A stretch of 64,000 nt of DNA from Marinobacterium zhoushanense (GCF_014641945.1 NZ_BMIJ01000005.1:222718-286717), one strand, 5' to 3'. Positions 1-64,000 are shown, counted from the first letter of the stretch. Numbers and translations are program-made. Notes: a model not told the origin generated them from the letters alone.

Positions 1-591
1 AGCCTGAAGGTGCTGCCCAAACCCTCGGACAGCCGCACCCTGGTATTTGAGGCCGGGGCCGACGAGGCGCTGTCGATCATGAATCGCCGGGCCGCCGAGC
101 CCAAGCCGCTGAGCGGTGCCTGCTGGCTCGACGGCAAACTCTATCTGCGCCTGAGCGGCGCCCACTCGGCGGTGGCGTCGACGGCCGGTTACTGGGGCGG
201 CAAGCCGCTGGAGTACGCCGAAGATTTCTGGCAGCAACTGCGCGATCAGCAACTGCCGTTCTTTAACGCCGCCAGCGAGCAGCCGCTCTGGCGTTTCTCG
301 GTCAATCCTACAGCACGTATACCCAGGCTCGATGGCCGCTGGCTGATCGACTGGGGGGGCGCGCAGCGCTGGTACCTGGGTCAGGAAGGGCAGGGTCCGG
401 CGGATAAGGCTGAGATGGAACGCCTGGCCGCCGCGGCCGGTGGTCAGGTCAGTCTGTTCCGCGGCGGTGACCGTAGCGCCGAGGTGATGCATAGTCAGCC
501 CGAGGCGATGCAGCGGTTGCAACAGCGGCTGAAGCAGGCGTTCGATCCGGACGGCCTGTTCAACCGCGGACGTTTATATAGCTGGATGTAG
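1..591 (+). CDS. glcE: Glycolate oxidase FAD-binding subunit GlcE, C-terminal part (5' end outside window)
   Basis: In-frame ORF from window edge with no start codon; immediately upstream of glcF with a 13-nt gap; C-terminal region reads like GlcE. Confidence 0.65.
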   Translation, partial: SLKVLPKPSDSRTLVFEAGADEALSIMNRRAAEPKPLSGACWLDGKLYLRLSGAHSAVASTAGYWGGKPLEYAEDFWQQLRDQQLPFFNAASEQPLWRFSVNPTARIPRLDGRWLIDWGGAQRWYLGQEGQGPADKAEMERLAAAAGGQVSLFRGGDRSAEVMHSQPEAMQRLQQRLKQAFDPDGLFNRGRLYSWM

Positions 592-604
592 TGGGTGGCC
601 CGAG

Positions 605-1813
605 ATGAAAACTGAAATACTGCAACACTATCAGGCGACACCCGAGGGTCAGGAGGCGGAGGCGATACTGCGTACCTGCGTGCACTGCGGGTTCTGCACC
701 GCCACCTGCCCCACTTATCAGGAACTTAACGATGAGCGTGACGGACCCCGCGGGCGTATCTACCTGATCAAGCAGCTGCTGGAGACCGACCAGGTCAGCG
801 ACAAAACCCGGACCCATCTGGACCGCTGCCTGACCTGCCGCAGCTGTGAGACCACCTGCCCATCGGGGGTGGAGTACGGTCGGCTGGTCGACATCGGCCG
901 CGGCTTGATCGAACAGAAACTGCAGCGGCCGCCGTCGGAACGGCTGATGCGCTGGGGATTGCGCAAGATCCTGCCCTATCCTGCAAGGTTTGGCGCCCTG
1001 CTCAGGGCAGGGCAGACCTTCCGCCCGCTGCTGCCTGACGCGCTGAAGCGAAAGCTGCCGCCCAAGCGACAGGCGTCGCCCTGGCCCCAGCAGCGCCATG
1101 ACCGGGTGATGCTGGCGCTGGCCGGCTGTGCGCAATCCTCGGCGGCGCCCAATACCAATGCTGCTACGGCACGGGTACTCGACCGCCTGGGCATCACCCT
1201 GGTGGAGGCGCCTGAGGCAGGCTGTTGCGGTGCGGTCAGTTACCACCTGTCGGCACATGAGGAGGGGTTGGATTTCATGCGCAGCAATATCGACGCCTGG
1301 TGGCCCGCGGTCGAAGCGGGTTGTGAAGCGATCGTCATGACCGCGTCCGGCTGCGGTGCCATGGTGCAGGAGTATGGCCACCTGCTGTGCCACGATCCCG
1401 CCTATGCTGACAAGGCGGCACGGATCAGCGCGTTGACCAAGGATATCGGCGAGATCCTGCTGGCGGAGGACCTGAGTCGGTTAAAGACCAAGGCCGAGGG
1501 CAAGATTGCCGTACACTGCCCCTGCACCCTGCAACATGCCATGAAACAGGGCGGGGTAGTGGAGCAGGTGCTGAAAAAGGCCGGTTTCGAACTGGCGCAG
1601 ACACGGGATAACCACCTTTGCTGTGGCTCTGCCGGCACCTACTCGATCCTGCAGCCGCAGATGAGCCAGCGTCTGCTGGAGAACAAGCTGAACGCCCTGA
1701 CCGGCGACCATCCGGACCGCATCGTCACCTCCAATATCGGCTGCCAGCTGCATCTGGAGACCCGGGCGGAAGTGCCGGTGCAGCACTGGATCGAGCTGCT
1801 CGATGCACCCTAG
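605..1813 (+). CDS. glcF: Glycolate oxidase iron-sulfur subunit GlcF
   Basis: Two ferredoxin-like Cys clusters (CxxCxxCxxxCP at N-terminus) plus C-terminal CCG-type Cys motifs; 402 aa. Confidence 0.85.
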   Translation: MKTEILQHYQATPEGQEAEAILRTCVHCGFCTATCPTYQELNDERDGPRGRIYLIKQLLETDQVSDKTRTHLDRCLTCRSCETTCPSGVEYGRLVDIGRGLIEQKLQRPPSERLMRWGLRKILPYPARFGALLRAGQTFRPLLPDALKRKLPPKRQASPWPQQRHDRVMLALAGCAQSSAAPNTNAATARVLDRLGITLVEAPEAGCCGAVSYHLSAHEEGLDFMRSNIDAWWPAVEAGCEAIVMTASGCGAMVQEYGHLLCHDPAYADKAARISALTKDIGEILLAEDLSRLKTKAEGKIAVHCPCTLQHAMKQGGVVEQVLKKAGFELAQTRDNHLCCGSAGTYSILQPQMSQRLLENKLNALTGDHPDRIVTSNIGCQLHLETRAEVPVQHWIELLDAP

Positions 1814-1822
1814 TTCAATGGC

Positions 1823-2626
1823 TCAATGGCTATGGGTCGACTCGAAGATCTTGTCGGCGTTACCCTCGATAAAGCCCTGAAACAGCTTGCCGGGTGACTC
1901 CTCGTAGCGCAGTGCGAACTCGTAGAAGCAGCTCGGTACGCGGTGGGTCTCGCCCTCGGCAAAGGTCACCGCGATACGGTCGGCCAGCGTCGACGATTGC
2001 TCCAGCAGCAGCTTGGGCGAGCCCTTGATCTCACCGCCCACGTCGTTGAGCGCGTAGCCCTTCTCCTTCAGCAGGTGGTTGACCGCTTTCAGGTTGGGCA
2101 GCGTCTCCAGGTGATTGACGCTGACCGTGAAATGGTTGGCCCGCAAGCCCAGTACCGACAGCCAGGCCGCGTATTCGCTCTCGTCGCGCAGGGCGCGGTA
2201 GGCTTCGTGGGTGGGCATGGCCCAGAGTCGGCCACGCCAGAAGATATCAGGGCTGGATGCGGCATCACGGGGGATCTGTGCGATATAGGTGTGCAGTATC
2301 GCCTGTACCTTGTCGGAGAGCTTGTCGATCTCCAGTTCGCTGAGGAAAATTTTCGGAGCCGTCTCATCCTGCTCATGCATGTAGGCGCGTGCATGTAACT
2401 TCTTGCTTTCGAAGCGATACTGACCGTAAGCGCGGTAACCGAGCTGTTCCAGCAGCGGTTGTAACCGCTTCAACTCGACCGGGCTGTCGGCCAGGGTGCG
2501 AAACGCCACGTGGTCGTTGATCAGCTGCTCGCCCCGTTCGACGAACAGCTGCTGGATCGCCTCCGCCTGTGGTGTGATATCCACATAGTCGTGCCAGAGC
2601 CGGTCGAAAAACTGGTGATGGTTCAT
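1823..2626 (-). CDS. DUF1338/YdcJ-family protein (HglS-like 2-oxoadipate dioxygenase/decarboxylase family)
   Basis: 267-aa ORF whose sequence resembles the YdcJ/DUF1338 fold family. Confidence 0.5.
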   Translation of the reverse strand: MNHHQFFDRLWHDYVDITPQAEAIQQLFVERGEQLINDHVAFRTLADSPVELKRLQPLLEQLGYRAYGQYRFESKKLHARAYMHEQDETAPKIFLSELEIDKLSDKVQAILHTYIAQIPRDAASSPDIFWRGRLWAMPTHEAYRALRDESEYAAWLSVLGLRANHFTVSVNHLETLPNLKAVNHLLKEKGYALNDVGGEIKGSPKLLLEQSSTLADRIAVTFAEGETHRVPSCFYEFALRYEESPGKLFQGFIEGNADKIFESTHSH

Positions 2627-2940
2627 GCCTCACCTCCTCCCATTGCTACAACACATGCGTACTGTCATGGGAAATTCATCTTTGCCTCTGTGTATGAGCG
2701 TAGAGCGAGTGGGGGAATCTGTCGAAACTGAGGTGCCATTAGGGGGCTACGCACTCTCCGCACAGCATTGCCGTATTTTGCCGGCCGGGGACATTTCTAA
2801 TGTACAGATGCGCTGCCTATTACCATACTGACCCGGATACTGTACGTAATCACCCATCCATGGGGCTGCTCGATCCGGGCGTGCAGGCACCATCGCAGTA
2901 GACAGTACGGGTTCGGCGTCAAGGCCGGGAACCCACACCG

Positions 2941-4617
2941 GTGAGTAGCCTCAAGGAACGGGGTGAACCCTGCATGGACCTTTTTGTGACCTTCTTCGCA
3001 GGCCTTGGCCTGTTTTTCATCGGACTGCGTGGCTTCGCTAACGCATTCAATAACAACAACAGCCGTTTTTTTCACTCGTTGGTCAAGCTCGCGTGTCGTC
3101 GCAAGGAGCTGTCTGCTCTGATCGGTACCGTCGCCGGTGCCATTACCCAAAGCGGTGTTGCTGTCGCCTTTGTTATCGTTTCCATGGCGTCTACCGGGAC
3201 GATTCAGGTGCGTCGTGCTGTGCCATTGATCGGTTGGGCTAACGTGGGGACGACCGGGTTGGTGCTGGTTGCCGCATTCGATATCCATCTATTGATCTAC
3301 CTGATGCTTGGTGTTGTCGGCCTGGGCTACTACCTGAAACTCTACGACAAGGAGCGGTTCCGCTTTCCGCTTGGCGTATTGCTTGGACTGGGCCTGTTGC
3401 TGCTGGGCCTGGCGATCCTGAAAGGGGGCGCGGGTAGGCTCAATGAAGTGGCGTTGGTGAGCGATTTTCTGTCTGACGCGGACACGTCGTTACTGCTGCT
3501 GTTTCTGGCGGCAACCCTATTCGGCACTGTTGCTCAGTCGTCGGCAACTGCGGCTGCCATTGCCGTGACCTGTATCGCGTCCGGTCTGTTTACCATGGAT
3601 CAGGCGCTGGTTGTGGTATTTGGCGCCAATCTGGGAAGCGCATTCTGCGTTTACTTTCTTGGGCGTGGCTTGACCGGTTCCGCCATGCAGATGGTGTTGA
3701 TGCAGGTGTGGTCCAAAGCGTTGTCGGTACTGATTCTTTTGCCGGTACTGGTGTTCGAGTTATACACCGATTATCCGGGAATCAAGGCGTTCACCGCCCT
3801 GTTAGTCGAGGATCCAGGCCTGCAACTGACCTGGGCCTCGCTGTTGATCCAGGTTGTTGGTGCATTGACGCTGAGTTACATGGGTGGGCTCCTGATGGAT
3901 CTCGCCGAGATCGTTGCGCCTCAAGATAGAACCCAGACGATGTCCCGACCCAAGTACCTTTTTGATCAGGCGCTGAACGATCCGGAATCGGCGCTTGGCC
4001 TTGTCGGTAAAGAGCAATCGCGCCTGGTTGGGCGGTTGCCACTCTACTTCGACGGACTACGCGCAGACGCGACTGGTGATGTGCTGGAGGTTAAGCTGCT
4101 GCATCCCGCCAGTATCAGCCTGGCGGCACACTGCCGACGCTTTATCTCTGAGCTGACAGGGCGAACACAATCGGCACCCTTGCTTGAGCGTGTGGCCGCT
4201 ATGCAGTCACGCAACGAGTTGCTGGTGCATATGCTCGAGGGGTGTCGTGAACTGCAAGTGATTCTGGGCTTTGCGTTCAGGGAGACGGCCGCCAAACGGA
4301 TGCGCGATAGCATGACTGAAGGGCTGCATGCGTTACTGCTGACGCTGGAGGACAGTTTGAGCGATTCGGCCGATGACTGTGAGATCCTGCTGTTGATGAG
4401 CAGCGATCGTTCGGGGCTTATGGAGAGGCTTCGCGGTGAGTTGTTGGAGTCAGAGACGTCGTTGAGCATCGAAAGTCGTCGGCAGTTGTTCGCCGCCACG
4501 ACACTGTTTGAACGACTGGTTTGGCAGATTCATAACTTTGCACAGTTACTGGCACGCAGCAGTTTACAAGGGGAGCTGGAGTCAGAGGCGTTGCCGTCAC
4601 TAAACTCCCCAGCCTGA
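2941..4617 (+). CDS. Na/Pi-cotransporter family protein with C-terminal PhoU-like domain (YjbB-like)
   Basis: N-terminal polytopic membrane region with a duplicated Na/Pi-cotransporter motif; hydrophilic C-terminal helical domain; GTG start at 2941, alternative ATG at 2974. Confidence 0.7.
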   Translation: MSSLKERGEPCMDLFVTFFAGLGLFFIGLRGFANAFNNNNSRFFHSLVKLACRRKELSALIGTVAGAITQSGVAVAFVIVSMASTGTIQVRRAVPLIGWANVGTTGLVLVAAFDIHLLIYLMLGVVGLGYYLKLYDKERFRFPLGVLLGLGLLLLGLAILKGGAGRLNEVALVSDFLSDADTSLLLLFLAATLFGTVAQSSATAAAIAVTCIASGLFTMDQALVVVFGANLGSAFCVYFLGRGLTGSAMQMVLMQVWSKALSVLILLPVLVFELYTDYPGIKAFTALLVEDPGLQLTWASLLIQVVGALTLSYMGGLLMDLAEIVAPQDRTQTMSRPKYLFDQALNDPESALGLVGKEQSRLVGRLPLYFDGLRADATGDVLEVKLLHPASISLAAHCRRFISELTGRTQSAPLLERVAAMQSRNELLVHMLEGCRELQVILGFAFRETAAKRMRDSMTEGLHALLLTLEDSLSDSADDCEILLLMSSDRSGLMERLRGELLESETSLSIESRRQLFAATTLFERLVWQIHNFAQLLARSSLQGELESEALPSLNSPA

Positions 4618-4702
4618 CGAAAAACGCCGGTACCGCTAGCATGCTAGTAATTCGGTACCGGCGGGAAGTGCTCGCCCAGCTAAAAGTACGCGGGTGCCCG
4701 AA

Positions 4703-5287
4703 TTACTTCGGCGTAGCTTCCACGTCGATCTGCAGGTTGATCTCGTCACTGATCGCCGGCAGGCCGTAGTTCATGCCGAACTCGCTACGCTTGACCGTAC
4801 CGGTAGCGGTAAAGCCAGCCAGCGGCTGCTTGTTGAACGGATGCGGACCTACCTTGTTGACCACCAGGTCCAGGGTAACCGGCTTGGTCACGCCGAGCAG
4901 GGTCAGGTCGCCCTCGAGCTTGGCAGTGTTGTCACCGGTCTTGGTGATCTTGGTGCTCTCGAAGGTCATCTCCGGAAACTCGGCCGCGTTGAAGAAATCG
5001 GGCGAGGCCAGGTGTTCGTTACGCTTGCCGTGAAAGGTGTTCACAGATTCGGTATCGATACTGATATTCACGCTGGAGTTTTCGATGTTGTCGGCATCGA
5101 ATGACAGGTCGCCTTCGAACTTGTCGAAACGGCCGAACATGTTGGAGAAGCCCAGGTGGTTAACGTTGAATACCACCGCGGAGTGAGCCATGTCCAGTGC
5201 GTAGGGTTCCGGAGCTGCCTGAGCGATTCCGGTGGTAGACAGGCTTGCAGCCAGCAGGCCAGCGCCAAACAGTGCTTTTACATTCAT
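4703..5287 (-). CDS. YceI-family periplasmic polyisoprenoid-binding protein
   Basis: Signal peptide (MNVKALFGAGLLAASLSTTGIAQA) followed by a YceI-like beta-barrel sequence; 194 aa. Confidence 0.8.
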   Translation of the reverse strand: MNVKALFGAGLLAASLSTTGIAQAAPEPYALDMAHSAVVFNVNHLGFSNMFGRFDKFEGDLSFDADNIENSSVNISIDTESVNTFHGKRNEHLASPDFFNAAEFPEMTFESTKITKTGDNTAKLEGDLTLLGVTKPVTLDLVVNKVGPHPFNKQPLAGFTATGTVKRSEFGMNYGLPAISDEINLQIDVEATPK

Positions 5288-5352
5288 CTTCCTATCCTCT
5301 GATTGAGACTGGTCGAAGCCAGTTGGTTTAAAGGGTTAACAGGTTATCGGTA

Positions 5353-6189
5353 TCAGTATCCCGAACCGCTCGGTTCGAGCATCATCCAGGCGGTGCCGAC
5401 CGCTACGGCGCAAATTGCCACGGCGCTGCCGGTGACCAGCACCGCACGCAGAGGCTGGTTCTCCATCTGGCGTCCAATACGGTCCACCAGCAGCAGCGGG
5501 GTCAGCAACAGCAGTGCCCAGCCATTGGCCTTGGTGTAAAACAGCATCTGTGTGCCCAGTGCCAACAGTGCGGTCAGTGCGCTCAACTGCGCGGTGGCAT
5601 TGAGCGGGAAGCGCAGGGTCGGCCAGTTCCACAGCAGGAAGCCGCCGGTCGCCGCCATCAGCGCGAAGCAGGTCTGGGCCATGGAGGCAGAGGCGCCGAT
5701 CAATGCGATTGCACCGGTACCGGCGCTGGCCAACAGCAGCAGGATGCCGCCATCCAGGCTGTCACGTCGGGCCAGGCAGCGGTGCTGCGCCAGCAGTGTC
5801 GCGGCGAACAGCATCGGCAACAGTATCCAGCCGGCAATATCGATACGGTCGAAACGTCCGTAAAGAAGCCAGCCGATGCCGGCAAGCGCCAGCACCGCCA
5901 TGGCAGTTTGCTGCACACGGGCCTTCAGATCGAGGCTGTCGATCAGCAGACCCAGCAGCAGTGCCCCCGCTACCAGATAGGGGAGTTTCTGGGACGAGGA
6001 GCGAGGGGGAAACACCGGCGCCTGGATCAGCGCCTGACAGATCAGGAAACTTACCGCAATGGCCGCCGCGGCCAGACGAGCACCGAATACCGGACCAAGC
6101 ACGAGGCGCAGCAGGCCGGTCAGGCCCAAGCTTAATAACAGTGGCAGTACCGCGCTTTGGATTAGGGGATTATCCAGTATGGATGTCAC
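5353..6189 (-). CDS. Hypothetical polytopic inner-membrane protein
   Basis: 278 aa with about 8 hydrophobic segments; no family recognised; divergent from the ompR-like gene. Confidence 0.45.
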   Translation of the reverse strand: MTSILDNPLIQSAVLPLLLSLGLTGLLRLVLGPVFGARLAAAAIAVSFLICQALIQAPVFPPRSSSQKLPYLVAGALLLGLLIDSLDLKARVQQTAMAVLALAGIGWLLYGRFDRIDIAGWILLPMLFAATLLAQHRCLARRDSLDGGILLLLASAGTGAIALIGASASMAQTCFALMAATGGFLLWNWPTLRFPLNATAQLSALTALLALGTQMLFYTKANGWALLLLTPLLLVDRIGRQMENQPLRAVLVTGSAVAICAVAVGTAWMMLEPSGSGY

Positions 6190-6381
6190 GTTCTCTCCTC
6201 ACCTGATCTGATCCTGGACCTATTAGGCCCGATAAATGTAATAAAAGTTTTTCGAAGTCGGATCATTTTGTCGCAATCTGTATCAAGCCACGCAATGGGC
6301 ATAGATTGATACAATTGACATTCGCACTCCTGCCCGGTGATCGGATAAGCTGATGCAGTAGTACTACCGGTTAGCACGATC

Positions 6382-7095
6382 ATGAACAACACACCCCATA
6401 TTCTCGTTGTCGACGACCACCAGGAGATCCGCGATCTGGTGGCCAACTACCTCGAGCAGTTCGACTTCCGCGTCACCACCGCCCGTGACGGCCAGGAGAT
6501 GAAAAAGATCCTCGAGGTCAGCGCTATCGACCTGATCGTGCTGGACCTGATGATGCCGGGCGAGGATGGTCTGAGCCTCTGCCGTCAGCTGCGCGAATCG
6601 AGCCAGATCCCGATCATCATGGTTACCGCGATGGCGGAGCAGACCGACCGCGTGGTGGGACTGGAGATGGGCGCCGACGACTACCTGACCAAGCCGTTTT
6701 TCCCCCGTGAGCTGCTGGCGCGGATCAAGGCGGTGCTGCGCCGTGCCGAGGCCTTGCCGCGTCAGCGTGATGCGCTGGAGGTGGAAAAACTCAGTTTCGA
6801 CCGCTGGGTCCTGGATGTGGCACGGCGGGAGCTGGTCGGCGAGGATGGTGTCGCAGTGCCGCTGAGCACCGCCGAGTTCAAGCTGCTGTCCACTTTTCTG
6901 GCCCACCCGCACCGGGTGTTGAGCCGGGAACAGCTGCTCGACCTGACCAGCGGGCGGCAGGCGGATGTGTTCGATCGCAGTATCGATAACCAGGTCAGCC
7001 GGTTGCGACGCAAGATCGAACGCGACAGCACCAATCCGGAGTTGATCAAAACCGTGTGGGGCGGCGGCTATATGCTCACCGTGGATGTCCAGTGA
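6382..7095 (+). CDS. OmpR-family response regulator (REC + winged-helix), close to OmpR
   Basis: Receiver motifs (VVDDH, LDLMMPGEDG, KP) and an OmpR/PhoB-type C-terminal domain; aligns with E. coli OmpR along its full length. Confidence 0.85.
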   Translation: MNNTPHILVVDDHQEIRDLVANYLEQFDFRVTTARDGQEMKKILEVSAIDLIVLDLMMPGEDGLSLCRQLRESSQIPIIMVTAMAEQTDRVVGLEMGADDYLTKPFFPRELLARIKAVLRRAEALPRQRDALEVEKLSFDRWVLDVARRELVGEDGVAVPLSTAEFKLLSTFLAHPHRVLSREQLLDLTSGRQADVFDRSIDNQVSRLRRKIERDSTNPELIKTVWGGGYMLTVDVQ

Positions 7096-8468
7096 TGCTG
7101 CGCTATCTGCGCCAGAGCCTGCCGGGACGGGTCATCGGCCTGCTGATCCTGATCCTGGGCATCGTCAACGCCACCACCGTGTATGTCTTTTTCGAGGAGC
7201 GCAGCCGGGCGGTGCGCCTCAGTCAGTTGGAGGATCTGATCTCGCGCAGCGCGGGGATGGACCGCCTGCTCGACGAAACACCGCCGGAGTTGCGTACCGA
7301 GGCGCTTGGGGCGGTCACCAGCGAGCGGTTCCGGTTCGATATCGGTGCAACCGCCACCGCCGACCCCTACAACCGCACCGGTGCCGAGCACCCGCTCTAT
7401 CAGCGTCTGGTAGCGCTGTCCGGTAACGATGCCGCGCATGTGCAGCTGTCGATCAGCCCACGCTACTACTGGTGCTACAGCTGGGTGCAGAATCTGCTCA
7501 AGCCCAACCTGCTGTTCGATCCGGGCGATGCCGCACTGCCGATCGCCAGCCTGTCGATTCAGCGTCCGGACGGCCAGTGGCTGAACGCGACGTTGCGCTC
7601 GCCTAGCAGCCTGCCGACCTGGATCGTGCCATTGCTGGTGGCGTTGGGGCTGTTTGCATTGACCGTTTGTGTCGTGGTGGTGATCGTGCGTCAGGTGTCG
7701 GCGCCACTGGGTTGTCTCAGCCGGGCTGCCGACCGTATCGGCCGCGGTGAGCTGAGCGAGGCAATTCCGGAGCAGGGCTCCGAGGATGTGGTGCGTACCA
7801 CCCGCGCCTTCAACCGCATGCAGGACCGGCTCGAACGCTTTGTTACCGACCGCACGCGGATGATGGCGGCGATCTCCCACGACCTGCGCACACCGTTGAC
7901 CATGCTGCGGTTGCACGCCGAGTTCATTCAGCCCGAGAAAAGCCGCGACAAGATTCTGTGCATTCTCAACCAGATGCAGGAGATGCTTGAGGCGACGCTG
8001 GCCTTTACCCGCGAGGAATCGGTGCAGGAGGAGCGGCGTGCCGTGGATCTGGCAGCGCTGATCGGCAGTATCTGTGAAGACCTGCGTGATCTGGGTCATC
8101 CGATCGACTATGACGAGTCCCAGCGCGTGCCCTACCTGTGCCGCTCCGGCTCCATCCGCCGCGCGCTGACCAACCTGATCGAGAACGCGTGCAAATATGG
8201 CCAGCAGGCGGAGGTCGAGCTCAGCGTCCGCGACGATCGGTTGCTGATCGCGGTGCGCGACCGTGGACCTGGCATCCCGGAGGCGGACCAGCTGCGGGTG
8301 TTCGATCCCTTTGTGCGCCTCGAGACCTCACGCAGCCGGGAGACCGGCGGTATCGGCCTGGGCCTCTCCATCGCCCGCACCATCGCCCACTCCCACGGCG
8401 GAGAGATCCGCCTGGCCAACCGCCCCGAGGGCGGCCTGGAGGTGGTACTGGAGCTGCCCACCCACTGA
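7095..8468 (+). CDS. EnvZ-like sensor histidine kinase
   Basis: ATG overlaps the regulator stop (TGATG); two TM segments, HAMP domain, H-box (AISHDLRTPLT) and N, G1, G2 boxes. Confidence 0.8.
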   Translation: MLRYLRQSLPGRVIGLLILILGIVNATTVYVFFEERSRAVRLSQLEDLISRSAGMDRLLDETPPELRTEALGAVTSERFRFDIGATATADPYNRTGAEHPLYQRLVALSGNDAAHVQLSISPRYYWCYSWVQNLLKPNLLFDPGDAALPIASLSIQRPDGQWLNATLRSPSSLPTWIVPLLVALGLFALTVCVVVVIVRQVSAPLGCLSRAADRIGRGELSEAIPEQGSEDVVRTTRAFNRMQDRLERFVTDRTRMMAAISHDLRTPLTMLRLHAEFIQPEKSRDKILCILNQMQEMLEATLAFTREESVQEERRAVDLAALIGSICEDLRDLGHPIDYDESQRVPYLCRSGSIRRALTNLIENACKYGQQAEVELSVRDDRLLIAVRDRGPGIPEADQLRVFDPFVRLETSRSRETGGIGLGLSIARTIAHSHGGEIRLANRPEGGLEVVLELPTH

Positions 8469-8511
8469 CCCTGCATTCAACGGGAACAGTGGATGGGACC
8501 TGCTGTAGCGC

Positions 8512-8958
8512 TCAGTAACTCTTGTAGGGCAGGAACTTGCCCGACATTACCATATTGACCCGGTCGCCCTTGGGATCGGGCTCGCGCTGGATATCCAGCG
8601 AGAAGTCGATGGCGCTCATGATGCCGTCACCGAACTCCTCGTGGATCAGCTCCTTGATCGAGCCGCCGTAGACGCTGACGATCTCGTACAGGCGGTAGAG
8701 CAGGGGGTCGGTGGGGATGCCGCCGGTGCCTTTGGAGGGTACGATCTGCAGCCAGGCCACCGCTTCGTCGGTGAGCTCGAACATCCGACCGACGATCTCC
8801 GCCTGCTCCTTGTTCAGGGTCATCTGGCCGAGACAGGCGGCGGTGGTCCACTCCTTGGAGAGGCCAACTTCCGTGGCCACATCCTTCCATTTGATCCCCT
8901 TGCTGACCTTGGCGGAGAGGATCATCTGAGTCACTTCATCGCGATTGCTGATCATCAT
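8512..8958 (-). CDS. cynS: Cyanase (cyanate hydratase)
   Basis: 148 aa aligning with E. coli CynS over the whole length, including the C-terminal catalytic region (…IHEEFGDGIMSAIDF…); RBS AAGAAGGA 6 nt upstream; lies 31 nt downstream of the kinase gene. Confidence 0.9.
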   Translation of the reverse strand: MMISNRDEVTQMILSAKVSKGIKWKDVATEVGLSKEWTTAACLGQMTLNKEQAEIVGRMFELTDEAVAWLQIVPSKGTGGIPTDPLLYRLYEIVSVYGGSIKELIHEEFGDGIMSAIDFSLDIQREPDPKGDRVNMVMSGKFLPYKSY

Positions 8959-8989
8959 GTAGTCCTTCTTGGTTCGTTTAGGGTTTGGT

Positions 8990-10720
8990 TCACATTAGCG
9001 GGTTGGCGAGCAGGTAGATCAGCGCGCAGGCCAGCAGGGCTGACACCCCCTGCCAGAACAACACCGGGTTGCGTTCGATCAGCGGCGGCCGGGTCTTGTT
9101 CAGGTACTCCCGGTTGGGATGGCGCAGATCGTAGATAAACTCCGATAGGTCGTCATAGCGCTTCTCCGGGCTTGGATGGGTCGCCCGTTTCAGTGCTTCG
9201 TCCACCCAGGCCGGTATCTCGCGCTCGTCATCCAGTATCGAGTCATACCTGAGTTTCTGCTGCGCCTTGGCGGTACGGCACTTGGCCACCTGGGTGCCAT
9301 AGGGGAAACGGCCGCTGAGCATCTGGTAACAGATCACGCCGAGCGAGAACTGGTCCGAGCGCTCGCTGCCGGGAAAGCCGAGAAAGTACTCCGGTGCCGT
9401 GAACAGTGCGGTACCGAGTACCTGTTCCTGGCGGCTGACCACTGTCGCTTCGGCGATGCCGGCGACCCGGGTGGCACCGAAATCGATGATCTTCACCGTG
9501 CCGTTGCGGTCGATCATGATGTTGTCCGGACGCAGGTCCTGATGCAGCATCTCCATGCGGTGGAAAGCGCGCAGACCGCGGGCGATCTGTTCGACGATCG
9601 ACCGCACGGTCTCGATATCGGGGCGCGGGTTGTCGATCAACCATTGGCGCAGGGTCTGGCCCTCAATGTACTCCATCGCCGTGTACAGGTAGTGGCGATT
9701 GCGGCCGGGCGACTCCGCCTTCAGCACGTGGGCGCTGTTGATGCGCCGCGCTATCCACTCCTCCAGCAGGAAACGCTCCAGGTAGTCCGGGTCGTCGGCC
9801 AGGTCGATGGCCGGGGTTTTCAGCGCCACCGGGTCGCCACTGGCCATATCCACAGCCAGGAACACATGGCTGCGGCTGGTGGCGTGCAGTTCGCGGACGA
9901 TCTCGTAACCATCGAACTGCATGCGCGGTTCCAGCATCGGCGGCAGCGGCAGCTGCTCGATCTGCAACTGCAGCTCGGCGTGTTCCGTCCCGGGCACCTG
10001 GTCGACACGGACGATCTGCAGGGTCAGGTTGTCACCGCTGCCCCGTTCCAGCGCGTGCTTGGCGATCTGTCGGGCGGCGTTGTCGAGGGATGTCGGGTGC
10101 TCACGCAGGGTGTTGAGCAGAAACTGGGTGTCGCTGTGTTCGTAGATGCCGTCGGTGGCGAGGATAAAGGTATCCCCGGGCTTGACCGACAGGGCCTGGT
10201 AGTCGATCTCGAGCTGATCGTCGATACCGAGCGCCCGGCTCAGGTAGCTCTCCTGCTGGGAGACCCAGAGCCGATGATCCTTGGTCAGCTGTTCCAGCGC
10301 ATGCTCGTGTACACGGTAGATGCGCGAGTCGCCGACATGAAAAATGTGCGCGGTGGCGGCTTTGATCACCATTGCGCTGAGAGTACAGACGTAGCCTTTA
10401 TCCTTATCGTAACGGTAGTCGCTGCGCCGGGTCTGGGAGTGCAGCCAGGAGTTGGTGGCCGCTATCACCCGCTCGGCGGCAGTGCGCACGGTCCAGGCTT
10501 CCGAGGTACAGAAGTAATCGTCGAGAAAGGATTTGACCGCGGCGGCGCTGGCGATCTGGCTGACGCTGCTCGAGCTGATGCCATCCGCTATCGCCAGGGC
10601 TGCGCCCTTGAGACTCAGTTGCGGCTCTTTTGGGATCAGCGCACCGTGAAAATCCTGATTCAGCTCTTTTCGGCCCTTGTCCGAATACTGGCCAACGCTG
10701 AGCTTGAGGTGACTGGTCAT
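8990..10720 (-). CDS. PP2C-type phosphatase / Ser-Thr protein kinase fusion with C-terminal TM anchor
   Basis: N-terminal PP2C motifs (ADGISS, ATDG, SGDN); kinase VALK, HQDLRPDN and DFG motifs; C-terminal hydrophobic helix; co-directional between the FNT gene and cynS. Confidence 0.8.
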   Translation of the reverse strand: MTSHLKLSVGQYSDKGRKELNQDFHGALIPKEPQLSLKGAALAIADGISSSSVSQIASAAAVKSFLDDYFCTSEAWTVRTAAERVIAATNSWLHSQTRRSDYRYDKDKGYVCTLSAMVIKAATAHIFHVGDSRIYRVHEHALEQLTKDHRLWVSQQESYLSRALGIDDQLEIDYQALSVKPGDTFILATDGIYEHSDTQFLLNTLREHPTSLDNAARQIAKHALERGSGDNLTLQIVRVDQVPGTEHAELQLQIEQLPLPPMLEPRMQFDGYEIVRELHATSRSHVFLAVDMASGDPVALKTPAIDLADDPDYLERFLLEEWIARRINSAHVLKAESPGRNRHYLYTAMEYIEGQTLRQWLIDNPRPDIETVRSIVEQIARGLRAFHRMEMLHQDLRPDNIMIDRNGTVKIIDFGATRVAGIAEATVVSRQEQVLGTALFTAPEYFLGFPGSERSDQFSLGVICYQMLSGRFPYGTQVAKCRTAKAQQKLRYDSILDDEREIPAWVDEALKRATHPSPEKRYDDLSEFIYDLRHPNREYLNKTRPPLIERNPVLFWQGVSALLACALIYLLANPLM

Positions 10721-10780
10721 ATACTCAGATGCCGAAAAAAGCCCCAGCCACCCGCAGGTGACCAGGGTTTGGAAGGAAGG

Positions 10781-11623
10781 TTATACGGTTGCCGGCTTGG
10801 ACGGAGCGGAGGTCGGAATCTCGCGCTTGGAACCGGTACGCACGTGAGTGGTGTACAGGGTCAGGCCGGTGAACGCCAGGCCGCCGACCAGGTTGCCCAG
10901 AGCGGTCGGGATCTCGTTCCAGATGAAGTAGTCGGCGATGGAGAAGTTACCGCCCATGATCATGCTGAACGGGAACAGGAACATGTTGACCACGGAGTGC
11001 TCGAAGCCCATGAAGAAGAACAGCATGATCGGCATCCACATGGCGATCACCTTGCCGCTGACATGGGTGGAGATCATCGCACCGACTACGCCGAGGGAGA
11101 CCATCCAGTTACACAGCATGCCGCGGATGAAGATGGTGAACCAACCCTCTACGCCATAAGCAGCGTAACCAACCGTACGGGATTCGCCGATCTTGGCGAC
11201 TTTCTCGGCGATGGCGCCGCCGTCGGTGTTGTAACCCATGGTGAAGATGAACGACATCATCACCGCCACGGTGAAGGCTCCGGCGAAGTTACCGACGAAT
11301 ACCAGCCCCCAGTTGCGCAGAATCTGACCCGGGGTGACACCGGGGCGCTTGTCGAGCCAGGCCAGCGGGGTGAGCATAAACACACCGGTCAGCAGGTCGA
11401 AGCCCATCAGGTAAAGCATGCAGAAACCGACCGGGAACAGGATCGCGCCGATCAGGAACACGCCGGTTTGTACTGCGACAGTGACGGCAAACACTGCTGC
11501 CAGAGCCAGGATGGCACCGGCCATATAGCCACGGATCAGGGTGTCGCGGGTGGACATGTAGATCTTGGATTCACCGGCATCCACCATCTTGGTTACAAAT
11601 TCTGCGGGAATTAAGTAAGCCAT
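10781..11623 (-). CDS. Formate/nitrite transporter (FNT) family channel, NirC/FocA-like
   Basis: 280 aa, 6 TM segments, FNT signature regions; RBS GAGG upstream. Confidence 0.85.
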   Translation of the reverse strand: MAYLIPAEFVTKMVDAGESKIYMSTRDTLIRGYMAGAILALAAVFAVTVAVQTGVFLIGAILFPVGFCMLYLMGFDLLTGVFMLTPLAWLDKRPGVTPGQILRNWGLVFVGNFAGAFTVAVMMSFIFTMGYNTDGGAIAEKVAKIGESRTVGYAAYGVEGWFTIFIRGMLCNWMVSLGVVGAMISTHVSGKVIAMWMPIMLFFFMGFEHSVVNMFLFPFSMIMGGNFSIADYFIWNEIPTALGNLVGGLAFTGLTLYTTHVRTGSKREIPTSAPSKPATV

Positions 11624-11691
11624 ATTTTTGCCTCGTTCGACGTTAAGGGATCACACACAAAGGGTTCTAACCGACTGAGAGCAACAAAAAA

Positions 11692-11741
11692 ATGGCGTCC
11701 ACACATGCCCCGCCTTTTGCAGGTGCAGTGATGGACGCCAT
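11692..11741 (-). terminator. Leader hairpin with T-tract (candidate attenuator/terminator) upstream of the FNT operon
   Basis: Perfect 10-bp inverted repeat ATGGCGTCCA…TGGACGCCAT with a ~30-nt loop; on the minus strand it is followed by TTTTTTT. It lies ~60 nt upstream of the FNT start codon and ~230 nt downstream of the preceding gene. Confidence 0.45.
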
Positions 11742-11969
11742 TATCCAAAATTCTCAGCTTGTCAGATTTGAGCCAGCTTCAGCTCAAATACTGAATCGGA
11801 TATAGCAGTCAGCGTGCCAAAACCTGTTTTTTGTGAAAATCCCAAATAAAGTCAAAGTGTTACATTATCATTCTGGTTTTGTTGTCAGTCTGTGCCTAGA
11901 TCAAAAATGGTGCGCAGCCGGTCAGGGCTGCGCAGTTAAGGTTCATTTTATATGGTTATTAAGCGGGCG

Positions 11970-14537
11970 TTACGGCTGGGGCAGGGCGGTTTTGAGGTCA
12001 ACGCCAGGGCCGTGCGCCAGGCGGATAGGTGCTGACATCAATCGCCGCTGCAGCGCAGCCGCCAGCAACCCCAGCGCGATGCCACCGCCGATCGCCAGGC
12101 CGTCGATCAGCGGCGAGTGCCCCTCCAGCCCCAGCATCGGCATCAGCACCTCGGGTACCAGGCGGTGCAACAGATAGATCGCGAAGGCCGCCTGCGCCAG
12201 CCGCATCAGCGGTCGCAGGCTCCAGTCGGGCAGCGGAATGCTCGGTACCAGACAGAGCAGCGCGAGTATGCCGAGCAGGCTCATGTACTTGATCCAGCCG
12301 CCATACCAGTTGCCGCCCAGATATGCGGCCAGCGGCATGATTGCGCAGCCGAGGACGATCACCAGCCAACGCTGGCGGCGCGTCTGCGCCGCACTAATGC
12401 ACCAGCCGAGGGCGAACAGGTAGAGTACCCAGGGCACGGTGAACAGCGCCCGTCCGTTCATCGGCCAGAGCTGCGGAATAGTGATCCGCAGTAGTAGTGC
12501 CAGTGCCAGCAGTCCGAGGCCGAAGGTGAAGGGGGACAGCTTGGCCAGTTGTCGGCGCAGCGGCGGTATCAGGAAGGGCAGGACCACCAGCAGCGTGATC
12601 TGCACATAGGCTTCCACGAACCAGTACAGGAACGGCAGCATCTCATGGGTCGAGGGCTTGGTCAGCGCGAAGTTTCCCATCAGTAGCGCCGATACCCAGG
12701 GGACCTCGCCCCAGGCCAGGCTATAGCCTGCCAGCACGATGTAATAGGGAATGAGTACACCGAGCAGCGGGGCAAAATAGGTCCCCCAGTTGCCGGCGCA
12801 GAGCGCCTTCCAGCGGAACGATGAGACGCTCATCCCCATCAGCATCACCATCGCCGCCGCGCCGCCATATACCGGCCAGTGGGTCTGGTGTGTGACGACC
12901 ACCGCCAGGATTGCCAGTACTCGCGTCACCAGATCGGTAGGCAAGCGGTTGCGCTGACCGGGGCGGGCGTTCTCCAGTTCGGCGATCGGCATCCGTTCCC
13001 AGCCCGTCGGTACGCCGCCGAGCCGTTCCTCCAGGGCCAGAGTCAGCTCCACATGGCACAGGGAGTCTCCGCCGAGGCTGGAAAAGCTGTCGTCGGGACG
13101 CACGGCACGCGGTGCAAAGCTGGCGCGAAAGGCGGTCAGTACACCGCCGCTGGCTGTTTTCTGTCCCTGTTGTGCGCGCAGTGCCGGATAATCGATCTTG
13201 CCGTTGGCGCGCCGGGGCAGTGCGCGGAGCGGATGAACACGCACATGTTGGGCGCCGATTCCGGCCAGTTGCGCTGCCTTAGCTTGGACCTCCTCCGCTG
13301 CCGGGGCCGCACCCGCCATGCCGATATGGATCTGCCGGTCGTCCCCCCAGACCGCGACCTCCGGGGCGAAGTGGGCCAGGGCGCGCTCCAACGCGTCATG
13401 ACCGATGCGCAGGCCCGCGATCTTGGACATGCGCGACAGGCGGCCGGTGATACGGTAGATCCCGGCGCGATCGCGCCGGGCCAGGTCGCCGGTAGCCAGT
13501 TCATCGAGTTCAGCGCCATGGGCCAACTCCCGGTATCCCTCGGCATAGCCCATCATCACATTGGGCCCGCGGTAGATCAGTTCGCCCTCTGCTTCCGCGG
13601 TTTTAATCTCGGTTCCCTGTGCGTCACGCAGAGCCAGCGCGCCACCGGGGATGGCGATGCCGATCGCGTCGGGCTTATCCAATGCCATTTCCGGGGGCAG
13701 CCAGGCGATACGCGCGGTGGCCTCGGTCTGACCATACATGACCACGAAGCGCCCCTCATGACGCGCCATCAGCTTGGCCCAGTGCACCACCTTGGCCGGC
13801 TCCATGGCACCGCCGGCCACGGTCATGAAACGCAGGCTGGCAGGCAGATGATCGGCCAGGCCTGCGCTTTCCAGCAGGGTGAAGTGGTGTGGTACGCCCG
13901 CCAGATTGGTGACGCCACTGCGCGCCAGGGCCTGGTTGAATCCGGCGCTGAGCACCGACTCCCCGTGCAGCCAGAGCGATGCGCCCTGGAGCAGATGAGA
14001 GTGCAGCACCGACAGGCCATAGGAGTAGTGCAGCGGCAGTATCAGCGCGGCGCGGTCATCCGCCTGGATATCGAGGTACTCGGCGATAGATCCGGCATTG
14101 GCCTCCAGCGCCTGACGCGAGAGTCGTACGCCACGCCCCTGGCCGGTACTGCCGGAGGTCTGCAGCAGTAGCGCCAGCTCAGGGTGAGGCTCGGCGGCTT
14201 GCCAGTCGTGCCGCTCCGGCTCCCAGCGACCGTTGCGACGGTAGAAGCTCAGGGCTGGACGAAAGCGTTGGCTGAGCGAGCGCATCGTATCCGGGGTATC
14301 GACCGGCACCGGCATCACGGCATGGCCTGCGGCCAGGGTGCCGACATAGGCGGCAATTGCCTGAGGGTCGGAGGCCGCCTCGATCGCGATCAACTGCGGG
14401 GTATCGTATTGGTCGAGGGAAGCCGCAAAGCGGGCAGCTTGTTCGGCCAGCTCGGCATAGCTGAGCAGGATACCGCTGGCATCCAGTAAACAGGGTTGAG
14501 CCCCGAGAGCTCGGAAACGATCCAGGTCGAACAGCAT
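11970..14537 (-). CDS. Tri-domain protein: AMP-dependent adenylation domain + carrier-protein (phosphopantetheine) domain + C-terminal integral-membrane acyltransferase (Acyltransferase_3/OafA-like)
   Basis: Adenylation motifs (TSGSTG, YGQTE, GELIYRGPNVMMGY, RITGRLSRMSKIAG, NGKIDY), a carrier-protein serine motif (LGGDSL), then ~330 aa with ~10 TM helices opening with an AT3-like R-x-D-x-x-R…H signature. Confidence 0.7.
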   Translation of the reverse strand: MLFDLDRFRALGAQPCLLDASGILLSYAELAEQAARFAASLDQYDTPQLIAIEAASDPQAIAAYVGTLAAGHAVMPVPVDTPDTMRSLSQRFRPALSFYRRNGRWEPERHDWQAAEPHPELALLLQTSGSTGQGRGVRLSRQALEANAGSIAEYLDIQADDRAALILPLHYSYGLSVLHSHLLQGASLWLHGESVLSAGFNQALARSGVTNLAGVPHHFTLLESAGLADHLPASLRFMTVAGGAMEPAKVVHWAKLMARHEGRFVVMYGQTEATARIAWLPPEMALDKPDAIGIAIPGGALALRDAQGTEIKTAEAEGELIYRGPNVMMGYAEGYRELAHGAELDELATGDLARRDRAGIYRITGRLSRMSKIAGLRIGHDALERALAHFAPEVAVWGDDRQIHIGMAGAAPAAEEVQAKAAQLAGIGAQHVRVHPLRALPRRANGKIDYPALRAQQGQKTASGGVLTAFRASFAPRAVRPDDSFSSLGGDSLCHVELTLALEERLGGVPTGWERMPIAELENARPGQRNRLPTDLVTRVLAILAVVVTHQTHWPVYGGAAAMVMLMGMSVSSFRWKALCAGNWGTYFAPLLGVLIPYYIVLAGYSLAWGEVPWVSALLMGNFALTKPSTHEMLPFLYWFVEAYVQITLLVVLPFLIPPLRRQLAKLSPFTFGLGLLALALLLRITIPQLWPMNGRALFTVPWVLYLFALGWCISAAQTRRQRWLVIVLGCAIMPLAAYLGGNWYGGWIKYMSLLGILALLCLVPSIPLPDWSLRPLMRLAQAAFAIYLLHRLVPEVLMPMLGLEGHSPLIDGLAIGGGIALGLLAAALQRRLMSAPIRLAHGPGVDLKTALPQP

Positions 14538-14711
14538 GGTGGATGTACTACAAAAAATGGGTGATTAGAGGTAGATGACAATATTAAGACAAATGAGAAT
14601 TAATCGTGAATAGAAATTTTCAACTTACCCACCGTGCAAGTTGAAAACACTTGGTGTGCACCAAGATGGCGCGCGGTCCTTGTCGATGGCCGGAAATGAA
14701 GCGCAGCTCGA

Positions 14712-16028
14712 CTAGTGCGGCAAGCCGTTGCTCTTGCCCTTCAGCTGCTCGATGTCGGCGATCAGCTTCTGCGCGACCGCTGCCAGCGAGCGGTTTTGCG
14801 CCATTGAGGTTTGCTGCAGCAGCCGGTAGGCCTGCTCTTCGGTCAGCCCGCGGAACTGCATCAGCAGCCCCTTGGCACGTTCCAGCGTCTTGCGATCCGA
14901 CAGCGCCTGTCGGGCGGCCGTGAGTTCGTCGTGCATCTGTTTCAGCCCCTCAGCCTGTTGCCTGACCAGGCCGTAGAGCGAGTGCACCCAGTCGCTGCTG
15001 GTGGCGCCCGAGCTGCCAGCTTCCGTCGGCGCCGGGGCCTGTTCCGGCGCGAGCAGCATGGTCAGCGGCGAGGCACCGGGCTCATGCAGGGAGGCGATCA
15101 GCTCCAGGCTGTCGTGATGTTTTTTCAGCTCCTTGTTCGCCTCGCGCACGCGCTGCTGACTCAATTGCAGCAGGGCATCGGCCAGTTGCCGCTCCAGTTG
15201 TTGCATCCTGTCGATCCGCCGGGTGGCCGCGTCATACCAGACCTCGCTGATCTCGGACGGCAGTCCGGTACCGGGTTGGACACGGGCGATCAGCAGACGC
15301 AAGCGTAGAAACTCCAAGGTCTCTTCGTGGTTTTCCAGTTCACGCCAACCGTCTATTGGAGCGGCTTGCGCAAACTCCTCGAAGGTGTGGAAGCTTTGCT
15401 GCTGGCTGTCGACCAGGTCAGACAACCGGTGCAGCAGCGCTTGATCGAACTCACCCGCGGCGAAGCCGATCACCGCCCAGGCCCGCTCCTGTCCTGCGTA
15501 CTCCTTGCCCTGCATGAAATTGAACATGGCCACCAGCGCGCGGGTGATCTCGGGATCGTCGGAGATGTCGGCGGCTTCGAAGATCACCGACAGCAGGGCG
15601 GTTATCAGGCGATTGAAGGCTTGGGTACTCTCGGTGGCAGTCAGCGCCCGTTGGCCGATCTGCTCACGCAGGGCTTGAAGGCCGTCCAATCCATGCAGCG
15701 CATAGGCGATATTGTTGAACAGGCGTGCACTGCCGACCCGGGTCCAGCTTTCGATATCCAGTTGCTCAAGTCGGCACCTGAAGCCTTGTTCGGCGTGCAG
15801 AGCCGTTGGGATCTGCTGCAGGCGCTGGCGAGCGAAACGCACGCCTTTAGAGGCAAGAAACACGTTGGATAACCCGCGCTCGCGCTGCAGCTCATGGATC
15901 AGGTTGCTGACCTGGGTCACCAGTTCGCAACTGGCCATCAACTGGCGCAGCAGGGCGATCTCCGAGCGCTTGGAGGCGAGGAAGAAGGTTTCGGTTGCCA
16001 GGGCGTTGCCGGTCATCGACTGATCCAT
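14712..16028 (-). CDS. NasR-like nitrate/nitrite-sensing antitermination regulator (NIT domain + C-terminal ANTAR domain)
   Basis: 438 aa; C-terminal ANTAR-like helix region (…LERAKGLLMQFRGLTEEQAYRLLQQTSMAQNRSLAAVAQKLI); N-terminal region matches the NIT sensor domain of NasR. Confidence 0.75.
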   Translation of the reverse strand: MDQSMTGNALATETFFLASKRSEIALLRQLMASCELVTQVSNLIHELQRERGLSNVFLASKGVRFARQRLQQIPTALHAEQGFRCRLEQLDIESWTRVGSARLFNNIAYALHGLDGLQALREQIGQRALTATESTQAFNRLITALLSVIFEAADISDDPEITRALVAMFNFMQGKEYAGQERAWAVIGFAAGEFDQALLHRLSDLVDSQQQSFHTFEEFAQAAPIDGWRELENHEETLEFLRLRLLIARVQPGTGLPSEISEVWYDAATRRIDRMQQLERQLADALLQLSQQRVREANKELKKHHDSLELIASLHEPGASPLTMLLAPEQAPAPTEAGSSGATSSDWVHSLYGLVRQQAEGLKQMHDELTAARQALSDRKTLERAKGLLMQFRGLTEEQAYRLLQQTSMAQNRSLAAVAQKLIADIEQLKGKSNGLPH

Positions 16029-16145
16029 ATAGAGTCACAAGTCCGTTGAGTGCAGCAAATCCTATACCAGTGTTGGTATGGCGCTGGCGAGGCTGCGGCG
16101 GTGGATGTTACTGTGTGGCCCCACCGAGCCTACGGAGAGAGTGCG

Positions 16146-16391
16146 ATGAAAGAGTTTATGTACGCCTTGGCCTTGTGTTTGTTGATGGCGTCGGGTTGGA
16201 GCATCTCCAAAGCACCGAGTGAGCGCGCGATAAAAGCCGCGCCCGATGCGGCCACCGCCGCTCAACTCGAGCAGGAGCGCGGACAGATCCGCGCCATCGC
16301 CGGCGGTGCCCTGGTCTTGGCACTGGTGTGTGGGGTGGTGGGCTGGCGCTCCAAAAGCCGTGAGGATGCAGATAGGAAAAAGCTCGATTGA
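16146..16391 (+). CDS. Small hypothetical protein with signal peptide and C-terminal TM helix
   Basis: ATG at 16146 within ORF 16050..16391; hydrophobic N- and C-terminal segments; no homology recognised. Confidence 0.3.
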   Translation: MKEFMYALALCLLMASGWSISKAPSERAIKAAPDAATAAQLEQERGQIRAIAGGALVLALVCGVVGWRSKSREDADRKKLD

Positions 16392-16461
16392 TCAAATCGG
16401 GCCGCGCTACCTGCAGTAATAGGTACAGGCTTTCTGGCCCGCTTGGTAAAGCATCTGCTCC

Positions 16462-16475
16462 TTGATAAACATCAT
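16462..16475. promoter_or_regulatory. Candidate FNR box upstream of ubiU (TTGAT-N4-ATCAT)
   Basis: One mismatch to TTGAT-N4-ATCAA; ~60 nt upstream of the ubiU start. Confidence 0.4.
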
Positions 16476-16534
16476 GTCGCTGTACTTCCCGAACCGCTAG
16501 GCTGGGCGCACTCGTTTTCGCTCAGGAGGTTGCA

Positions 16535-17527
16535 GTGGAACTGGTGTGTCCCGCCGGGAGTTTTCCCGCCCTGAAGGCGGCCGTGGATAACGGTGCCGAC
16601 GCCGTCTACTTCGGCTTTCGCGATAAAACCAACGCGCGTCAGTTTGCCGGTCTCAACTTCGACCGCCGCAAAGCGGAGAAGGGGATCGACTACGCCCGCA
16701 GCCGAGGCGTCAAGGTGCTCTGTGCTATCAACACCTATCCCCAGCCCGAGGGCTGGTCCAGCTGGCAGGCGGCAGTGGATATGGCCGCCGACCTGGGTGT
16801 CGATGCGCTGATCGCTGCCGATATGGGAGTATTGGGCTATGCCGCCGAACGCCATTCCGCGCTGCGTCTGCACTTGTCGGTACAGGGGTCGGCCACCAAT
16901 TACGAGGCGCTGAACTACTACCGTGACCAGTTCGGCATCCAGCGTGCTGTGCTGCCCCGGGTGCTGTCACTGGCGCAGGTGGAACATCTGGCCGCGCACA
17001 CCCCGGTGGAGCTGGAGGTATTCGCCTTCGGCAGCCTTTGTATCATGGTCGAGGGGCGCTGTTATCTATCCTCCTACCTGACCGACGAATCCCCCAACAC
17101 CTGCGGCGCCTGCTCGCCGGCCAAGGCCGTGCGCTGGCAGGAGACCGCGCGCGGGCTGGAGTCACGCCTGAACGAGGTGCTGATTGACCGCTATGCCGAT
17201 GGCGAAAAGGCCGGTTATCCCACCCTGTGCAAGGGGCGTTTCGAGGTGGAGGGCAACGTCTACCACGCCATGGAAGAACCGACCAGCCTCAACACTCTGG
17301 ACCTGATCCCGGAGCTGAAACGGATCGGTATCCAGGCGGTCAAGATCGAGGGTCGGCAGCGCAGCCCCGCCTACGTGTCCCAGGTCACCCGGATCTGGCG
17401 CGAGGCGCTCGACAACGCCGCAACGCAGGGTGCCTTCAAGGTACAACCGCAGTGGGACCGCGGGCTGGAGGCGCTGTCCGAGGGCAGCACCACCACTATC
17501 GGTGCCTATCATCGCAGCTGGCAGTAG
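16535..17527 (+). CDS. ubiU: UbiU, U32-peptidase-family O2-independent ubiquinone hydroxylase subunit
   Basis: 330 aa; near-collinear match to E. coli UbiU/YhbU including the conserved Cys residues (FGSLCIMVEGRCYLSSY…PNTCGACSP…TLCKGR). Confidence 0.85.
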   Translation: MELVCPAGSFPALKAAVDNGADAVYFGFRDKTNARQFAGLNFDRRKAEKGIDYARSRGVKVLCAINTYPQPEGWSSWQAAVDMAADLGVDALIAADMGVLGYAAERHSALRLHLSVQGSATNYEALNYYRDQFGIQRAVLPRVLSLAQVEHLAAHTPVELEVFAFGSLCIMVEGRCYLSSYLTDESPNTCGACSPAKAVRWQETARGLESRLNEVLIDRYADGEKAGYPTLCKGRFEVEGNVYHAMEEPTSLNTLDLIPELKRIGIQAVKIEGRQRSPAYVSQVTRIWREALDNAATQGAFKVQPQWDRGLEALSEGSTTTIGAYHRSWQ

Positions 17528-17535
17528 GGGGATAG

Positions 17536-18432
17536 ATGGACAAGGCATTGAAACTGACCCTGGGGCCGCTGCTCTACTTCTGGCCCAAGCAGGATGTGTA
17601 TAACTTCTACGCCGAGATGGCGGAGCAACCGCTGGATACCGTCTACCTGGGCGAGACGGTTTGTTCCAAGCGGCGTCAGCTCAAGCTCGACGACTGGATC
17701 GAGATCGGCCGTGACCTGCGCGCCTGCGGCAAGCAGGTGGTGCTCTCCAGCCTGGCGCTGCTGGAGGCAGAGTCGGAACTGAAGATGCTGCGCCGCATCT
17801 GCGCCAACGGCGAATTCCAGGTCGAGGCCAACGATATGGCCGCGGTGCAGTTGCTGAGCAGCCAAGGGGTGGAGTTCGTCACCGGCCCGTCGATCAATAT
17901 CTACAACCTGGGTACGCTCAAGCGACTCTACAACAGCGGCATGCGCCGCTGGGTGATGCCGGTGGAGCTGTCGGCGCAGACGCTGGAGCAGCTGCTGCAG
18001 CAGGTCGCGCAGGATGGCTCTCTGCCCGAGTTGGAGACCGAGGTGTTCGCTTACGGCTGCCTGCCGCTGGCCTATGCCGCCCGCTGCTTCACCGCCCGCT
18101 ACCGCAACCTGCCCAAGGACAACTGCAACTTCTGTTGTATCGAGTACCCGGACGGCATCCCGGTGCGCTCGCAGGAGGGGCGCGAGTTGTTCACGATGAA
18201 CGGCATTCAGACCCTGTCCGGGGAGCACTACAATCTGGAGCACGAGCTGGATGCCATGCAGGTCATGGGCGTGGACAGGGTGCGGTTGAGCCCGCAGCGG
18301 CAGCGGATGGCAGCTGTAATCAAGCGTTTCAGTCAGCGCCTGAAGGGTGAACAGAAAGATACCATCCCACTGCTCAGCGCCGGTCAATGCAACGGCTACT
18401 GGTACGGGTTACCGGGCATGGACAGGGTGTAG
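17536..18432 (+). CDS. ubiV: UbiV, U32-peptidase-family partner of UbiU
   Basis: 298 aa U32 protein directly downstream of ubiU; conserved Cys cluster (CSKRRQ…[13 protein letters not shown]…CNFCC). Confidence 0.85.
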
Positions 18433-18546
18433 CGATCCGACAGGCGACAGGTTTTCCGGCAGTAGATGAAGCCTGCTCCCGATACTGATAAGCTGGCGAC
18501 TTCGCTGGTTTAAACGATCGTTTACCTCTGTTCTGAACGGGAAGAA

Positions 18547-19326
18547 GTGCGCATGACGGTGCGGTGGTCGCTGTTGTATCCCTCGGTAAAGAAGATGCAG
18601 GTACGTGTCATTGGCACGGCTTTTCTGCTGGGTTGCCTGTTTGTCCCCGAGGTGCACAGCGCCCCCCAGGTGGCGGCTGATTCGACAGCGCAGCAGTACC
18701 GGCTTCTGGCCCGTATCGACCGGTTGGAGGCGGAAGAGAAGGGCGATTCGGTGATCGCGTTCCGCTCCGAACTATTGGAGGCGGCATCATCGGATCCGGC
18801 TATCGCGGCGATGCTGGAGGAGACGCGGCATCAATTCGAGACGCGTCGGCAAGCGTTGCAGCAGGTGCAGCAGCAGTTGCGCGACCGGATACAGCAGGCG
18901 GCAGCGGCCATCGACGAGCAGCAGCAACAGCTGAGTAGCAACCGAAATCGGATAGCGCTGATCAGCGACAAGTTAAAAAGTCTGCACGCGGCGATAGAAA
19001 AGGGGCTGATCGGGCAAAACTATGTCGACGCCCTGCGCAGTGAGGTTGAGCAACTGGAAGCGCTCTGCGGTGAAATGGAGGACGGTATCGCGCAGGCCAA
19101 GTGGAGCGTTGCCGAATACCAGCTCGAGCAATCGCGCCTGGAGTTGGACCGGCGCCGAGTGGCGCAGGCCGAATTGGAGGCGCTGACGGCGAAGTTACTG
19201 AAGTCAGCACCGAATCAGATGGCGTCTCCAGACTCCCGAGCAGCGGCTCAGGCAGATGAGACACCAGATTCGAGCGGAAGCTCATCCCTGCAGACGTCGC
19301 AGAGCGTGCAAACCACGCTGGAATAG
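18547..19326 (+). CDS. Secreted coiled-coil protein (hypothetical); likely true start near 18595
   Basis: Signal peptide (…FLLGCLFVPEVHSAP) followed by a Q/E/R/L-rich heptad-like sequence. Confidence 0.45.
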   Translation: MRMTVRWSLLYPSVKKMQVRVIGTAFLLGCLFVPEVHSAPQVAADSTAQQYRLLARIDRLEAEEKGDSVIAFRSELLEAASSDPAIAAMLEETRHQFETRRQALQQVQQQLRDRIQQAAAAIDEQQQQLSSNRNRIALISDKLKSLHAAIEKGLIGQNYVDALRSEVEQLEALCGEMEDGIAQAKWSVAEYQLEQSRLELDRRRVAQAELEALTAKLLKSAPNQMASPDSRAAAQADETPDSSGSSSLQTSQSVQTTLE

Positions 19327-19788
19327 CGGCGGCATCTCGCTCCAGTCCACACTATCCAGAAGATTCTTTACCGCCAGTCCCAGCTCGGTATCGCCCTCGA
19401 TCAGCAGGCGGCGCTGGAAGAACAGAGTGTCCGGATCCTCCTCCAGCGTCGCCAGGCGGAGAAACTCGCCTGAGTCGCCGCGGATCCAGGCATCTGGACT
19501 CTTTTTAGAACCGCTGGCCGGCTCCACCTTTAACTGGCCATCGCGATAGCCAAACGCCAGACGCAGCCCCAGATCCCTAACCTCCAGCCCCAGTTGGCGC
19601 TGCTCCATAAAGTCGAACTCCTCATCCTCCAGCTGCTGCCGGAATAACCGGTTCAATAACCTTTCCAACAGCTGTCGTTTGAGCCGAAACGGGATATGTG
19701 GCTCGGTCCTGCTGAACAGGCTACGCAGATTGGGAGACAGGCTGGGCAACAGGCGAAAGGGAAGCGGGGGGCGGGGGAGAAAGATCAT
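19282..19788 (-). CDS. ubiT: UbiT, SCP2-domain accessory factor for anaerobic ubiquinone biosynthesis
   Basis: Aligns with E. coli UbiT/YhbT (…FRLKRQLLERLLNRLFRQ…DPDTLFFQRRLLIEGDTELGL…). Confidence 0.8.
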   Translation of the reverse strand: MIFLPRPPLPFRLLPSLSPNLRSLFSRTEPHIPFRLKRQLLERLLNRLFRQQLEDEEFDFMEQRQLGLEVRDLGLRLAFGYRDGQLKVEPASGSKKSPDAWIRGDSGEFLRLATLEEDPDTLFFQRRLLIEGDTELGLAVKNLLDSVDWSEMPPLFQRGLHALRRLQG

Positions 19789-19842
19789 ACGGAAGCTCCT
19801 GATACTGTTGCCTGATACTAGGCGAAAATTTTTTTCCGGCCC

Positions 19843-19856
19843 TTGATGTCAGTCAA
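19843..19856. promoter_or_regulatory. Candidate FNR box upstream of nrdD (TTGAT-N4-GTCAA)
   Basis: Near-consensus FNR half-sites ~100 nt upstream of the nrdD ATG (19955). Confidence 0.4.
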
Positions 19857-19933
19857 GGTGTGGGCGCGGCACTGCTGCCGATAATGATCTATATGTTGTG
19901 GTGTAAGAATTAAATAGGCACTACATGTAGTGA

Positions 19934-21682
19934 TTGGCGGATAGCGAGGCGGCAATGGATAGATACGCGAACGTGGAGGTGAGAAGCACAGTCGACGAGT
20001 ACCTGGAGCGCAGCGACTGGCGGGTCAACGCCAACGCCAACCAGGGCTATTCGCTGGGCGGGCTGATCCTGAATGTGTCTGGTAAGGTGATCGCCAACTA
20101 CTGGCTGAACGAGGTCTACACCCCGTTGATCGGCATGGCGCATCGCGAAGGGGACCTGCATATCCACGATCTGGACATGCTATCCGGATACTGCGCCGGC
20201 TGGTCGCTGCGCACCCTGCTGTTCGAGGGACTCAACGGCATTCCGGGGCGGCTGGAGAGCGGTGCGCCCAAGCATCTATCCAGCGCCGTGGGGCAGATCG
20301 TCAACTTCCTCGGCACGCTGCAGAATGAGTGGGCCGGAGCCCAGGCCTTCAGCTCCTTCGATACCTACCTGGCGCCGTTCATCCGCAAGGACAACCTGGC
20401 CTACGAGCAGGTACTGCAGTGCATGCAGGAGCTGATCTACAACCTCAACGTACCCTCGCGTTGGGGCACCCAGACCCCGTTTACCAACCTGACCTTCGAC
20501 TGGCACTGCCCGGACGATCTGAAGCAGCAGATACCGGTCATTGCCGGCGAGGAGATGCCGTTCAGCTACGGCGAACTGCAGGCCGAGATGGACATGATCA
20601 ACCGCGCCTATCTGGAGGTGATGGACGCGGGTGATGCCAAGGGGCGGGTGTTCACCTTCCCGATCCCGACCTACAACATCACCAAGGATTTTGACTGGGA
20701 CAGCGCCAACGCCGAGCTGCTGTTTCGGCTCACGGCCAAGTACGGACTGCCCTATTTCCAGAACTTCATCTGCTCCGACCTGGAGCCGAACATGGTGCGC
20801 TCCATGTGTTGCCGCCTGCAGTTGGACCTGCGCGAGTTGCTCAAACGCGGCAACGGCCTGTTTGGCTCCGCCGAACAGACCGGCTCCATAGGCGTGGTTA
20901 CGATCAACTGCGCGCGGCTGGGCTACCTTTACAACGGCGACTGGCAGGGGCTTTACGAGCACCTGGACCACCTGCTGATACTGGCCAAGGAGTCACTGGA
21001 ACTGAAACGGCGCCGTATCCAGCAGTTGATGGACGAGGGGTTGTTCCCCTACACCAAGCGCTACCTGGGCACCCTGCGCAATCACTTCTCCACCATCGGC
21101 GTGAACGGCATCAACGAGATGCTGCGCAACTTCAGCGATGACCACATCGATATCTCGTGTGACGAGGGGCAGGCGCAAGCGTTGAGGCTGCTGAACCATA
21201 TCAACGAACGCCTGACCCAGTTCCAGGAGCAGACCGGCCACCTGTACAACCTGGAGGCGACACCGGCGGAGGGCACCACCTACCGTTTCGCCCGCGAGGA
21301 TCGCAAGCGCTGGCCCGATATCCTCCAGGCCGGCACCCGCGAGCACCCCTACTACACCAACTCCAGCCAACTGCCGGTGGGGTATACCGACGATCCCTTC
21401 CTGGCGCTGGAGAAGCAGGATGCGCTGCAGACCCGCTATACCGGCGGCACTGTGCTGCACCTGTACATGCGTGAGCGGATCTCCAGCGTGCGCGCCTGCA
21501 AGCAGATGGTGAAGCAGGCATTGAGCAACTTCGCGCTGCCCTATATCACCATCACCCCGACCTTCTCCATCTGTCCACACCACGGCTACCTGGCCGGGGA
21601 GCATGAATACTGTCCGCGCTGCGACGAAGAGCGACTGCAGCAGAAACTCACACAGAATCAACAAGCACCCGCCTGCACCTGA
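19934..21682 (+). CDS. nrdD: Anaerobic ribonucleoside-triphosphate reductase NrdD, catalytic body lacking the C-terminal glycyl-radical domain
   Basis: Class III RNR core sequence; C-terminal metal-site residues (CPHH…CPRC); ORF stops before any RxxGY glycyl-radical motif; probable start ATG 19955. Confidence 0.85.
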   Translation: MADSEAAMDRYANVEVRSTVDEYLERSDWRVNANANQGYSLGGLILNVSGKVIANYWLNEVYTPLIGMAHREGDLHIHDLDMLSGYCAGWSLRTLLFEGLNGIPGRLESGAPKHLSSAVGQIVNFLGTLQNEWAGAQAFSSFDTYLAPFIRKDNLAYEQVLQCMQELIYNLNVPSRWGTQTPFTNLTFDWHCPDDLKQQIPVIAGEEMPFSYGELQAEMDMINRAYLEVMDAGDAKGRVFTFPIPTYNITKDFDWDSANAELLFRLTAKYGLPYFQNFICSDLEPNMVRSMCCRLQLDLRELLKRGNGLFGSAEQTGSIGVVTINCARLGYLYNGDWQGLYEHLDHLLILAKESLELKRRRIQQLMDEGLFPYTKRYLGTLRNHFSTIGVNGINEMLRNFSDDHIDISCDEGQAQALRLLNHINERLTQFQEQTGHLYNLEATPAEGTTYRFAREDRKRWPDILQAGTREHPYYTNSSQLPVGYTDDPFLALEKQDALQTRYTGGTVLHLYMRERISSVRACKQMVKQALSNFALPYITITPTFSICPHHGYLAGEHEYCPRCDEERLQQKLTQNQQAPACT

Positions 21683-21723
21683 CGGGGCGGCACTAAAACC
21701 AAAGCAAAACCAGGTTAAAGCAA

Positions 21724-21787
21724 GGCCAAACCACACTAGGGCCAAACGAAACTAAGGCCAAACCAAATTAAGGCCAAACCAAATTAA
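21724..21787. repeat. 4 x 16-nt tandem direct repeat (GGCCAAACCAAATTAA-like) in the nrdD / mini-ORF spacer
   Basis: Units at 21724-39, 21740-55, 21756-71, 21772-87; the last two identical; A-rich against a GC-rich background; ends at the SD GGAGAG. Confidence 0.8.
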
Positions 21788-21798
21788 GGAGAGTCATC

Positions 21799-21948
21799 AT
21801 GAACGCAGCCAAACTACTGAAACCGGAAGAGCGTCAGCGTTGCGAAGTCTGGACCCGGGTGATGGGTTACCACCGGCCGGTATCCCAGTTCAACGCCGGC
21901 AAACGCTCGGAACACCGGGAGCGTCGCCACTTCGTCGAGAAAGGCTGA
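21799..21948 (+). CDS. Stand-alone 49-aa glycyl-radical domain of class III RNR (NrdD C-terminal module encoded separately)
   Basis: MNAAKLLKPEERQRCEVWTRVMGYHRPVSQFNAGKRSEHRERRHFVEKG carries the NrdD glycyl-radical signature R-V-x-G-Y…FNxGK…R..HF. Own SD (AAGGAGAG, 7 nt spacing); stop overlaps the nrdG start (ATGA). Not in the supplied ORF track because it is under 60 aa. Confidence 0.7.
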   Translation: MNAAKLLKPEERQRCEVWTRVMGYHRPVSQFNAGKRSEHRERRHFVEKG

Positions 21949-22670
21949 TGGCAATGCGGCTGCGCACACCGAAGGAGCTGCGGGTCAGCGGCATGACACC
22001 GCTGACCACAATTGACTTCCCGGACCACCTGGCCTGCGTACTCTATACCCAGGGCTGTCCGCTGCGCTGCCGCTACTGTCACAACCCCCAGCTGATCCCC
22101 TTTGGCGATCAGCTGGCGTCCCTATCCTGGCTGGAAATTGAAGAGTTCCTGCACAGGCGACAGGGTCTGCTCGAAGCCGTCGTGTTCAGCGGTGGAGAGC
22201 CAACCCTGCAGCCCGCCCTGGCCGCGGCGATGGCCGTGGTCAGGGAGCTGGGTTTCAAGGTCGGGCTGCACACTGCCGGGGTCAGCCCCGAGCGCTTGGC
22301 GCAGCTGCTGCCGCTGGCCGACTGGGTCGGCCTCGATGTCAAAGCCCCATTCCACCGTTATCCACAGGTCACCGGTCGCAACCACCAGGCGCAGCAGAAC
22401 CGCAACAGCCTGGCACTGTTGCTGGCGTCGGATGTCCGCTTCGAATGCCGCACCACCGTGGACTGGCGCCTGTTTACGCCGGACGAACTGCACGACCTGG
22501 CCCGCCAGTTGGCCGAGCTTGGCGTACAACGTTACGCGGTGCAGATCAACCAGGCCCGCAACTGCCTCGATCCCGAGCTGGAGCAGACGGTCACTCTATC
22601 GACCGAACAGCTGAGGGTTCTGAAACAGAAGTTGGCTGCGCTGTTCCCGGTATTTGATTGGCGGGAGTAG
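21948..22670 (+). CDS. nrdG: Anaerobic RNR activating enzyme NrdG (radical SAM)
   Basis: CPLRCRYCHNP radical-SAM motif; ~240 aa from ATG 21948. Confidence 0.85.
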   Translation: MAMRLRTPKELRVSGMTPLTTIDFPDHLACVLYTQGCPLRCRYCHNPQLIPFGDQLASLSWLEIEEFLHRRQGLLEAVVFSGGEPTLQPALAAAMAVVRELGFKVGLHTAGVSPERLAQLLPLADWVGLDVKAPFHRYPQVTGRNHQAQQNRNSLALLLASDVRFECRTTVDWRLFTPDELHDLARQLAELGVQRYAVQINQARNCLDPELEQTVTLSTEQLRVLKQKLAALFPVFDWRE

Positions 22671-22812
22671 GGTCGCGCCCTGCGAACTCATTTGGCTGGC
22701 GTGAGCCACCCCAATATCAATCCTGCTCTCCACTACTGACAGAGTCTGACAGTGGCTCCCTCTAGACTTCGTACCTGTGCATATCGCACGGAACATTCGT
22801 AGAGGAACCACT

Positions 22813-23121
22813 ATGAGCAAGTGTATCGAAACCGTAACTTTTAAACTAAATGCAGGGAGTGACCTGTCCGCTTTTATCGACGCAAACGGGAAAGTGAACG
22901 CCTGGGCGCGCGAGCAGCCGGGATTTTTGACCCGTGACCTGTCCCAACTGGAGGATGATACCTGGCTGGATGTTGTCTACTGGGCCACGATGAGCGACGC
23001 TAAGCGGGCCGGTGAGACCTTTATGAGCGCGCTGGGCGATAGCGCATTCATGTCGATGATCGATCCGGCCTCGGTCAAGATGTCCCACGGCGAACTGCGC
23101 GTCGCCATTCAATCGGAATGA
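22813..23121 (+). CDS. Small ABM/Dabb-like (antibiotic-biosynthesis-monooxygenase fold) protein, hypothetical
   Basis: ~100-aa ORF (ATG 22813) with the alternating pattern typical of the ferredoxin-like ABM fold; weak assignment. Confidence 0.4.
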   Translation: MSKCIETVTFKLNAGSDLSAFIDANGKVNAWAREQPGFLTRDLSQLEDDTWLDVVYWATMSDAKRAGETFMSALGDSAFMSMIDPASVKMSHGELRVAIQSE

Positions 23122-23122
23122 T

Positions 23123-23818
23123 ATGAGTAAAGCGGAGCGTCTGTTCAATCTCTATACCCTGCTGCGTGCCCGGCGGACCGCAATAACGGCAGACGCCATT
23201 GCGTCCGCGCTGGAGGTCAGCGTACGCACCGTGTACCGGGATGTGCAGGCGCTCACGCTGTCCGGCGTACCGATCGAGGGCGAGCCGGGCGTCGGCTATC
23301 TTCTGCGCCCAGGCTATGAGCTGCCGCCGTTGATGTTCAACGCCGAGGAGGTGCTTTCGCTGATGGTGGGTATCCGCATGGTGCGCGCGTTTACCGATCC
23401 CGATCTTGCCAGGGCGGCGCAACAGGCGGAACAGAAGATAACCTCAGTGCTGACGGAGCCGCTCAAGGCGCGTGCCGAAAACCAGCCCTACCGTATACCG
23501 GTGCTTGCCCAGGACGATGCGCTCAGAGAGGTGCATCGCACTCTGCGCGTTGCCTGCGAAGCGCAGCGAAAGGTGCATGCGATCTATGTTGATGAGCAGC
23601 AGAAAAGGACGGAACGGATGTTATGGCCGCTGGGGATAATCGGTTGGACAGGTCGCTGGACCCTGCTTGCCTGGTGTGAAACAAGGCGAGATTATCGCAA
23701 CTTCCGTTTCGACCGCTTTGAGGCACTGACGTGTCTGGACGCGCGATTCACACCTACTCCGGATATCAGCATTCGCCATTTCTTCGAGACGGTGATCGGT
23801 GTTCCCGACAAGGGTTGA
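23123..23818 (+). CDS. YafY-family transcriptional regulator (HTH + WYL domain)
   Basis: N-terminal DeoR-like HTH (…LEVSVRTVYRDVQAL…) and a C-terminal WYL-type domain. Confidence 0.75.
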   Translation: MSKAERLFNLYTLLRARRTAITADAIASALEVSVRTVYRDVQALTLSGVPIEGEPGVGYLLRPGYELPPLMFNAEEVLSLMVGIRMVRAFTDPDLARAAQQAEQKITSVLTEPLKARAENQPYRIPVLAQDDALREVHRTLRVACEAQRKVHAIYVDEQQKRTERMLWPLGIIGWTGRWTLLAWCETRRDYRNFRFDRFEALTCLDARFTPTPDISIRHFFETVIGVPDKG

Positions 23819-23905
23819 CGACAGAGTCTCTAACCAAGGCGATCCGGGGAAAAACGGCGGCCTTCGTTGTTACTGATAACCAATGAAGGCCGCTCAATCC
23901 GGAGT

Positions 23906-24601
23906 CTATAAGGCGGCATGTTCAGGCTGAAGCAAGCGGGCAAGCCAGCTGTTCCGGGCCTGCACGAAAGCGATCAGCGCCTGTGGATAATCGGGATCGA
24001 CCGCCTGCCTGACTGACTCTCTCTGCCGCAGCGACTGCCGCCAGTGTTGGACGTTGGGCAGGCCGTCGAAGATCCCGAGATCGGTCCTTGACTCGAACAC
24101 ATCGAAGTAGCGGAAGATCGGCCCATACACCGCATCAACCAGACCGAACGCCGTGCCGGTGAAATAGGGTGCGGCGATGACCGGCTCAAGCCGCAGAAAA
24201 CGCTCCCTCAATGCCTGCCGTGCTGCGTCGAAGTCCACTTCATAACCCGCGTTGTAGAGCCGGGCGATCAGATTCAGGACGGCGGAGCCGAACTCGATCC
24301 AGGCCCTGTGTTGCGCTCGTTGCAGCGGTTCCTCCGGCAATAGCGGCTTCTCGGTGATCTCGTCCAGGTATTCGCAGATCACGGCGGATTCGAACAGCGT
24401 GTGCCGATGGTCGATCTGCAGCAAGGGTACCTTGCCGGTGGGCGACAGCTCCCGGAACCACTCGGGTTTAGCTGCCAGGTCGATATCGGTGCGGGTATAG
24501 GGCACACCCTTCTCGATCAGGGTGATGACCGAGCGCTGCACGTAGGGGCAAAGCTTGTGGCTGACCAGGTGAAGATGGCGGGCGTTTATTTCGATACTCA
24601 T
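23906..24601 (-). CDS. Glutathione S-transferase family protein
   Basis: Thioredoxin-like N-terminal domain with CPY motif and a GST C-terminal domain. Confidence 0.8.
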   Translation of the reverse strand: MSIEINARHLHLVSHKLCPYVQRSVITLIEKGVPYTRTDIDLAAKPEWFRELSPTGKVPLLQIDHRHTLFESAVICEYLDEITEKPLLPEEPLQRAQHRAWIEFGSAVLNLIARLYNAGYEVDFDAARQALRERFLRLEPVIAAPYFTGTAFGLVDAVYGPIFRYFDVFESRTDLGIFDGLPNVQHWRQSLRQRESVRQAVDPDYPQALIAFVQARNSWLARLLQPEHAAL

Positions 24602-24691
24602 GACGATACCTCCTGCTGTTCTGACAGGGGCAGTATTGGTCTTGCGTTAATCATCGTAAATTGCGAATTTATTCAAAGTAAATTTGCATAA

Positions 24692-25585
24692 ATGCAAATT
24701 AAGGACTGGGGGTTGACGGTGGACTGGAATGGGTTGAAGAGTTTTCTGGCGATTGCCGAGTCGGGCTCGCTATCCGGCGCGGCGCGGGATCTGGGGGTTA
24801 ACCACTCCACCATGTTCCGGCGGTTGCAGTCCTACGAGGCCGAGCTGGGTGGGCGTCTGTTCGACAAGATCGATAACCGTTATGTGTTGACGCAGCTGGG
24901 CGAGGAGCTGCTCGACCGTGGCCGGCAGATCGCCTCCCAATTCGAGGAGATCGAGCGTCGTATTGTCGGCAAGGATGTGCTGCCAAGGGGGCGGGTCAGA
25001 ATCACCGCCCCCTACAACATCGCCAACCGTTTTTTGCCACGCGCACTGGCAGCCTTGCGCGCTACCTATCCCCAGATCCTGATCGAGGTGCTGTCCAGTA
25101 ATCTGGAAGTGAACATGAACAGCCGGATCGCCGATATCGCGATACGGGTCACCGCCAACCCGCCGGAGCATCTGATCGGGCGCAAACTGGTCTCCATCCC
25201 CTGGGGCATATTCGCGTCGCCTTCCTATCTGGAGGGTCGGGAAACGCCCTTCTCTCTGGATGCTCTTGCCGAGCATCGGCTGATTGGCGGTACGGGACAG
25301 ATGTTGAATCTGCCTGCATTCAGCTGGCTTGAGCAGCACTACCCGGTGCAGATCGCCACCCGCTGCGATGAGCTGACGGCGATGTCCCATTTTGCCGAGC
25401 AGGGGCAGGGACTGGCGTTTCTGCCGATGGATCAGGCGCGGGAGGGGATCGTCTGTCTGGGCGAATTCCTGCCCGGCAAGAGCAGTGATCTCTGGCTTTT
25501 GACCCATCCGGATCTGCGGCGCACCGAGCGTATCCGCTTGGTCATGGAGCATCTGACCGGTTACTTCCGCCAGATCGCATATTGA
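24692..25585 (+). CDS. LysR-family transcriptional regulator (probable GTG start at 24719)
   Basis: LysR HTH (LKSFLAIAESGSLSGAARDLGVNHSTMFRRL) plus a substrate-binding domain; divergent from the GST gene. Confidence 0.8.
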   Translation: MQIKDWGLTVDWNGLKSFLAIAESGSLSGAARDLGVNHSTMFRRLQSYEAELGGRLFDKIDNRYVLTQLGEELLDRGRQIASQFEEIERRIVGKDVLPRGRVRITAPYNIANRFLPRALAALRATYPQILIEVLSSNLEVNMNSRIADIAIRVTANPPEHLIGRKLVSIPWGIFASPSYLEGRETPFSLDALAEHRLIGGTGQMLNLPAFSWLEQHYPVQIATRCDELTAMSHFAEQGQGLAFLPMDQAREGIVCLGEFLPGKSSDLWLLTHPDLRRTERIRLVMEHLTGYFRQIAY

Positions 25586-25647
25586 GCGGGTTCGGTCGAT
25601 CTCATGCCTTTAAGTCGACTATTGGCTTGGTAGAGGTCGGCAAGGAT

Positions 25648-27399
25648 CTATTTCAACCAGAACGCGATCAGCGTGAACAGCGCGATCATGAACCAGACCA
25701 GCGACATCAACTGCCAGAACAGCAGCGCGTTGGGGTGCTTCTGCTCCGCCTCGCGCGGAACCAGGAACTCCGGGTTGGGCTGGGTCAGGTCCTGCATCAT
25801 CCGGTCGATGCAGTCATAGCGCTGGCTGGGGTCGATGGCCAGCGCCTTCTCCAGCGCGCGGTCGAACCAGACCGGGATGATCGGGTTGTGGCGGTCGGCC
25901 GGGATATAGGCGAGCTTCTGCAGCTGCTGCGGCTTGTCGCAGTTCTCCAGCCCGTTGCCGTAGGGCAGGTGGTGGGTGAACAGCTCGTAGGTGATCGCGG
26001 CCAGTGAGAACATATCGCCGCGGATACCGGTATTCTGGCCCAGACGGAACACCGGGTCGGAGTAGTTCAGCGTGCCCAGCACCCGGTCGCGCTTGAGCGG
26101 GACGAAGATCTCGTTGATCCCGGCCACGAACACCGAGCCGAAATCGACGATTACCGCGCTGTTGTCGGGGCGGACCATGATATTGCTCGGCTTCAGGTCC
26201 TGGTGCAGCGTCTCACGCTGGTGGAACGCCTTCAGGCCATCGGCGATCTGCTTGATCAGCTCGATCGCCAGCGCCGGTTTCGGTATCGGGTTCTGTTTCA
26301 TCCAGCGGTCCAGTGATACCCCCTCCACCGGTTCCATCAGGTAGTAGAGGAAGGTCTTCGGGCGGTGGGCGATATGGATACGCACCACGTGATCGTTGCT
26401 GATGCGGCTACCGACCCACTCCTCCATGATGAAGCGTTCGATATAGGCGGCGTCATCCTCGAAGTTGCGCGACGGCGTCTTCATCACCCAGCGCTCGCCG
26501 CTCTCGATCTCCTGTACCTGGTACAGCTGGCTGCGGCTGCTGGCGTACAGCTCCTCTTCGATCAGGTAGCCGTCGATCTTCATCCCCGGTTCCAGCTCCG
26601 GCGGGAAGGGCAGCGCGGTGAGCTGTTCGGTGAGCTGGTCCAGTGAGGCGTCGTGCAGTTGATCGACGCGGACCAACTGACAGCTCAGGTTATCCCGGCT
26701 ACCGGCCCGGTAGGCGGCGTTGACCAGTGCCTCGCAACAGCTCTTCAGCTCGCCGCTGCTGCTGGCCAGGCGCAGCAGCGTTTCCGGATCCAGCGAGTCA
26801 TGCACGCCATCGGTGGTGAGCAGAAACAGGTCGCCCGGTTCGATCTCCAGCGGCCGGTAGTCGATCTCCAGGTGGGTATCCATGCCCATGGCGCGGGACA
26901 GGCAGCCCTCACGCTTGTTGAGCTGGGTGACATGATCCTCGGTCAGCTGGTCGAGACGACCGTCCCGAATCAGGTAGATACGGCTATCGCCGATATGGAA
27001 CAGGTGCGCGGTGCGCGACTTGATCACCAGCAGCGACAGCGTACAGACGTAGCCGCGGGTGCTGGAGAGGTACTCATGGCTGCGTGAGTAGAGGGTGCGG
27101 TTGATCGAGGTGAGCACCTTCTGCGCGGACTTGCCCACGGTCCAGATATCGGGGGTGTCGAAATAGTCGCTGAGAAACTCGCGCACACAGATTTCCGCCG
27201 CCTCGCCACCCGCTTCGGCGGTGCTGACGCCATCGGCGATCACCGCCACCGCGCCCTTGGTGGTCAGCAGGTTGCCCTCGGGCTGAACGAAGCCGAGGCA
27301 GTCCTCGTTTCGCTCCTTGCGCCCCTTGTCGCTGCACTGTCCGACGGACAGCTGGATCTCATCCCGTAGATACATCGCCTGCAGGTTCAGGTTGCTCAT
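25648..27399 (-). CDS. Second PP2C-phosphatase / Ser-Thr kinase fusion with C-terminal TM anchor (paralog of 8990..10720)
   Basis: PP2C motifs (ADGVS, TTDG, SRDN); kinase VVMK, HQDLKPSN, DFG; C-terminal hydrophobic helix; 80 nt downstream of narK on the same strand. Confidence 0.8.
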   Translation of the reverse strand: MSNLNLQAMYLRDEIQLSVGQCSDKGRKERNEDCLGFVQPEGNLLTTKGAVAVIADGVSTAEAGGEAAEICVREFLSDYFDTPDIWTVGKSAQKVLTSINRTLYSRSHEYLSSTRGYVCTLSLLVIKSRTAHLFHIGDSRIYLIRDGRLDQLTEDHVTQLNKREGCLSRAMGMDTHLEIDYRPLEIEPGDLFLLTTDGVHDSLDPETLLRLASSSGELKSCCEALVNAAYRAGSRDNLSCQLVRVDQLHDASLDQLTEQLTALPFPPELEPGMKIDGYLIEEELYASSRSQLYQVQEIESGERWVMKTPSRNFEDDAAYIERFIMEEWVGSRISNDHVVRIHIAHRPKTFLYYLMEPVEGVSLDRWMKQNPIPKPALAIELIKQIADGLKAFHQRETLHQDLKPSNIMVRPDNSAVIVDFGSVFVAGINEIFVPLKRDRVLGTLNYSDPVFRLGQNTGIRGDMFSLAAITYELFTHHLPYGNGLENCDKPQQLQKLAYIPADRHNPIIPVWFDRALEKALAIDPSQRYDCIDRMMQDLTQPNPEFLVPREAEQKHPNALLFWQLMSLVWFMIALFTLIAFWLK

Positions 27400-27479
27400 C
27401 CGGCCATCCTCCTATTCTCCCCAAACACGACCGGGTGACACCGTTACCGATGCCACCCGGACCCTGCCTGTGTTGAGAC

Positions 27480-28952
27480 CTATTCCACGCTGATCAGCTC
27501 GACCGTACCGTCCGGCAGCACCTCGGCCATCTGGCCGCTGGGCTCGTCCATGAACTGCACCAGCAGGAACACCAGGCCCGCGGAAGCACCGATCACCATG
27601 AAGAAGGTGGAGTAGTCGACGAAGCTCAACACGGTCAGGTAGCACACCGCACCGACATTGCCGTAAGCCCCGGCCATACCGGCAATCTGCCCGGTCATGC
27701 GGCGCTTGATCAGCGGCACCACGGCGAATACCGCACCCTCACCGGCTTGGACGAAGAAGGAGCAGGCCATGGTGGCGACTACTGCCGCGGGGATCCACCA
27801 GCCGCCGTCGATCCGGCTCAGCACGAAGTAGCCTACAGCCAGACCCAGGATCAGTACGCTGAGGGTCTTGCGACGACCGATACGGTCGCTCAGGTGACCG
27901 CCGGTGGGACGGGCGACCAGGTTCATGAAGGCGAAGCCGGAGGCGAGCAGACCCGCCTTGACCGGATCCAGACCCTCGAAGGTCTCCAGGAAGAACAGCG
28001 GCAGCATGGAAACCACCGCCAGCTCGGAGCCGAAGGTAACGAAGTAGGCCACGTCGAGTACCGCCACCTGCTTGAACTTGTAGCGCTGGATCTCCGGCAC
28101 ACCCTCTTTCAGGTGCTCCTCGTTGACGTGGTAGATCGCCCGCAGCTGGAACAGGAACAGCCCGACCAACACGGCATAGATTGCCTTGGTGCCGAACTCA
28201 TCGAGCAGGCCCAGGTTGGTCGGCGACAGTTTCCAGGTCAGCACCGCCAGCGCGGCGTACATCGGCAGGTTCATCAGGATGTAGAAGACGAAGTCGCCCT
28301 TGCTGGTCACCTCCAGGCCGCCATGTTTCTTCGGCTTGAAGTAGGTGGAGCCCTTCGGGGTGTTGCGTGCCACGCGGTAGAACACGAAGCCGTACAGGAT
28401 CGCCATTACACCGGCAGTGGCCAGTGCGTAACGCCAGCCGTTGTCACCGCCGTAGAGCAGCGCGAGGGTGGGCAGGGTCATGGCGCCGGCGGCGGAACCG
28501 AAGTTACCCCAGCCGCCGTATACCCCCTCGGCCACACCGACCTGCTTGGCCGGGAACCACTCGCCGACCAAGCGGATACCGATCACGAACCCGGCGCCGA
28601 TGAAGCCGCTCAGGAAACGCATGATCGCCAGCTGCTCATAGGTCTGCGCCGCCGCAAAACCGAGGCAGATAAAGCCGCCGATCACCAGCAGCATGCTGTA
28701 CACCACCCGCGGGCCGTACTTATCCACCAGCGTACCGATGACGATACGCGCCGGGATCGTTAGCGCCACGTTAAGAATCAACAGCGCCTTGATCTCGGGG
28801 CCGCTCAGATCGAACGCCTCCTTGATATACGCCATCATCGGCGCATGGCTGAACCACACCACAAAGGTGAGGAAAAACGCGAACCAGGTAACGTGGAGGG
28901 TCTTGATCTTGGGATCGCCAAAATCGAGCAACCTCAGATTGTTGGTAGACAT
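27480..28952 (-). CDS. narK: NarK-type MFS nitrate/nitrite transporter
   Basis: 490 aa, 12 TM segments, nitrate/nitrite-porter signature regions; RBS AGGAG. Confidence 0.85.
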
Positions 28953-29116
28953 TTGACTGCTCCTGAACTGTTGGCAGCTTTAAAAAACGGGTCGAGTCAT
29001 GAGTGACACAGCGCCGATGCAAAGACTCCGTCGCCACGGCAGGATCCAGTCAGGTGTGTTCCGGGCTCATGGAGTATGCGTTGAGGCCAAAATAGGCCCT
29101 TCGGGGTAGGCGAATG

Positions 29117-29130
29117 TTGATGCAGGTCAA
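29117..29130. promoter_or_regulatory. Candidate FNR box (TTGAT-N4-GTCAA) upstream of narK
   Basis: ~170 nt upstream of the narK start codon; a degenerate copy of the GGTA-cac-TTAGTGGTA motif lies ~40 nt further upstream (29166-29188). Confidence 0.35.
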
Positions 29131-29292
29131 CTGGGATTTAGGGTGTTTGCGGAGTGAAATGGGCGTCTACCACTTATGAGGTATGGGGTTGGTGTGTGTT
29201 TAATTATTTGATTTTAAATTGGTAATAGGTTGATTGGTGATAAGGGGAACGTGGATAAGTTAGAGGTTGAGGAATAGGGGGTATCTGGTGGG

Positions 29293-29763
29293 GTGAGCGC
29301 GACGGTGGGCCAATTGAGTGCCAGAGTTGCATGCTTAAGTAGACTGGAGAAAGCGGAGGTGCTGTACCAGACTGTTGTAGATCACGCGCAAACGCGCAGT
29401 AGACGTGGTTGGATAGATAAATTCGGCGTTATGACCATGAAACCATCCTGTCCAATTTGCCATAAAAACTTCGGTTTATTCACCGGCCCGCAGTTAGAGT
29501 CTTGGTATCGCAGTCCGCTGACGCACTGCCGATGCCCTTTCTGCCAGGCTCCTCTGCAAATTGAGCGGAGCCAGCGTTTTACCTTCTTTGTCTGGCGACT
29601 GATAGCGTTTCTAAGCCTTGGAGTCATAGGTGCTAAATGGATGCTTTGGAAATACTTTTCATACGAGACTGCATTAGCCTTATTCGGACTGGTGACCGTA
29701 CTGATACTTGGATTCTTCGCTATACGCTTTTCACAGGGGATTAGGTACGTTCCACGGCTTTAG
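29293..29763 (+). CDS. Hypothetical zinc-ribbon membrane protein in a low-GC islet (true start possibly ATG 29425)
   Basis: CPICH…CRCPFC Cys pairs followed by two hydrophobic helices; AT-rich codon usage unlike its neighbours. Confidence 0.35.
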   Translation: MSATVGQLSARVACLSRLEKAEVLYQTVVDHAQTRSRRGWIDKFGVMTMKPSCPICHKNFGLFTGPQLESWYRSPLTHCRCPFCQAPLQIERSQRFTFFVWRLIAFLSLGVIGAKWMLWKYFSYETALALFGLVTVLILGFFAIRFSQGIRYVPRL

Positions 29764-30228
29764 CACCTTGATTAATGCAGTCCGCATGCATAAAGGACAG
29801 CTTGATCAAACCGGATGATATGCAGTCCAAAATCCTCCAGACCCCCGACTTAAATCCTGTATCTCATTCAGCATCTACTTGAGGCTCCCTCAAAGAAGGT
29901 TCCTAACCAATTCGTAGCCGCATCGAAAGTGGCGAAAGCATCAGACCTGTACCAGACTGTATTCTATTCCGTGCCGTAGGGATATGGGTGTGCATATATC
30001 GACAGGGATTCGGGAGTTGGTTGATGTCGCGAAGCTTTCTATCTTCTTCTGCATTTATCTATCTGCTTGTGTGTTTATGCACAGGCATCTATACCCCTAT
30101 GCTGTTGAGTCGATAGGTTTGCTAGGAGTAGGTAGCGTAAATGGGCTTGCAGTATATAAAAGTGTTATACGGCATGTAGCCTAGTAAGTACCTATAAAGC
30201 ATAAGGTATATAAAACTGTTAGGTGTAA

Positions 30229-30516
30229 ATGAGCATGGATGAAATATTCGGAATATTGACTGAATACACGCTGGCATTAAAAGCAGGGCTTGATAGCACG
30301 AGTCAAGCTAATGAGCGGCCATTAATCACGCGCCATCTAGTTGCGGCTGCTGAAATTTATGCATTGCTTCATAGCACGGGGAACTTAGAATCAGTGCAAG
30401 AGCTAGTTAAATCAGAGGTTCGCGCACATGGCTGGTCTTTTATATCGGGTCAGACCGGCGACACAATAGCCAAAAAATGGGTAGAGTTCACAAATGCAGT
30501 CGGTGTGCGGCAATAA
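30229..30516 (+). CDS. Hypothetical 95-aa helical protein (low-GC islet)
   Basis: ORF with a plausible start; no recognisable family. Confidence 0.3.
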   Translation: MSMDEIFGILTEYTLALKAGLDSTSQANERPLITRHLVAAAEIYALLHSTGNLESVQELVKSEVRAHGWSFISGQTGDTIAKKWVEFTNAVGVRQ

Positions 30517-30585
30517 AACACGTAACAAACCTCAGCAATCGCTCCCGTTGGTCGCAGGGACAGCTAAAACGCTTCGCTTATTTGT

Positions 30586-31230
30586 TTGCCCTTGTGCCGG
30601 CGCTATACGGAAATCCGAATGAAGCCACGTGATCTGCTGTTATTGAACGTAGTCGAATATGTTGAGCCTCAACTCGAAACCATTGGATTCAGGTTCTCGT
30701 CTAGGGGTATCGCATTCAAGCGTGCCTCCAGCATAGGTAATCAAGAGATTAGTTTTTCTTTGAGTAAGTGGGACAGTGAAGATGACTGTGATTTCTGGAC
30801 TATGTGGAGTGCCACTTCTTTAAAGTACAAAAAATGGTATCAAAAGGAATGGGGCCGTACCCCGGCTAATATTGCTCTCGGTGGTGATTGCGATTGGAAT
30901 TTGCCTGGGTGGCCACGAGCAGTTGCAGATCATTTTCACTTGTCAAATCACTCTAATGATGAATCAGAAATGGCGATGTTGATGGATGCGATAATTAATA
31001 TTGGGATTCCTTATCTCGATAGTATATCTGATTGGGAAGGAGCCGCTCACCACCTTGTTCAACAGTCATTACTCTTCAGTAAAGCCGCCGACTTTCTTAT
31101 GATTTCAGGAAAAATGGCTGCGGCGGAAGAAGTATTGCTGAGTGGTCTGTCGGTGTATCAGAGCGAGGGAAAAGTAGATCAACTCGGTGAGCTTGCAGAG
31201 ATTCAGATTCGGCTTAAAAGGTATTTTTGA
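30586..31230 (+). CDS. Hypothetical protein (low-GC islet), possibly immunity-protein-like
   Basis: ORF of ~200 aa (probable start 30619) with atypical composition; no confident family call. Confidence 0.35.
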   Translation: MPLCRRYTEIRMKPRDLLLLNVVEYVEPQLETIGFRFSSRGIAFKRASSIGNQEISFSLSKWDSEDDCDFWTMWSATSLKYKKWYQKEWGRTPANIALGGDCDWNLPGWPRAVADHFHLSNHSNDESEMAMLMDAIINIGIPYLDSISDWEGAAHHLVQQSLLFSKAADFLMISGKMAAAEEVLLSGLSVYQSEGKVDQLGELAEIQIRLKRYF

Positions 31231-31421
31231 GTAAAAATACGAATAGCAAGGTGCTCAAAATTGTTCGCTTAATAAATGGAGTCAGAGGGATAAATGGGGT
31301 CAGAGTATATTTTCTAACGGCCCGTCATATCGCGAGTTTTTAGGCGAAGCATTTTAGTTTTGGCATAGCGCGCCAACATTGTTCCTATAGAAATTCACCC
31401 GCCCCCGAAAGGGCAGGTGAA

Positions 31422-32579
31422 CTACTGAGCAGCCTTTACAGGTCCCAGTCTGACCAGATCATTCAGTACCGCATCAAGACCGCCATATACCGAGATCCTG
31501 TCGATACGTGAGGTGACCCGTTCCAGCGCCTCCAGCTCTTTCAGGCGCAGCAGGGTGGGGTTGTTTTCCATCATCTTGGCGGTGTTATGCAGTGATCGCA
31601 TCGCCTGAGTCTCCTCACGGCGTTTGATCAGGTTCGCTTCCGACTCTTTTTGAGCCTCCACGACCTGGTTCAGGATCTGCTTCATATCACCGGGCAGGAT
31701 GATATCTTTCACGCCAATGCTGATCATCTCGATGCCGTATTCGGTCAGCTTGCTGCGAATATCGTCGGAAAGCGCCGCGTTCAGGCTGTCCTTGTCCTCA
31801 AGCAGGGCGTCCAGCGTCTTCGTACCTACCGCTTCTCGCAGACGAAGCTGGAGTTCGCGATAGATGAAGTTGGCGTAGTCGTTCAACTTCAGTGCAACGG
31901 TTTCAGGGTCGGTCACCCTGTAGCTGCCGCTCAGGTTGATGCGCAGACTTACCCTGTCTTTGGTCAGGATCTCCTGGCCGCTCACTTCGATCGCCTGCAG
32001 GCGCAGGTCCAGTAGTTTGACGACAACGGAACGGTTGTACTTCCAGAAGCCGTAGTTGCCGGGCTGGAGCAGCTTTTCCAGCTTGCCGTTTACCGACAGT
32101 AGACCGGTGTGTTCATCCGGTACCTCGACATAGTGCATGGCCGCAACGGCACTGCGGCTTTTGCCCACTTTCATGTTCTGAGCGAGCATGCCGACAAGCT
32201 TGGTGTCTATGGCGAACGCTTCACTGATATCGACGATATCCACCCGCACCTTCTCGACCCCTTTCCAGACCGCCAGGAAAGCGCCGGGCGCCAGAGTATC
32301 GGTCAGATGACCGTCCCGGTAGAACAGGCCCACCTGAGTGTCGCTCAGCTCGAAGTGGTCGACATGGGGCTCCAGTAACTGCGCATGAGTATGGAGCAGG
32401 AATTTGGCTTTGGTGCTCTCGAACACCACATTACTGATGTCATGCGTTTCAACACGCACCTTGCCGGCCATACGCGTCATACGGTGGCGGCCCGGTTCCA
32501 GAACTTTGACCAGTCGGTTGCGGCGAAAAAGCAATGCGCGCTCGTTATCGGCAATATCAACTGTCTTCCATAGGATCAT
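31422..32579 (-). CDS. SPFH/band-7 (stomatin-like) domain protein with an extended, internally repeated N-terminal region
   Basis: C-terminal half carries the SPFH signature (…IEMISIGVKDIILPGDMKQILNQVVEAQKESEANLIKRRE…). Two similar N-terminal segments (ERALLFRRNRLVKVLEPG / HTGLLSVNGKLEKLLQPG). Confidence 0.65.
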   Translation of the reverse strand: MILWKTVDIADNERALLFRRNRLVKVLEPGRHRMTRMAGKVRVETHDISNVVFESTKAKFLLHTHAQLLEPHVDHFELSDTQVGLFYRDGHLTDTLAPGAFLAVWKGVEKVRVDIVDISEAFAIDTKLVGMLAQNMKVGKSRSAVAAMHYVEVPDEHTGLLSVNGKLEKLLQPGNYGFWKYNRSVVVKLLDLRLQAIEVSGQEILTKDRVSLRINLSGSYRVTDPETVALKLNDYANFIYRELQLRLREAVGTKTLDALLEDKDSLNAALSDDIRSKLTEYGIEMISIGVKDIILPGDMKQILNQVVEAQKESEANLIKRREETQAMRSLHNTAKMMENNPTLLRLKELEALERVTSRIDRISVYGGLDAVLNDLVRLGPVKAAQ

Positions 32580-32984
32580 TTCTCATCTCCTTTTTTGTTG
32601 TTTCACCTGTATCCGTCTTCACCTCGAACCCGAGGAAAAGTGGGCGAGGCCCACCCGAAAGGGCAGGGGCTGTCGGCTTGAACAGGGCAGGTTATACAGC
32701 CAGTGGTCCTTCGGCCTTTACCTCGACAAGGTGCGTTACCGCGTCGCTTGTTCCAGGTGTCTGCGTCCGGGCTTGGATGCACAGCATGCGATGTTGCCCA
32801 CTGGCAGCGACTGCACATTCAGCGCTCGGGTCTGCAGCGAAGCTGAGCCTCCATACCGGCAGGCGAGGACTCCGACAGCAAGCCCAAGCCATGGGCCTCT
32901 GATAGATTTCGTACAAGGTTCTTAGCCTTGCGGGGACTCGAACCCCAGGCTCTCGCCTTTCCCAATGAGTCGTTTACACGACGA

Positions 32985-33060
32985 GGTTACTTTGGCAGGA
33001 ATCGAACCTGCGCCCGGCCGATGTTTGATCGGCTGCTCTACCCGACTGAGCTACAAAGCA
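32985..33060 (-). ncRNA. tRNA-like element (tRNA-Phe-like pseudo-tRNA / tRNA mimic) downstream of rtcA
   Basis: On the minus strand: 7-bp acceptor stem, canonical D-arm (TAGCTCAGTCGGGTAGAGCA), T-arm (GCAGGTTCGATTCCTGC) and a 3' ACC tail. The anticodon loop is TCAAACA (C at position 33, AAA at 34-36), so it is not a canonical tRNA. A second isolated T-arm-like hairpin (GGGGTTCGAGTCCCC) lies at ~32925-32950. Confidence 0.5.
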
Positions 33061-33230
33061 GGTGTTCAGGACCTTCACAGATCGGTACACAAGGCGCCAA
33101 CGGCGGTTGTGCCAGGCGGGTGTACGGAACCCGCTCCGCTAATCTGAAAAAAGCACCCCCAAACGCTTTTACGATCGCCCGTACCTGACGGGTGATCTGT
33201 ATCTTTAATTGGTTTGGCATGAGTAGGTTC

Positions 33231-34241
33231 TTAAACACTTATACGCCAAACCCGTTTGCTCTCCTGTTGAGCCGTTACTTTTACGCCCGCCAGCTGTTTG
33301 ATCACCTCGATATTGGTCAGCAGGTGCTGACTGGGCGTCAGGGTTCTGAACTGACCGCCGTTGCCGCAGACCATCGGCAGCAGTAACTGATCCGCCAGAT
33401 ACTCACCGACCGGTACGCCGCTATCCAGGTAGCTTTTCAACCTCTGAATCGCACGGCCCGCGACGCGCTCCGCCGTTACCTGCTTCTCACCCACCACCTC
33501 GACCACTTCGGTCACCTGTTCGCTGGCGACCTGCAGCGACAGGATGTTGCCCGGCCCGGCCGAGTCCACCAGTCGCTGTTGCAGCTCATGGCTCGCCCAG
33601 TAGCACCTCTTCTGCACCTGTCCCAACTCGCGCTCCGTCACGTGTTTTGGGATGTGGGCCGAGGTGGCGACCGCCTGCCGGCTTAGTACCTCGCCACGTT
33701 CGGTCAGCGCCAGTGCTTGCAGCTCCTGTACAGGCTCGACGAGTATCCTCCAGGCGCCGCCGCCCGAGGGGTAAAAGCCGAACCGCTCCAGCGCCACCTC
33801 GGCCTGGTATCCCATCCGTCTGATGGCGGGCAGGAAGCAGCGCTCGATAAAGTCGTAGCTGGGGGCGAAGCCGTTATGGGTACCACCCTCCAGGTACAGC
33901 TCGCTGCTGCGCTCGGCGAAGAACAGCGGCAGCAAAACGGTCTGCAGTACCAGCGTGGTGCTACCCGCCGAGCCGATGGCAAAGCGGTACTCCCCGGCCT
34001 CAACCTTCCCTGGTTTAAATATCACCTCCGTTGAACCCGGTTTAGCGCCTGATACCTCGGCACCACATACTGTCTGTGCGGCTCGCAGGCAGGTCAGGTG
34101 CTGCCTGAGCAGCCCCGGTTTTGCCCGGCCGACGCGGATATTCTTTATCTGCACCGGCTGGCCCAGCTGCATCGCCAGCGTCAGTGAAGTGCGGAAGATC
34201 TGTCCTCCGCCTTCGCCCTGTGATCCATCGACAACAACCAT
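33231..34241 (-). CDS. rtcA: RNA 3'-terminal phosphate cyclase RtcA
   Basis: 336 aa; RtcA sequence throughout; 4-nt gap after rtcB. Confidence 0.9.
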   Translation of the reverse strand: MVVVDGSQGEGGGQIFRTSLTLAMQLGQPVQIKNIRVGRAKPGLLRQHLTCLRAAQTVCGAEVSGAKPGSTEVIFKPGKVEAGEYRFAIGSAGSTTLVLQTVLLPLFFAERSSELYLEGGTHNGFAPSYDFIERCFLPAIRRMGYQAEVALERFGFYPSGGGAWRILVEPVQELQALALTERGEVLSRQAVATSAHIPKHVTERELGQVQKRCYWASHELQQRLVDSAGPGNILSLQVASEQVTEVVEVVGEKQVTAERVAGRAIQRLKSYLDSGVPVGEYLADQLLLPMVCGNGGQFRTLTPSQHLLTNIEVIKQLAGVKVTAQQESKRVWRISV

Positions 34242-34245
34242 TGTT

Positions 34246-35472
34246 CTATCCTTTTACACACACCACCTGTTTCAGGGTGTAGACCACTTCCACCAGGTCC
34301 TTCTGTGCTTCCATCACCTTTTCGATCGGCTTGTAAGCAGAGGGTGTTTCATCGATAACACCTTCATCCTTTCGGCACTCCACGTCGGCGGTTGCCTGGC
34401 GGTGCTCTTCCAGCGATACCAGCTTCTTGGCCTGGGTTCGGGACATCACTCGCCCGGCGCCGTGGCTGCAGCTGCAGAAGCTCTCTTCGTTACCCAGGCC
34501 GCGGACGATGAACGACTTCGCGCCCATGCTTCCCGGGATTATCCCCAGCTCGCCCTCGCGTGCCCGCACCGCGCCCTTACGGGTTACCAGTACATCCTTC
34601 CCGTAGTGGTGCTCTCGGGAGATGTAGTTATGGTGGCAGTTGACCGCTTCCAGCCGTGCTTCGAACTCAAAACCCAGCGCATCCCTTACCGCCTGGATCA
34701 CGCGGGCCATCATCACTTCGCGGTTTACGCGGGCGAAGTGCTGTGCCCACTCCACCGCTTCGACATACTGGTCGAAGTGGTCGGTACCCTCCGGCAGGTA
34801 GGCCAGATCGGTATCCGGCAGATGGATATGCCAGCGTTCCATATCCTTTTTCGCCATCTCGATGAAATGGGTACCGATACGGTTACCCACACCGCGCGAT
34901 CCGCTATGCAGCATCAACCAGACACTTCCATGCTCATCCAGGCACATTTCGATAAAGTGGTTGCCTGTACCAAGCGTACCCAGGTGGTTGATGTTGTTGG
35001 TGTTCTTCAATACCGGGTGCTTATCCTTCAGCAGGTCGAACTGTGCGGACAGCGGCGCCCAGGCGCGCATCACATCATCCGGCAGATCGTACCAGGCGCC
35101 CTTATCGCGACCGCCGCGAGCACGGGCGGAGCGTCCATGCGGCACCGCACGCTCGATAGCCGAGCGCACCGCCGCCAGGTTATCCGGCAGCTGAGCGGCC
35201 GTGATGCTGGTACGCACTGCCATCATTCCGCAGCCGATATCGACACCCACCGCCGCCGGAATCACCGCGCCAAGGGTGGGGACCACACTACCGATGGTTG
35301 CGCCCTTACCGAGGTGGACATCCGGCATCGCTGCCACCCAGCGGTGGATAAACGGCATGCGCGAGATGTTTTTCAGTTGCTCCCTGGCCTCAGCTTCGAA
35401 TGGGACACCGACGGTCCAGGATTTGATCGGAACACCGCCGTCCTGCATCACTTCATATGCTTGCCGAGTCAT
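34246..35472 (-). CDS. rtcB: RNA-splicing ligase RtcB
   Basis: 408 aa RtcB/HSPC117 family; conserved metal-binding His/Cys residues. Confidence 0.9.
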   Translation of the reverse strand: MTRQAYEVMQDGGVPIKSWTVGVPFEAEAREQLKNISRMPFIHRWVAAMPDVHLGKGATIGSVVPTLGAVIPAAVGVDIGCGMMAVRTSITAAQLPDNLAAVRSAIERAVPHGRSARARGGRDKGAWYDLPDDVMRAWAPLSAQFDLLKDKHPVLKNTNNINHLGTLGTGNHFIEMCLDEHGSVWLMLHSGSRGVGNRIGTHFIEMAKKDMERWHIHLPDTDLAYLPEGTDHFDQYVEAVEWAQHFARVNREVMMARVIQAVRDALGFEFEARLEAVNCHHNYISREHHYGKDVLVTRKGAVRAREGELGIIPGSMGAKSFIVRGLGNEESFCSCSHGAGRVMSRTQAKKLVSLEEHRQATADVECRKDEGVIDETPSAYKPIEKVMEAQKDLVEVVYTLKQVVCVKG

Positions 35473-35520
35473 TGTGCTATTCCCTTATTCATTTCGTTGT
35501 TCGTTTGTCGACTTGACTAT

Positions 35521-35536
35521 AGCGAGGAAGGTGCCA
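35521..35536 (-). promoter_or_regulatory. Candidate sigma54 (-24/-12) promoter for rtcBA
   Basis: Minus-strand TGGCAC-cttcc-TCGCT with GG…GC spacing matching TGGCAC-N5-TTGCW; ~50 nt upstream of the rtcB ATG, in the rtcR-rtcB divergent region. Confidence 0.45.
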
Positions 35537-35684
35537 ACTTTTATAAAAGGGCTTGAAATGATTTTCATGTATCGGATTTATAAGGATTTATATATTTGTG
35601 TATCTCTTTTTGGATAGGCTGGGTATTTACTGGGCTGCAAAAAAATCTATCAAAAAAGATAGGTAGATATTATAGTCGATAGCC

Positions 35685-37274
35685 ATGAAGACAGTGGCGA
35701 TCAGCATTCTGGGCACGACCATGGACCGGCGCGGCAAGGGCGACAAGCGCTGGGACAAGTGGCGTCCGACCGTTTCCATGTTCCAGCACGACGATTTGCT
35801 GATCGATCGCCTAGAGCTGCTGTTCGACAACCACTCCCAGGGGCTGGCGAACCAGGTGACCGAGGATATCGCGCGGGTCTCGCCGGAGACTGAGGTGGTC
35901 CACCACCGGGTCAATTTCCAGGATCCCTGGGACTTCGAAACGGTGTATGGCGAGCTGCTCGACTTTGCCCGCGGCTATCCGTTCAAGCGCAGCCGCGAGC
36001 AGTACCTCATCCACATCACCACCGGCACCCACGTTGCCCAGATCTGCCTTTATTTACTGACCGAAGCCGGCTATCTGCCTGGCCGACTGCTACAGACCTC
36101 GCCGGCCCGCAGCGATAGCAACCTGCCGGGCGAATACCAGATCATCGATCTCGACCTATCCAAGTACGACCAGATCGCCTCGCGCTTCCAGAAGGAGCAT
36201 CAGGAGGGCACCACCTATCTGAAGGGCGGCATCGAGACCAACAATCCGGCGTTCAACCGCATGATCGAGCAGCTGGAGAAGGTCTCGATCCGTTCCAGCG
36301 AACCGATCCTGATCACCGGTCCCACCGGTGCCGGCAAGTCGCAGCTGGCGCAGCGGGTGTACGAGCTGCGCAGGCAGCGTGGCAAGCTGGAGGGGCGTCT
36401 GGTCGCCGTGAACTGCGCCACGTTGAGAGGTGAAAATGCCATGTCGGCGCTGTTCGGGCATAAGAAGGGCGCCTTTACCGGCGCCACCTCCGACCGTCCG
36501 GGCCTGTTGATGGAGGCCAACAAAGGACTGCTGTTCCTTGATGAGATCGGCGAGTTGGGTCTGGATGAGCAGGCGATGCTGCTCAGGGCGATCGAGGACA
36601 AGTGCTTTATGCCCTTCGGTTCCGACAAGGAGGTCAGCAGCGACTTCCAGCTGATTGCCGGCACCAACCGCGACCTCGCCCAGCTCGCCCGCGAAGGCGG
36701 CTTTCGTGCCGACCTGATGGCGCGCATCGACCTTTGGACCTATCAGTTGCCCTCGCTGAAGGATCGGATCGAAGACCTGGAGCCCAATATCGACTACGAG
36801 CTGGAGGTGTTCTCCGGCCGTTCCGGATATCTGGTGAACTTCAACAAGGCCGCCCGCGAGCGCTACCTGGCCTTCAGCCGCTCCGCCGACGCCACCTGGT
36901 CGGCCAACTTTCGTGATCTCAATGCCAGCATCACCCGCATGGGTACCCTCGCTGATGGCGGGCGTATCACTGTCGAGGTGGTAGATGAGGAGGTCGGACG
37001 CCTAAAGCGTAAATGGAATGCAACGTCGTCCACCGAGCAGAACGCGGGCGAACTGATCGAGCAGGTGTTGGGGCAGGGCAGTGCGGACAGTATCGATTAC
37101 TATGACCAACTCAAGCTTGCGGCACTGATAGAGGTGTGTCGCCACTCCAGCTCCATGGCGGAGGCAGGTAGGAAACTGTTCAACGTGAGCCGGGAAAGCA
37201 AGAGATCCAGCAACGACTCGCACCGGGTCAAGCAACTGCTGGCGAAGTATGGGATACGGTTCGAGGAGCTTTAG
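35685..37274 (+). CDS. rtcR: RtcR, sigma54-dependent transcriptional activator of rtcBA (N-terminal CARF-like domain, AAA+ domain, C-terminal HTH)
   Basis: AAA+ motifs (GPTGAGKS Walker A, GAFTGA sigma54-contact motif, FLDEIGEL Walker B); divergent to rtcB. Confidence 0.9.
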   Translation: MKTVAISILGTTMDRRGKGDKRWDKWRPTVSMFQHDDLLIDRLELLFDNHSQGLANQVTEDIARVSPETEVVHHRVNFQDPWDFETVYGELLDFARGYPFKRSREQYLIHITTGTHVAQICLYLLTEAGYLPGRLLQTSPARSDSNLPGEYQIIDLDLSKYDQIASRFQKEHQEGTTYLKGGIETNNPAFNRMIEQLEKVSIRSSEPILITGPTGAGKSQLAQRVYELRRQRGKLEGRLVAVNCATLRGENAMSALFGHKKGAFTGATSDRPGLLMEANKGLLFLDEIGELGLDEQAMLLRAIEDKCFMPFGSDKEVSSDFQLIAGTNRDLAQLAREGGFRADLMARIDLWTYQLPSLKDRIEDLEPNIDYELEVFSGRSGYLVNFNKAARERYLAFSRSADATWSANFRDLNASITRMGTLADGGRITVEVVDEEVGRLKRKWNATSSTEQNAGELIEQVLGQGSADSIDYYDQLKLAALIEVCRHSSSMAEAGRKLFNVSRESKRSSNDSHRVKQLLAKYGIRFEEL

Positions 37275-37505
37275 AACTCCTAGGATACTGGCAAAGGCGA
37301 TGGGGCTGTACCAGACTGTTCCCCATTATACGCGGTAGTTTTGCCGCTGCGGCAGCAGTGATCGAGATCAGGGACTGATAGGTGGAAGCTCTCTTTCGGC
37401 GTTATTCAGCCTCTCTGATTCACTTCGTCGTATGGGTTCCGCTGGCACTTGCGGTCGGATGGGTGCGGTTTTTCCACGGATATTGATTTCAAAGGAACTG
37501 AATGT

Positions 37506-38345
37506 ATGCATGCAAAATTAGGTGTGTGGGCACTACTGCTAACGCTTACCCTGACCGGCTGTGCCAATCTGAAAGAGGTCAGAGAGTACGCCGGCGAATC
37601 CGCCAAGTTCTCCGCCTATACCGAGTTGACCGAACGTTTCCGCGATACCTACTACCGCGAACAGCCCTACCTGACCGGTGAAGCAGAGCGGCTGGCGCAG
37701 GTAAACGATATCAAGCGCAAGGCGGCCTATGACGACCTGCTGACGATCCACCAACGGGTGGCGCTGTACATGCAGACCCTCGCCAGGCTGTCGGGTGAAG
37801 ATACCTTCGACCTCTCGGGAAACCTCGATTCTCTCGCCGGTGGTATCAAGGAGCACCCTGATCTGGGGATCGACAAGCAGCAGGTCGATGCCATCGCCGA
37901 TCTTGCCAATGTGGTGACGAGATGGGCGACCGCCTCGCAACAGCAGCGCGCGGTGCGCGAGATGATCAAAGCGGGCGATGCGCCGTTGCAGACAACCTTG
38001 CAGGGTATGAAGAGGCTTGTGCGTTATTACCGGGCAAGCCATGAAAACGAGAAGAGAACGGTGTTGGGTTTCTTTGAGGTAGAACTGCCCTACGTCGAAG
38101 ACCCGGAACACCGGCTCCTGGCCACCCTGGCGCGTGCGCACCTGCAGGCGAAAGAGGCCGAGTACCAGGCCGTTCAGCCCCAGTACGAGGCGGCGGCACA
38201 GGGTATCGAACGCATCGCCGAGGGGCACCGGAAACTGCTGGAGAATATCGACGATCTGACGAGTCAGGCGGTGAGAGACAGCATCAAGCGGTTCGCCAAG
38301 GATATCAAAGCGATCAGAAAGGATATCCAATCCATTGAAGGCTGA
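37506..38345 (+). CDS. Hypothetical lipoprotein
   Basis: Lipobox LTLTGC after a signal peptide (ATG 37506); helical, charged mature protein; unknown family. Confidence 0.5.
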   Translation: MHAKLGVWALLLTLTLTGCANLKEVREYAGESAKFSAYTELTERFRDTYYREQPYLTGEAERLAQVNDIKRKAAYDDLLTIHQRVALYMQTLARLSGEDTFDLSGNLDSLAGGIKEHPDLGIDKQQVDAIADLANVVTRWATASQQQRAVREMIKAGDAPLQTTLQGMKRLVRYYRASHENEKRTVLGFFEVELPYVEDPEHRLLATLARAHLQAKEAEYQAVQPQYEAAAQGIERIAEGHRKLLENIDDLTSQAVRDSIKRFAKDIKAIRKDIQSIEG

Positions 38346-38371
38346 GACTGGTAACGAAAGGAGGCAACAGG

Positions 38372-38788
38372 ATGGCGCTGGCAAATGAAATGGAAGTTGA
38401 GGCTTTTGCCCAATGTCTGACCGAATGTGCCGATGCAATTCATGAGCGTATCAAGGCGGCGATAAAAAACCGCGAGATTGAACGGGATCAAGCGCAGTCG
38501 ATGTTTCAGGAGGAGAGCCTGCTGCGTCAGCGCGCCAACGGGTTATACATCGACGCCGCCAATTCTGTCGTGGCGGGGCTGACAGAGCCGCAAGACGCTC
38601 TGCTCGCTGCAATCGATAACGCCAACGACCGGATTCAGCAGATAAAAGAGATCGCCGGTTTTATCGACCTGGTGACCGATCTTGCGGTATTGGCAGCAGC
38701 GGTCAGCGCGGCAAAACCCGCGCCGATACTGGCGGCACTGAAGGAAGTGAAAGAAGACGTCGACGCCGTGAACAGTCAGCATTCCTGA
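38372..38788 (+). CDS. Hypothetical 138-aa helical protein co-transcribed with the lipoprotein
   Basis: 26-nt gap from the lipoprotein gene; no family recognised. Confidence 0.4.
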   Translation: MALANEMEVEAFAQCLTECADAIHERIKAAIKNREIERDQAQSMFQEESLLRQRANGLYIDAANSVVAGLTEPQDALLAAIDNANDRIQQIKEIAGFIDLVTDLAVLAAAVSAAKPAPILAALKEVKEDVDAVNSQHS

Positions 38789-38845
38789 TCCTCCGCTGTG
38801 GTGTTTCACCAGAAGCCCAGCGCTGGGCAATAGGAGGTAACCGGT

Positions 38846-39427
38846 ATGAATGCCAAGGTTGAAGCGTTTTTGAGTAAAGCCGACAAATGGCAGCAGGAGC
38901 TCGAGAGGCTCAGAGCCATTGTGCTCGATTGCCGGCTGGATGAAGGACTCAAATGGGGTAAACCCTGCTATTCGGTTGAGGACAGGAACGTCGTCTTGAT
39001 CCATGGGTTCAAGGATTACTGTGCGTTGCTGTTTATGAAAGGCGCCTTGCTGAAGGATGCCGAGGGGCTGCTGGTGGCGCAGACAGAGAATGTGCAGTCG
39101 GCACGTCAGATCCGCTTCACCAGCGTTGCAGAAATAGAGGCGATGGCACCCACCTTGAAGCGCTATATCGATGAAGCGATTGAGGTGGAAAGGTCCGGAC
39201 GGAAGGTGGCGTTCAAGCAGACTGACGAGTTCGATGTTCCGGAGGAGTTGCAGGAGAGGTTTGACCGAGACCCCGCCTTCAAGTCGGCGTTTGAAGCCTT
39301 AACACCGGGACGGCAGAGGGGCTATCTGCTCTATTTTTCCACCGCCAAGCAGTCGAAAACACGCGAGATGCGGATCGAGAGGTCCAGGCAGAAGATTATC
39401 GAGGGCAAGGGCCCGAGCGATCGCTGA
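38846..39427 (+). CDS. DUF1801 / YdeI-like (bacteriocin-protection, OmpD-associated family) protein
   Basis: 193 aa with the DUF1801 N-terminal region and a YdeI-like C-terminal region (…GRQRGYLLYFSTAKQSKTR…). Confidence 0.55.
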   Translation: MNAKVEAFLSKADKWQQELERLRAIVLDCRLDEGLKWGKPCYSVEDRNVVLIHGFKDYCALLFMKGALLKDAEGLLVAQTENVQSARQIRFTSVAEIEAMAPTLKRYIDEAIEVERSGRKVAFKQTDEFDVPEELQERFDRDPAFKSAFEALTPGRQRGYLLYFSTAKQSKTREMRIERSRQKIIEGKGPSDR

Positions 39428-39471
39428 TCAAGCCGCATTCTGGACGGCACGGGTGTGGTGTGACTGAGGTG

Positions 39472-40131
39472 TTATCCCAGCCCCTCCTGCACCGCCCAGA
39501 CCGCCACCTCGACTCGCGACTTCAACCCCAGCTTCTTCAGCAGGTGTTTCACGTGCACCTTCACCGTACCCTCGGTGATGCTCAGTTTGCGGGCGATGAT
39601 CTTGTTCGACATGCCGCCGGCGATCAGCTTGATGATCTGCTTCTCGCGCGGGGTCAGGGTGTCGATATCCGGGCCCTTGCGGCTACGGTTGTTCTGCAGT
39701 GCCTGGGCCAGCAGGGTGGTGAGACGGTCGCTGATCACCATTTTGCCGAGCGCGGCCTGGTTCAGGTTGGCGAGCAGATCTTCCGGCTCCATATCCTTGA
39801 GCAGGTAGCCGTCGGCACCGGCCTTCAGCGCGGCGACCACATCCTCTTCGTTGTCGGACACGGTGAACACCACCACCCGCGATCCGACACCGGCTTCACG
39901 CAGCATCTTCAGGCACTCGATGCCGTTGATCTCCGGCATGTTCAGGTCCAGCAGGATCAGGTCCGGCTCCAGAGCGTCGGCCTTGGCGACCCCCTCCTCG
40001 GCGCTACTGGCCTCACCGACCACCTCCAGTTCGTCGTCAAGGGCGATCAGCTGCTTGACCCCGGTGCGCAGCAGGGGATGGTCGTCGATCAGCAGGATGG
40101 AGGCGGGGGCGGTGTTGCTCATCTCGGTCAT
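39472..40131 (-). CDS. narL: Nitrate/nitrite response regulator NarL
   Basis: Near-collinear match to E. coli NarL ([18 protein letters not shown]…[16 protein letters not shown]…SRVEVAVW). Confidence 0.9.
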
Positions 40132-40162
40132 GGGGCTGCTCGCTTCTTGGTTTGCAACAAAG

Positions 40163-41983
40163 TTAAGACTGCTTGGGTTTAAATGTCATCAAAACACAGG
40201 TACCGCTGGGCTCACGGTTATCCACACTCAGATCGCCGCTCAGGGTATGGGTACGGTCGCGCATAATCAGCAGGCCGTAGTGACCCTGGTTCTCCAGCGA
40301 GGGCGGCAGACCGACGCCGTTATCCTCCACCCGCACCTCTACCCGTTCGCCGGACTGAGTAACCTGAACCGTTACCTCGCTGGCCTGGCTGTGCTTGACC
40401 ACGTTGGCCAGGGCCTCGCGCACCAGTTGCAGCACGTGGATCTCCTCGTTGGCGGTCAGGCTCTGATGGTGCAGGCTGTATTTCAGCGGGATGTCGAAAC
40501 CGAGGCGGTCGGAGAACTCCTTGACCGTGGACTCCAGCGCCGGTTGCAGGCCGGGTTGGTCCAGGGTCAGGCGGAAGGTGGTGAGCAGCTCGCGCAACTG
40601 GCGGTAGGCGTTGTTCAGCCCCTCCTTGAGCTCGGCGACCACATCGTCAATCTGCTCTTCGTCACGTTTCTGTTTGCGCAGGATCTGCAGGCGACCCACC
40701 TGCATCTTCAGGTAGGAGAGCGACTGTGCCAGGGAGTCGTGCAGTTCGCGGGCGATCACAGCGCGTTCCTCCATCAGCGACATGTGCTGCTCCTGGCTGG
40801 CCTTCAACTCCAGCGACAGCACGATGGCCAGGTTTTCCACCAGTGTGCGGAGCAACGCTGTCTGCTCCTGACCCAAGGGTTGCGTGGGCAGGAAGTTGAC
40901 TTTGAACTCGCCGAAATAGGCTTCCCGGGTTTGGATCGGCAGTGTGATCGAGTCGTGTAGACGGTTATCCGGCTCCGGCACTATGCAGTCGTTGCAGTCG
41001 GAGTTTTTGCAGTCGGCCGGCCGCTCCAGCAGTTGGGTAGTCAACTGACGATAGCTCAGGCGGTGGTGCGGATCGCACAGCGTGACCTCGATCGGCCCGA
41101 CGGCCAGAACATCCTCCAGCTCCTTCATGATCGGCATCAGGCGGCGGCAGATATCCTCGTTGCGGTTGAAACGTCGGGTGGCGTTGTAGAGCAGTTGCAG
41201 ACTCTTGTTGGATTCGCGCAGCTCGGCGGTTTTTCTCTGCACCCGGTTTTCCAGGTCGGCGTAGATCTTCGACAACTCCTCGGCCATATGGTTGAAGGTG
41301 GTGCCCAGCAGGCCCAGTTCGTCGTCGCTACGGTAGTGCACACGGGTGTCGAGCTTACCCTGGCCGGCATCGCGGGCCACGTTGAGCAGCTGGGCCAGGG
41401 GCTCGACCACGTTGGACTTGATGTCGTACATGGCGATGAAGATGATCATCACGGTCATGAACAGGCTGATCCCCTGGATCAGGCTGAGCAGCTTGATCTT
41501 CGATTCGGTGCTCTCCTCAAGCAGATGCACCATCTGGTCGATGCGGGGGACGAAATTCTCCAGTTGGCGCAGATAGGCCGAGTGGTCGGGGCTGTCGGTG
41601 AGGATCGCCGCCTTCAGCGCGGGCTGGAAGTTGTCGCGCCATTCGTCGACCAGCGTGGTGTAGGCCAGTCGCAACTGTTGCTGGTCATCCTTGGGCAGCA
41701 CATTGGTCAGGATCGGGTCGTTGATACGGCGGTCGAACTCGCCAATAGAGGTGAGCACCTTGTCGCGGCTGGTCTCGCTGCCCTCGCTGGCGTGCTGCTG
41801 GGTCTCGGCGATGATGCGGTAGGACATCATGCGCAGCGAGCCGGCCAGGTTGATTCCGGCGGCATCGCCCTGAGTGCTTTCCGCCACGATGACCGAGCTG
41901 ATCATACTGATCAGCGCCATCAGGCTGATGGCGAACATCGCCGTGCCCAGTCGGGTAATGATCGATTGCCTGAGGATCTTCAT
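40163..41983 (-). CDS. narX: Nitrate/nitrite sensor histidine kinase NarX
   Basis: Two TM segments flanking a periplasmic P-box-like region; HAMP; H-box ([11 protein letters not shown]) and HATPase domain; directly upstream of narL. Confidence 0.9.
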
Positions 41984-42107
41984 CGTTGCACTCCGTCGAG
42001 CCGCGCGGGGTTACTCACAAAGAATCGCGTAACGGCTAGCGTTTTTTCCACACCTTGCGTCAGACGTGGAAAATATAAGTTAAAACAGTCTGTTACAAAG
42101 AAAAGAA

Positions 42108-42130
42108 GTGGTACCACCTTAGTGGTATGG
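42108..42130. promoter_or_regulatory. Conserved promoter motif GTGGTACCACCTTAGTGGTATGG (candidate NarL site), ~35 nt upstream of an FNR box
   Basis: 18/20 identical to the motif upstream of narG (46748-46767); contains the palindrome GTGGTACCAC and TACCAC-type heptamers. Confidence 0.45.
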
Positions 42131-42164
42131 GCTGAAATGGTTAACTTTTTCAGCCAGTTATACG

Positions 42165-42178
42165 TTGATGCGCGTCAA
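42165..42178. promoter_or_regulatory. Candidate FNR box (TTGAT-N4-GTCAA) upstream of narK1
   Basis: ~62 nt upstream of the narK1 start. Confidence 0.45.
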
Positions 42179-42239
42179 TATCCGGGGATCGGTCCGGGTT
42201 TAGGTTTGGCTCAAATCGTCAGACCCGAATCGTATCACG

Positions 42240-43526
42240 ATGACCCAGACTACTCAGAAACAGATCTCCGCATTGGTCATGAGCACCCTGGTGTTCGCGG
42301 CCTGCTTTGCGACCTGGACGCTGATCTCGGTTATCGGTCTGCAAATAAAACATGAATTGCAGCTCAGTGAAACCGAGTTTGGTGTACTGGTGGCGACGCC
42401 GATCCTCAGCGGTGCCTTGGCGCGCCTTCCACTGGGTTTGCTGGCCGAGCGGCTGGGCGGTCATGCGTTGCTGGCCGTGCTAGTGCTGCTGGTCAGCGTG
42501 CCGCTCTACCTGTTTTCCCAGGCGCACAGCTACTGGCAGTATCTGGCACTGGGGTTATGCATCGGTCTGGTGGGTGGCAGTTTCGCCATCGGTATCCACT
42601 ATGTTTCCTCCTGGGCCTCGCGCGACAACCAGGGGCTGGCGATGGGGATCTTCGGTGCCGGCAACCTGGGCGCGGCGCTGACCAACCTGATCGCGCCGCT
42701 GATCATCATCGCCTACGGCTGGCGCATGGCCCCAATCGCCTACGCTTTCGTGCTGGTGCTGCTGGCGCTGCTGTTCTGGCTGCTGACCCAGGATGATCCG
42801 ATGCATCAGTCCCGCAGTCGCCGCGCGGAGCCCTCACTGACCGAGATGCTGATGCCGTTACTGGACCCACGGGTGTGGCGCTTCGGTCTGTACTACTTCT
42901 TCGTGTTCGGCGGCTACGTGGCGCTGGCGCTCTGGCTGCCTGACTACTACGTCCACCATTACGGTCTGGACCTGAAAAACGCCTCTTTCCTGACCCTGCT
43001 GTTTACCGTACCCGGCGCCCTGACCCGGGTGATCGGCGGCTGGTGCGCCGACCGCCTTGGTGCGCGGCGGGTCAACTGGAGCGTGTTCTGGGTCTGCCTG
43101 GTCTGTCTTTTCTTCCTCTCCTACCCACCCACCACCATGACCATTCATGGCATCGACGGCGACATCACGTTCCTGCTCGAGATGCCGGTCTGGCTGTTTA
43201 CTGTGCTGATCATGGTGATGGGTGTGGCGATGGGGTTCGGAAAAGCCGGGGTGTTCCGCACCGTCTACGACTACTACCCGGATCGCATGGGTACGGTCGG
43301 CGGCGCTGTGGGGTTGCTCGGTGCGATCGGCGGATTCGTACTGCCGATCAGTTTTGGTCTGGTAACGGACCTGTTCGGCGTACGCAGCTCCTGTTTCATG
43401 CTGCTCTACGGCCTGTTGGCGCTGTGCATGATCACCATGTACTACGGCATCTCGGTCCAGGAGAAGCAGAACCGGTTGCAGGAGGCGATACGCACCAACT
43501 TTTTGAAGGAGAACCTGGATGCCTGA
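42240..43526 (+). CDS. narK: NarK1-type MFS nitrate/nitrite transporter
   Basis: 428 aa, 12 TM MFS with NarK signature. Confidence 0.85.
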   Translation: MTQTTQKQISALVMSTLVFAACFATWTLISVIGLQIKHELQLSETEFGVLVATPILSGALARLPLGLLAERLGGHALLAVLVLLVSVPLYLFSQAHSYWQYLALGLCIGLVGGSFAIGIHYVSSWASRDNQGLAMGIFGAGNLGAALTNLIAPLIIIAYGWRMAPIAYAFVLVLLALLFWLLTQDDPMHQSRSRRAEPSLTEMLMPLLDPRVWRFGLYYFFVFGGYVALALWLPDYYVHHYGLDLKNASFLTLLFTVPGALTRVIGGWCADRLGARRVNWSVFWVCLVCLFFLSYPPTTMTIHGIDGDITFLLEMPVWLFTVLIMVMGVAMGFGKAGVFRTVYDYYPDRMGTVGGAVGLLGAIGGFVLPISFGLVTDLFGVRSSCFMLLYGLLALCMITMYYGISVQEKQNRLQEAIRTNFLKENLDA

Positions 43527-43640
43527 CCAGAGCGGCAACCGTCCGCTTCCCCGACCGGCCGATACGCGGCTTCGGGGCGGGTTCGACGTCAAGATCAGTC
43601 GGGCGTCAGGCGCCCGCTGCTTCAGCCTGGAGTGTGAGTC

Positions 43641-45245
43641 ATGTCCGATATAGTGAATTGGGATGTCGAGAACACCAAGTTCTGGGAGGACGAAGGCAAA
43701 AAAGTGGCGAACCGCAACCTGTGGATCTCGATCCCCAGCCTGTTGTGCGGCTTCGCTGTCTGGTTGTACTGGGGCATCATCACCGTGCAGATGTTGAACC
43801 TGGGCTTCCCCTTCGCCAAAGCAGAACTCTTTACCCTGGCCGGCATCGCCGGTTTGACGGGGGCAACGCTGCGTATTCCGAGCAGCTTTTTTATCCGCAT
43901 TGCCGGCGGACGCAATACCATCTTCTTCACCACGGCGCTGCTGATGGTGCCCGCCATCGGCACCGGTATGGCGCTGCAGGACAAGGACACGCCGTTGTGG
44001 ATCTTCCAGCTGCTGGCGTTCCTGTCCGGTATCGGCGGCGGTAACTTCGCCTCCTCCATGTCCAACATCAGCTTCTTCTTCCCGAAACGCCAGCAGGGGC
44101 TGGCGCTGGGTCTGAACGCGGGGCTGGGCAACGCCGGGGTGACCACCATGCAGATCCTGGTGCCGCTGGTGATGACCTTCGGTATCTTCGGCGGCACGCC
44201 GATGATCCTGGAGAACACCTCCGGCACGCTGATCGGCAAGATTCCGGCAGGCTCCGAAACCTATATCCACAACGCCGGTTACGTCTGGCTGCTGATCCTG
44301 GTGCCGCTGGCGGTGATGAGCTGGTTCGGCATGAACAACATCAAGACCGACGCCGTGTCGCCCGATGTGGGCAGTGCCACCGGCGCCATGGGCAAGGTGG
44401 CGGGGCTGCTGCTGATCGGCTTCTGCACCGCCGCCGCCGGTCTCTACATCATCCTGCCGGCGCCGACCGGCCTGGGCGCGCCGGACTGGGCCAAGTGGCC
44501 GGTGATCGCCGGTATCCTGTTCATGACCGTGGTGCTGATGAAGATGGTGCCGGGCGATATCAAGCCCAACCTGCAGCGCCAGTTCAAGATCTTCAGCAAC
44601 AAACACACCTGGATCATGAGCGTGATCTACACCATGACCTTCGGTAGCTTCATCGGCTACTCCGCCGGTTTCGCACTGGCGATCAAGGTGGTGTTCGGCT
44701 ATCAGCACCTGATGGTCGATGGCGTGCTGACCCACAACACGGTTAACGCCGCCGGTCCGTCGGCACTGATGTACGCCTGGATGGGGCCGTTCATCGGCGC
44801 CCTGATTCGCCCGGTAGGTGGTTGGATCGCCGATAAGGTGGGCGGTGCCAAGGTGACCCAGATCGTCGCCGTCATCATGATCGCGAGCGCCCTGGGGGTG
44901 GCCTACTTCCTCAAGCAGGCCTATCAGTCCGCCACGCCGGAGGAGTTCTTCCTGCCCTTCCTGATCCTGTTCCTGGTGCTGTTCGCCGCCACCGGTATCG
45001 GTAACGGCTCCACCTTCCGCACCATCGCCATGGTGTTCGACAAGGAGCAGGCCGGTCCTGCTCTGGGCTGGACCTCGGCGGTGGCCGCCTACGGCGCCTT
45101 CGTCATCCCACAGGTGTTCGGCGAGCAGATCAAGCTGGCGACACCAGAGAACGCCCTGTACGGCTTTGCCGTCTTCTATCTGGTCTGCCTGGTGCTGAAC
45201 TGGTGGTACTACCTGGGGCCGAAGGCGGAGTACAAGAATCCGTAA
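43641..45245 (+). CDS. narK: NarK2-type MFS nitrate/nitrite transporter (long form)
   Basis: 534 aa MFS, second NarK paralog in a narK1-narK2 tandem as in Pseudomonas. Confidence 0.85.
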   Translation: MSDIVNWDVENTKFWEDEGKKVANRNLWISIPSLLCGFAVWLYWGIITVQMLNLGFPFAKAELFTLAGIAGLTGATLRIPSSFFIRIAGGRNTIFFTTALLMVPAIGTGMALQDKDTPLWIFQLLAFLSGIGGGNFASSMSNISFFFPKRQQGLALGLNAGLGNAGVTTMQILVPLVMTFGIFGGTPMILENTSGTLIGKIPAGSETYIHNAGYVWLLILVPLAVMSWFGMNNIKTDAVSPDVGSATGAMGKVAGLLLIGFCTAAAGLYIILPAPTGLGAPDWAKWPVIAGILFMTVVLMKMVPGDIKPNLQRQFKIFSNKHTWIMSVIYTMTFGSFIGYSAGFALAIKVVFGYQHLMVDGVLTHNTVNAAGPSALMYAWMGPFIGALIRPVGGWIADKVGGAKVTQIVAVIMIASALGVAYFLKQAYQSATPEEFFLPFLILFLVLFAATGIGNGSTFRTIAMVFDKEQAGPALGWTSAVAAYGAFVIPQVFGEQIKLATPENALYGFAVFYLVCLVLNWWYYLGPKAEYKNP

Positions 45246-45274
45246 TCGATGTGACTCGAGTTACTGAGCAGATT

Positions 45275-45299
45275 GCGGGGCCAGACGCCCCGCTTTTTT
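45275..45299 (+). terminator. Rho-independent terminator after narK2
   Basis: GCGGGGC-cagac-GCCCCGC hairpin followed by TTTTTT. Confidence 0.6.
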
Positions 45300-45371
45300 G
45301 TACAGGGATGTACTTATCCCGCGAGCGCATGGATGCGCAAGAGCGGGATTTGCAGGATGCGTAAGATGTAG

Positions 45372-46514
45372 TTATCTAACGGGCTGATACCGGCAACCGT
45401 TAAACGCCGCGAACTCGCTGATCGCCTCATCCAGCCGCGGGGCGAAGTCCACCTTATCCACAGTCGGGTCCTCGATATGCAGGCTCAGCACCTCAAACCG
45501 CTGCTCGGCGCGGTGCGCCTTGCAGTCGATACGGCCGACAAAGCGGTCTCCCATCAGGATCGGCAGGCAGAAATAGCCGTATACCCGCTTGGCCGCCGGC
45601 AGGTAGCACTCCAGTCGGTAGTCGAAGCCGAACAGTCCGCTCAGGCGTTCACGATGGATCAGCGCATTGTCGAACGGCGACAGCAGCTTTACACGGTCGG
45701 TCTTCGGGGCCGCGGAGGTGGTGTCCAGAGCTCCGGCGTCGACATAGCAGTCGGGTAGCGCGGGATCTTCAACCTTGACGAGTGTGCCGCTTTCGATGCG
45801 CTCGGTCAGTACGTCACGCATTGCGGCCTTCAAAGGCTTGCCGGTCTTCAGGTGCAGCAGCTGTTTCCAGGTAACCAGACCGTGGGCGCGCACTGTGCTC
45901 TCCAGCAGATAGGACGCGTACTCATGCGGTGTGGGCTCACGCAGATCCAGGTCGGCAGGCAGGATACGTTCGGCCAGGTCATAGATCTTCTCCATGCCGT
46001 TGCGCTCGCGCACCATCAAATCGCCCTGCATGAACAGCTTGTCCAGTGCCCGCCGCCCCGGCCCCCAGTTCCACCAACTGCCCTGCTTGCTGCGGCCGGT
46101 GTCGACAGAGCGTACGCTCAGTGGACCTTCCTCACGCACTCGGTCGAGGATCTCCCGCATCATCCGGGTATCGATATTCGTGAAATAGGGGTGCTCGCCG
46201 GTGCGGATCGCATTCATCCGCGGCAGCGCAAAACGGTAGTCACGCATCGGCAGGTAGGAGGCGGCGTGAAACCAGTATTCGAAGATCTGCCGCTCGGCGA
46301 GCAGTCGGTTCAAGTGACTCGGCTGGTAATCCGGTACCCGGGCCCAGAGGGTGTGGTGATGCGCGCGCTCCACCACCGACAGGGCATCGATCTGCACATA
46401 GCCCAGGTGTTCGATCGCCTGGCGGGTCCCATGCAGGCCGCTACCAAAGGGTTGTGCCTGGGTGAGTCCTTGTCTGGTCAGCGCTAATTGTCGCCAATGC
46501 AGATGAGCCATCAT
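45372..46514 (-). CDS. Winged-helix DNA-binding domain protein, YcaQ/AlkZ-like (crosslink-repair DNA glycosylase family)
   Basis: 380-aa ORF resembling the YcaQ family along its length. Confidence 0.6.
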   Translation of the reverse strand: MMAHLHWRQLALTRQGLTQAQPFGSGLHGTRQAIEHLGYVQIDALSVVERAHHHTLWARVPDYQPSHLNRLLAERQIFEYWFHAASYLPMRDYRFALPRMNAIRTGEHPYFTNIDTRMMREILDRVREEGPLSVRSVDTGRSKQGSWWNWGPGRRALDKLFMQGDLMVRERNGMEKIYDLAERILPADLDLREPTPHEYASYLLESTVRAHGLVTWKQLLHLKTGKPLKAAMRDVLTERIESGTLVKVEDPALPDCYVDAGALDTTSAAPKTDRVKLLSPFDNALIHRERLSGLFGFDYRLECYLPAAKRVYGYFCLPILMGDRFVGRIDCKAHRAEQRFEVLSLHIEDPTVDKVDFAPRLDEAISEFAAFNGCRYQPVR

Positions 46515-46747
46515 CTTGGTCCTTAACCTGAGCGGTTCATGGTAGAAGATCGGGCTGTTCCCGAACAGCTTCGTGACTGATAGTCCTCATGCCTGAGCAG
46601 CCCAAGCAGGGGGAGTGGAGGGCATTCAGAAGTGTGTATTGATCGGGATACCTATAAAGACCTGCAGGGTAAAAATCGAATCCCTCTTCACCTTATCTGT
46701 CACATATAAACACTTTAAAAAACATATCATTAGATGTGATTCGGGTT

Positions 46748-46767
46748 GGTATCACTTTAGTGGTATA
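46748..46767. promoter_or_regulatory. Conserved promoter motif TGGTATCACTTTAGTGGTAT (candidate NarL site) upstream of narG
   Basis: Shares GGTA(T/C)CAC(T/C)TTAGTGGTAT with the narK1 promoter; 36 nt upstream of an FNR box; a TACCTAT heptamer also at 46649-46655. Confidence 0.45.
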
Positions 46768-46802
46768 TGCCATTTTGCACGCCTAGCGCCCCTTTTCCAG
46801 CG

Positions 46803-46816
46803 TTGACCCAGATCAA
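46803..46816. promoter_or_regulatory. Candidate FNR box (TTGAC-N4-ATCAA) upstream of narG
   Basis: One mismatch to consensus; ~200 nt upstream of the narG ATG. Confidence 0.5.
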
Positions 46817-47013
46817 CATCGGTTGGCCGCCGCTGCCGTACTTTCACTCCCACACAGTAAACCGCAGGACGCACTGCAACGAGGTAGTGCGCCCCCGCGA
46901 GCAGACCAGCAAAGGCCGGTTAGCGCCGGGGTTACCCGACAGGCCGGAAAATCCAGAGGGATACATCGCCGTGATGAATCCTGTCCTGAGCAAGAGGTTT
47001 CAGGAGACCTAAT

Positions 47014-50000
47014 ATGAGCCATTTGCTTGATCGACTCAGATATCTGAAGAAGAAGCCGCAGAGCTTCGCCGGCAACCACGGCCAGACCACGGACGAGAAC
47101 CGTGACTGGGAGGATGGTTACCGCCAGCGCTGGCAGCACGACAAGATCGTGCGTTCCACCCACGGTGTGAACTGCACCGGTTCCTGCAGCTGGAAGATCT
47201 ACGTCAAGAACGGTCTGATCACCTGGGAGACCCAGCAGACCGACTACCCGCGTACCCGGCCCGACCTGCCCAACCACGAGCCGCGCGGCTGCCCCCGTGG
47301 TGCCAGCTACTCCTGGTATATCTACAGCGCCAACCGGCTGAAGTACCCGACCATCCGCAAGCGCCTGCTGCAGCTGTGGCGCGAAGCGCGGCTGACACAC
47401 CAGGACCCGGTGGAAGCCTGGGCCTGCATCGTTGAGAATCCGGACAAGGCCAGATCCTACAAGTCGGTACGCGGCCAGGGCGGTTTCGTGCGTTCGAACT
47501 GGGACGAGGTCAACGAGATCATCGCCGCGTCCAACACTTACACCATCAAGCAGTACGGCCCCGACCGTGTGATCGGCTTCTCGCCGATCCCGGCCATGTC
47601 GATGGTCTCCTATGCCGCCGGCGCCCGTTACCTGTCGCTGATCGGCGGTGCCTGCCTGAGCTTCTACGACTGGTACTGCGACCTGCCGCCGGCGTCGCCG
47701 ATGACCTGGGGCGAGCAGACCGACGTGCCGGAATCGGCCGACTGGTACAACTCCAACTACATCATCGCCTGGGGCTCCAACGTACCCCAGACCCGTACCC
47801 CGGATGCCCACTTCTTCACCGAGGTGCGCTACAAGGGCACCAAGACTGTGGCGGTAACGCCGGACTACTCCGAGGTCGCCAAGCTGTGCGACCAGTGGCT
47901 GAATCCGAAGCAGGGCACCGACGCGGCGATGGCGATGGCGATGGGCCACGTGATCCTGAAGGAGTTCTACGTCGACAAGCCCAGCGCCTACTTCAACGAC
48001 TACGCGCGCAAGTACAGCGACATGCCGTTCCTGGTGCAGCTGGACAAGCGTGACGACGGCTCCTATGCCGCCGGTCGCTTTATCCGCGCCGCCGACTTCG
48101 ATGCCAACCTGGGCCAGGACAACAACCCGGACTGGAAAACCGTCGCCTTCGACACCAGCAGCAATCAGTTTGTGGTGCCCAACGGCTCCATCGGCTTCCG
48201 CTGGGGCGAGCAGGGCAAGTGGAACATCGAGGAGAAGGAGGGCGGCGAGGGTCGTGGCACCCAGCTGGCGCTGAGCCTGATCGACAACCACGACGAGGTG
48301 GTATCGGTGGGCTTCCCTTACTTCGGTGGGGTGGAGAACGAGTACTTCACCAACAACGTGTTCAGCGATGTGATTCATCACAACCTGCCGGCCAAGCGGG
48401 TCAAACTGGCCGATGGCAGCGAGTCGCTGCTGGTCACCGTGGGTGACCTGATGCTGGCCAACTACGGTGTCGACCGCGGCCTGGGCGGCGATTTCGTGGC
48501 CAAGAGCTTCGATGACAACGCGCCTTACACCCCGGCCTGGCAGGAGCAGATCACCGGTGTCGACCGCAACGTGGTGATCAACATCGCCCGCGAGTTCGCC
48601 GATACCGCGGACAAGACCAAGGGTCGCTCTATGATCATCGTCGGTGCCGGTATGAACCACTGGTACCACATGGACATGAACTATCGTGGCCTGATCAACC
48701 TGCTGGTGATGTGCGGCTGCATCGGCCAGACCGGTGGCGGCTGGGCGCACTATGTGGGGCAGGAGAAGCTGCGTCCGCAGTGCGGCTGGTTGCCGCTGGC
48801 GTTCGGTCTCGACTGGCAGCGTCCACCGCGGCACATGAACGGCACCTCCTTCTTCTATAACCACTCCAACCAGTGGCGCTACGAGAAGCTTGAGGTGAGT
48901 GAGATCCTCTCCCCGCTGGCCGACAGGTCCAAGTACAGCGGTAGCCTGATCGACTTCAACGTGCGCTCCGAGCGCATGGGCTGGCTGCCGTCGGCACCGC
49001 AACTGAACACCAACCCGCTGCATCTGACCAAGGCGGCGCAGGCCGCCGGCAAGACGCCGCAGGAGTATGCGGTCGAGCAGCTTAAGAGCGGCAAGCTTGG
49101 CTTCGCGGCCGAGGATCCGGACAACCCGCAGAACTTCCCGCGCAACATGTTCATCTGGCGCTCCAACCTGCTCGGCTCCTCCGGCAAGGGCCATGAGTAC
49201 ATGCTCAAGTACCTGCTCGGCACCAACCACTCGGTGCTGGGCAAGGACCTGGGTGAAGAGGGCGGTCACAAGCCGGAAGAGGTGAAGTGGCACGATCAGG
49301 GCGCCGAAGGCAAGGTCGACCTGCTGGTGACACTGGACTTCCGCATGTCCACCACCTGCCTCTACTCCGACATCGTGTTGCCCACCGCCACCTGGTACGA
49401 GAAGGACGACCTCAACACCTCGGATATGCACCCGTTCATCCACCCGCTCTCCGCGGCCACCGACCCGGCCTGGGAAGCGCGTTCCGACTGGGATATCTAC
49501 AAGGGGATCGCACAGAAGTTCTCCGAGGTCTGCGTCGGTCACCTGGGCGTGGAGCAGGATCTGGTCACCGTGCCGCTGCTGCACGACACCGCCGGCGAGC
49601 TGGCCCAGCCCTATGATGTGAAAGACTGGAAAAAAGGCGAGTGCGACCCGGTACCGGGCAAGACCATGCCGAACCTGGCCCTGGTCGAGCGTGACTACCC
49701 CAACACCTATGCCCGCTTCACCTCGGTCGGTCCGCTGCTGGAATCCGCCGGTAACGGCGGCAAGGGGATCAACTGGGACACCAAGAAAGAGGTTGAGCTG
49801 CTCAAGCAACTGAACTGGACCCACACCCAACCGGGTGCCAGCGAGGGCCGCGCCAAGCTGGAGACCGCCATCGATGCTGCCGAGATGATCCTGGCGCTGG
49901 CGCCGGAGACCAACGGTCAGGTGGCGGTGAAGGCCTGGGAAGCGCTGGGCAAGGCCACCGGCCTCGACCACACCCACCTGGCGCTGCCGAAGGAGGAGGA

Positions 50001-50778
50001 GAAGATCCGCTTCCGCGACGTGCAGGCGCAGCCGCGCAAGATCATCTCCTCGCCGACCTGGTCTGGCCTGGAAGATGAGCACGTCTCCTACAATGCCGGC
50101 TACACCAACGTGCATGAGCTGATCCCCTGGCGCACCCTGACCGGTCGTCAGCAGTACTACCAGGATCACCAGTGGATGCGTGACTTCGGCGAGAGCCTAC
50201 TGGTGTACCGGCCGCCGATCAACACCAAGTCGGTCAAACCGATGCTGAACCACAAGTCCAACGGCAACCCGGAGATCGCGCTGAACTGGATCACCCCGCA
50301 CCAGAAGTGGGGCATCCACTCCACCTACAGCGACAACCTGATCATGCTGACGCTGTCGCGCGGCGGTCCGATCATCTGGATGTCCGAGGTGGATGCGGCC
50401 AAGGTCGGCATCGAGGACAACGACTGGGTTGAGATCTTCAACACCAACGGCGCCATCGCTGCCCGTGTCGTGGTCTCCCAGCGGGTCAACGAGGGGATGA
50501 CGCTGATGTACCACGCCCAGGAGCGCATCGTGAACGTACCGGGCGCGGAAACCTCCGGCACCCGCGGCGGTATTCACAACTCGGTGACCCGCGCCTGCCC
50601 GAAACCGACCCACATGATCGGTGGCTACGCGCAGCAGTCCTACGGCTTTAACTACTACGGCACCGTCGGTTCCAACCGTGACGAGTTCGTCATCGTACGC
50701 AAGATGAAGAACATCGACTGGCTGGATGGCGAGAACAACGACTATGTACAGGATCCTGTTCAGGAGGCCGCACAATGA
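47014..50778 (+). CDS. narG: Respiratory nitrate reductase alpha subunit NarG
   Basis: 1254 aa; N-terminal HxxxCxxxC FeS motif and molybdopterin oxidoreductase domains. Confidence 0.95.
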   Translation: MSHLLDRLRYLKKKPQSFAGNHGQTTDENRDWEDGYRQRWQHDKIVRSTHGVNCTGSCSWKIYVKNGLITWETQQTDYPRTRPDLPNHEPRGCPRGASYSWYIYSANRLKYPTIRKRLLQLWREARLTHQDPVEAWACIVENPDKARSYKSVRGQGGFVRSNWDEVNEIIAASNTYTIKQYGPDRVIGFSPIPAMSMVSYAAGARYLSLIGGACLSFYDWYCDLPPASPMTWGEQTDVPESADWYNSNYIIAWGSNVPQTRTPDAHFFTEVRYKGTKTVAVTPDYSEVAKLCDQWLNPKQGTDAAMAMAMGHVILKEFYVDKPSAYFNDYARKYSDMPFLVQLDKRDDGSYAAGRFIRAADFDANLGQDNNPDWKTVAFDTSSNQFVVPNGSIGFRWGEQGKWNIEEKEGGEGRGTQLALSLIDNHDEVVSVGFPYFGGVENEYFTNNVFSDVIHHNLPAKRVKLADGSESLLVTVGDLMLANYGVDRGLGGDFVAKSFDDNAPYTPAWQEQITGVDRNVVINIAREFADTADKTKGRSMIIVGAGMNHWYHMDMNYRGLINLLVMCGCIGQTGGGWAHYVGQEKLRPQCGWLPLAFGLDWQRPPRHMNGTSFFYNHSNQWRYEKLEVSEILSPLADRSKYSGSLIDFNVRSERMGWLPSAPQLNTNPLHLTKAAQAAGKTPQEYAVEQLKSGKLGFAAEDPDNPQNFPRNMFIWRSNLLGSSGKGHEYMLKYLLGTNHSVLGKDLGEEGGHKPEEVKWHDQGAEGKVDLLVTLDFRMSTTCLYSDIVLPTATWYEKDDLNTSDMHPFIHPLSAATDPAWEARSDWDIYKGIAQKFSEVCVGHLGVEQDLVTVPLLHDTAGELAQPYDVKDWKKGECDPVPGKTMPNLALVERDYPNTYARFTSVGPLLESAGNGGKGINWDTKKEVELLKQLNWTHTQPGASEGRAKLETAIDAAEMILALAPETNGQVAVKAWEALGKATGLDHTHLALPKEEEKIRFRDVQAQPRKIISSPTWSGLEDEHVSYNAGYTNVHELIPWRTLTGRQQYYQDHQWMRDFGESLLVYRPPINTKSVKPMLNHKSNGNPEIALNWITPHQKWGIHSTYSDNLIMLTLSRGGPIIWMSEVDAAKVGIEDNDWVEIFNTNGAIAARVVVSQRVNEGMTLMYHAQERIVNVPGAETSGTRGGIHNSVTRACPKPTHMIGGYAQQSYGFNYYGTVGSNRDEFVIVRKMKNIDWLDGENNDYVQDPVQEAAQ

Positions 50779-52352
50779 AAATCCGTTCTCAAGTCGGCAT
50801 GGTGTTGAACCTCGACAAGTGTATCGGCTGCCACACCTGCTCGATCACCTGCAAGAACGTCTGGACCTCCCGCGAGGGGATGGAGTACGCCTGGTTCAAC
50901 AACGTCGAGACCAAGCCCGGTATCGGCTACCCGAAAGAGTGGGAGAACCAGGACAAGTGGAACGGCGGCTGGCGTCGCAAGGCCGACGGCAGCATCGAAC
51001 CGCGCATCGGCGGCAAGTGGCGGGTACTGGCGAACATCTTCGCCAACCCGGACCTGCCGGAGATCGACGACTACTACGAGCCGTTCGACTTTGACTACCA
51101 GCACCTGCACAACGCTCCCGAGGGCAAGCACCAGCCGGTGGCGCGGCCACGTTCGCTGATCACCGGCCAGCGCATGAAGAAGATCGAGTGGGGCCCGAAC
51201 TGGGAGGAGATCCTCGGTACCGAGTTCAAGAAACGCTCGAAAGACCGGAACTTCGACAACGTACAGAAGGATATCTACGGCCAGTTCGAGAACACCTTCA
51301 TGATGTACCTGCCGCGCCTGTGCGAGCACTGCCTGAACCCGGCCTGTGTCGCCAGTTGCCCCTCCGGCGCGATCTACAAGCGCGACGAGGATGGCATCGT
51401 GCTGATCGACCAGGACAAGTGCCGCGGCTGGCGCATGTGCGTGTCCGGCTGCCCGTACAAGAAGATCTACTACAACTGGAAGACCGGTAAATCCGAGAAG
51501 TGCATCTTCTGCTACCCGCGTATCGAGTCCGGCATGCCCACCGTCTGCTCTGAGACCTGCGTCGGCCGTATCCGCTACCTCGGCGTGATGCTCTACGATG
51601 CCGACCGCATCGCCGAAGTGGCCGCCTCCGGCAACGAGCAGGACCTGTACCAGAAGCAGTTGGAGATCTTCCTTGACCCGCATGACCCGGCGGTGATCGA
51701 GCAGGCCCGTCGCGACGGTGTTACCGACAGCGTGATCAAGGCGGCGCAGAACTCACCGGTGTACAAGCTGGCGATGGACTGGAAGCTGGCACTGCCGCTG
51801 CACCCGGAATACCGCACCCTGCCGATGGTCTGGTACGTGCCGCCGCTGAGCCCGATCCAGTCCGCCGCCGACGCCGGCAAGATCGGCATGAATGGCGCGA
51901 TTCCGGATGTGGACAGCCTGAGGATCCCGGTCAAGTACTTGGCCAACCTGCTCACCGCCGGTGACGAGAAGCCGGTGGTCGCCGCGCTGAAGAAGCTGCT
52001 GGCGATGCGCGCCTACAAGCGTGACGAACAGGTCGAAGGCAAGATCAACCTGCAGGTACTGGAAGACGCCGGTCTCACCGAGCATCAGGCCAAGGAGATG
52101 TACCGCTACTTGGCGATCGCCAACTACGAGGACCGCTTCGTCATTCCGACCAGCCACCGCGAGCTGGCCAAGGAAGCCTTCCCCGAACGCAACGGTTGCG
52201 GATTCAGTTTCGGCAACGGCTGCGCCGGTGGCGAGAGCGAGTTCAACCTGTTCGGCGCCAAGAAGCAGAACGTCACCATGGTCGAGAAGATCGGCAGCGT
52301 GCAGCAGGTGGATCCGAAGCTGCTGCGCGATACGGAGGTGGAAGATGCGTAG
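50775..52352 (+). CDS. narH: Respiratory nitrate reductase beta subunit NarH
   Basis: 525 aa with four FeS Cys clusters; start overlaps the narG stop (ATGA). Confidence 0.95.
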   Translation: MKIRSQVGMVLNLDKCIGCHTCSITCKNVWTSREGMEYAWFNNVETKPGIGYPKEWENQDKWNGGWRRKADGSIEPRIGGKWRVLANIFANPDLPEIDDYYEPFDFDYQHLHNAPEGKHQPVARPRSLITGQRMKKIEWGPNWEEILGTEFKKRSKDRNFDNVQKDIYGQFENTFMMYLPRLCEHCLNPACVASCPSGAIYKRDEDGIVLIDQDKCRGWRMCVSGCPYKKIYYNWKTGKSEKCIFCYPRIESGMPTVCSETCVGRIRYLGVMLYDADRIAEVAASGNEQDLYQKQLEIFLDPHDPAVIEQARRDGVTDSVIKAAQNSPVYKLAMDWKLALPLHPEYRTLPMVWYVPPLSPIQSAADAGKIGMNGAIPDVDSLRIPVKYLANLLTAGDEKPVVAALKKLLAMRAYKRDEQVEGKINLQVLEDAGLTEHQAKEMYRYLAIANYEDRFVIPTSHRELAKEAFPERNGCGFSFGNGCAGGESEFNLFGAKKQNVTMVEKIGSVQQVDPKLLRDTEVEDA

Positions 52353-53082
52353 CCTGAATGTGATCTCGGCCCTGCTGGGCTATCCGGAGCGCGAGCTGGT
52401 CGAGGCCCGCGTGGCGCTGATCGACGCGGTGCGTGCCGACACGCACCTGCCGCAACCGCTGTACGACAAGCTGGTGCGGTTCATCGACCGGCTGAGCAAA
52501 ACCGATCTGCTCGACGCCCAGGAGAACTATGTGGCGCTGTTCGATCGTGGCCGTTCGCTGTCGCTGCTGCTGTTCGAGCACGTGCACGGCGAGAGCCGCG
52601 ACCGCGGCCAGGCGATGGTGGACCTGATGGCGATCTACGAGCGCGAAGGGTTCCAGATCAACGTCCGTGAGCTACCGGACTACCTGCCGCTGTTCCTCGA
52701 GTTCCTGGCCCAACGGCCGGAATCCGAGGCACGCAAGTGGCTGGCCGACGTGGCGCATATTCTGGTGCTGCTGGAGGAGCGGCTGCGCCAGCGCGACAGC
52801 GACTACGCGGTGCTGTTCGAGTCCCTGTTGGGGCTGGCCGGCATCGAAATCGAACAGGAGCGTGAGGAGCTGCGCGACAAGGTGGCCGCCGAGGCACGCG
52901 ACGATACGCCCGAGGCGCTGGATCAGGTGTGGGAGGAGGAAATGGTGCGCTTCACCGAGAACAGTGCCCAGGAGTGCGGCGACGGCGTGATCGCCCAGCG
53001 CCGCCGGGAGCTGGACCAGGTGCGACCGCTGCATCTTCAGGGTGCCCAGCCGGTCTGTAGCGAAACTGCGGGTTCATTCTGA
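52345..53082 (+). CDS. narJ: Nitrate reductase assembly chaperone NarJ
   Basis: Start (MRSLNVISALLGYPERE…) overlaps the narH end; ~245 aa NarJ/TorD-like. Confidence 0.85.
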   Translation: MRSLNVISALLGYPERELVEARVALIDAVRADTHLPQPLYDKLVRFIDRLSKTDLLDAQENYVALFDRGRSLSLLLFEHVHGESRDRGQAMVDLMAIYEREGFQINVRELPDYLPLFLEFLAQRPESEARKWLADVAHILVLLEERLRQRDSDYAVLFESLLGLAGIEIEQEREELRDKVAAEARDDTPEALDQVWEEEMVRFTENSAQECGDGVIAQRRRELDQVRPLHLQGAQPVCSETAGSF

Positions 53083-53100
53083 GTCCGGGGAGAAGAGAAA

Positions 53101-53775
53101 ATGTCTTATCTGAACGATCTGTTATTTGGCGTTTACCCTTACATCGCCGGCGCGATCTTCCTGATCGCCAGCTGGATCCGCTACGACCGCGAGCAGTACA
53201 CCTGGCGCGCAAGCTCCAGCCAGATGCTGAACTCGAAAGGGTTCCGCCGCGCCAGCAACCTGTTCCATGTCGGCGTGCTGGTGATCTTCTTCGGTCATCT
53301 GGTCGGCCTGCTGACGCCGCATGCCCTGTATGCGCCGTTCATCTCCGCCGGCAACAAGCAGCTGATGGCGATCATCGTCGGCGGTTTGGCGGGGATCTCC
53401 TGCTGGATCGGTGCCCTGTTGCTGCTCAAGCGTCGTCTGACCGATCCGCGTGTGCGTGCCACCGGCACCAAGGCGGACCTGTTCATCATTGCGCTGCTGT
53501 TCGTCCAGGTCAGTCTCGGCCTGCTGACCATCCCGTTCGCGATGCAGCATCTGGATGGCGGCGTGATGATCGATCTGGCGCACTGGGCTCAGGGGCTGGT
53601 TACCTTCCAGGCCGATGCCGCGAGCCATCTGGCCGAGGTGGGGCTGGTGTACAAACTGCACATCTTTATCGGCCTGACCATGTTCGTGGTGTTCCCCTTC
53701 ACCCGCATGGTGCATATCTGGAGCGTACCGGTGAAGTACTTCGCCCGTAACTATCAGATTGTGCGCCAGCGCTAA
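53101..53775 (+). CDS. narI: Respiratory nitrate reductase gamma subunit NarI
   Basis: 224 aa, 5 TM segments, haem-ligand His residues. Confidence 0.9.
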   Translation: MSYLNDLLFGVYPYIAGAIFLIASWIRYDREQYTWRASSSQMLNSKGFRRASNLFHVGVLVIFFGHLVGLLTPHALYAPFISAGNKQLMAIIVGGLAGISCWIGALLLLKRRLTDPRVRATGTKADLFIIALLFVQVSLGLLTIPFAMQHLDGGVMIDLAHWAQGLVTFQADAASHLAEVGLVYKLHIFIGLTMFVVFPFTRMVHIWSVPVKYFARNYQIVRQR

Positions 53776-53871
53776 GCCGGTTTACCCGAACGTTGGACCC
53801 TTCCCGAGACGTTTGGGTAAGGGGGGCGTAAGCCCCCCGATCTAACCCCAGCAGAATATGAGGTACCCGCT

Positions 53872-54696
53872 ATGCAGATGATCGAGCTGACCATGGTGAA
53901 CGAGGATCGGCCCGAGTTCGATGCGGTGATCGTCAACGGCAAAAGCCTGGACGAGCAGCGTATCGCGCAGGAGATTCAGTACTACCCGGCGGAGTCGCTG
54001 CAAGCCTCCCGGGCCCAGGCGGTGCAGGCGCTGGTGATCCGCGAGCTGCTGATGCAGCGGGCGGAGGCGCTGGGGCTGGAGGTGGCGAAGACGGAAGATG
54101 GCGACCTTGATGAAGAGGCGTTGATCCTGCAGTTGATCGAGCGGGAGGTCGATCTGCCTCAGGCCACCGACGAGGTGTGTTACCACTACTTTGAAGCTAA
54201 TCGCGACAAATTCTGTACCCAGCCGCTGGTGGCGGTATCCCATATCCTGCTGGCGGCGGCGCCGGACGATCTGGAGCAACGCGCCAAGCGCAAGGTGCAG
54301 GCGGAGGTGCTGATCGAAGCGTTGCAGCGCGATCCCGAGCTGTTTGCCGAGATCGCCCGCCAGCACTCCGACTGCCCGTCGAAGGAGCTCGGTGGCGAAC
54401 TGGGCCAGATCGACAAGGGCCAGACCGTGGACGAGTTCGAGCGCCAGATCTTTACCCTGCCGGAGGGGCTGGCGGCGAGGCCGCTGGAGAGCCGTTACGG
54501 ATTTCATGTCACCCGCATCGACAAGCGTGTCGAGGGTGAGCCGTTGCCCTACGAGGCGGTGGAACGCCGCATCCGTGCCTACCTGATCGAGCGCAACTAC
54601 CGCCGGGCCGTAAACCAGTATATCCAGCTGCTGGTTGCCGATGCCGAGATCGAGGGGATAGCCGTGCAGGGGGCCGACTCCCTGCTGGTGCAGTAG
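53872..54696 (+). CDS. Parvulin/PpiC-type peptidyl-prolyl cis-trans isomerase, nar-associated
   Basis: C-terminal PpiC domain (…HILLAAAPDD…HSDCPSKELGGELGQIDKGQTVDEFE…); same position as the PPIase gene after narI in Pseudomonas nar loci. Confidence 0.7.
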   Translation: MQMIELTMVNEDRPEFDAVIVNGKSLDEQRIAQEIQYYPAESLQASRAQAVQALVIRELLMQRAEALGLEVAKTEDGDLDEEALILQLIEREVDLPQATDEVCYHYFEANRDKFCTQPLVAVSHILLAAAPDDLEQRAKRKVQAEVLIEALQRDPELFAEIARQHSDCPSKELGGELGQIDKGQTVDEFERQIFTLPEGLAARPLESRYGFHVTRIDKRVEGEPLPYEAVERRIRAYLIERNYRRAVNQYIQLLVADAEIEGIAVQGADSLLVQ

Positions 54697-54717
54697 AACA
54701 AAGCGGAGGAGGTCGCG

Positions 54718-55359
54718 ATGTTGACCGACCTGTTAGGCAACAATCGGGACTGGGCTGCACGCATCGAGCGGGAGCAGCCCGGTTTCTTCAAGCAGTTGGC
54801 GGCGCAGCAGAGTCCGGAGTACCTGTGGATCGGTTGCTCCGACAGCCGGGTGCCGGCCAATGAGATCGTCGGCATGCTGCCGGGCGAGCTGTTCGTGCAC
54901 CGCAATGTCGCCAACCTGGTGCTGCATACCGATCTGAACTGCCTGTCGGTGATCCAGTTCGCCGTACAGATACTGAAGGTGAAGCACATCATTGTCTGCG
55001 GTCATTACGGCTGCGGCGGCGTGCGCGCCGCGCTGAGCAACCAGGATTACGGCCTGATCGGCAACTGGCTGCGCCATATTAAAGATATAGGGTTTCACTG
55101 CCGCGAGATACTCGATGCCGAACCGGACGAGGAGCGCCGGATCAACCGACTGTGCGAGCTGAACGTGCTGCAGCAGGTGGAGAACGTCTGCCACACCAGC
55201 ATCGTGCAGAAGGCCTGGCGTCGCGGTCAGCCGCTGGCGGTACACGGCTGGATCTACAGCATCGAAGACGGCCTGATCAAGGACCTGAAAGTGGATATCG
55301 ACTGTGTCGCCAATATGCCGGCGATCTACTCGCTGCAACGGGAAGCATTGAGCATCTGA
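54718..55359 (+). CDS. Beta-class carbonic anhydrase
   Basis: CSDSR…HxxCGG zinc-ligand motifs of beta-CA; 213 aa. Confidence 0.85.
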   Translation: MLTDLLGNNRDWAARIEREQPGFFKQLAAQQSPEYLWIGCSDSRVPANEIVGMLPGELFVHRNVANLVLHTDLNCLSVIQFAVQILKVKHIIVCGHYGCGGVRAALSNQDYGLIGNWLRHIKDIGFHCREILDAEPDEERRINRLCELNVLQQVENVCHTSIVQKAWRRGQPLAVHGWIYSIEDGLIKDLKVDIDCVANMPAIYSLQREALSI

Positions 55360-55489
55360 CGCACACCGCCCTCTTCTTGCGCCAGATCAATTAATCACTC
55401 CATAGCGGCCCGAACTACCTCCATAGAGGAATAGGTGGGCCTGAGCCGGGTAGCAATAATTTTCCTACCTGTAGCGGAGGAACAGAGCG

Positions 55490-56491
55490 ATGACTGAAGC
55501 AGACAGCGGCCTGATCGATGGCCTGGGTAGAAAGATCGACTACATCCGCCTGTCGGTAACCGACCGCTGCGACTTCCGCTGTGTCTACTGCATGGCCGAG
55601 GATGTGCAGTTTCTACCCCGTGCCCGCATCCTGTCGCTGGAAGAGCTGGAGACCCTGGCCCGCTCCTTCGTCGAGATGGGGGTCAGGCGGATCCGCCTGA
55701 CCGGCGGTGAGCCGCTGATGCGCCGGGGGATTGTCGACCTGGTGGCGCGCCTGGCATCGCTGCCGGGACTGGACGAGGTGGTGATGACCACCAACGGCTC
55801 GCAACTCTATCGCCTGGCCAGGCCACTGAAGGAAGCGGGCCTGAAGCGACTCAATATCAGCCTGGACAGCCTGAAACCGGAGCGCTTCGCGGCGATGACC
55901 CGGCGCAGCAAACTGTGCCAGGTGCTCGCCGGTATCGACGCGGCCGTGGCCGCCGGTTTCGAGCGCATCAAGTTGAACAGCGTCATCATGCAGGGCCACA
56001 ACGATGACGAGATCCATCCGCTGTTGGCCTTTGCCCAGTCACGCGGCATCGATATCAGTTATATCGAAGAGATGCCGCTGGGCCGGGTCTACAGCCACGA
56101 CCGCCGTCAGGCCTACTGCTCCAGCGATGATGTGAAACGGGAGATTGAAACCCGCTATCAACTGATGCCCTGCACCGACCGCACCGGTGGTCCCTCCCGC
56201 TATTACCGTATTGCCGGGTTGCCGGGCAGGGTCGGCTTCATCTCTCCACACAGCCATAACTTCTGCGACAGCTGCAACCGCCTGCGGGTGACTGCCGAGG
56301 GACGCCTGCTGCTCTGCCTGGGACAGGAACACTCGGTGGACCTGCGCGACATTCTGCGCCGTTATCCCGGCGAGAAAAATCGGATCGAGAAGAGGGTGCG
56401 AGAGGCGATACGCCACAAACCATCAGGACACAGCTTTGCCGATCGCGATGCGCCCCAGGTATTGCGTTTCATGAACATGACAGGTGGATAG
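55490..56491 (+). CDS. moaA: GTP 3',8-cyclase MoaA
   Basis: Radical-SAM CxxxCxxC (CDFRCVYC) plus a C-terminal Cys cluster; 333 aa. Confidence 0.9.
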
Positions 56492-56495
56492 AGCC

Positions 56496-57203
56496 ATGGG
56501 ATGGAGAGCGACTCATGTTGAGCTTCAAACGCACTGGACCAAGCAGGTGCGACAGCACCTACTGCTGTCGGCGCTGGACGAGCGCCAGTTCAGCGAGCTG
56601 ATGGCATCAGCCCGGCTGATCGACCTGCAACCACGGGAGAGCCTGTTTCAGCAGGGCGATGCCGCCGAGCGGGTGTTCATCGTACTGACGGGACGTATCA
56701 AGTTCTTCCGTATCTCCGCCAGCGGACGGGAGATCGTGATCAGTGTACTGGGGCGAAACGATCCGGTGGCCGAAGCGGCCATGTTCATGTCTGAGCAGCA
56801 CTACCCGGCCAATGCCAGTGCCATTGAGGCGAGCTGCCTGCTGGCCCTTAATGCTCATGTCTATCAGCACCTGCTGCGGCAGTCGGTGGACAGCTGTTTC
56901 GGCGTCATGGCCGCGATGGCCGCACGCCTGCAGCGCAGCATGGCGGAGATCGAAACGCTGACCCAGCAGGACGCGGCGCACCGCGTGGCCCGCTTTATCC
57001 TCGACCTGGTGGATAAGGGGGAGAGCGGACGGGTGGTGGTTGAGCTGCCGGTCTCCAAGCAACTGATCGCGGCACGGCTGGCGATGCAGCCGGAAACCTT
57101 CTCGCGGGTGATCGCGGCACTGAAACACAAGGGCCTGCTGCAGGTGAATGGCGGCATGCTGACCATACCCAGCGTGGCTGGCTTAAGGCAGTGGGCGGTA
57201 TGA
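56496..57203 (+). CDS. dnr: Dnr/NNR-type Crp-Fnr family transcriptional regulator (no N-terminal Cys cluster)
   Basis: cNMP-binding-like domain plus a C-terminal HTH; strong similarity to P. aeruginosa Dnr (…ETLTQQDAAHRVARFILDL…VELPVSKQLIAARLAMQPETFSRV…). Confidence 0.75.
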   Translation: MGWRATHVELQTHWTKQVRQHLLLSALDERQFSELMASARLIDLQPRESLFQQGDAAERVFIVLTGRIKFFRISASGREIVISVLGRNDPVAEAAMFMSEQHYPANASAIEASCLLALNAHVYQHLLRQSVDSCFGVMAAMAARLQRSMAEIETLTQQDAAHRVARFILDLVDKGESGRVVVELPVSKQLIAARLAMQPETFSRVIAALKHKGLLQVNGGMLTIPSVAGLRQWAV

Positions 57204-57583
57204 CGAAGCGTCGGGATCTGCCGCTGGTCTACGCCTGCTCCGGCTGCTCCGATGTGGCGCAGTTGGCCAACGATGTGGCCGTACGGCTGGATCATCAGGG
57301 TAAGGCGGAGATGTCCTGCATCTCCGGCGTCGGCGGCGGGGTGCAGGCGCTGGTCCGGGTCGCCCGCTCGGGTCGGCCGATCATCGCCATCGACGGATGC
57401 CCGCTGCATTGTACGGCTGCCTGTCTGGCCAACTGTGAGATCGAGCCGGATGAGCATGTGCGCTTGTACGAGCAGGGCTACAAGAAACGTATTGGGCGTA
57501 AAGCCGACGCCGACGAGGTAGCGAAGGTCGCTGCCCATGTTGAAGCTCTGATCGAGATCCTGAATCTGGATCAGTACTGCTGA
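57200..57583 (+). CDS. DGC-domain (putative metal-binding) protein
   Basis: 128 aa with conserved Cys residues (YACSGCS…DGCPLHC); family assignment tentative. Confidence 0.4.
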   Translation: MTKRRDLPLVYACSGCSDVAQLANDVAVRLDHQGKAEMSCISGVGGGVQALVRVARSGRPIIAIDGCPLHCTAACLANCEIEPDEHVRLYEQGYKKRIGRKADADEVAKVAAHVEALIEILNLDQYC

Positions 57584-57606
57584 ATAGATTTTTGAGGATA
57601 GCAGTG

Positions 57607-58155
57607 ATGGGACATGCAAAAGAGAACGCGGTGTTCGTGCCGCTCAATATCGCGGTACTGACGGTGTCGGACACCCGCACCCGGGACACCGACAGCTCGG
57701 GTGATACCCTGCACGCGGCGCTGGAGGAGACCGGACATCGCCTGGCCGATCGCCAGATCCGGCCCGACGATATCTACCAGCTGCGGGCGCAGGTGTCGCA
57801 GTGGATCGCCGATGCCGCTGTCCAGGTGATCCTGGTTACCGGCGGCACCGGCTTCACGCCGCGTGACAATACACCGGAAGCGCTGTTGCCGCTGTTCGAT
57901 AAACAGATCGAGGGCTACGGAGAGCTGTTCCGTCAGCTCTCCTACGAGGAGATCGGCACCTCCACCATCCAGTCCCGCGCCGTAGCCGGGGTGGCCAATC
58001 GCACGGTGATCTTCGCCATGCCCGGCTCGCCCAAGGCCTGCCGTACCGCCTGGGAGCGGGTGATCCGCGAACAGCTCGATGCGCGTCACCGTCCCTGCAA
58101 CTTCGTCGAGATGGTGCTGCCCGATGCGGTTAGCGCCTGCGGGCCGCGATCATGA
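57607..58155 (+). CDS. moaB: Molybdenum cofactor biosynthesis protein MoaB
   Basis: Collinear with E. coli MoaB (…ILVTGGTGFTPRDNTPEALLPLFDKQIEGYGELFR…GSPKACRTAWE…). Confidence 0.85.
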   Translation: MGHAKENAVFVPLNIAVLTVSDTRTRDTDSSGDTLHAALEETGHRLADRQIRPDDIYQLRAQVSQWIADAAVQVILVTGGTGFTPRDNTPEALLPLFDKQIEGYGELFRQLSYEEIGTSTIQSRAVAGVANRTVIFAMPGSPKACRTAWERVIREQLDARHRPCNFVEMVLPDAVSACGPRS

Positions 58156-59381
58156 GCGGTTGCGGCTGCGATAGCGGCGAGCTGATGCCGCTGAGCCAGG
58201 CGCTCGAACGCCTGCTGGCCGATGTCCGGCCGCTGGTCGAGACCGAGTCGGTTGGCGTTGAACAGGCGCGGTGCCGGGTACTGGCGCAGGATCTGCTGTC
58301 CTCCATTGCCGTGCCACCGGCGGACAACAGCGCCATGGACGGATATGCCGTCAACACCGCGGGCCTGCCGGAGGATCTGCGGCTGCCAGTCAGCCAGCGT
58401 ATACCCGCCGGTGCCCAGGGGCAGCCGCTGCAGCCCGGTACGGCGGCGCGCATCTTCACCGGCTCGGAGATTCCGCCCGGTGCCGATGCGGTGATCATGC
58501 AGGAGCAGTGCGAACAGCAGGGTGAATATGTGCAGCTCAACCGCCGGCCTCAGACCGGCGATCATATCCGCCCTGCCGGCCAGGATATCCGTCCCGGCCA
58601 GTGTGCGGTGCCGGCCGGGACGCGGCTCGATGCCCGTCATCTGGGGGTAATCGCGTCGGTGGGTATCGATCGTGTGCCGGTATACCGTCGCCTCAGGGTG
58701 GCGGTGCTGAACACAGGTGACGAACTGCTGATGCCGGGGCAGCCGAACCAGCCGGGTAAGATCTACAACTCCAATTACTTCACCCTCAAGGGCCTGCTGG
58801 AGCCGCTCGGCGTCGACGTGATCTTCTCCGGTGTGGTCGAAGACAGCTTGGCGACCACCCGCGATGCGCTGGCGCTGGCGGCACAGCAGAGCGACCTGAT
58901 CCTGAGCAGTGGCGGCGTCTCGGTGGGCGAGGAGGACCACGTCAAGGCGGCGGTGCAGAGTTTGGGCGAGCTTGGCCTTTGGCGCATGGCAATCAAACCC
59001 GGCAAGCCGCTGGCCTATGGTCGCGTCGGTACGACGCCGTTCATCGGTCTGCCCGGTAATCCGGCGGCGGTGCTGGTCACCTTCCTGATGCTGGCCCGGC
59101 CCTATTTGCTGAAAATGCAGGGCTGCACGGCACTGCAACCGAGCTGCTTCCAGCTGCCGGCCGGATTTGGCCGCGAACGGGCCATTCCACGCGACGAGTT
59201 TATCCGCGCCCGGCTGGTGCAGGGCGAGGCGGGGCTGCAGGCGGCACCGCTGGATAACCAGAGCTCCGGCGTACTCAGCTCGGCGATTCGGGCCGGGGGG
59301 CTGCTGCTGATCCCCGCCGGCGAGCGTGTGGCGCCGGGGCAGCTGTTGAACTTCTATCCCTTCCACGGCGTACTGGACTGA
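58152..59381 (+). CDS. moeA: Molybdopterin molybdotransferase MoeA
   Basis: 409 aa MoeA family (…SSGGVSVGEEDHVK…); start overlaps the moaB stop. Confidence 0.9.
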   Translation: MSGCGCDSGELMPLSQALERLLADVRPLVETESVGVEQARCRVLAQDLLSSIAVPPADNSAMDGYAVNTAGLPEDLRLPVSQRIPAGAQGQPLQPGTAARIFTGSEIPPGADAVIMQEQCEQQGEYVQLNRRPQTGDHIRPAGQDIRPGQCAVPAGTRLDARHLGVIASVGIDRVPVYRRLRVAVLNTGDELLMPGQPNQPGKIYNSNYFTLKGLLEPLGVDVIFSGVVEDSLATTRDALALAAQQSDLILSSGGVSVGEEDHVKAAVQSLGELGLWRMAIKPGKPLAYGRVGTTPFIGLPGNPAAVLVTFLMLARPYLLKMQGCTALQPSCFQLPAGFGRERAIPRDEFIRARLVQGEAGLQAAPLDNQSSGVLSSAIRAGGLLLIPAGERVAPGQLLNFYPFHGVLD

Positions 59382-59385
59382 CAGG

Positions 59386-59988
59386 ATGAGCGGAGTAAGT
59401 GAAACCGGTATGACGGCGCTTGCCGCGGTGATCCTGGCCGGCGGGCAGGGGCGGCGCATGGGCGGATGTGACAAGGGGCTGGTGCCGTTTCGCCAGGTGC
59501 CGATGGTGAGCTGGAGCCTGGTGGCGGCACAGGCGGAGGTGACGCAGGTGCTGATCAGCTGCAACCGCAACCCGCTGGAGTACGCCCGCCTCGGGGTGCC
59601 GCTGGTACAGGATCGCCAGGCCGGCTTCAATGGACCGCTAAGCGGTATTCAGGCGGCGATGGCGGCTCTGGAACCGGAGATCGGTCATCTGCTGGTGCTG
59701 CCCTGCGATACGCCGCTGATCAGCGGCGATCTGGTGCGTAGCCTGATCGACGTCGCCCGACGCAACCCCGCGCATATCGTGCATCTGCGGAGCGAGGGGC
59801 AACCGCACTACCTGCACGCGGTGATCCCCTGCCGCTATCGCGACAGCCTGGATCTCTGGCTCGAATCAGGGCAACAGGCGGTGGGGCGCTGGTATGCCCA
59901 GCACCCGGTCATGCGGCTGGCGGTGGATGAGCAGGCCCATCGCCTGCTCAATCTGAACAGCCCGGAGCAGCTCCGGGCCAGTGCTTAA
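59386..59988 (+). CDS. mobA: Molybdenum cofactor guanylyltransferase MobA
   Basis: LAGGQGRRMGG…DKGL motif; ~200 aa. Confidence 0.85.
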   Translation: MSGVSETGMTALAAVILAGGQGRRMGGCDKGLVPFRQVPMVSWSLVAAQAEVTQVLISCNRNPLEYARLGVPLVQDRQAGFNGPLSGIQAAMAALEPEIGHLLVLPCDTPLISGDLVRSLIDVARRNPAHIVHLRSEGQPHYLHAVIPCRYRDSLDLWLESGQQAVGRWYAQHPVMRLAVDEQAHRLLNLNSPEQLRASA

Positions 59989-60008
59989 GATAGGCGAGGG
60001 ACCGGGTT

Positions 60009-60431
60009 TTACCCCTGACGCTCGATAAACATCGCGGTGACGCTGTCCATGGTGTTGATATGGTTGATAAACCAGGGTACGACGCTGTCGGCCAGGTAAT
60101 TCTGCAAGGACGCTGCCGGCATACCCTCTCGCCACTCTTCGATCACCGCGTTGAACTCCTCCAGTACACGCTCATGCTCGCCCTTGTGCACCGGGTAGGC
60201 GGGAAATCCGGTACGCTCCATCTCCGCCTGCTCATGCGCGAAATGGTCGCGGTTATGCTCATAGAACTGATCCAGTAGCGCAGTGACTGCTGTACGGTCC
60301 TGGCTGGCACCGCTGGCCAGTTGATCGAGCGCTGCATTGAGAAGGTTGATCAGTGCGCCGGCCTCGGCATGATCCTCGTTCATAAAATCGAGTTCGACCT
60401 GGGGCAGGGTATCGGTGGAGAGAAGCGTCAT
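60009..60431 (-). CDS. Hemerythrin-like (bacteriohemerythrin) domain protein
   Basis: H…HF…E…H…H metal-ligand pattern (…DHAEAGAL…HFAHEQAEME…HKGEHERVL…); convergent with mobA. Confidence 0.65.
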   Translation of the reverse strand: MTLLSTDTLPQVELDFMNEDHAEAGALINLLNAALDQLASGASQDRTAVTALLDQFYEHNRDHFAHEQAEMERTGFPAYPVHKGEHERVLEEFNAVIEEWREGMPAASLQNYLADSVVPWFINHINTMDSVTAMFIERQG

Positions 60432-60698
60432 TCGGGTACCTGCAGATTGGCTTGGGTGAGTGTACCCGAACTCTAGCCGATCGTTTCGCCACGCTGATTG
60501 ACCGATATCAAGTGCCATCCTGTTCCGCGACCGGTGCGCGCCGCGGCGCCTCTGCGCGCGAAAACTTAACCTGGATCAATAATTGGATCGGTCGGGCCTA
60601 GCTGTACCACTTCCGAGATATGGTCGCCCTGTAGGTGCTGTGGGAATGTGAACTCAGCCCTATGGGGCCGACCTTTCCACAACAAGAGGATCGATACC

Positions 60699-61205
60699 AT
60701 GGCTATACCCAAGTCTCTCGTTGCAGCCGATATCATGTCCCGCGATCTGCTTACCGCAAAGGCTCACTGGTCGTTGCAGACGCTGATCGAGTTCTTTATC
60801 AAACATAAGATCACCGGCGCTCCGGTACTGTCCGATAAACAGGAGCTGATCGGTGTGGTCAGCTTGTCCGATCTGCTCAAGTTCGATGCCATCACCGCAC
60901 ACACACCCAGCGAAAATCCGATGGCGCAGTACTACTACTCGTCTCTGGACGGGGCCAGCATCGATGAACTCGGTATCAAGGAGTCGAACCCGCACCTGAG
61001 CCATCTGGTCAGTGAGATCATGACACCTGCGATCATCTCGACGCCCTCCTCGACGCCAGTCACCGAACTGGCCGCGATCCTGTGCGATAAGGCGATCCAC
61101 CGCATCTTCATCACCGACGGCAAGAGGCTGTGCGGTGTGGTGTCCACGCTGGATATTCTCAAGCATTTGAGCGAGCTGACGCAGCCAGAGTGTGAGCTGT
61201 GCTGA
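60699..61205 (+). CDS. CBS-pair domain protein (paralog 1)
   Basis: Two CBS motifs; ~70% identical to the ORF at 61583..62119. Confidence 0.7.
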   Translation: MAIPKSLVAADIMSRDLLTAKAHWSLQTLIEFFIKHKITGAPVLSDKQELIGVVSLSDLLKFDAITAHTPSENPMAQYYYSSLDGASIDELGIKESNPHLSHLVSEIMTPAIISTPSSTPVTELAAILCDKAIHRIFITDGKRLCGVVSTLDILKHLSELTQPECELC

Positions 61206-61453
61206 TACTGAAGTACTTTGCCAGCCTGCGCGAGCAGCTGGCCCGGGATGAGGAGCATATTGCGCTGCCGGCCCAAGTCACCACGCTGGCCGAGCTGATC
61301 GAGCATCTGGGCACAGAGCGCGATGAGTGCTGGTTGAGGGCTCTAACCGCGACGCCGGTAGTCACTGCGGTCAATCAGGAGGTGTGTGGCCCTGAGCAGA
61401 GGATCTGCGACGGTGATGAGATCGCATTCTTTCCGCCGGTAACCGGGGGGTAG
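61199..61453 (+). CDS. moaD: Molybdopterin synthase sulfur-carrier subunit MoaD
   Basis: 84 aa ThiS/MoaD fold ending in Gly-Gly; GTG start overlaps the CBS gene stop. Confidence 0.8.
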   Translation: MLILKYFASLREQLARDEEHIALPAQVTTLAELIEHLGTERDECWLRALTATPVVTAVNQEVCGPEQRICDGDEIAFFPPVTGG

Positions 61454-61582
61454 CGGAAAAGTCAGCGCAAAACAGCTGGAGCCGCAGTTTTGTGCCAGAC
61501 TGACTAGCGAAGTGCTAACCCCCTGGCCGGGATCACGCTATCGGGAGGTCGCCCGGTCTGAAACAGTATGAGGAGCCAGATC

Positions 61583-62119
61583 ATGAGTTCCCATTCACAG
61601 CTAGTCGCTACCGATATCATGTCCCGCGACCTGCTCACGGCGGAGGAGCATTGGTCGTTGCAGACGCTGATCGATTTCTTTATCCGTTACCGTATTACCG
61701 GTGCCCCGGTGCTGTGCGACAACAAGGAGCTGGTCGGCGTGGTCAGCCTGACCGATATCCTGACCTTCGATGGCAAGTCTGAACACAGTCCCGGTGAGAA
61801 TCCGATGTCGGATTACTACTACAGTGCGCTGGAGGGAACCAGTGTCGATGACCTGGGGCTCAAGGAGGGCAACCCGCATCTGAGCCATAGGGTCAGCGAG
61901 ATCATGACCCCGTCGATTATCTCCGCACCGACGTCGACACCGGTGATGAAACTGGCGGAAATCCTGTGTGAAAAGGGGATTCACCGTATCTTCATTACCG
62001 AGGGTAAAAGCCTGTGCGGTGTCGTGACCACGCTCGATATCCTCAGGTACCTGACCGAGCTGGCGGCCCAGGTGCAACCGGCGCCGATGCTGTCCGGGAG
62101 CCGCTCTGACGCCTCCTGA
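61583..62119 (+). CDS. CBS-pair domain protein (paralog 2)
   Basis: As paralog 1. Confidence 0.7.
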   Translation: MSSHSQLVATDIMSRDLLTAEEHWSLQTLIDFFIRYRITGAPVLCDNKELVGVVSLTDILTFDGKSEHSPGENPMSDYYYSALEGTSVDDLGLKEGNPHLSHRVSEIMTPSIISAPTSTPVMKLAEILCEKGIHRIFITEGKSLCGVVTTLDILRYLTELAAQVQPAPMLSGSRSDAS

Positions 62120-62207
62120 GAAAATTGTCGGGGTGTAACAACTTTTTTCTGATTGCGGGCTAAAGTTGTTGTATTGGTCGTCAAACCAAGGGAACAGGGA
62201 GCACAGG

Positions 62208-63761
62208 ATGCGCATCAATAAGCCGGTTACCGCACAGGAACGACGTTTTGAACCCGAACAGAAACTGATCTCGACCACCGATGCCAAGGGCGTGATCGTG
62301 CACTGCAATCAGGCGTTTATCGAGGTCAGCGGCTTTTCCAGGGAGGAGCTGATCGGTAAGCCGCATAATCTGGTGCGCCACCCGGATATGCCGCCGCAGG
62401 CGTTCAGCATCATGTGGGAACATCTGAAGGCGGGCAAGCCCTGGATGGGGCTGGTGAAAAACCGCTGCAAGAACGGTGACTACTACTGGGTGAACGCCTA
62501 TGTCACGCCGATCACCGAGCGTGGCAAGATCGTTGGCTACGAATCGGTGCGGGTGTGTCCGCAGCGGGCCGACGTAGAGCGGGCACAGCGAGTCTACGAC
62601 CGCCTGAACCGGGGTAAGGCCGCGCTGTCGTTCAGGCTGCCCATGCCACATTGGTTGATTCTGGGCGCAGCGCTGCTGGCGGCAATGATTCTTGCGCTCA
62701 ATACACTCTATCTTCCCGCGCTTGTCCTGATGGCGCTCGGTGCAGTCGCAGCGCTGGGGCTTCAGCAGCTGTCGATTACACGCGCACTGGCCGGCACCCT
62801 GGCGCTGGTTGCGAAATCCTTCCGCCACCCGGTTGCGGTGGCGACCTATACCGACAACCAGGGGGGAATAGGCGAGCTCCAGGTGGCGATACTCAGTGAG
62901 CTGGCCCACCTGGAAACGGCGCTGACCAGAATCGAGGACGCCGCCAAAAGCGTGGCGCAGGAGGCACGGTCCGCCCAGGCGCTGTCGCAGTCTTCGTATG
63001 AAGCGCTTGGCCGCCAGCAGGACGACACCGAGCAGGTCGCCGCCGCGGTGCATCAGATGACCGCCACGATCAATGAGGTGTCCGGTCATGTGCAGGAGAC
63101 CGCACACCAGGCAGAGAGTGCCAACCAGGTGGCGCGCTCGGGCAACGACTTTGCACTGACGGCGAGGGCGTCGATCGACCAGCTGCGCCGCACCGTGGAT
63201 GATATCGCCCAAGCGATTGGTGACCTGGTTCAGCAGACGCACCTGATCGCCAATGCGGCCGGCATCATCGAACAGATTGCCGAGCAGACCAATCTGCTGG
63301 CGCTGAATGCGGCGATCGAAGCCGCCCGCGCCGGGGAGCATGGCCGGGGGTTCGCCGTAGTTGCCGACGAAGTGCGGCAGTTGGCGCAGCGTACCCAGAA
63401 CTCCACCTCCGAGATCCACCAGATCCTGTCGACGCTGCGCAGAAGCGTCGACAGCTCCGTAGCGGTGGCCAGCGAAGGGCAGAGCCGGGCCCAGGAGGGG
63501 CTGAGTAATGTCGAGGAGACGACGCAGATCCTCACCCAGATCTCGGGGATGATGGCCAATATCGCCAATATGTCGCTGCAGATGGCGACGGCGGTAGAGG
63601 AGCAGGCCCATGTGTCCGAAGAGATCGGCCGGCAGATCACCAGCATCGCCGATATCTCGGCGCACAGCCTGCAGGAGACCTCGGAGTCATCCAGCATGAT
63701 GAAGAAACTGCGCGGTGTAGCGGGTCAGATGAATGAGCTGGTGGTCGGCTTCAGACATTAA
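62208..63761 (+). CDS. aer: Aer-like aerotaxis receptor (N-terminal PAS-FAD domain, membrane hairpin, MCP signalling domain)
   Basis: Collinear with E. coli Aer (…[13 protein letters not shown]…[24 protein letters not shown]… and the highly conserved MCP region …[34 protein letters not shown]…). Confidence 0.85.
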
Positions 63762-63788
63762 CGCGAGGCTGAAACCAAGTAACACAAA

Positions 63789-63820
63789 CCCCGTTATGGA
63801 CGGCCATAACGGGGTTTTTT
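63789..63820 (+). terminator. Rho-independent terminator after aer
   Basis: CCCCGTTATGG-acgg-CCATAACGGGG hairpin followed by TTTTTT. Confidence 0.7.
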
Positions 63821-63835
63821 AGCGGTGTAGGCTTA

Positions 63836-64000
63836 GCTGTTTGTCCATCCATCCAGGTTGTAGTCGCTCATGCACCGGATCGACAGCTTGCGCATTTTCG
63901 CCATCTCGCCGGTGGCGCGGGCGGCGCCCAGGCACTGAACGCGGATCGCGTCGGCGGCGCCGGCATAGTTCAACTCGTACAGGTGGTGACGGCCACCGAA
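63836..64000 (-). CDS. 3' end of an unidentified minus-strand CDS running off the window
   Basis: Open frame (…MAKMRKLSIRCMSDYNLDGWTNS*) with GC3-rich codon usage; too short to identify. Confidence 0.25.

Follow-up and report, generated by a model that had tools for sequence, protein, structure and literature searches.

Gene content of the nitrate respiration locus

The 64-kb window (the whole stretch of DNA that was analysed) contains a nitrate respiration cluster in which the narX-narL two-component system is divergent from narK1. The product of narL (39472-40131, minus strand) was matched by the NCBIfam NarL equivalog model at 340.9 bits (cut-off 250). For narX (40163-41983, minus strand) the best match was NarX at 480.5 bits, which is below the model cut-off of 578. 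An alignment to PDB 1A04 revealed that the NarL recognition helix, TVKVHVKH, is identical to that of E. coli NarL, including residues K188, V189 and K192. Also conserved relative to the E. coli protein are K174 and R178, the residues that touch the C-terminal domain of the RNA polymerase alpha subunit (PMC10853779).

Three promoters of this cluster are considered here. The first targets the operon of narK1 (42240-43526) and narK2 (43641-45245) on the plus strand, and the second targets narG (47014-50778, plus strand; TIGR01580, 2360 bits), the first gene of narGHJI. The third lies on the minus strand and targets a NarK-family transporter gene (27480-28952), which is paired with a PP2C phosphatase/Ser-Thr kinase fusion (25648-27399, minus strand); both this gene pair and its promoter are kept in relatives. 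The gap between narK2 and narG is long and holds an inserted, oppositely oriented gene, both in the window and in M. ramblicola. Because of this long gap, narG would need its own copy of the promoter cassette in this lineage.

Further downstream, on the plus strand, is a gene for a Dnr-like regulator of the Crp/Fnr family (56484-57203), which is without the N-terminal Cys cluster and has an E--SR recognition helix. It is the only gene of this kind found in the 64-kb window, which has neither a canonical FNR/ANR gene nor a gene for IHF. Searches of the narG leader (46780-47060) against Rfam returned no RNA family, even at E values of up to 10, and at curated thresholds only a tRNA was found in the whole window. 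A Moco riboswitch in the narG leader is hence unsupported. Candidate helices P1 to P3 were considered in this leader, which in M. ramblicola has a natural deletion of 101 nt. The leader of the third NarK-family gene folds no better than shuffled sequence (z = +0.83), and an attenuator there was rejected as well.

Five elements shared by three promoters

One fixed layout of sites is common to the narK1, narG and third NarK-family gene promoters. An earlier note on this DNA had described a shared motif and an FNR box in each of them, and all three copies and all three boxes are present in the sequence. Reading 5′ to 3′, the full layout has five elements, namely a distal NarL heptamer, an IHF-like core, a 7-2-7 palindrome, an FNR box and a -10 hexamer. 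Three of these (the -10 hexamer, the core resembling the IHF consensus near -124 and the single NarL heptamer near -198) are additions to the original description, and all are fixed in position. The layout as a whole comprises predicted sites for NarL, for an FNR-type oxygen/NO regulator and for the DNA-bending protein IHF. The positions used below (-41.5, -93.5, -124 and -198) are all counted from the putative -10 element and hence are themselves predicted.

The preferred type of NarL site is the 7-2-7, in which inverted TACYYMT or TACYNMT heptamers are separated by a 2-bp spacer. In all three promoters the shared motif is a 16-bp inverted repeat with two 7-bp half-sites and a 2-bp gap, which fits the NarL/NarP 7-2-7 definition. 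The predicted sites are TACCACC-tt-AGTGGTA for narK1 (42112-42127, centre -93.5), TATCACT-tt-AGTGGTA for narG (16-bp core at 46750-46765) and, for the third gene, TACCACT-ta-TGAGGTA on the plus strand (29168-29183), which reads TACCTCA-ta-AGTGGTA on the minus strand. An extra heptamer, AGTGGTA, overlaps the narK1 site (42107-42113). With up to 3 mismatches allowed, TACCACTTTAGTGGTA occurs only at these three places in the 64 kb, against 0.17 expected, and none of 100 shuffles reached the observed count. Of the original coordinates, those of the narK1 motif and of the three FNR boxes are exact, whereas the narG 20-mer lies at 46747-46766, off by one from its original placing, and the third copy starts at 29168 rather than 29166. 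That third copy had been called degenerate, but it rates as a good site. The palindrome GTGGTACCAC, previously noted within the motif, has to give way to the 7-2-7 inverted repeat as the relevant symmetry; it is confined to narK1-class promoters (8/37) and on these grounds was ruled out as a functional palindrome.

On the gene-proximal side of the motif there is an FNR box in all three promoters: TTGATgcgcGTCAA for narK1 (42165-42178, centre -41.5), TTGACccagATCAA for narG (46803-46816) and TTGATgcagGTCAA for the third NarK-family gene (29117-29130). These are pattern matches, each with one mismatch to TTGAT-N4-ATCAA. The spacing between motif and box is fixed, as had been claimed, but instead of a range of 35-45 bp it measures exactly 37 bp between edges and 52 bp between centres in 3/3 promoters. 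Either FNR/ANR or the Dnr-like regulator may recognise these boxes. Across the 64-kb window, TTGATNNNNATCAA with at most 1 mismatch occurs 8 times, compared with 0.92 expected. The further FNR-like boxes reported earlier were confirmed at 16462-16475, before a U32-peptidase (UbiU/V-like) gene, and at 19843-19856, before the NrdD/NrdG genes. With this excess of boxes over expectation, it is plausible that the whole anaerobic island is under FNR.

Downstream of the box, the -10 hexamers are TAGGTT for narK1 (42201-42206, plus strand; predicted transcript start ~42213, ATG 42240), TACTTT for narG (46839-46844, plus strand; start ~46851, ATG 47014) and TATTTT for the third gene (29089-29094, minus strand; start ~29082, ATG 28952). 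A promoter scan found no consensus sigma-70 promoter and no -35/-10 pair in any of the three regions. With the hexamer 22 nt after the FNR box, the box would be centred at -41.5, a class II position, and NarL at -93.5; a box 29.5 bp upstream of a -10 without a -35 likewise points to class II binding. The conserved hexamer lends support to the composite class II design that had been suggested, and each of the three is most probably a sigma-70 promoter that depends on activators in the manner of E. coli narG.

The IHF-like cores are AAACAGTCTGTTA in the narK1 promoter (42083-42095, plus strand, ~-124), with an A/T tract on its 5′ side at 42070-42079, AAACATATCATTA in the narG promoter (46720-46732, plus strand) and AATCAAATAATTA in the third promoter (29201-29213, minus strand), which matches WATCAANNNNTTR perfectly. 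The core lies ~30 bp upstream of the palindrome, centre to centre, and the two do not overlap. Further upstream are the distal NarL heptamers TACTCAC (42012-42018, plus strand, ~-198), TACCTAT (46649-46655, plus strand, ~-199) and TACCCCC (29277-29283, minus strand) for narK1, narG and the third gene respectively. Synteny with M. ramblicola breaks just beyond the distal heptamers, at a distance of 2-4 bp. Homology resumes at 46645, 4 bp upstream of the narG heptamer, and synteny ends at 29285, beside that of the third promoter.

A weak composite was also seen at 60605 (3 mismatches, 40 bp from TTAACCTGGATCAA). No other element backs it and it is probably a chance occurrence.

Conservation in relatives and metagenomes

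The cassette layout is kept in 35-37 non-redundant narK1, narG and third NarK-family promoters of relatives, which belong to Marinobacterium, Neptuniibacter, Amphritea, Pontibacterium and Neptunomonas. When stacked on the palindrome, these promoters show conserved islands within otherwise unalignable sequence. Their 7-2-7 sites have 0-2 mismatches to TACYNMTNNAKNRGTA, and the spacer is A/T in 35/35 sites, even though the search pattern left it free. The position tables for the 7-2-7 and FNR box are partly circular, as the sites were picked by those same patterns; the IHF-like core, the distal heptamer and TAnnnT played no part in choosing the sites. In 35/37 promoters a sequence within 2 mismatches of WATCAANNNNTTR, with an A/T tract on its 5′ side, begins at -36/-37 relative to the centre of the 7-2-7. 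Even with a loose IHF consensus in an A/T-rich region (background 0.35 per position), the enrichment of the core over this local background is ~50-fold. A TACYYMY heptamer is found 106-108 bp upstream of the 7-2-7 centre in 31/37 non-redundant promoters (background 0.16 per position) and is followed by a conserved AAAGA. TAnnnT stands 22 nt 3′ of the FNR box (29.5 bp from the box centre) in 30/35 promoters.

All 55 loci with a divergent narX-narK1 arrangement have an intergenic 7-2-7 with at most 2 mismatches to TACYNMTNNAKNRGTA, and in 39/55 there is at most 1 mismatch, compared with 1.9% of random 300-bp pieces. The motif had been proposed as a candidate site for NarL working with FNR. Its fit to the 7-2-7, the adjoining narL orthologue and its presence in 55/55 divergent loci all favour this assignment as a predicted site. 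The distance between 7-2-7 and FNR box was determined for 80 genomic loci; 41 pairs are at 52 bp, 3 at 51 bp and 11 at 40-41 bp, with every other distance occurring at most twice. The spacing of 40-41 bp, one helical turn shorter, is that of other lineages.

In metagenomes, 108 of the 121 composite matches lie directly upstream of, and correctly oriented towards, narG (69) or a NarK-family gene (39), at 52-215 nt. Its specificity makes the composite pattern usable as a metagenome search key for narG and narK promoters.

Comparison with known nitrate-responsive promoters

The same layout of sites has long been known from the E. coli narG promoter. That promoter requires both of its NarL-P footprints, at -89 and at -195, as well as FNR and IHF (PMC4549865). 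With the FNR boxes superposed, the -89 heptamer of E. coli K-12 narG, AGGGGTA, falls on the columns of the right half-site AGTGGTA of the palindrome in 3/3 window promoters, in an identical register 47.5 bp upstream of the FNR-box centre. The IHF-like core of E. coli narG, TTACAGTCTGTTA, is 1 bp off the window's AAACAGTCTGTTA, with ACAGTCTGTTA common to both. Distal TACYYMT heptamers stand in the same orientation at -208, -195 and -185 in E. coli and at -198/-199 in the window. The differences are that E. coli has three distal heptamers whereas the window promoters have one, that the cassette stands three times in one locus here, and that K-12 has a half-site at -89 (TTATCCT-aa-AGGGGTA; the promoter is without any 7-2-7, PMC4549865) where the window promoters have a full palindrome. 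Close enterobacterial relatives of E. coli in metagenomes have a full 7-2-7 at 52 bp, and therefore the K-12 site looks like a degenerate form. Judged from its predicted sites, the design is not new, being the E. coli narG architecture (PMC4549865), and the finding is real but ordinary.

The narK promoter of E. coli K-12 is also similar, with TACTCAC-t-ATGGGTA placed 52-53 bp upstream of the FNR box TTGATttacATCAA (locus L081, 2832-2846 and 2885-2898). It shares with the window the gene class (NarK) and a divergent narXL, but its heptamers are 7-1-7 rather than 7-2-7, and when read by eye no IHF-like core or distal heptamer was evident at matching positions of E. coli narK. P. aeruginosa has the same divergent narXL/narK1K2 arrangement and the same four kinds of factor (PMC12491237, PMC8139620); the narK1K2GHJI promoter depends on Anr, Dnr, NarXL and IHF (Schreiber et al. 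2007, as cited in both). However, one promoter serves narK1K2GHJI in P. aeruginosa, whereas here narG has a copy of its own.

As in the window, E. coli nirB and nrfA combine class II FNR at -41.5 with a single upstream 7-2-7 (at -69.5 or -74.5). Their spacing is 28-33 bp, compared with 52 bp here (40-41 bp in other lineages). Moreover, NarL acts at these promoters by anti-repression against IHF/Fis (PMC10853779), whereas the IHF-like core here does not overlap the palindrome and is accompanied by a distal heptamer.

Proposed regulation and alternative readings

Under the proposed mechanism, the -41.5 position would be bound by a dimer, either of FNR/ANR or of the Dnr-like protein encoded in the locus, giving class II activation without oxygen (or with NO). 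Nitrate-activated NarX would phosphorylate NarL, and a NarL-P dimer would then occupy the high-affinity 7-2-7 at -93.5, on the same DNA face as FNR and 52 bp (~5 helical turns) upstream of its box. As has been proposed for E. coli narG, a bend made by IHF would bring NarL-P on the distal heptamer back towards the complex of FNR and RNA polymerase. The outcome would be an AND gate for anaerobiosis and nitrate, applied in parallel to the narK1K2 transporters, the narGHJI reductase and the third NarK-family transporter/kinase operon. No nitrate control was obtained in E. coli from a single synthetic 7-2-7 at -69.5 to -81.5 upstream of a CRP site at -40.5 (PMC9314961), and therefore the palindrome alone may not suffice.

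It is possible, if rather unlikely, that within this same architecture the boxes are read mainly by the Dnr-like regulator, making the gate one for NO/N-oxide and nitrate, or that both regulators act in turn, as at P. aeruginosa narK1, which needs Anr and Dnr together with NarXL and IHF. The gene of the Dnr-like regulator is in the locus, downstream of narGHJI, and the helix motif (PETFSRV) is of the type that reads TTGAT half-sites. However, its NCBIfam matches are weak (FtrB, 87.9 bits against a cut-off of 211), ANR and DNR boxes are inseparable by sequence, and two other boxes of the window, those of ubiU and nrdD, belong to classical FNR/ANR targets.

At the E. coli nir promoter, NarL at -69.5 displaces IHF at -88 (PMC10853779). 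The IHF-like core beside the palindrome in 35/37 promoters would suit a similar anti-repression, in which NarL-P displaces or re-phases IHF or Fis that blocks FNR-dependent activation, with no polymerase-contacting loop. This is improbable here, given that core and palindrome have centres ~30 bp apart and do not overlap, that their spacing and a distal heptamer are conserved together, a pattern shared with E. coli narG, at which IHF acts positively (PMC4549865), and that NarL at -93.5 and -82.5, one helical turn apart, favours a face-specific contact. We consider it very improbable that the palindrome serves a regulator different from NarL, be it a NarP paralogue or some other protein of the LuxR/FixJ type, or that it is an RNA or DNA hairpin, for example a terminator of divergent transcription. 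The stem has 6 pairs only, and conservation of the arms is at the level of sequence (TACC.C / G.GGTA) rather than through compensatory change. A terminator scan did flag a weak minus-strand hairpin with a T-rich tail at 42112-42127; with arms conserved in this way and so weak a match, the hairpin or terminator reading was ruled out. The search for other regulators covered the 64-kb window, which leaves some room for a different protein. Set against this are the fit to the NarL consensus, the presence of the site upstream of narK1 wherever narX adjoins narK1, and its constant distance of 52 bp from the FNR box across three orientations and contexts.

Implications

The reading as narG-type promoters under NarL, an FNR-type regulator and IHF provides a confident and testable regulatory annotation for the nar locus of this Marinobacterium-like organism and its relatives, in which three operons would be wired to one gate of no oxygen and nitrate. 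General knowledge of nitrate regulation is unchanged by it. What it adds is that the E. coli narG architecture extends, in exact register, well beyond the enterobacteria, with a natural full 7-2-7 in place of the K-12 half-site. More tentatively, and perhaps with almost as much to be said for it as against it, the five-element cassette could be an ancient and geometrically rigid nucleoprotein module, in base-for-base register from Enterobacterales to Oceanospirillales, whose full palindrome at -93.5 is ancestral and of which the E. coli K-12 half-site is a degenerate derivative. If so, this ancestral module and the -82.5 variant, one helical turn shorter, would mean that the NarL dimer makes a face-specific contact, either with FNR or with the alpha-subunit C-terminal domain of RNA polymerase, beyond any looping mediated by IHF. 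The two spacing classes, one helical turn apart, constitute a natural experiment on the cooperation between NarL and FNR.

A 7-2-7 palindrome at a fixed distance from the FNR box

The motif that the earlier note described upstream of narK1, narG and a third, minus-strand NarK-family gene was found at all three places together with its three FNR boxes, two of the motifs being shifted by 1-2 bp. The best reading of it is a 16-bp inverted repeat in which two NarL-type heptamers flank a 2-bp spacer (7-2-7): TACCACC-tt-AGTGGTA (42112-42127, narK1), TATCACT-tt-AGTGGTA (46750-46765, narG) and TACCACT-ta-TGAGGTA (29168-29183, third promoter). A search of the whole window for TACCACTTTAGTGGTA (up to 3 mismatches) returned three matches only, all at these promoters, against 0.17 expected by chance; this count was reached in 0 of 100 shuffles. 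Likewise, TTGATNNNNATCAA (up to 1 mismatch) gave 8 matches in the window against 0.92 expected. In all three promoters the FNR box lies on the gene side of the palindrome, and the centre-to-centre distance is exactly 52 bp. FNR boxes claimed 5′ of ubiU and nrdD are also present, upstream of ubiU/V-like and nrdDG genes. Two additional FNR-like boxes were seen: TTGACCGATATCAA (60498-60511) overlaps the 5′ end of a hemerythrin ORF (60009-60518, minus strand) and is followed ~140 bp downstream by a CBS-domain gene (60648, plus strand), and TTGAACGGGATCAA (38478-38491) falls within overlapping unannotated ORFs.

The minus-strand genes narL (39472-40131) and narX (40163-41983) are divergent from narK1 (42240-43526, plus), and narK2 (43641-45245, plus) is separated from narG (47014-50778, plus) by an AlkZ-like DNA glycosylase gene divergent from narG (45372-46514, minus; Pfam PF06224, 233.6 bits). 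The encoded NarL can be aligned over its whole length with that of E. coli (PDB 1A04, E = 1e-83). Its recognition helix, TVKVHVKH, is identical, including K188, V189 and K192, which contact bases, and K174 and R178, which contact the C-terminal domain of the RNA polymerase alpha subunit, are also conserved (PMC10853779).

Conservation in relatives and metagenomes

Eighty genomic loci were retrieved with NarK2, the nearest being that of Marinobacterium ramblicola (NarK2 97% identical in amino acids); among these loci the AlkZ-like gene is present only there and in the window. Across all loci, 7-2-7-like and FNR-like sites were 52 bp apart in 41 pairs, 51 bp in 3 and 40-41 bp in 11, with at most 2 pairs at any remaining distance. 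The 52-bp class comprises Marinobacterium, Neptuniibacter, Amphritea, Pontibacterium, Neptunomonas and related metagenome-assembled genomes, 5′ of narK1, narG and the third NarK-family gene. The 40-41-bp class is found 5′ of narK1 in other lineages, for example Thiodiazotropha and some Sedimenticola; in these, only ~120-160 bp separate narK2 from narG, which lacks its own promoter. An intergenic 7-2-7 within 2 mismatches of the general NarL consensus is present at all 55 divergent narX-narK1 loci; at up to 1 mismatch it is found in 39 of the 55, compared with 1.9% of random 300-bp pieces.

Random scatter of the motif, which the earlier note named as evidence against its reading, was not the pattern in metagenomes. 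The composite TACCNCNNNNGNGGTA-N37-TTGANNNNNNTCAA gave at least 121 matches in at least 120 stretches of metagenome contigs. Among the 121 matches listed, 108 are tied to nar promoters: a correctly oriented narG (69) or NarK-family gene (39) follows within 52-215 nt. For 7 others the downstream sequence is too short for a decision, and the remaining 6 lack a nar gene. Many of the listed narG matches are enterobacterial, with a NarG N-terminus 90-98% identical to that of E. coli and, in many, exactly the E. coli FNR box. These carry the full palindrome (e.g. TACCGCTTTGGTGGTA), which suggests that the K-12 half-site is a degenerate form.

In Sedimenticola and relatives (L006-L011, L017, L026 and others of the retrieved loci), a third, direct-repeat heptamer was seen immediately 5′ of the narX-narK1 intergenic 7-2-7, e.g. 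TACCCCC-ta-TACCTCT-tt-AGTGGTA. An FNR box 35-60 bp away was not detected in most of these loci, which suggests another type of nar promoter, perhaps one that depends on NarL alone.

A probable narG-type cassette

When 35-37 non-redundant promoters were stacked on the palindrome centre, conserved islands stood out amid otherwise unalignable sequence. In 30 of 35 promoters TAnnnT begins 22 nt past the FNR box, which would give centres of -41.5 for the box and -93.5 for the palindrome. In 35 of 37, a sequence within 2 mismatches of the IHF consensus WATCAANNNNTTR begins 36-37 bp 5′ of the palindrome centre (background 0.35 matches per position). An A/T tract lies 5′ of this core. A TACYYMY heptamer with AAAGA after it is present 106-108 bp 5′ of the centre in 31 of the 37 (background 0.16). 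The pattern used to select promoters did not include TAnnnT, the IHF-like core or the distal heptamer. Distal heptamer, IHF-like core and -10 hexamer are located at 42012-42018, 42083-42095 and 42201-42206 (narK1), at 46649-46655, 46720-46732 and 46839-46844 (narG), and at 29277-29283, 29201-29213 and 29089-29094 (third promoter, minus strand). A consensus -35/-10 pair was found in none of the three promoter regions, as expected if they are activator-dependent. Homology with M. ramblicola stops at 29285, 2 bp past the third promoter's distal heptamer, and restarts at 46645, 4 bp before that of narG, so the distal heptamers appear to be the outer limit of what selection keeps.

The E. coli K-12 narXL-narK-narG region was compared by superposing FNR boxes. 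The narG -89 heptamer, AGGGGTA, occupies exactly the columns in which the window palindromes have their right half-site. Between the E. coli narG core TTACAGTCTGTTA and the narK1 core of the window, AAACAGTCTGTTA, the offset is 1 bp; the E. coli narG IHF site is placed near -125. E. coli narG has TACCCAT at -208, TACTCCT at -195 and TACCCAT at -185, whereas the window promoters have a single heptamer at -198/-199. The E. coli narK promoter likewise contains TACTCAC-t-ATGGGTA, 52-53 bp from its own FNR box. At E. coli narG, the -89 and -195 regions are both protected by NarL-P and both required, as are FNR and IHF, and a true 7-2-7 is absent (PMC4549865).

We judge a narG-type AND gate to be the best explanation and a probable one, each binding step being one that we infer. 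An FNR-type activator would bind at -41.5 and, on the same face of the helix, a NarL-P dimer at -93.5, a distance of 52 bp or about five turns; IHF would bend the DNA near -124, returning NarL-P at -198 towards polymerase. The natural spacings place NarL at -93.5 or -82.5, one turn apart, which fits a face-specific contact. At narK1 of P. aeruginosa, Anr and Dnr both act, with NarXL and IHF (PMC12491237, PMC8139620). The interpretation in the earlier note, a NarL site working with FNR, is supported and sharpened. Judged from sequence, the finding is real, and the design is the classical narG architecture, new for this lineage and present in three copies.

Other features of the locus

The inferred narG leader (46851-47013, ~163 nt; alignments A1 and A2) has the look of a structured RNA, conserved among those relatives in which narG has a separate promoter. 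It begins with an invariant ACAGTAAAC, followed by variable-sequence hairpins between conserved single-stranded blocks (ACAGACCAGCCG..ATCCGG; GGGTAAAACCGCC), and ends with GTCCTGACCAAGRGGTTTCAGGAGA, also invariant; the arms of GTCCTGACCAAGRGGTTTCAGGAGA, TCCTGA and TCAGGA, pair across the ribosome-binding site. Of the 10 pairs in the hairpin just 5′ of GTCCTGACCAAGRGGTTTCAGGAGA, 7 show compensatory changes, and among 13 leaders 9 had folding z-scores between -2 and -3.9. In M. ramblicola 101 nt of the leader are missing. An Rfam search returned zero matches, even at E up to 10, and a sequence profile found the leader only 5′ of narG with its own promoter (16 loci); it may be an uncharacterised regulatory leader.

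The third promoter's gene, a NarK-family transporter (27480-28952, minus), is followed by a PP2C phosphatase/Ser-Thr kinase fusion gene (pair 25648-28952, minus). The pair is kept beside nar loci in relatives under the same NarL/FNR cassette, which hints at phospho-regulation of nitrate transport. Between this promoter and narL, 8.2 kb (29286-37522) is missing in M. ramblicola. It contains a tRNA (32987-33060, minus), a Band7/SPFH gene and rtcB-rtcA with the sigma-54 activator rtcR, its G+C falls to 0.475 at 30-32 kb, and it looks like an inserted island. Downstream of narGHJI, inside a moaA/moaB/moeA/mobA cluster, is a Crp/Fnr-family gene (56484-57203) with an E--SR recognition helix and without the FNR Cys cluster; its position presumably resembles that of dnrE in Pseudomonas stutzeri. 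A NasR-like gene (14712-16028, minus), with NIT nitrate/nitrite-sensing and ANTAR RNA-binding domains, adjoins the ubiU/V-like genes.
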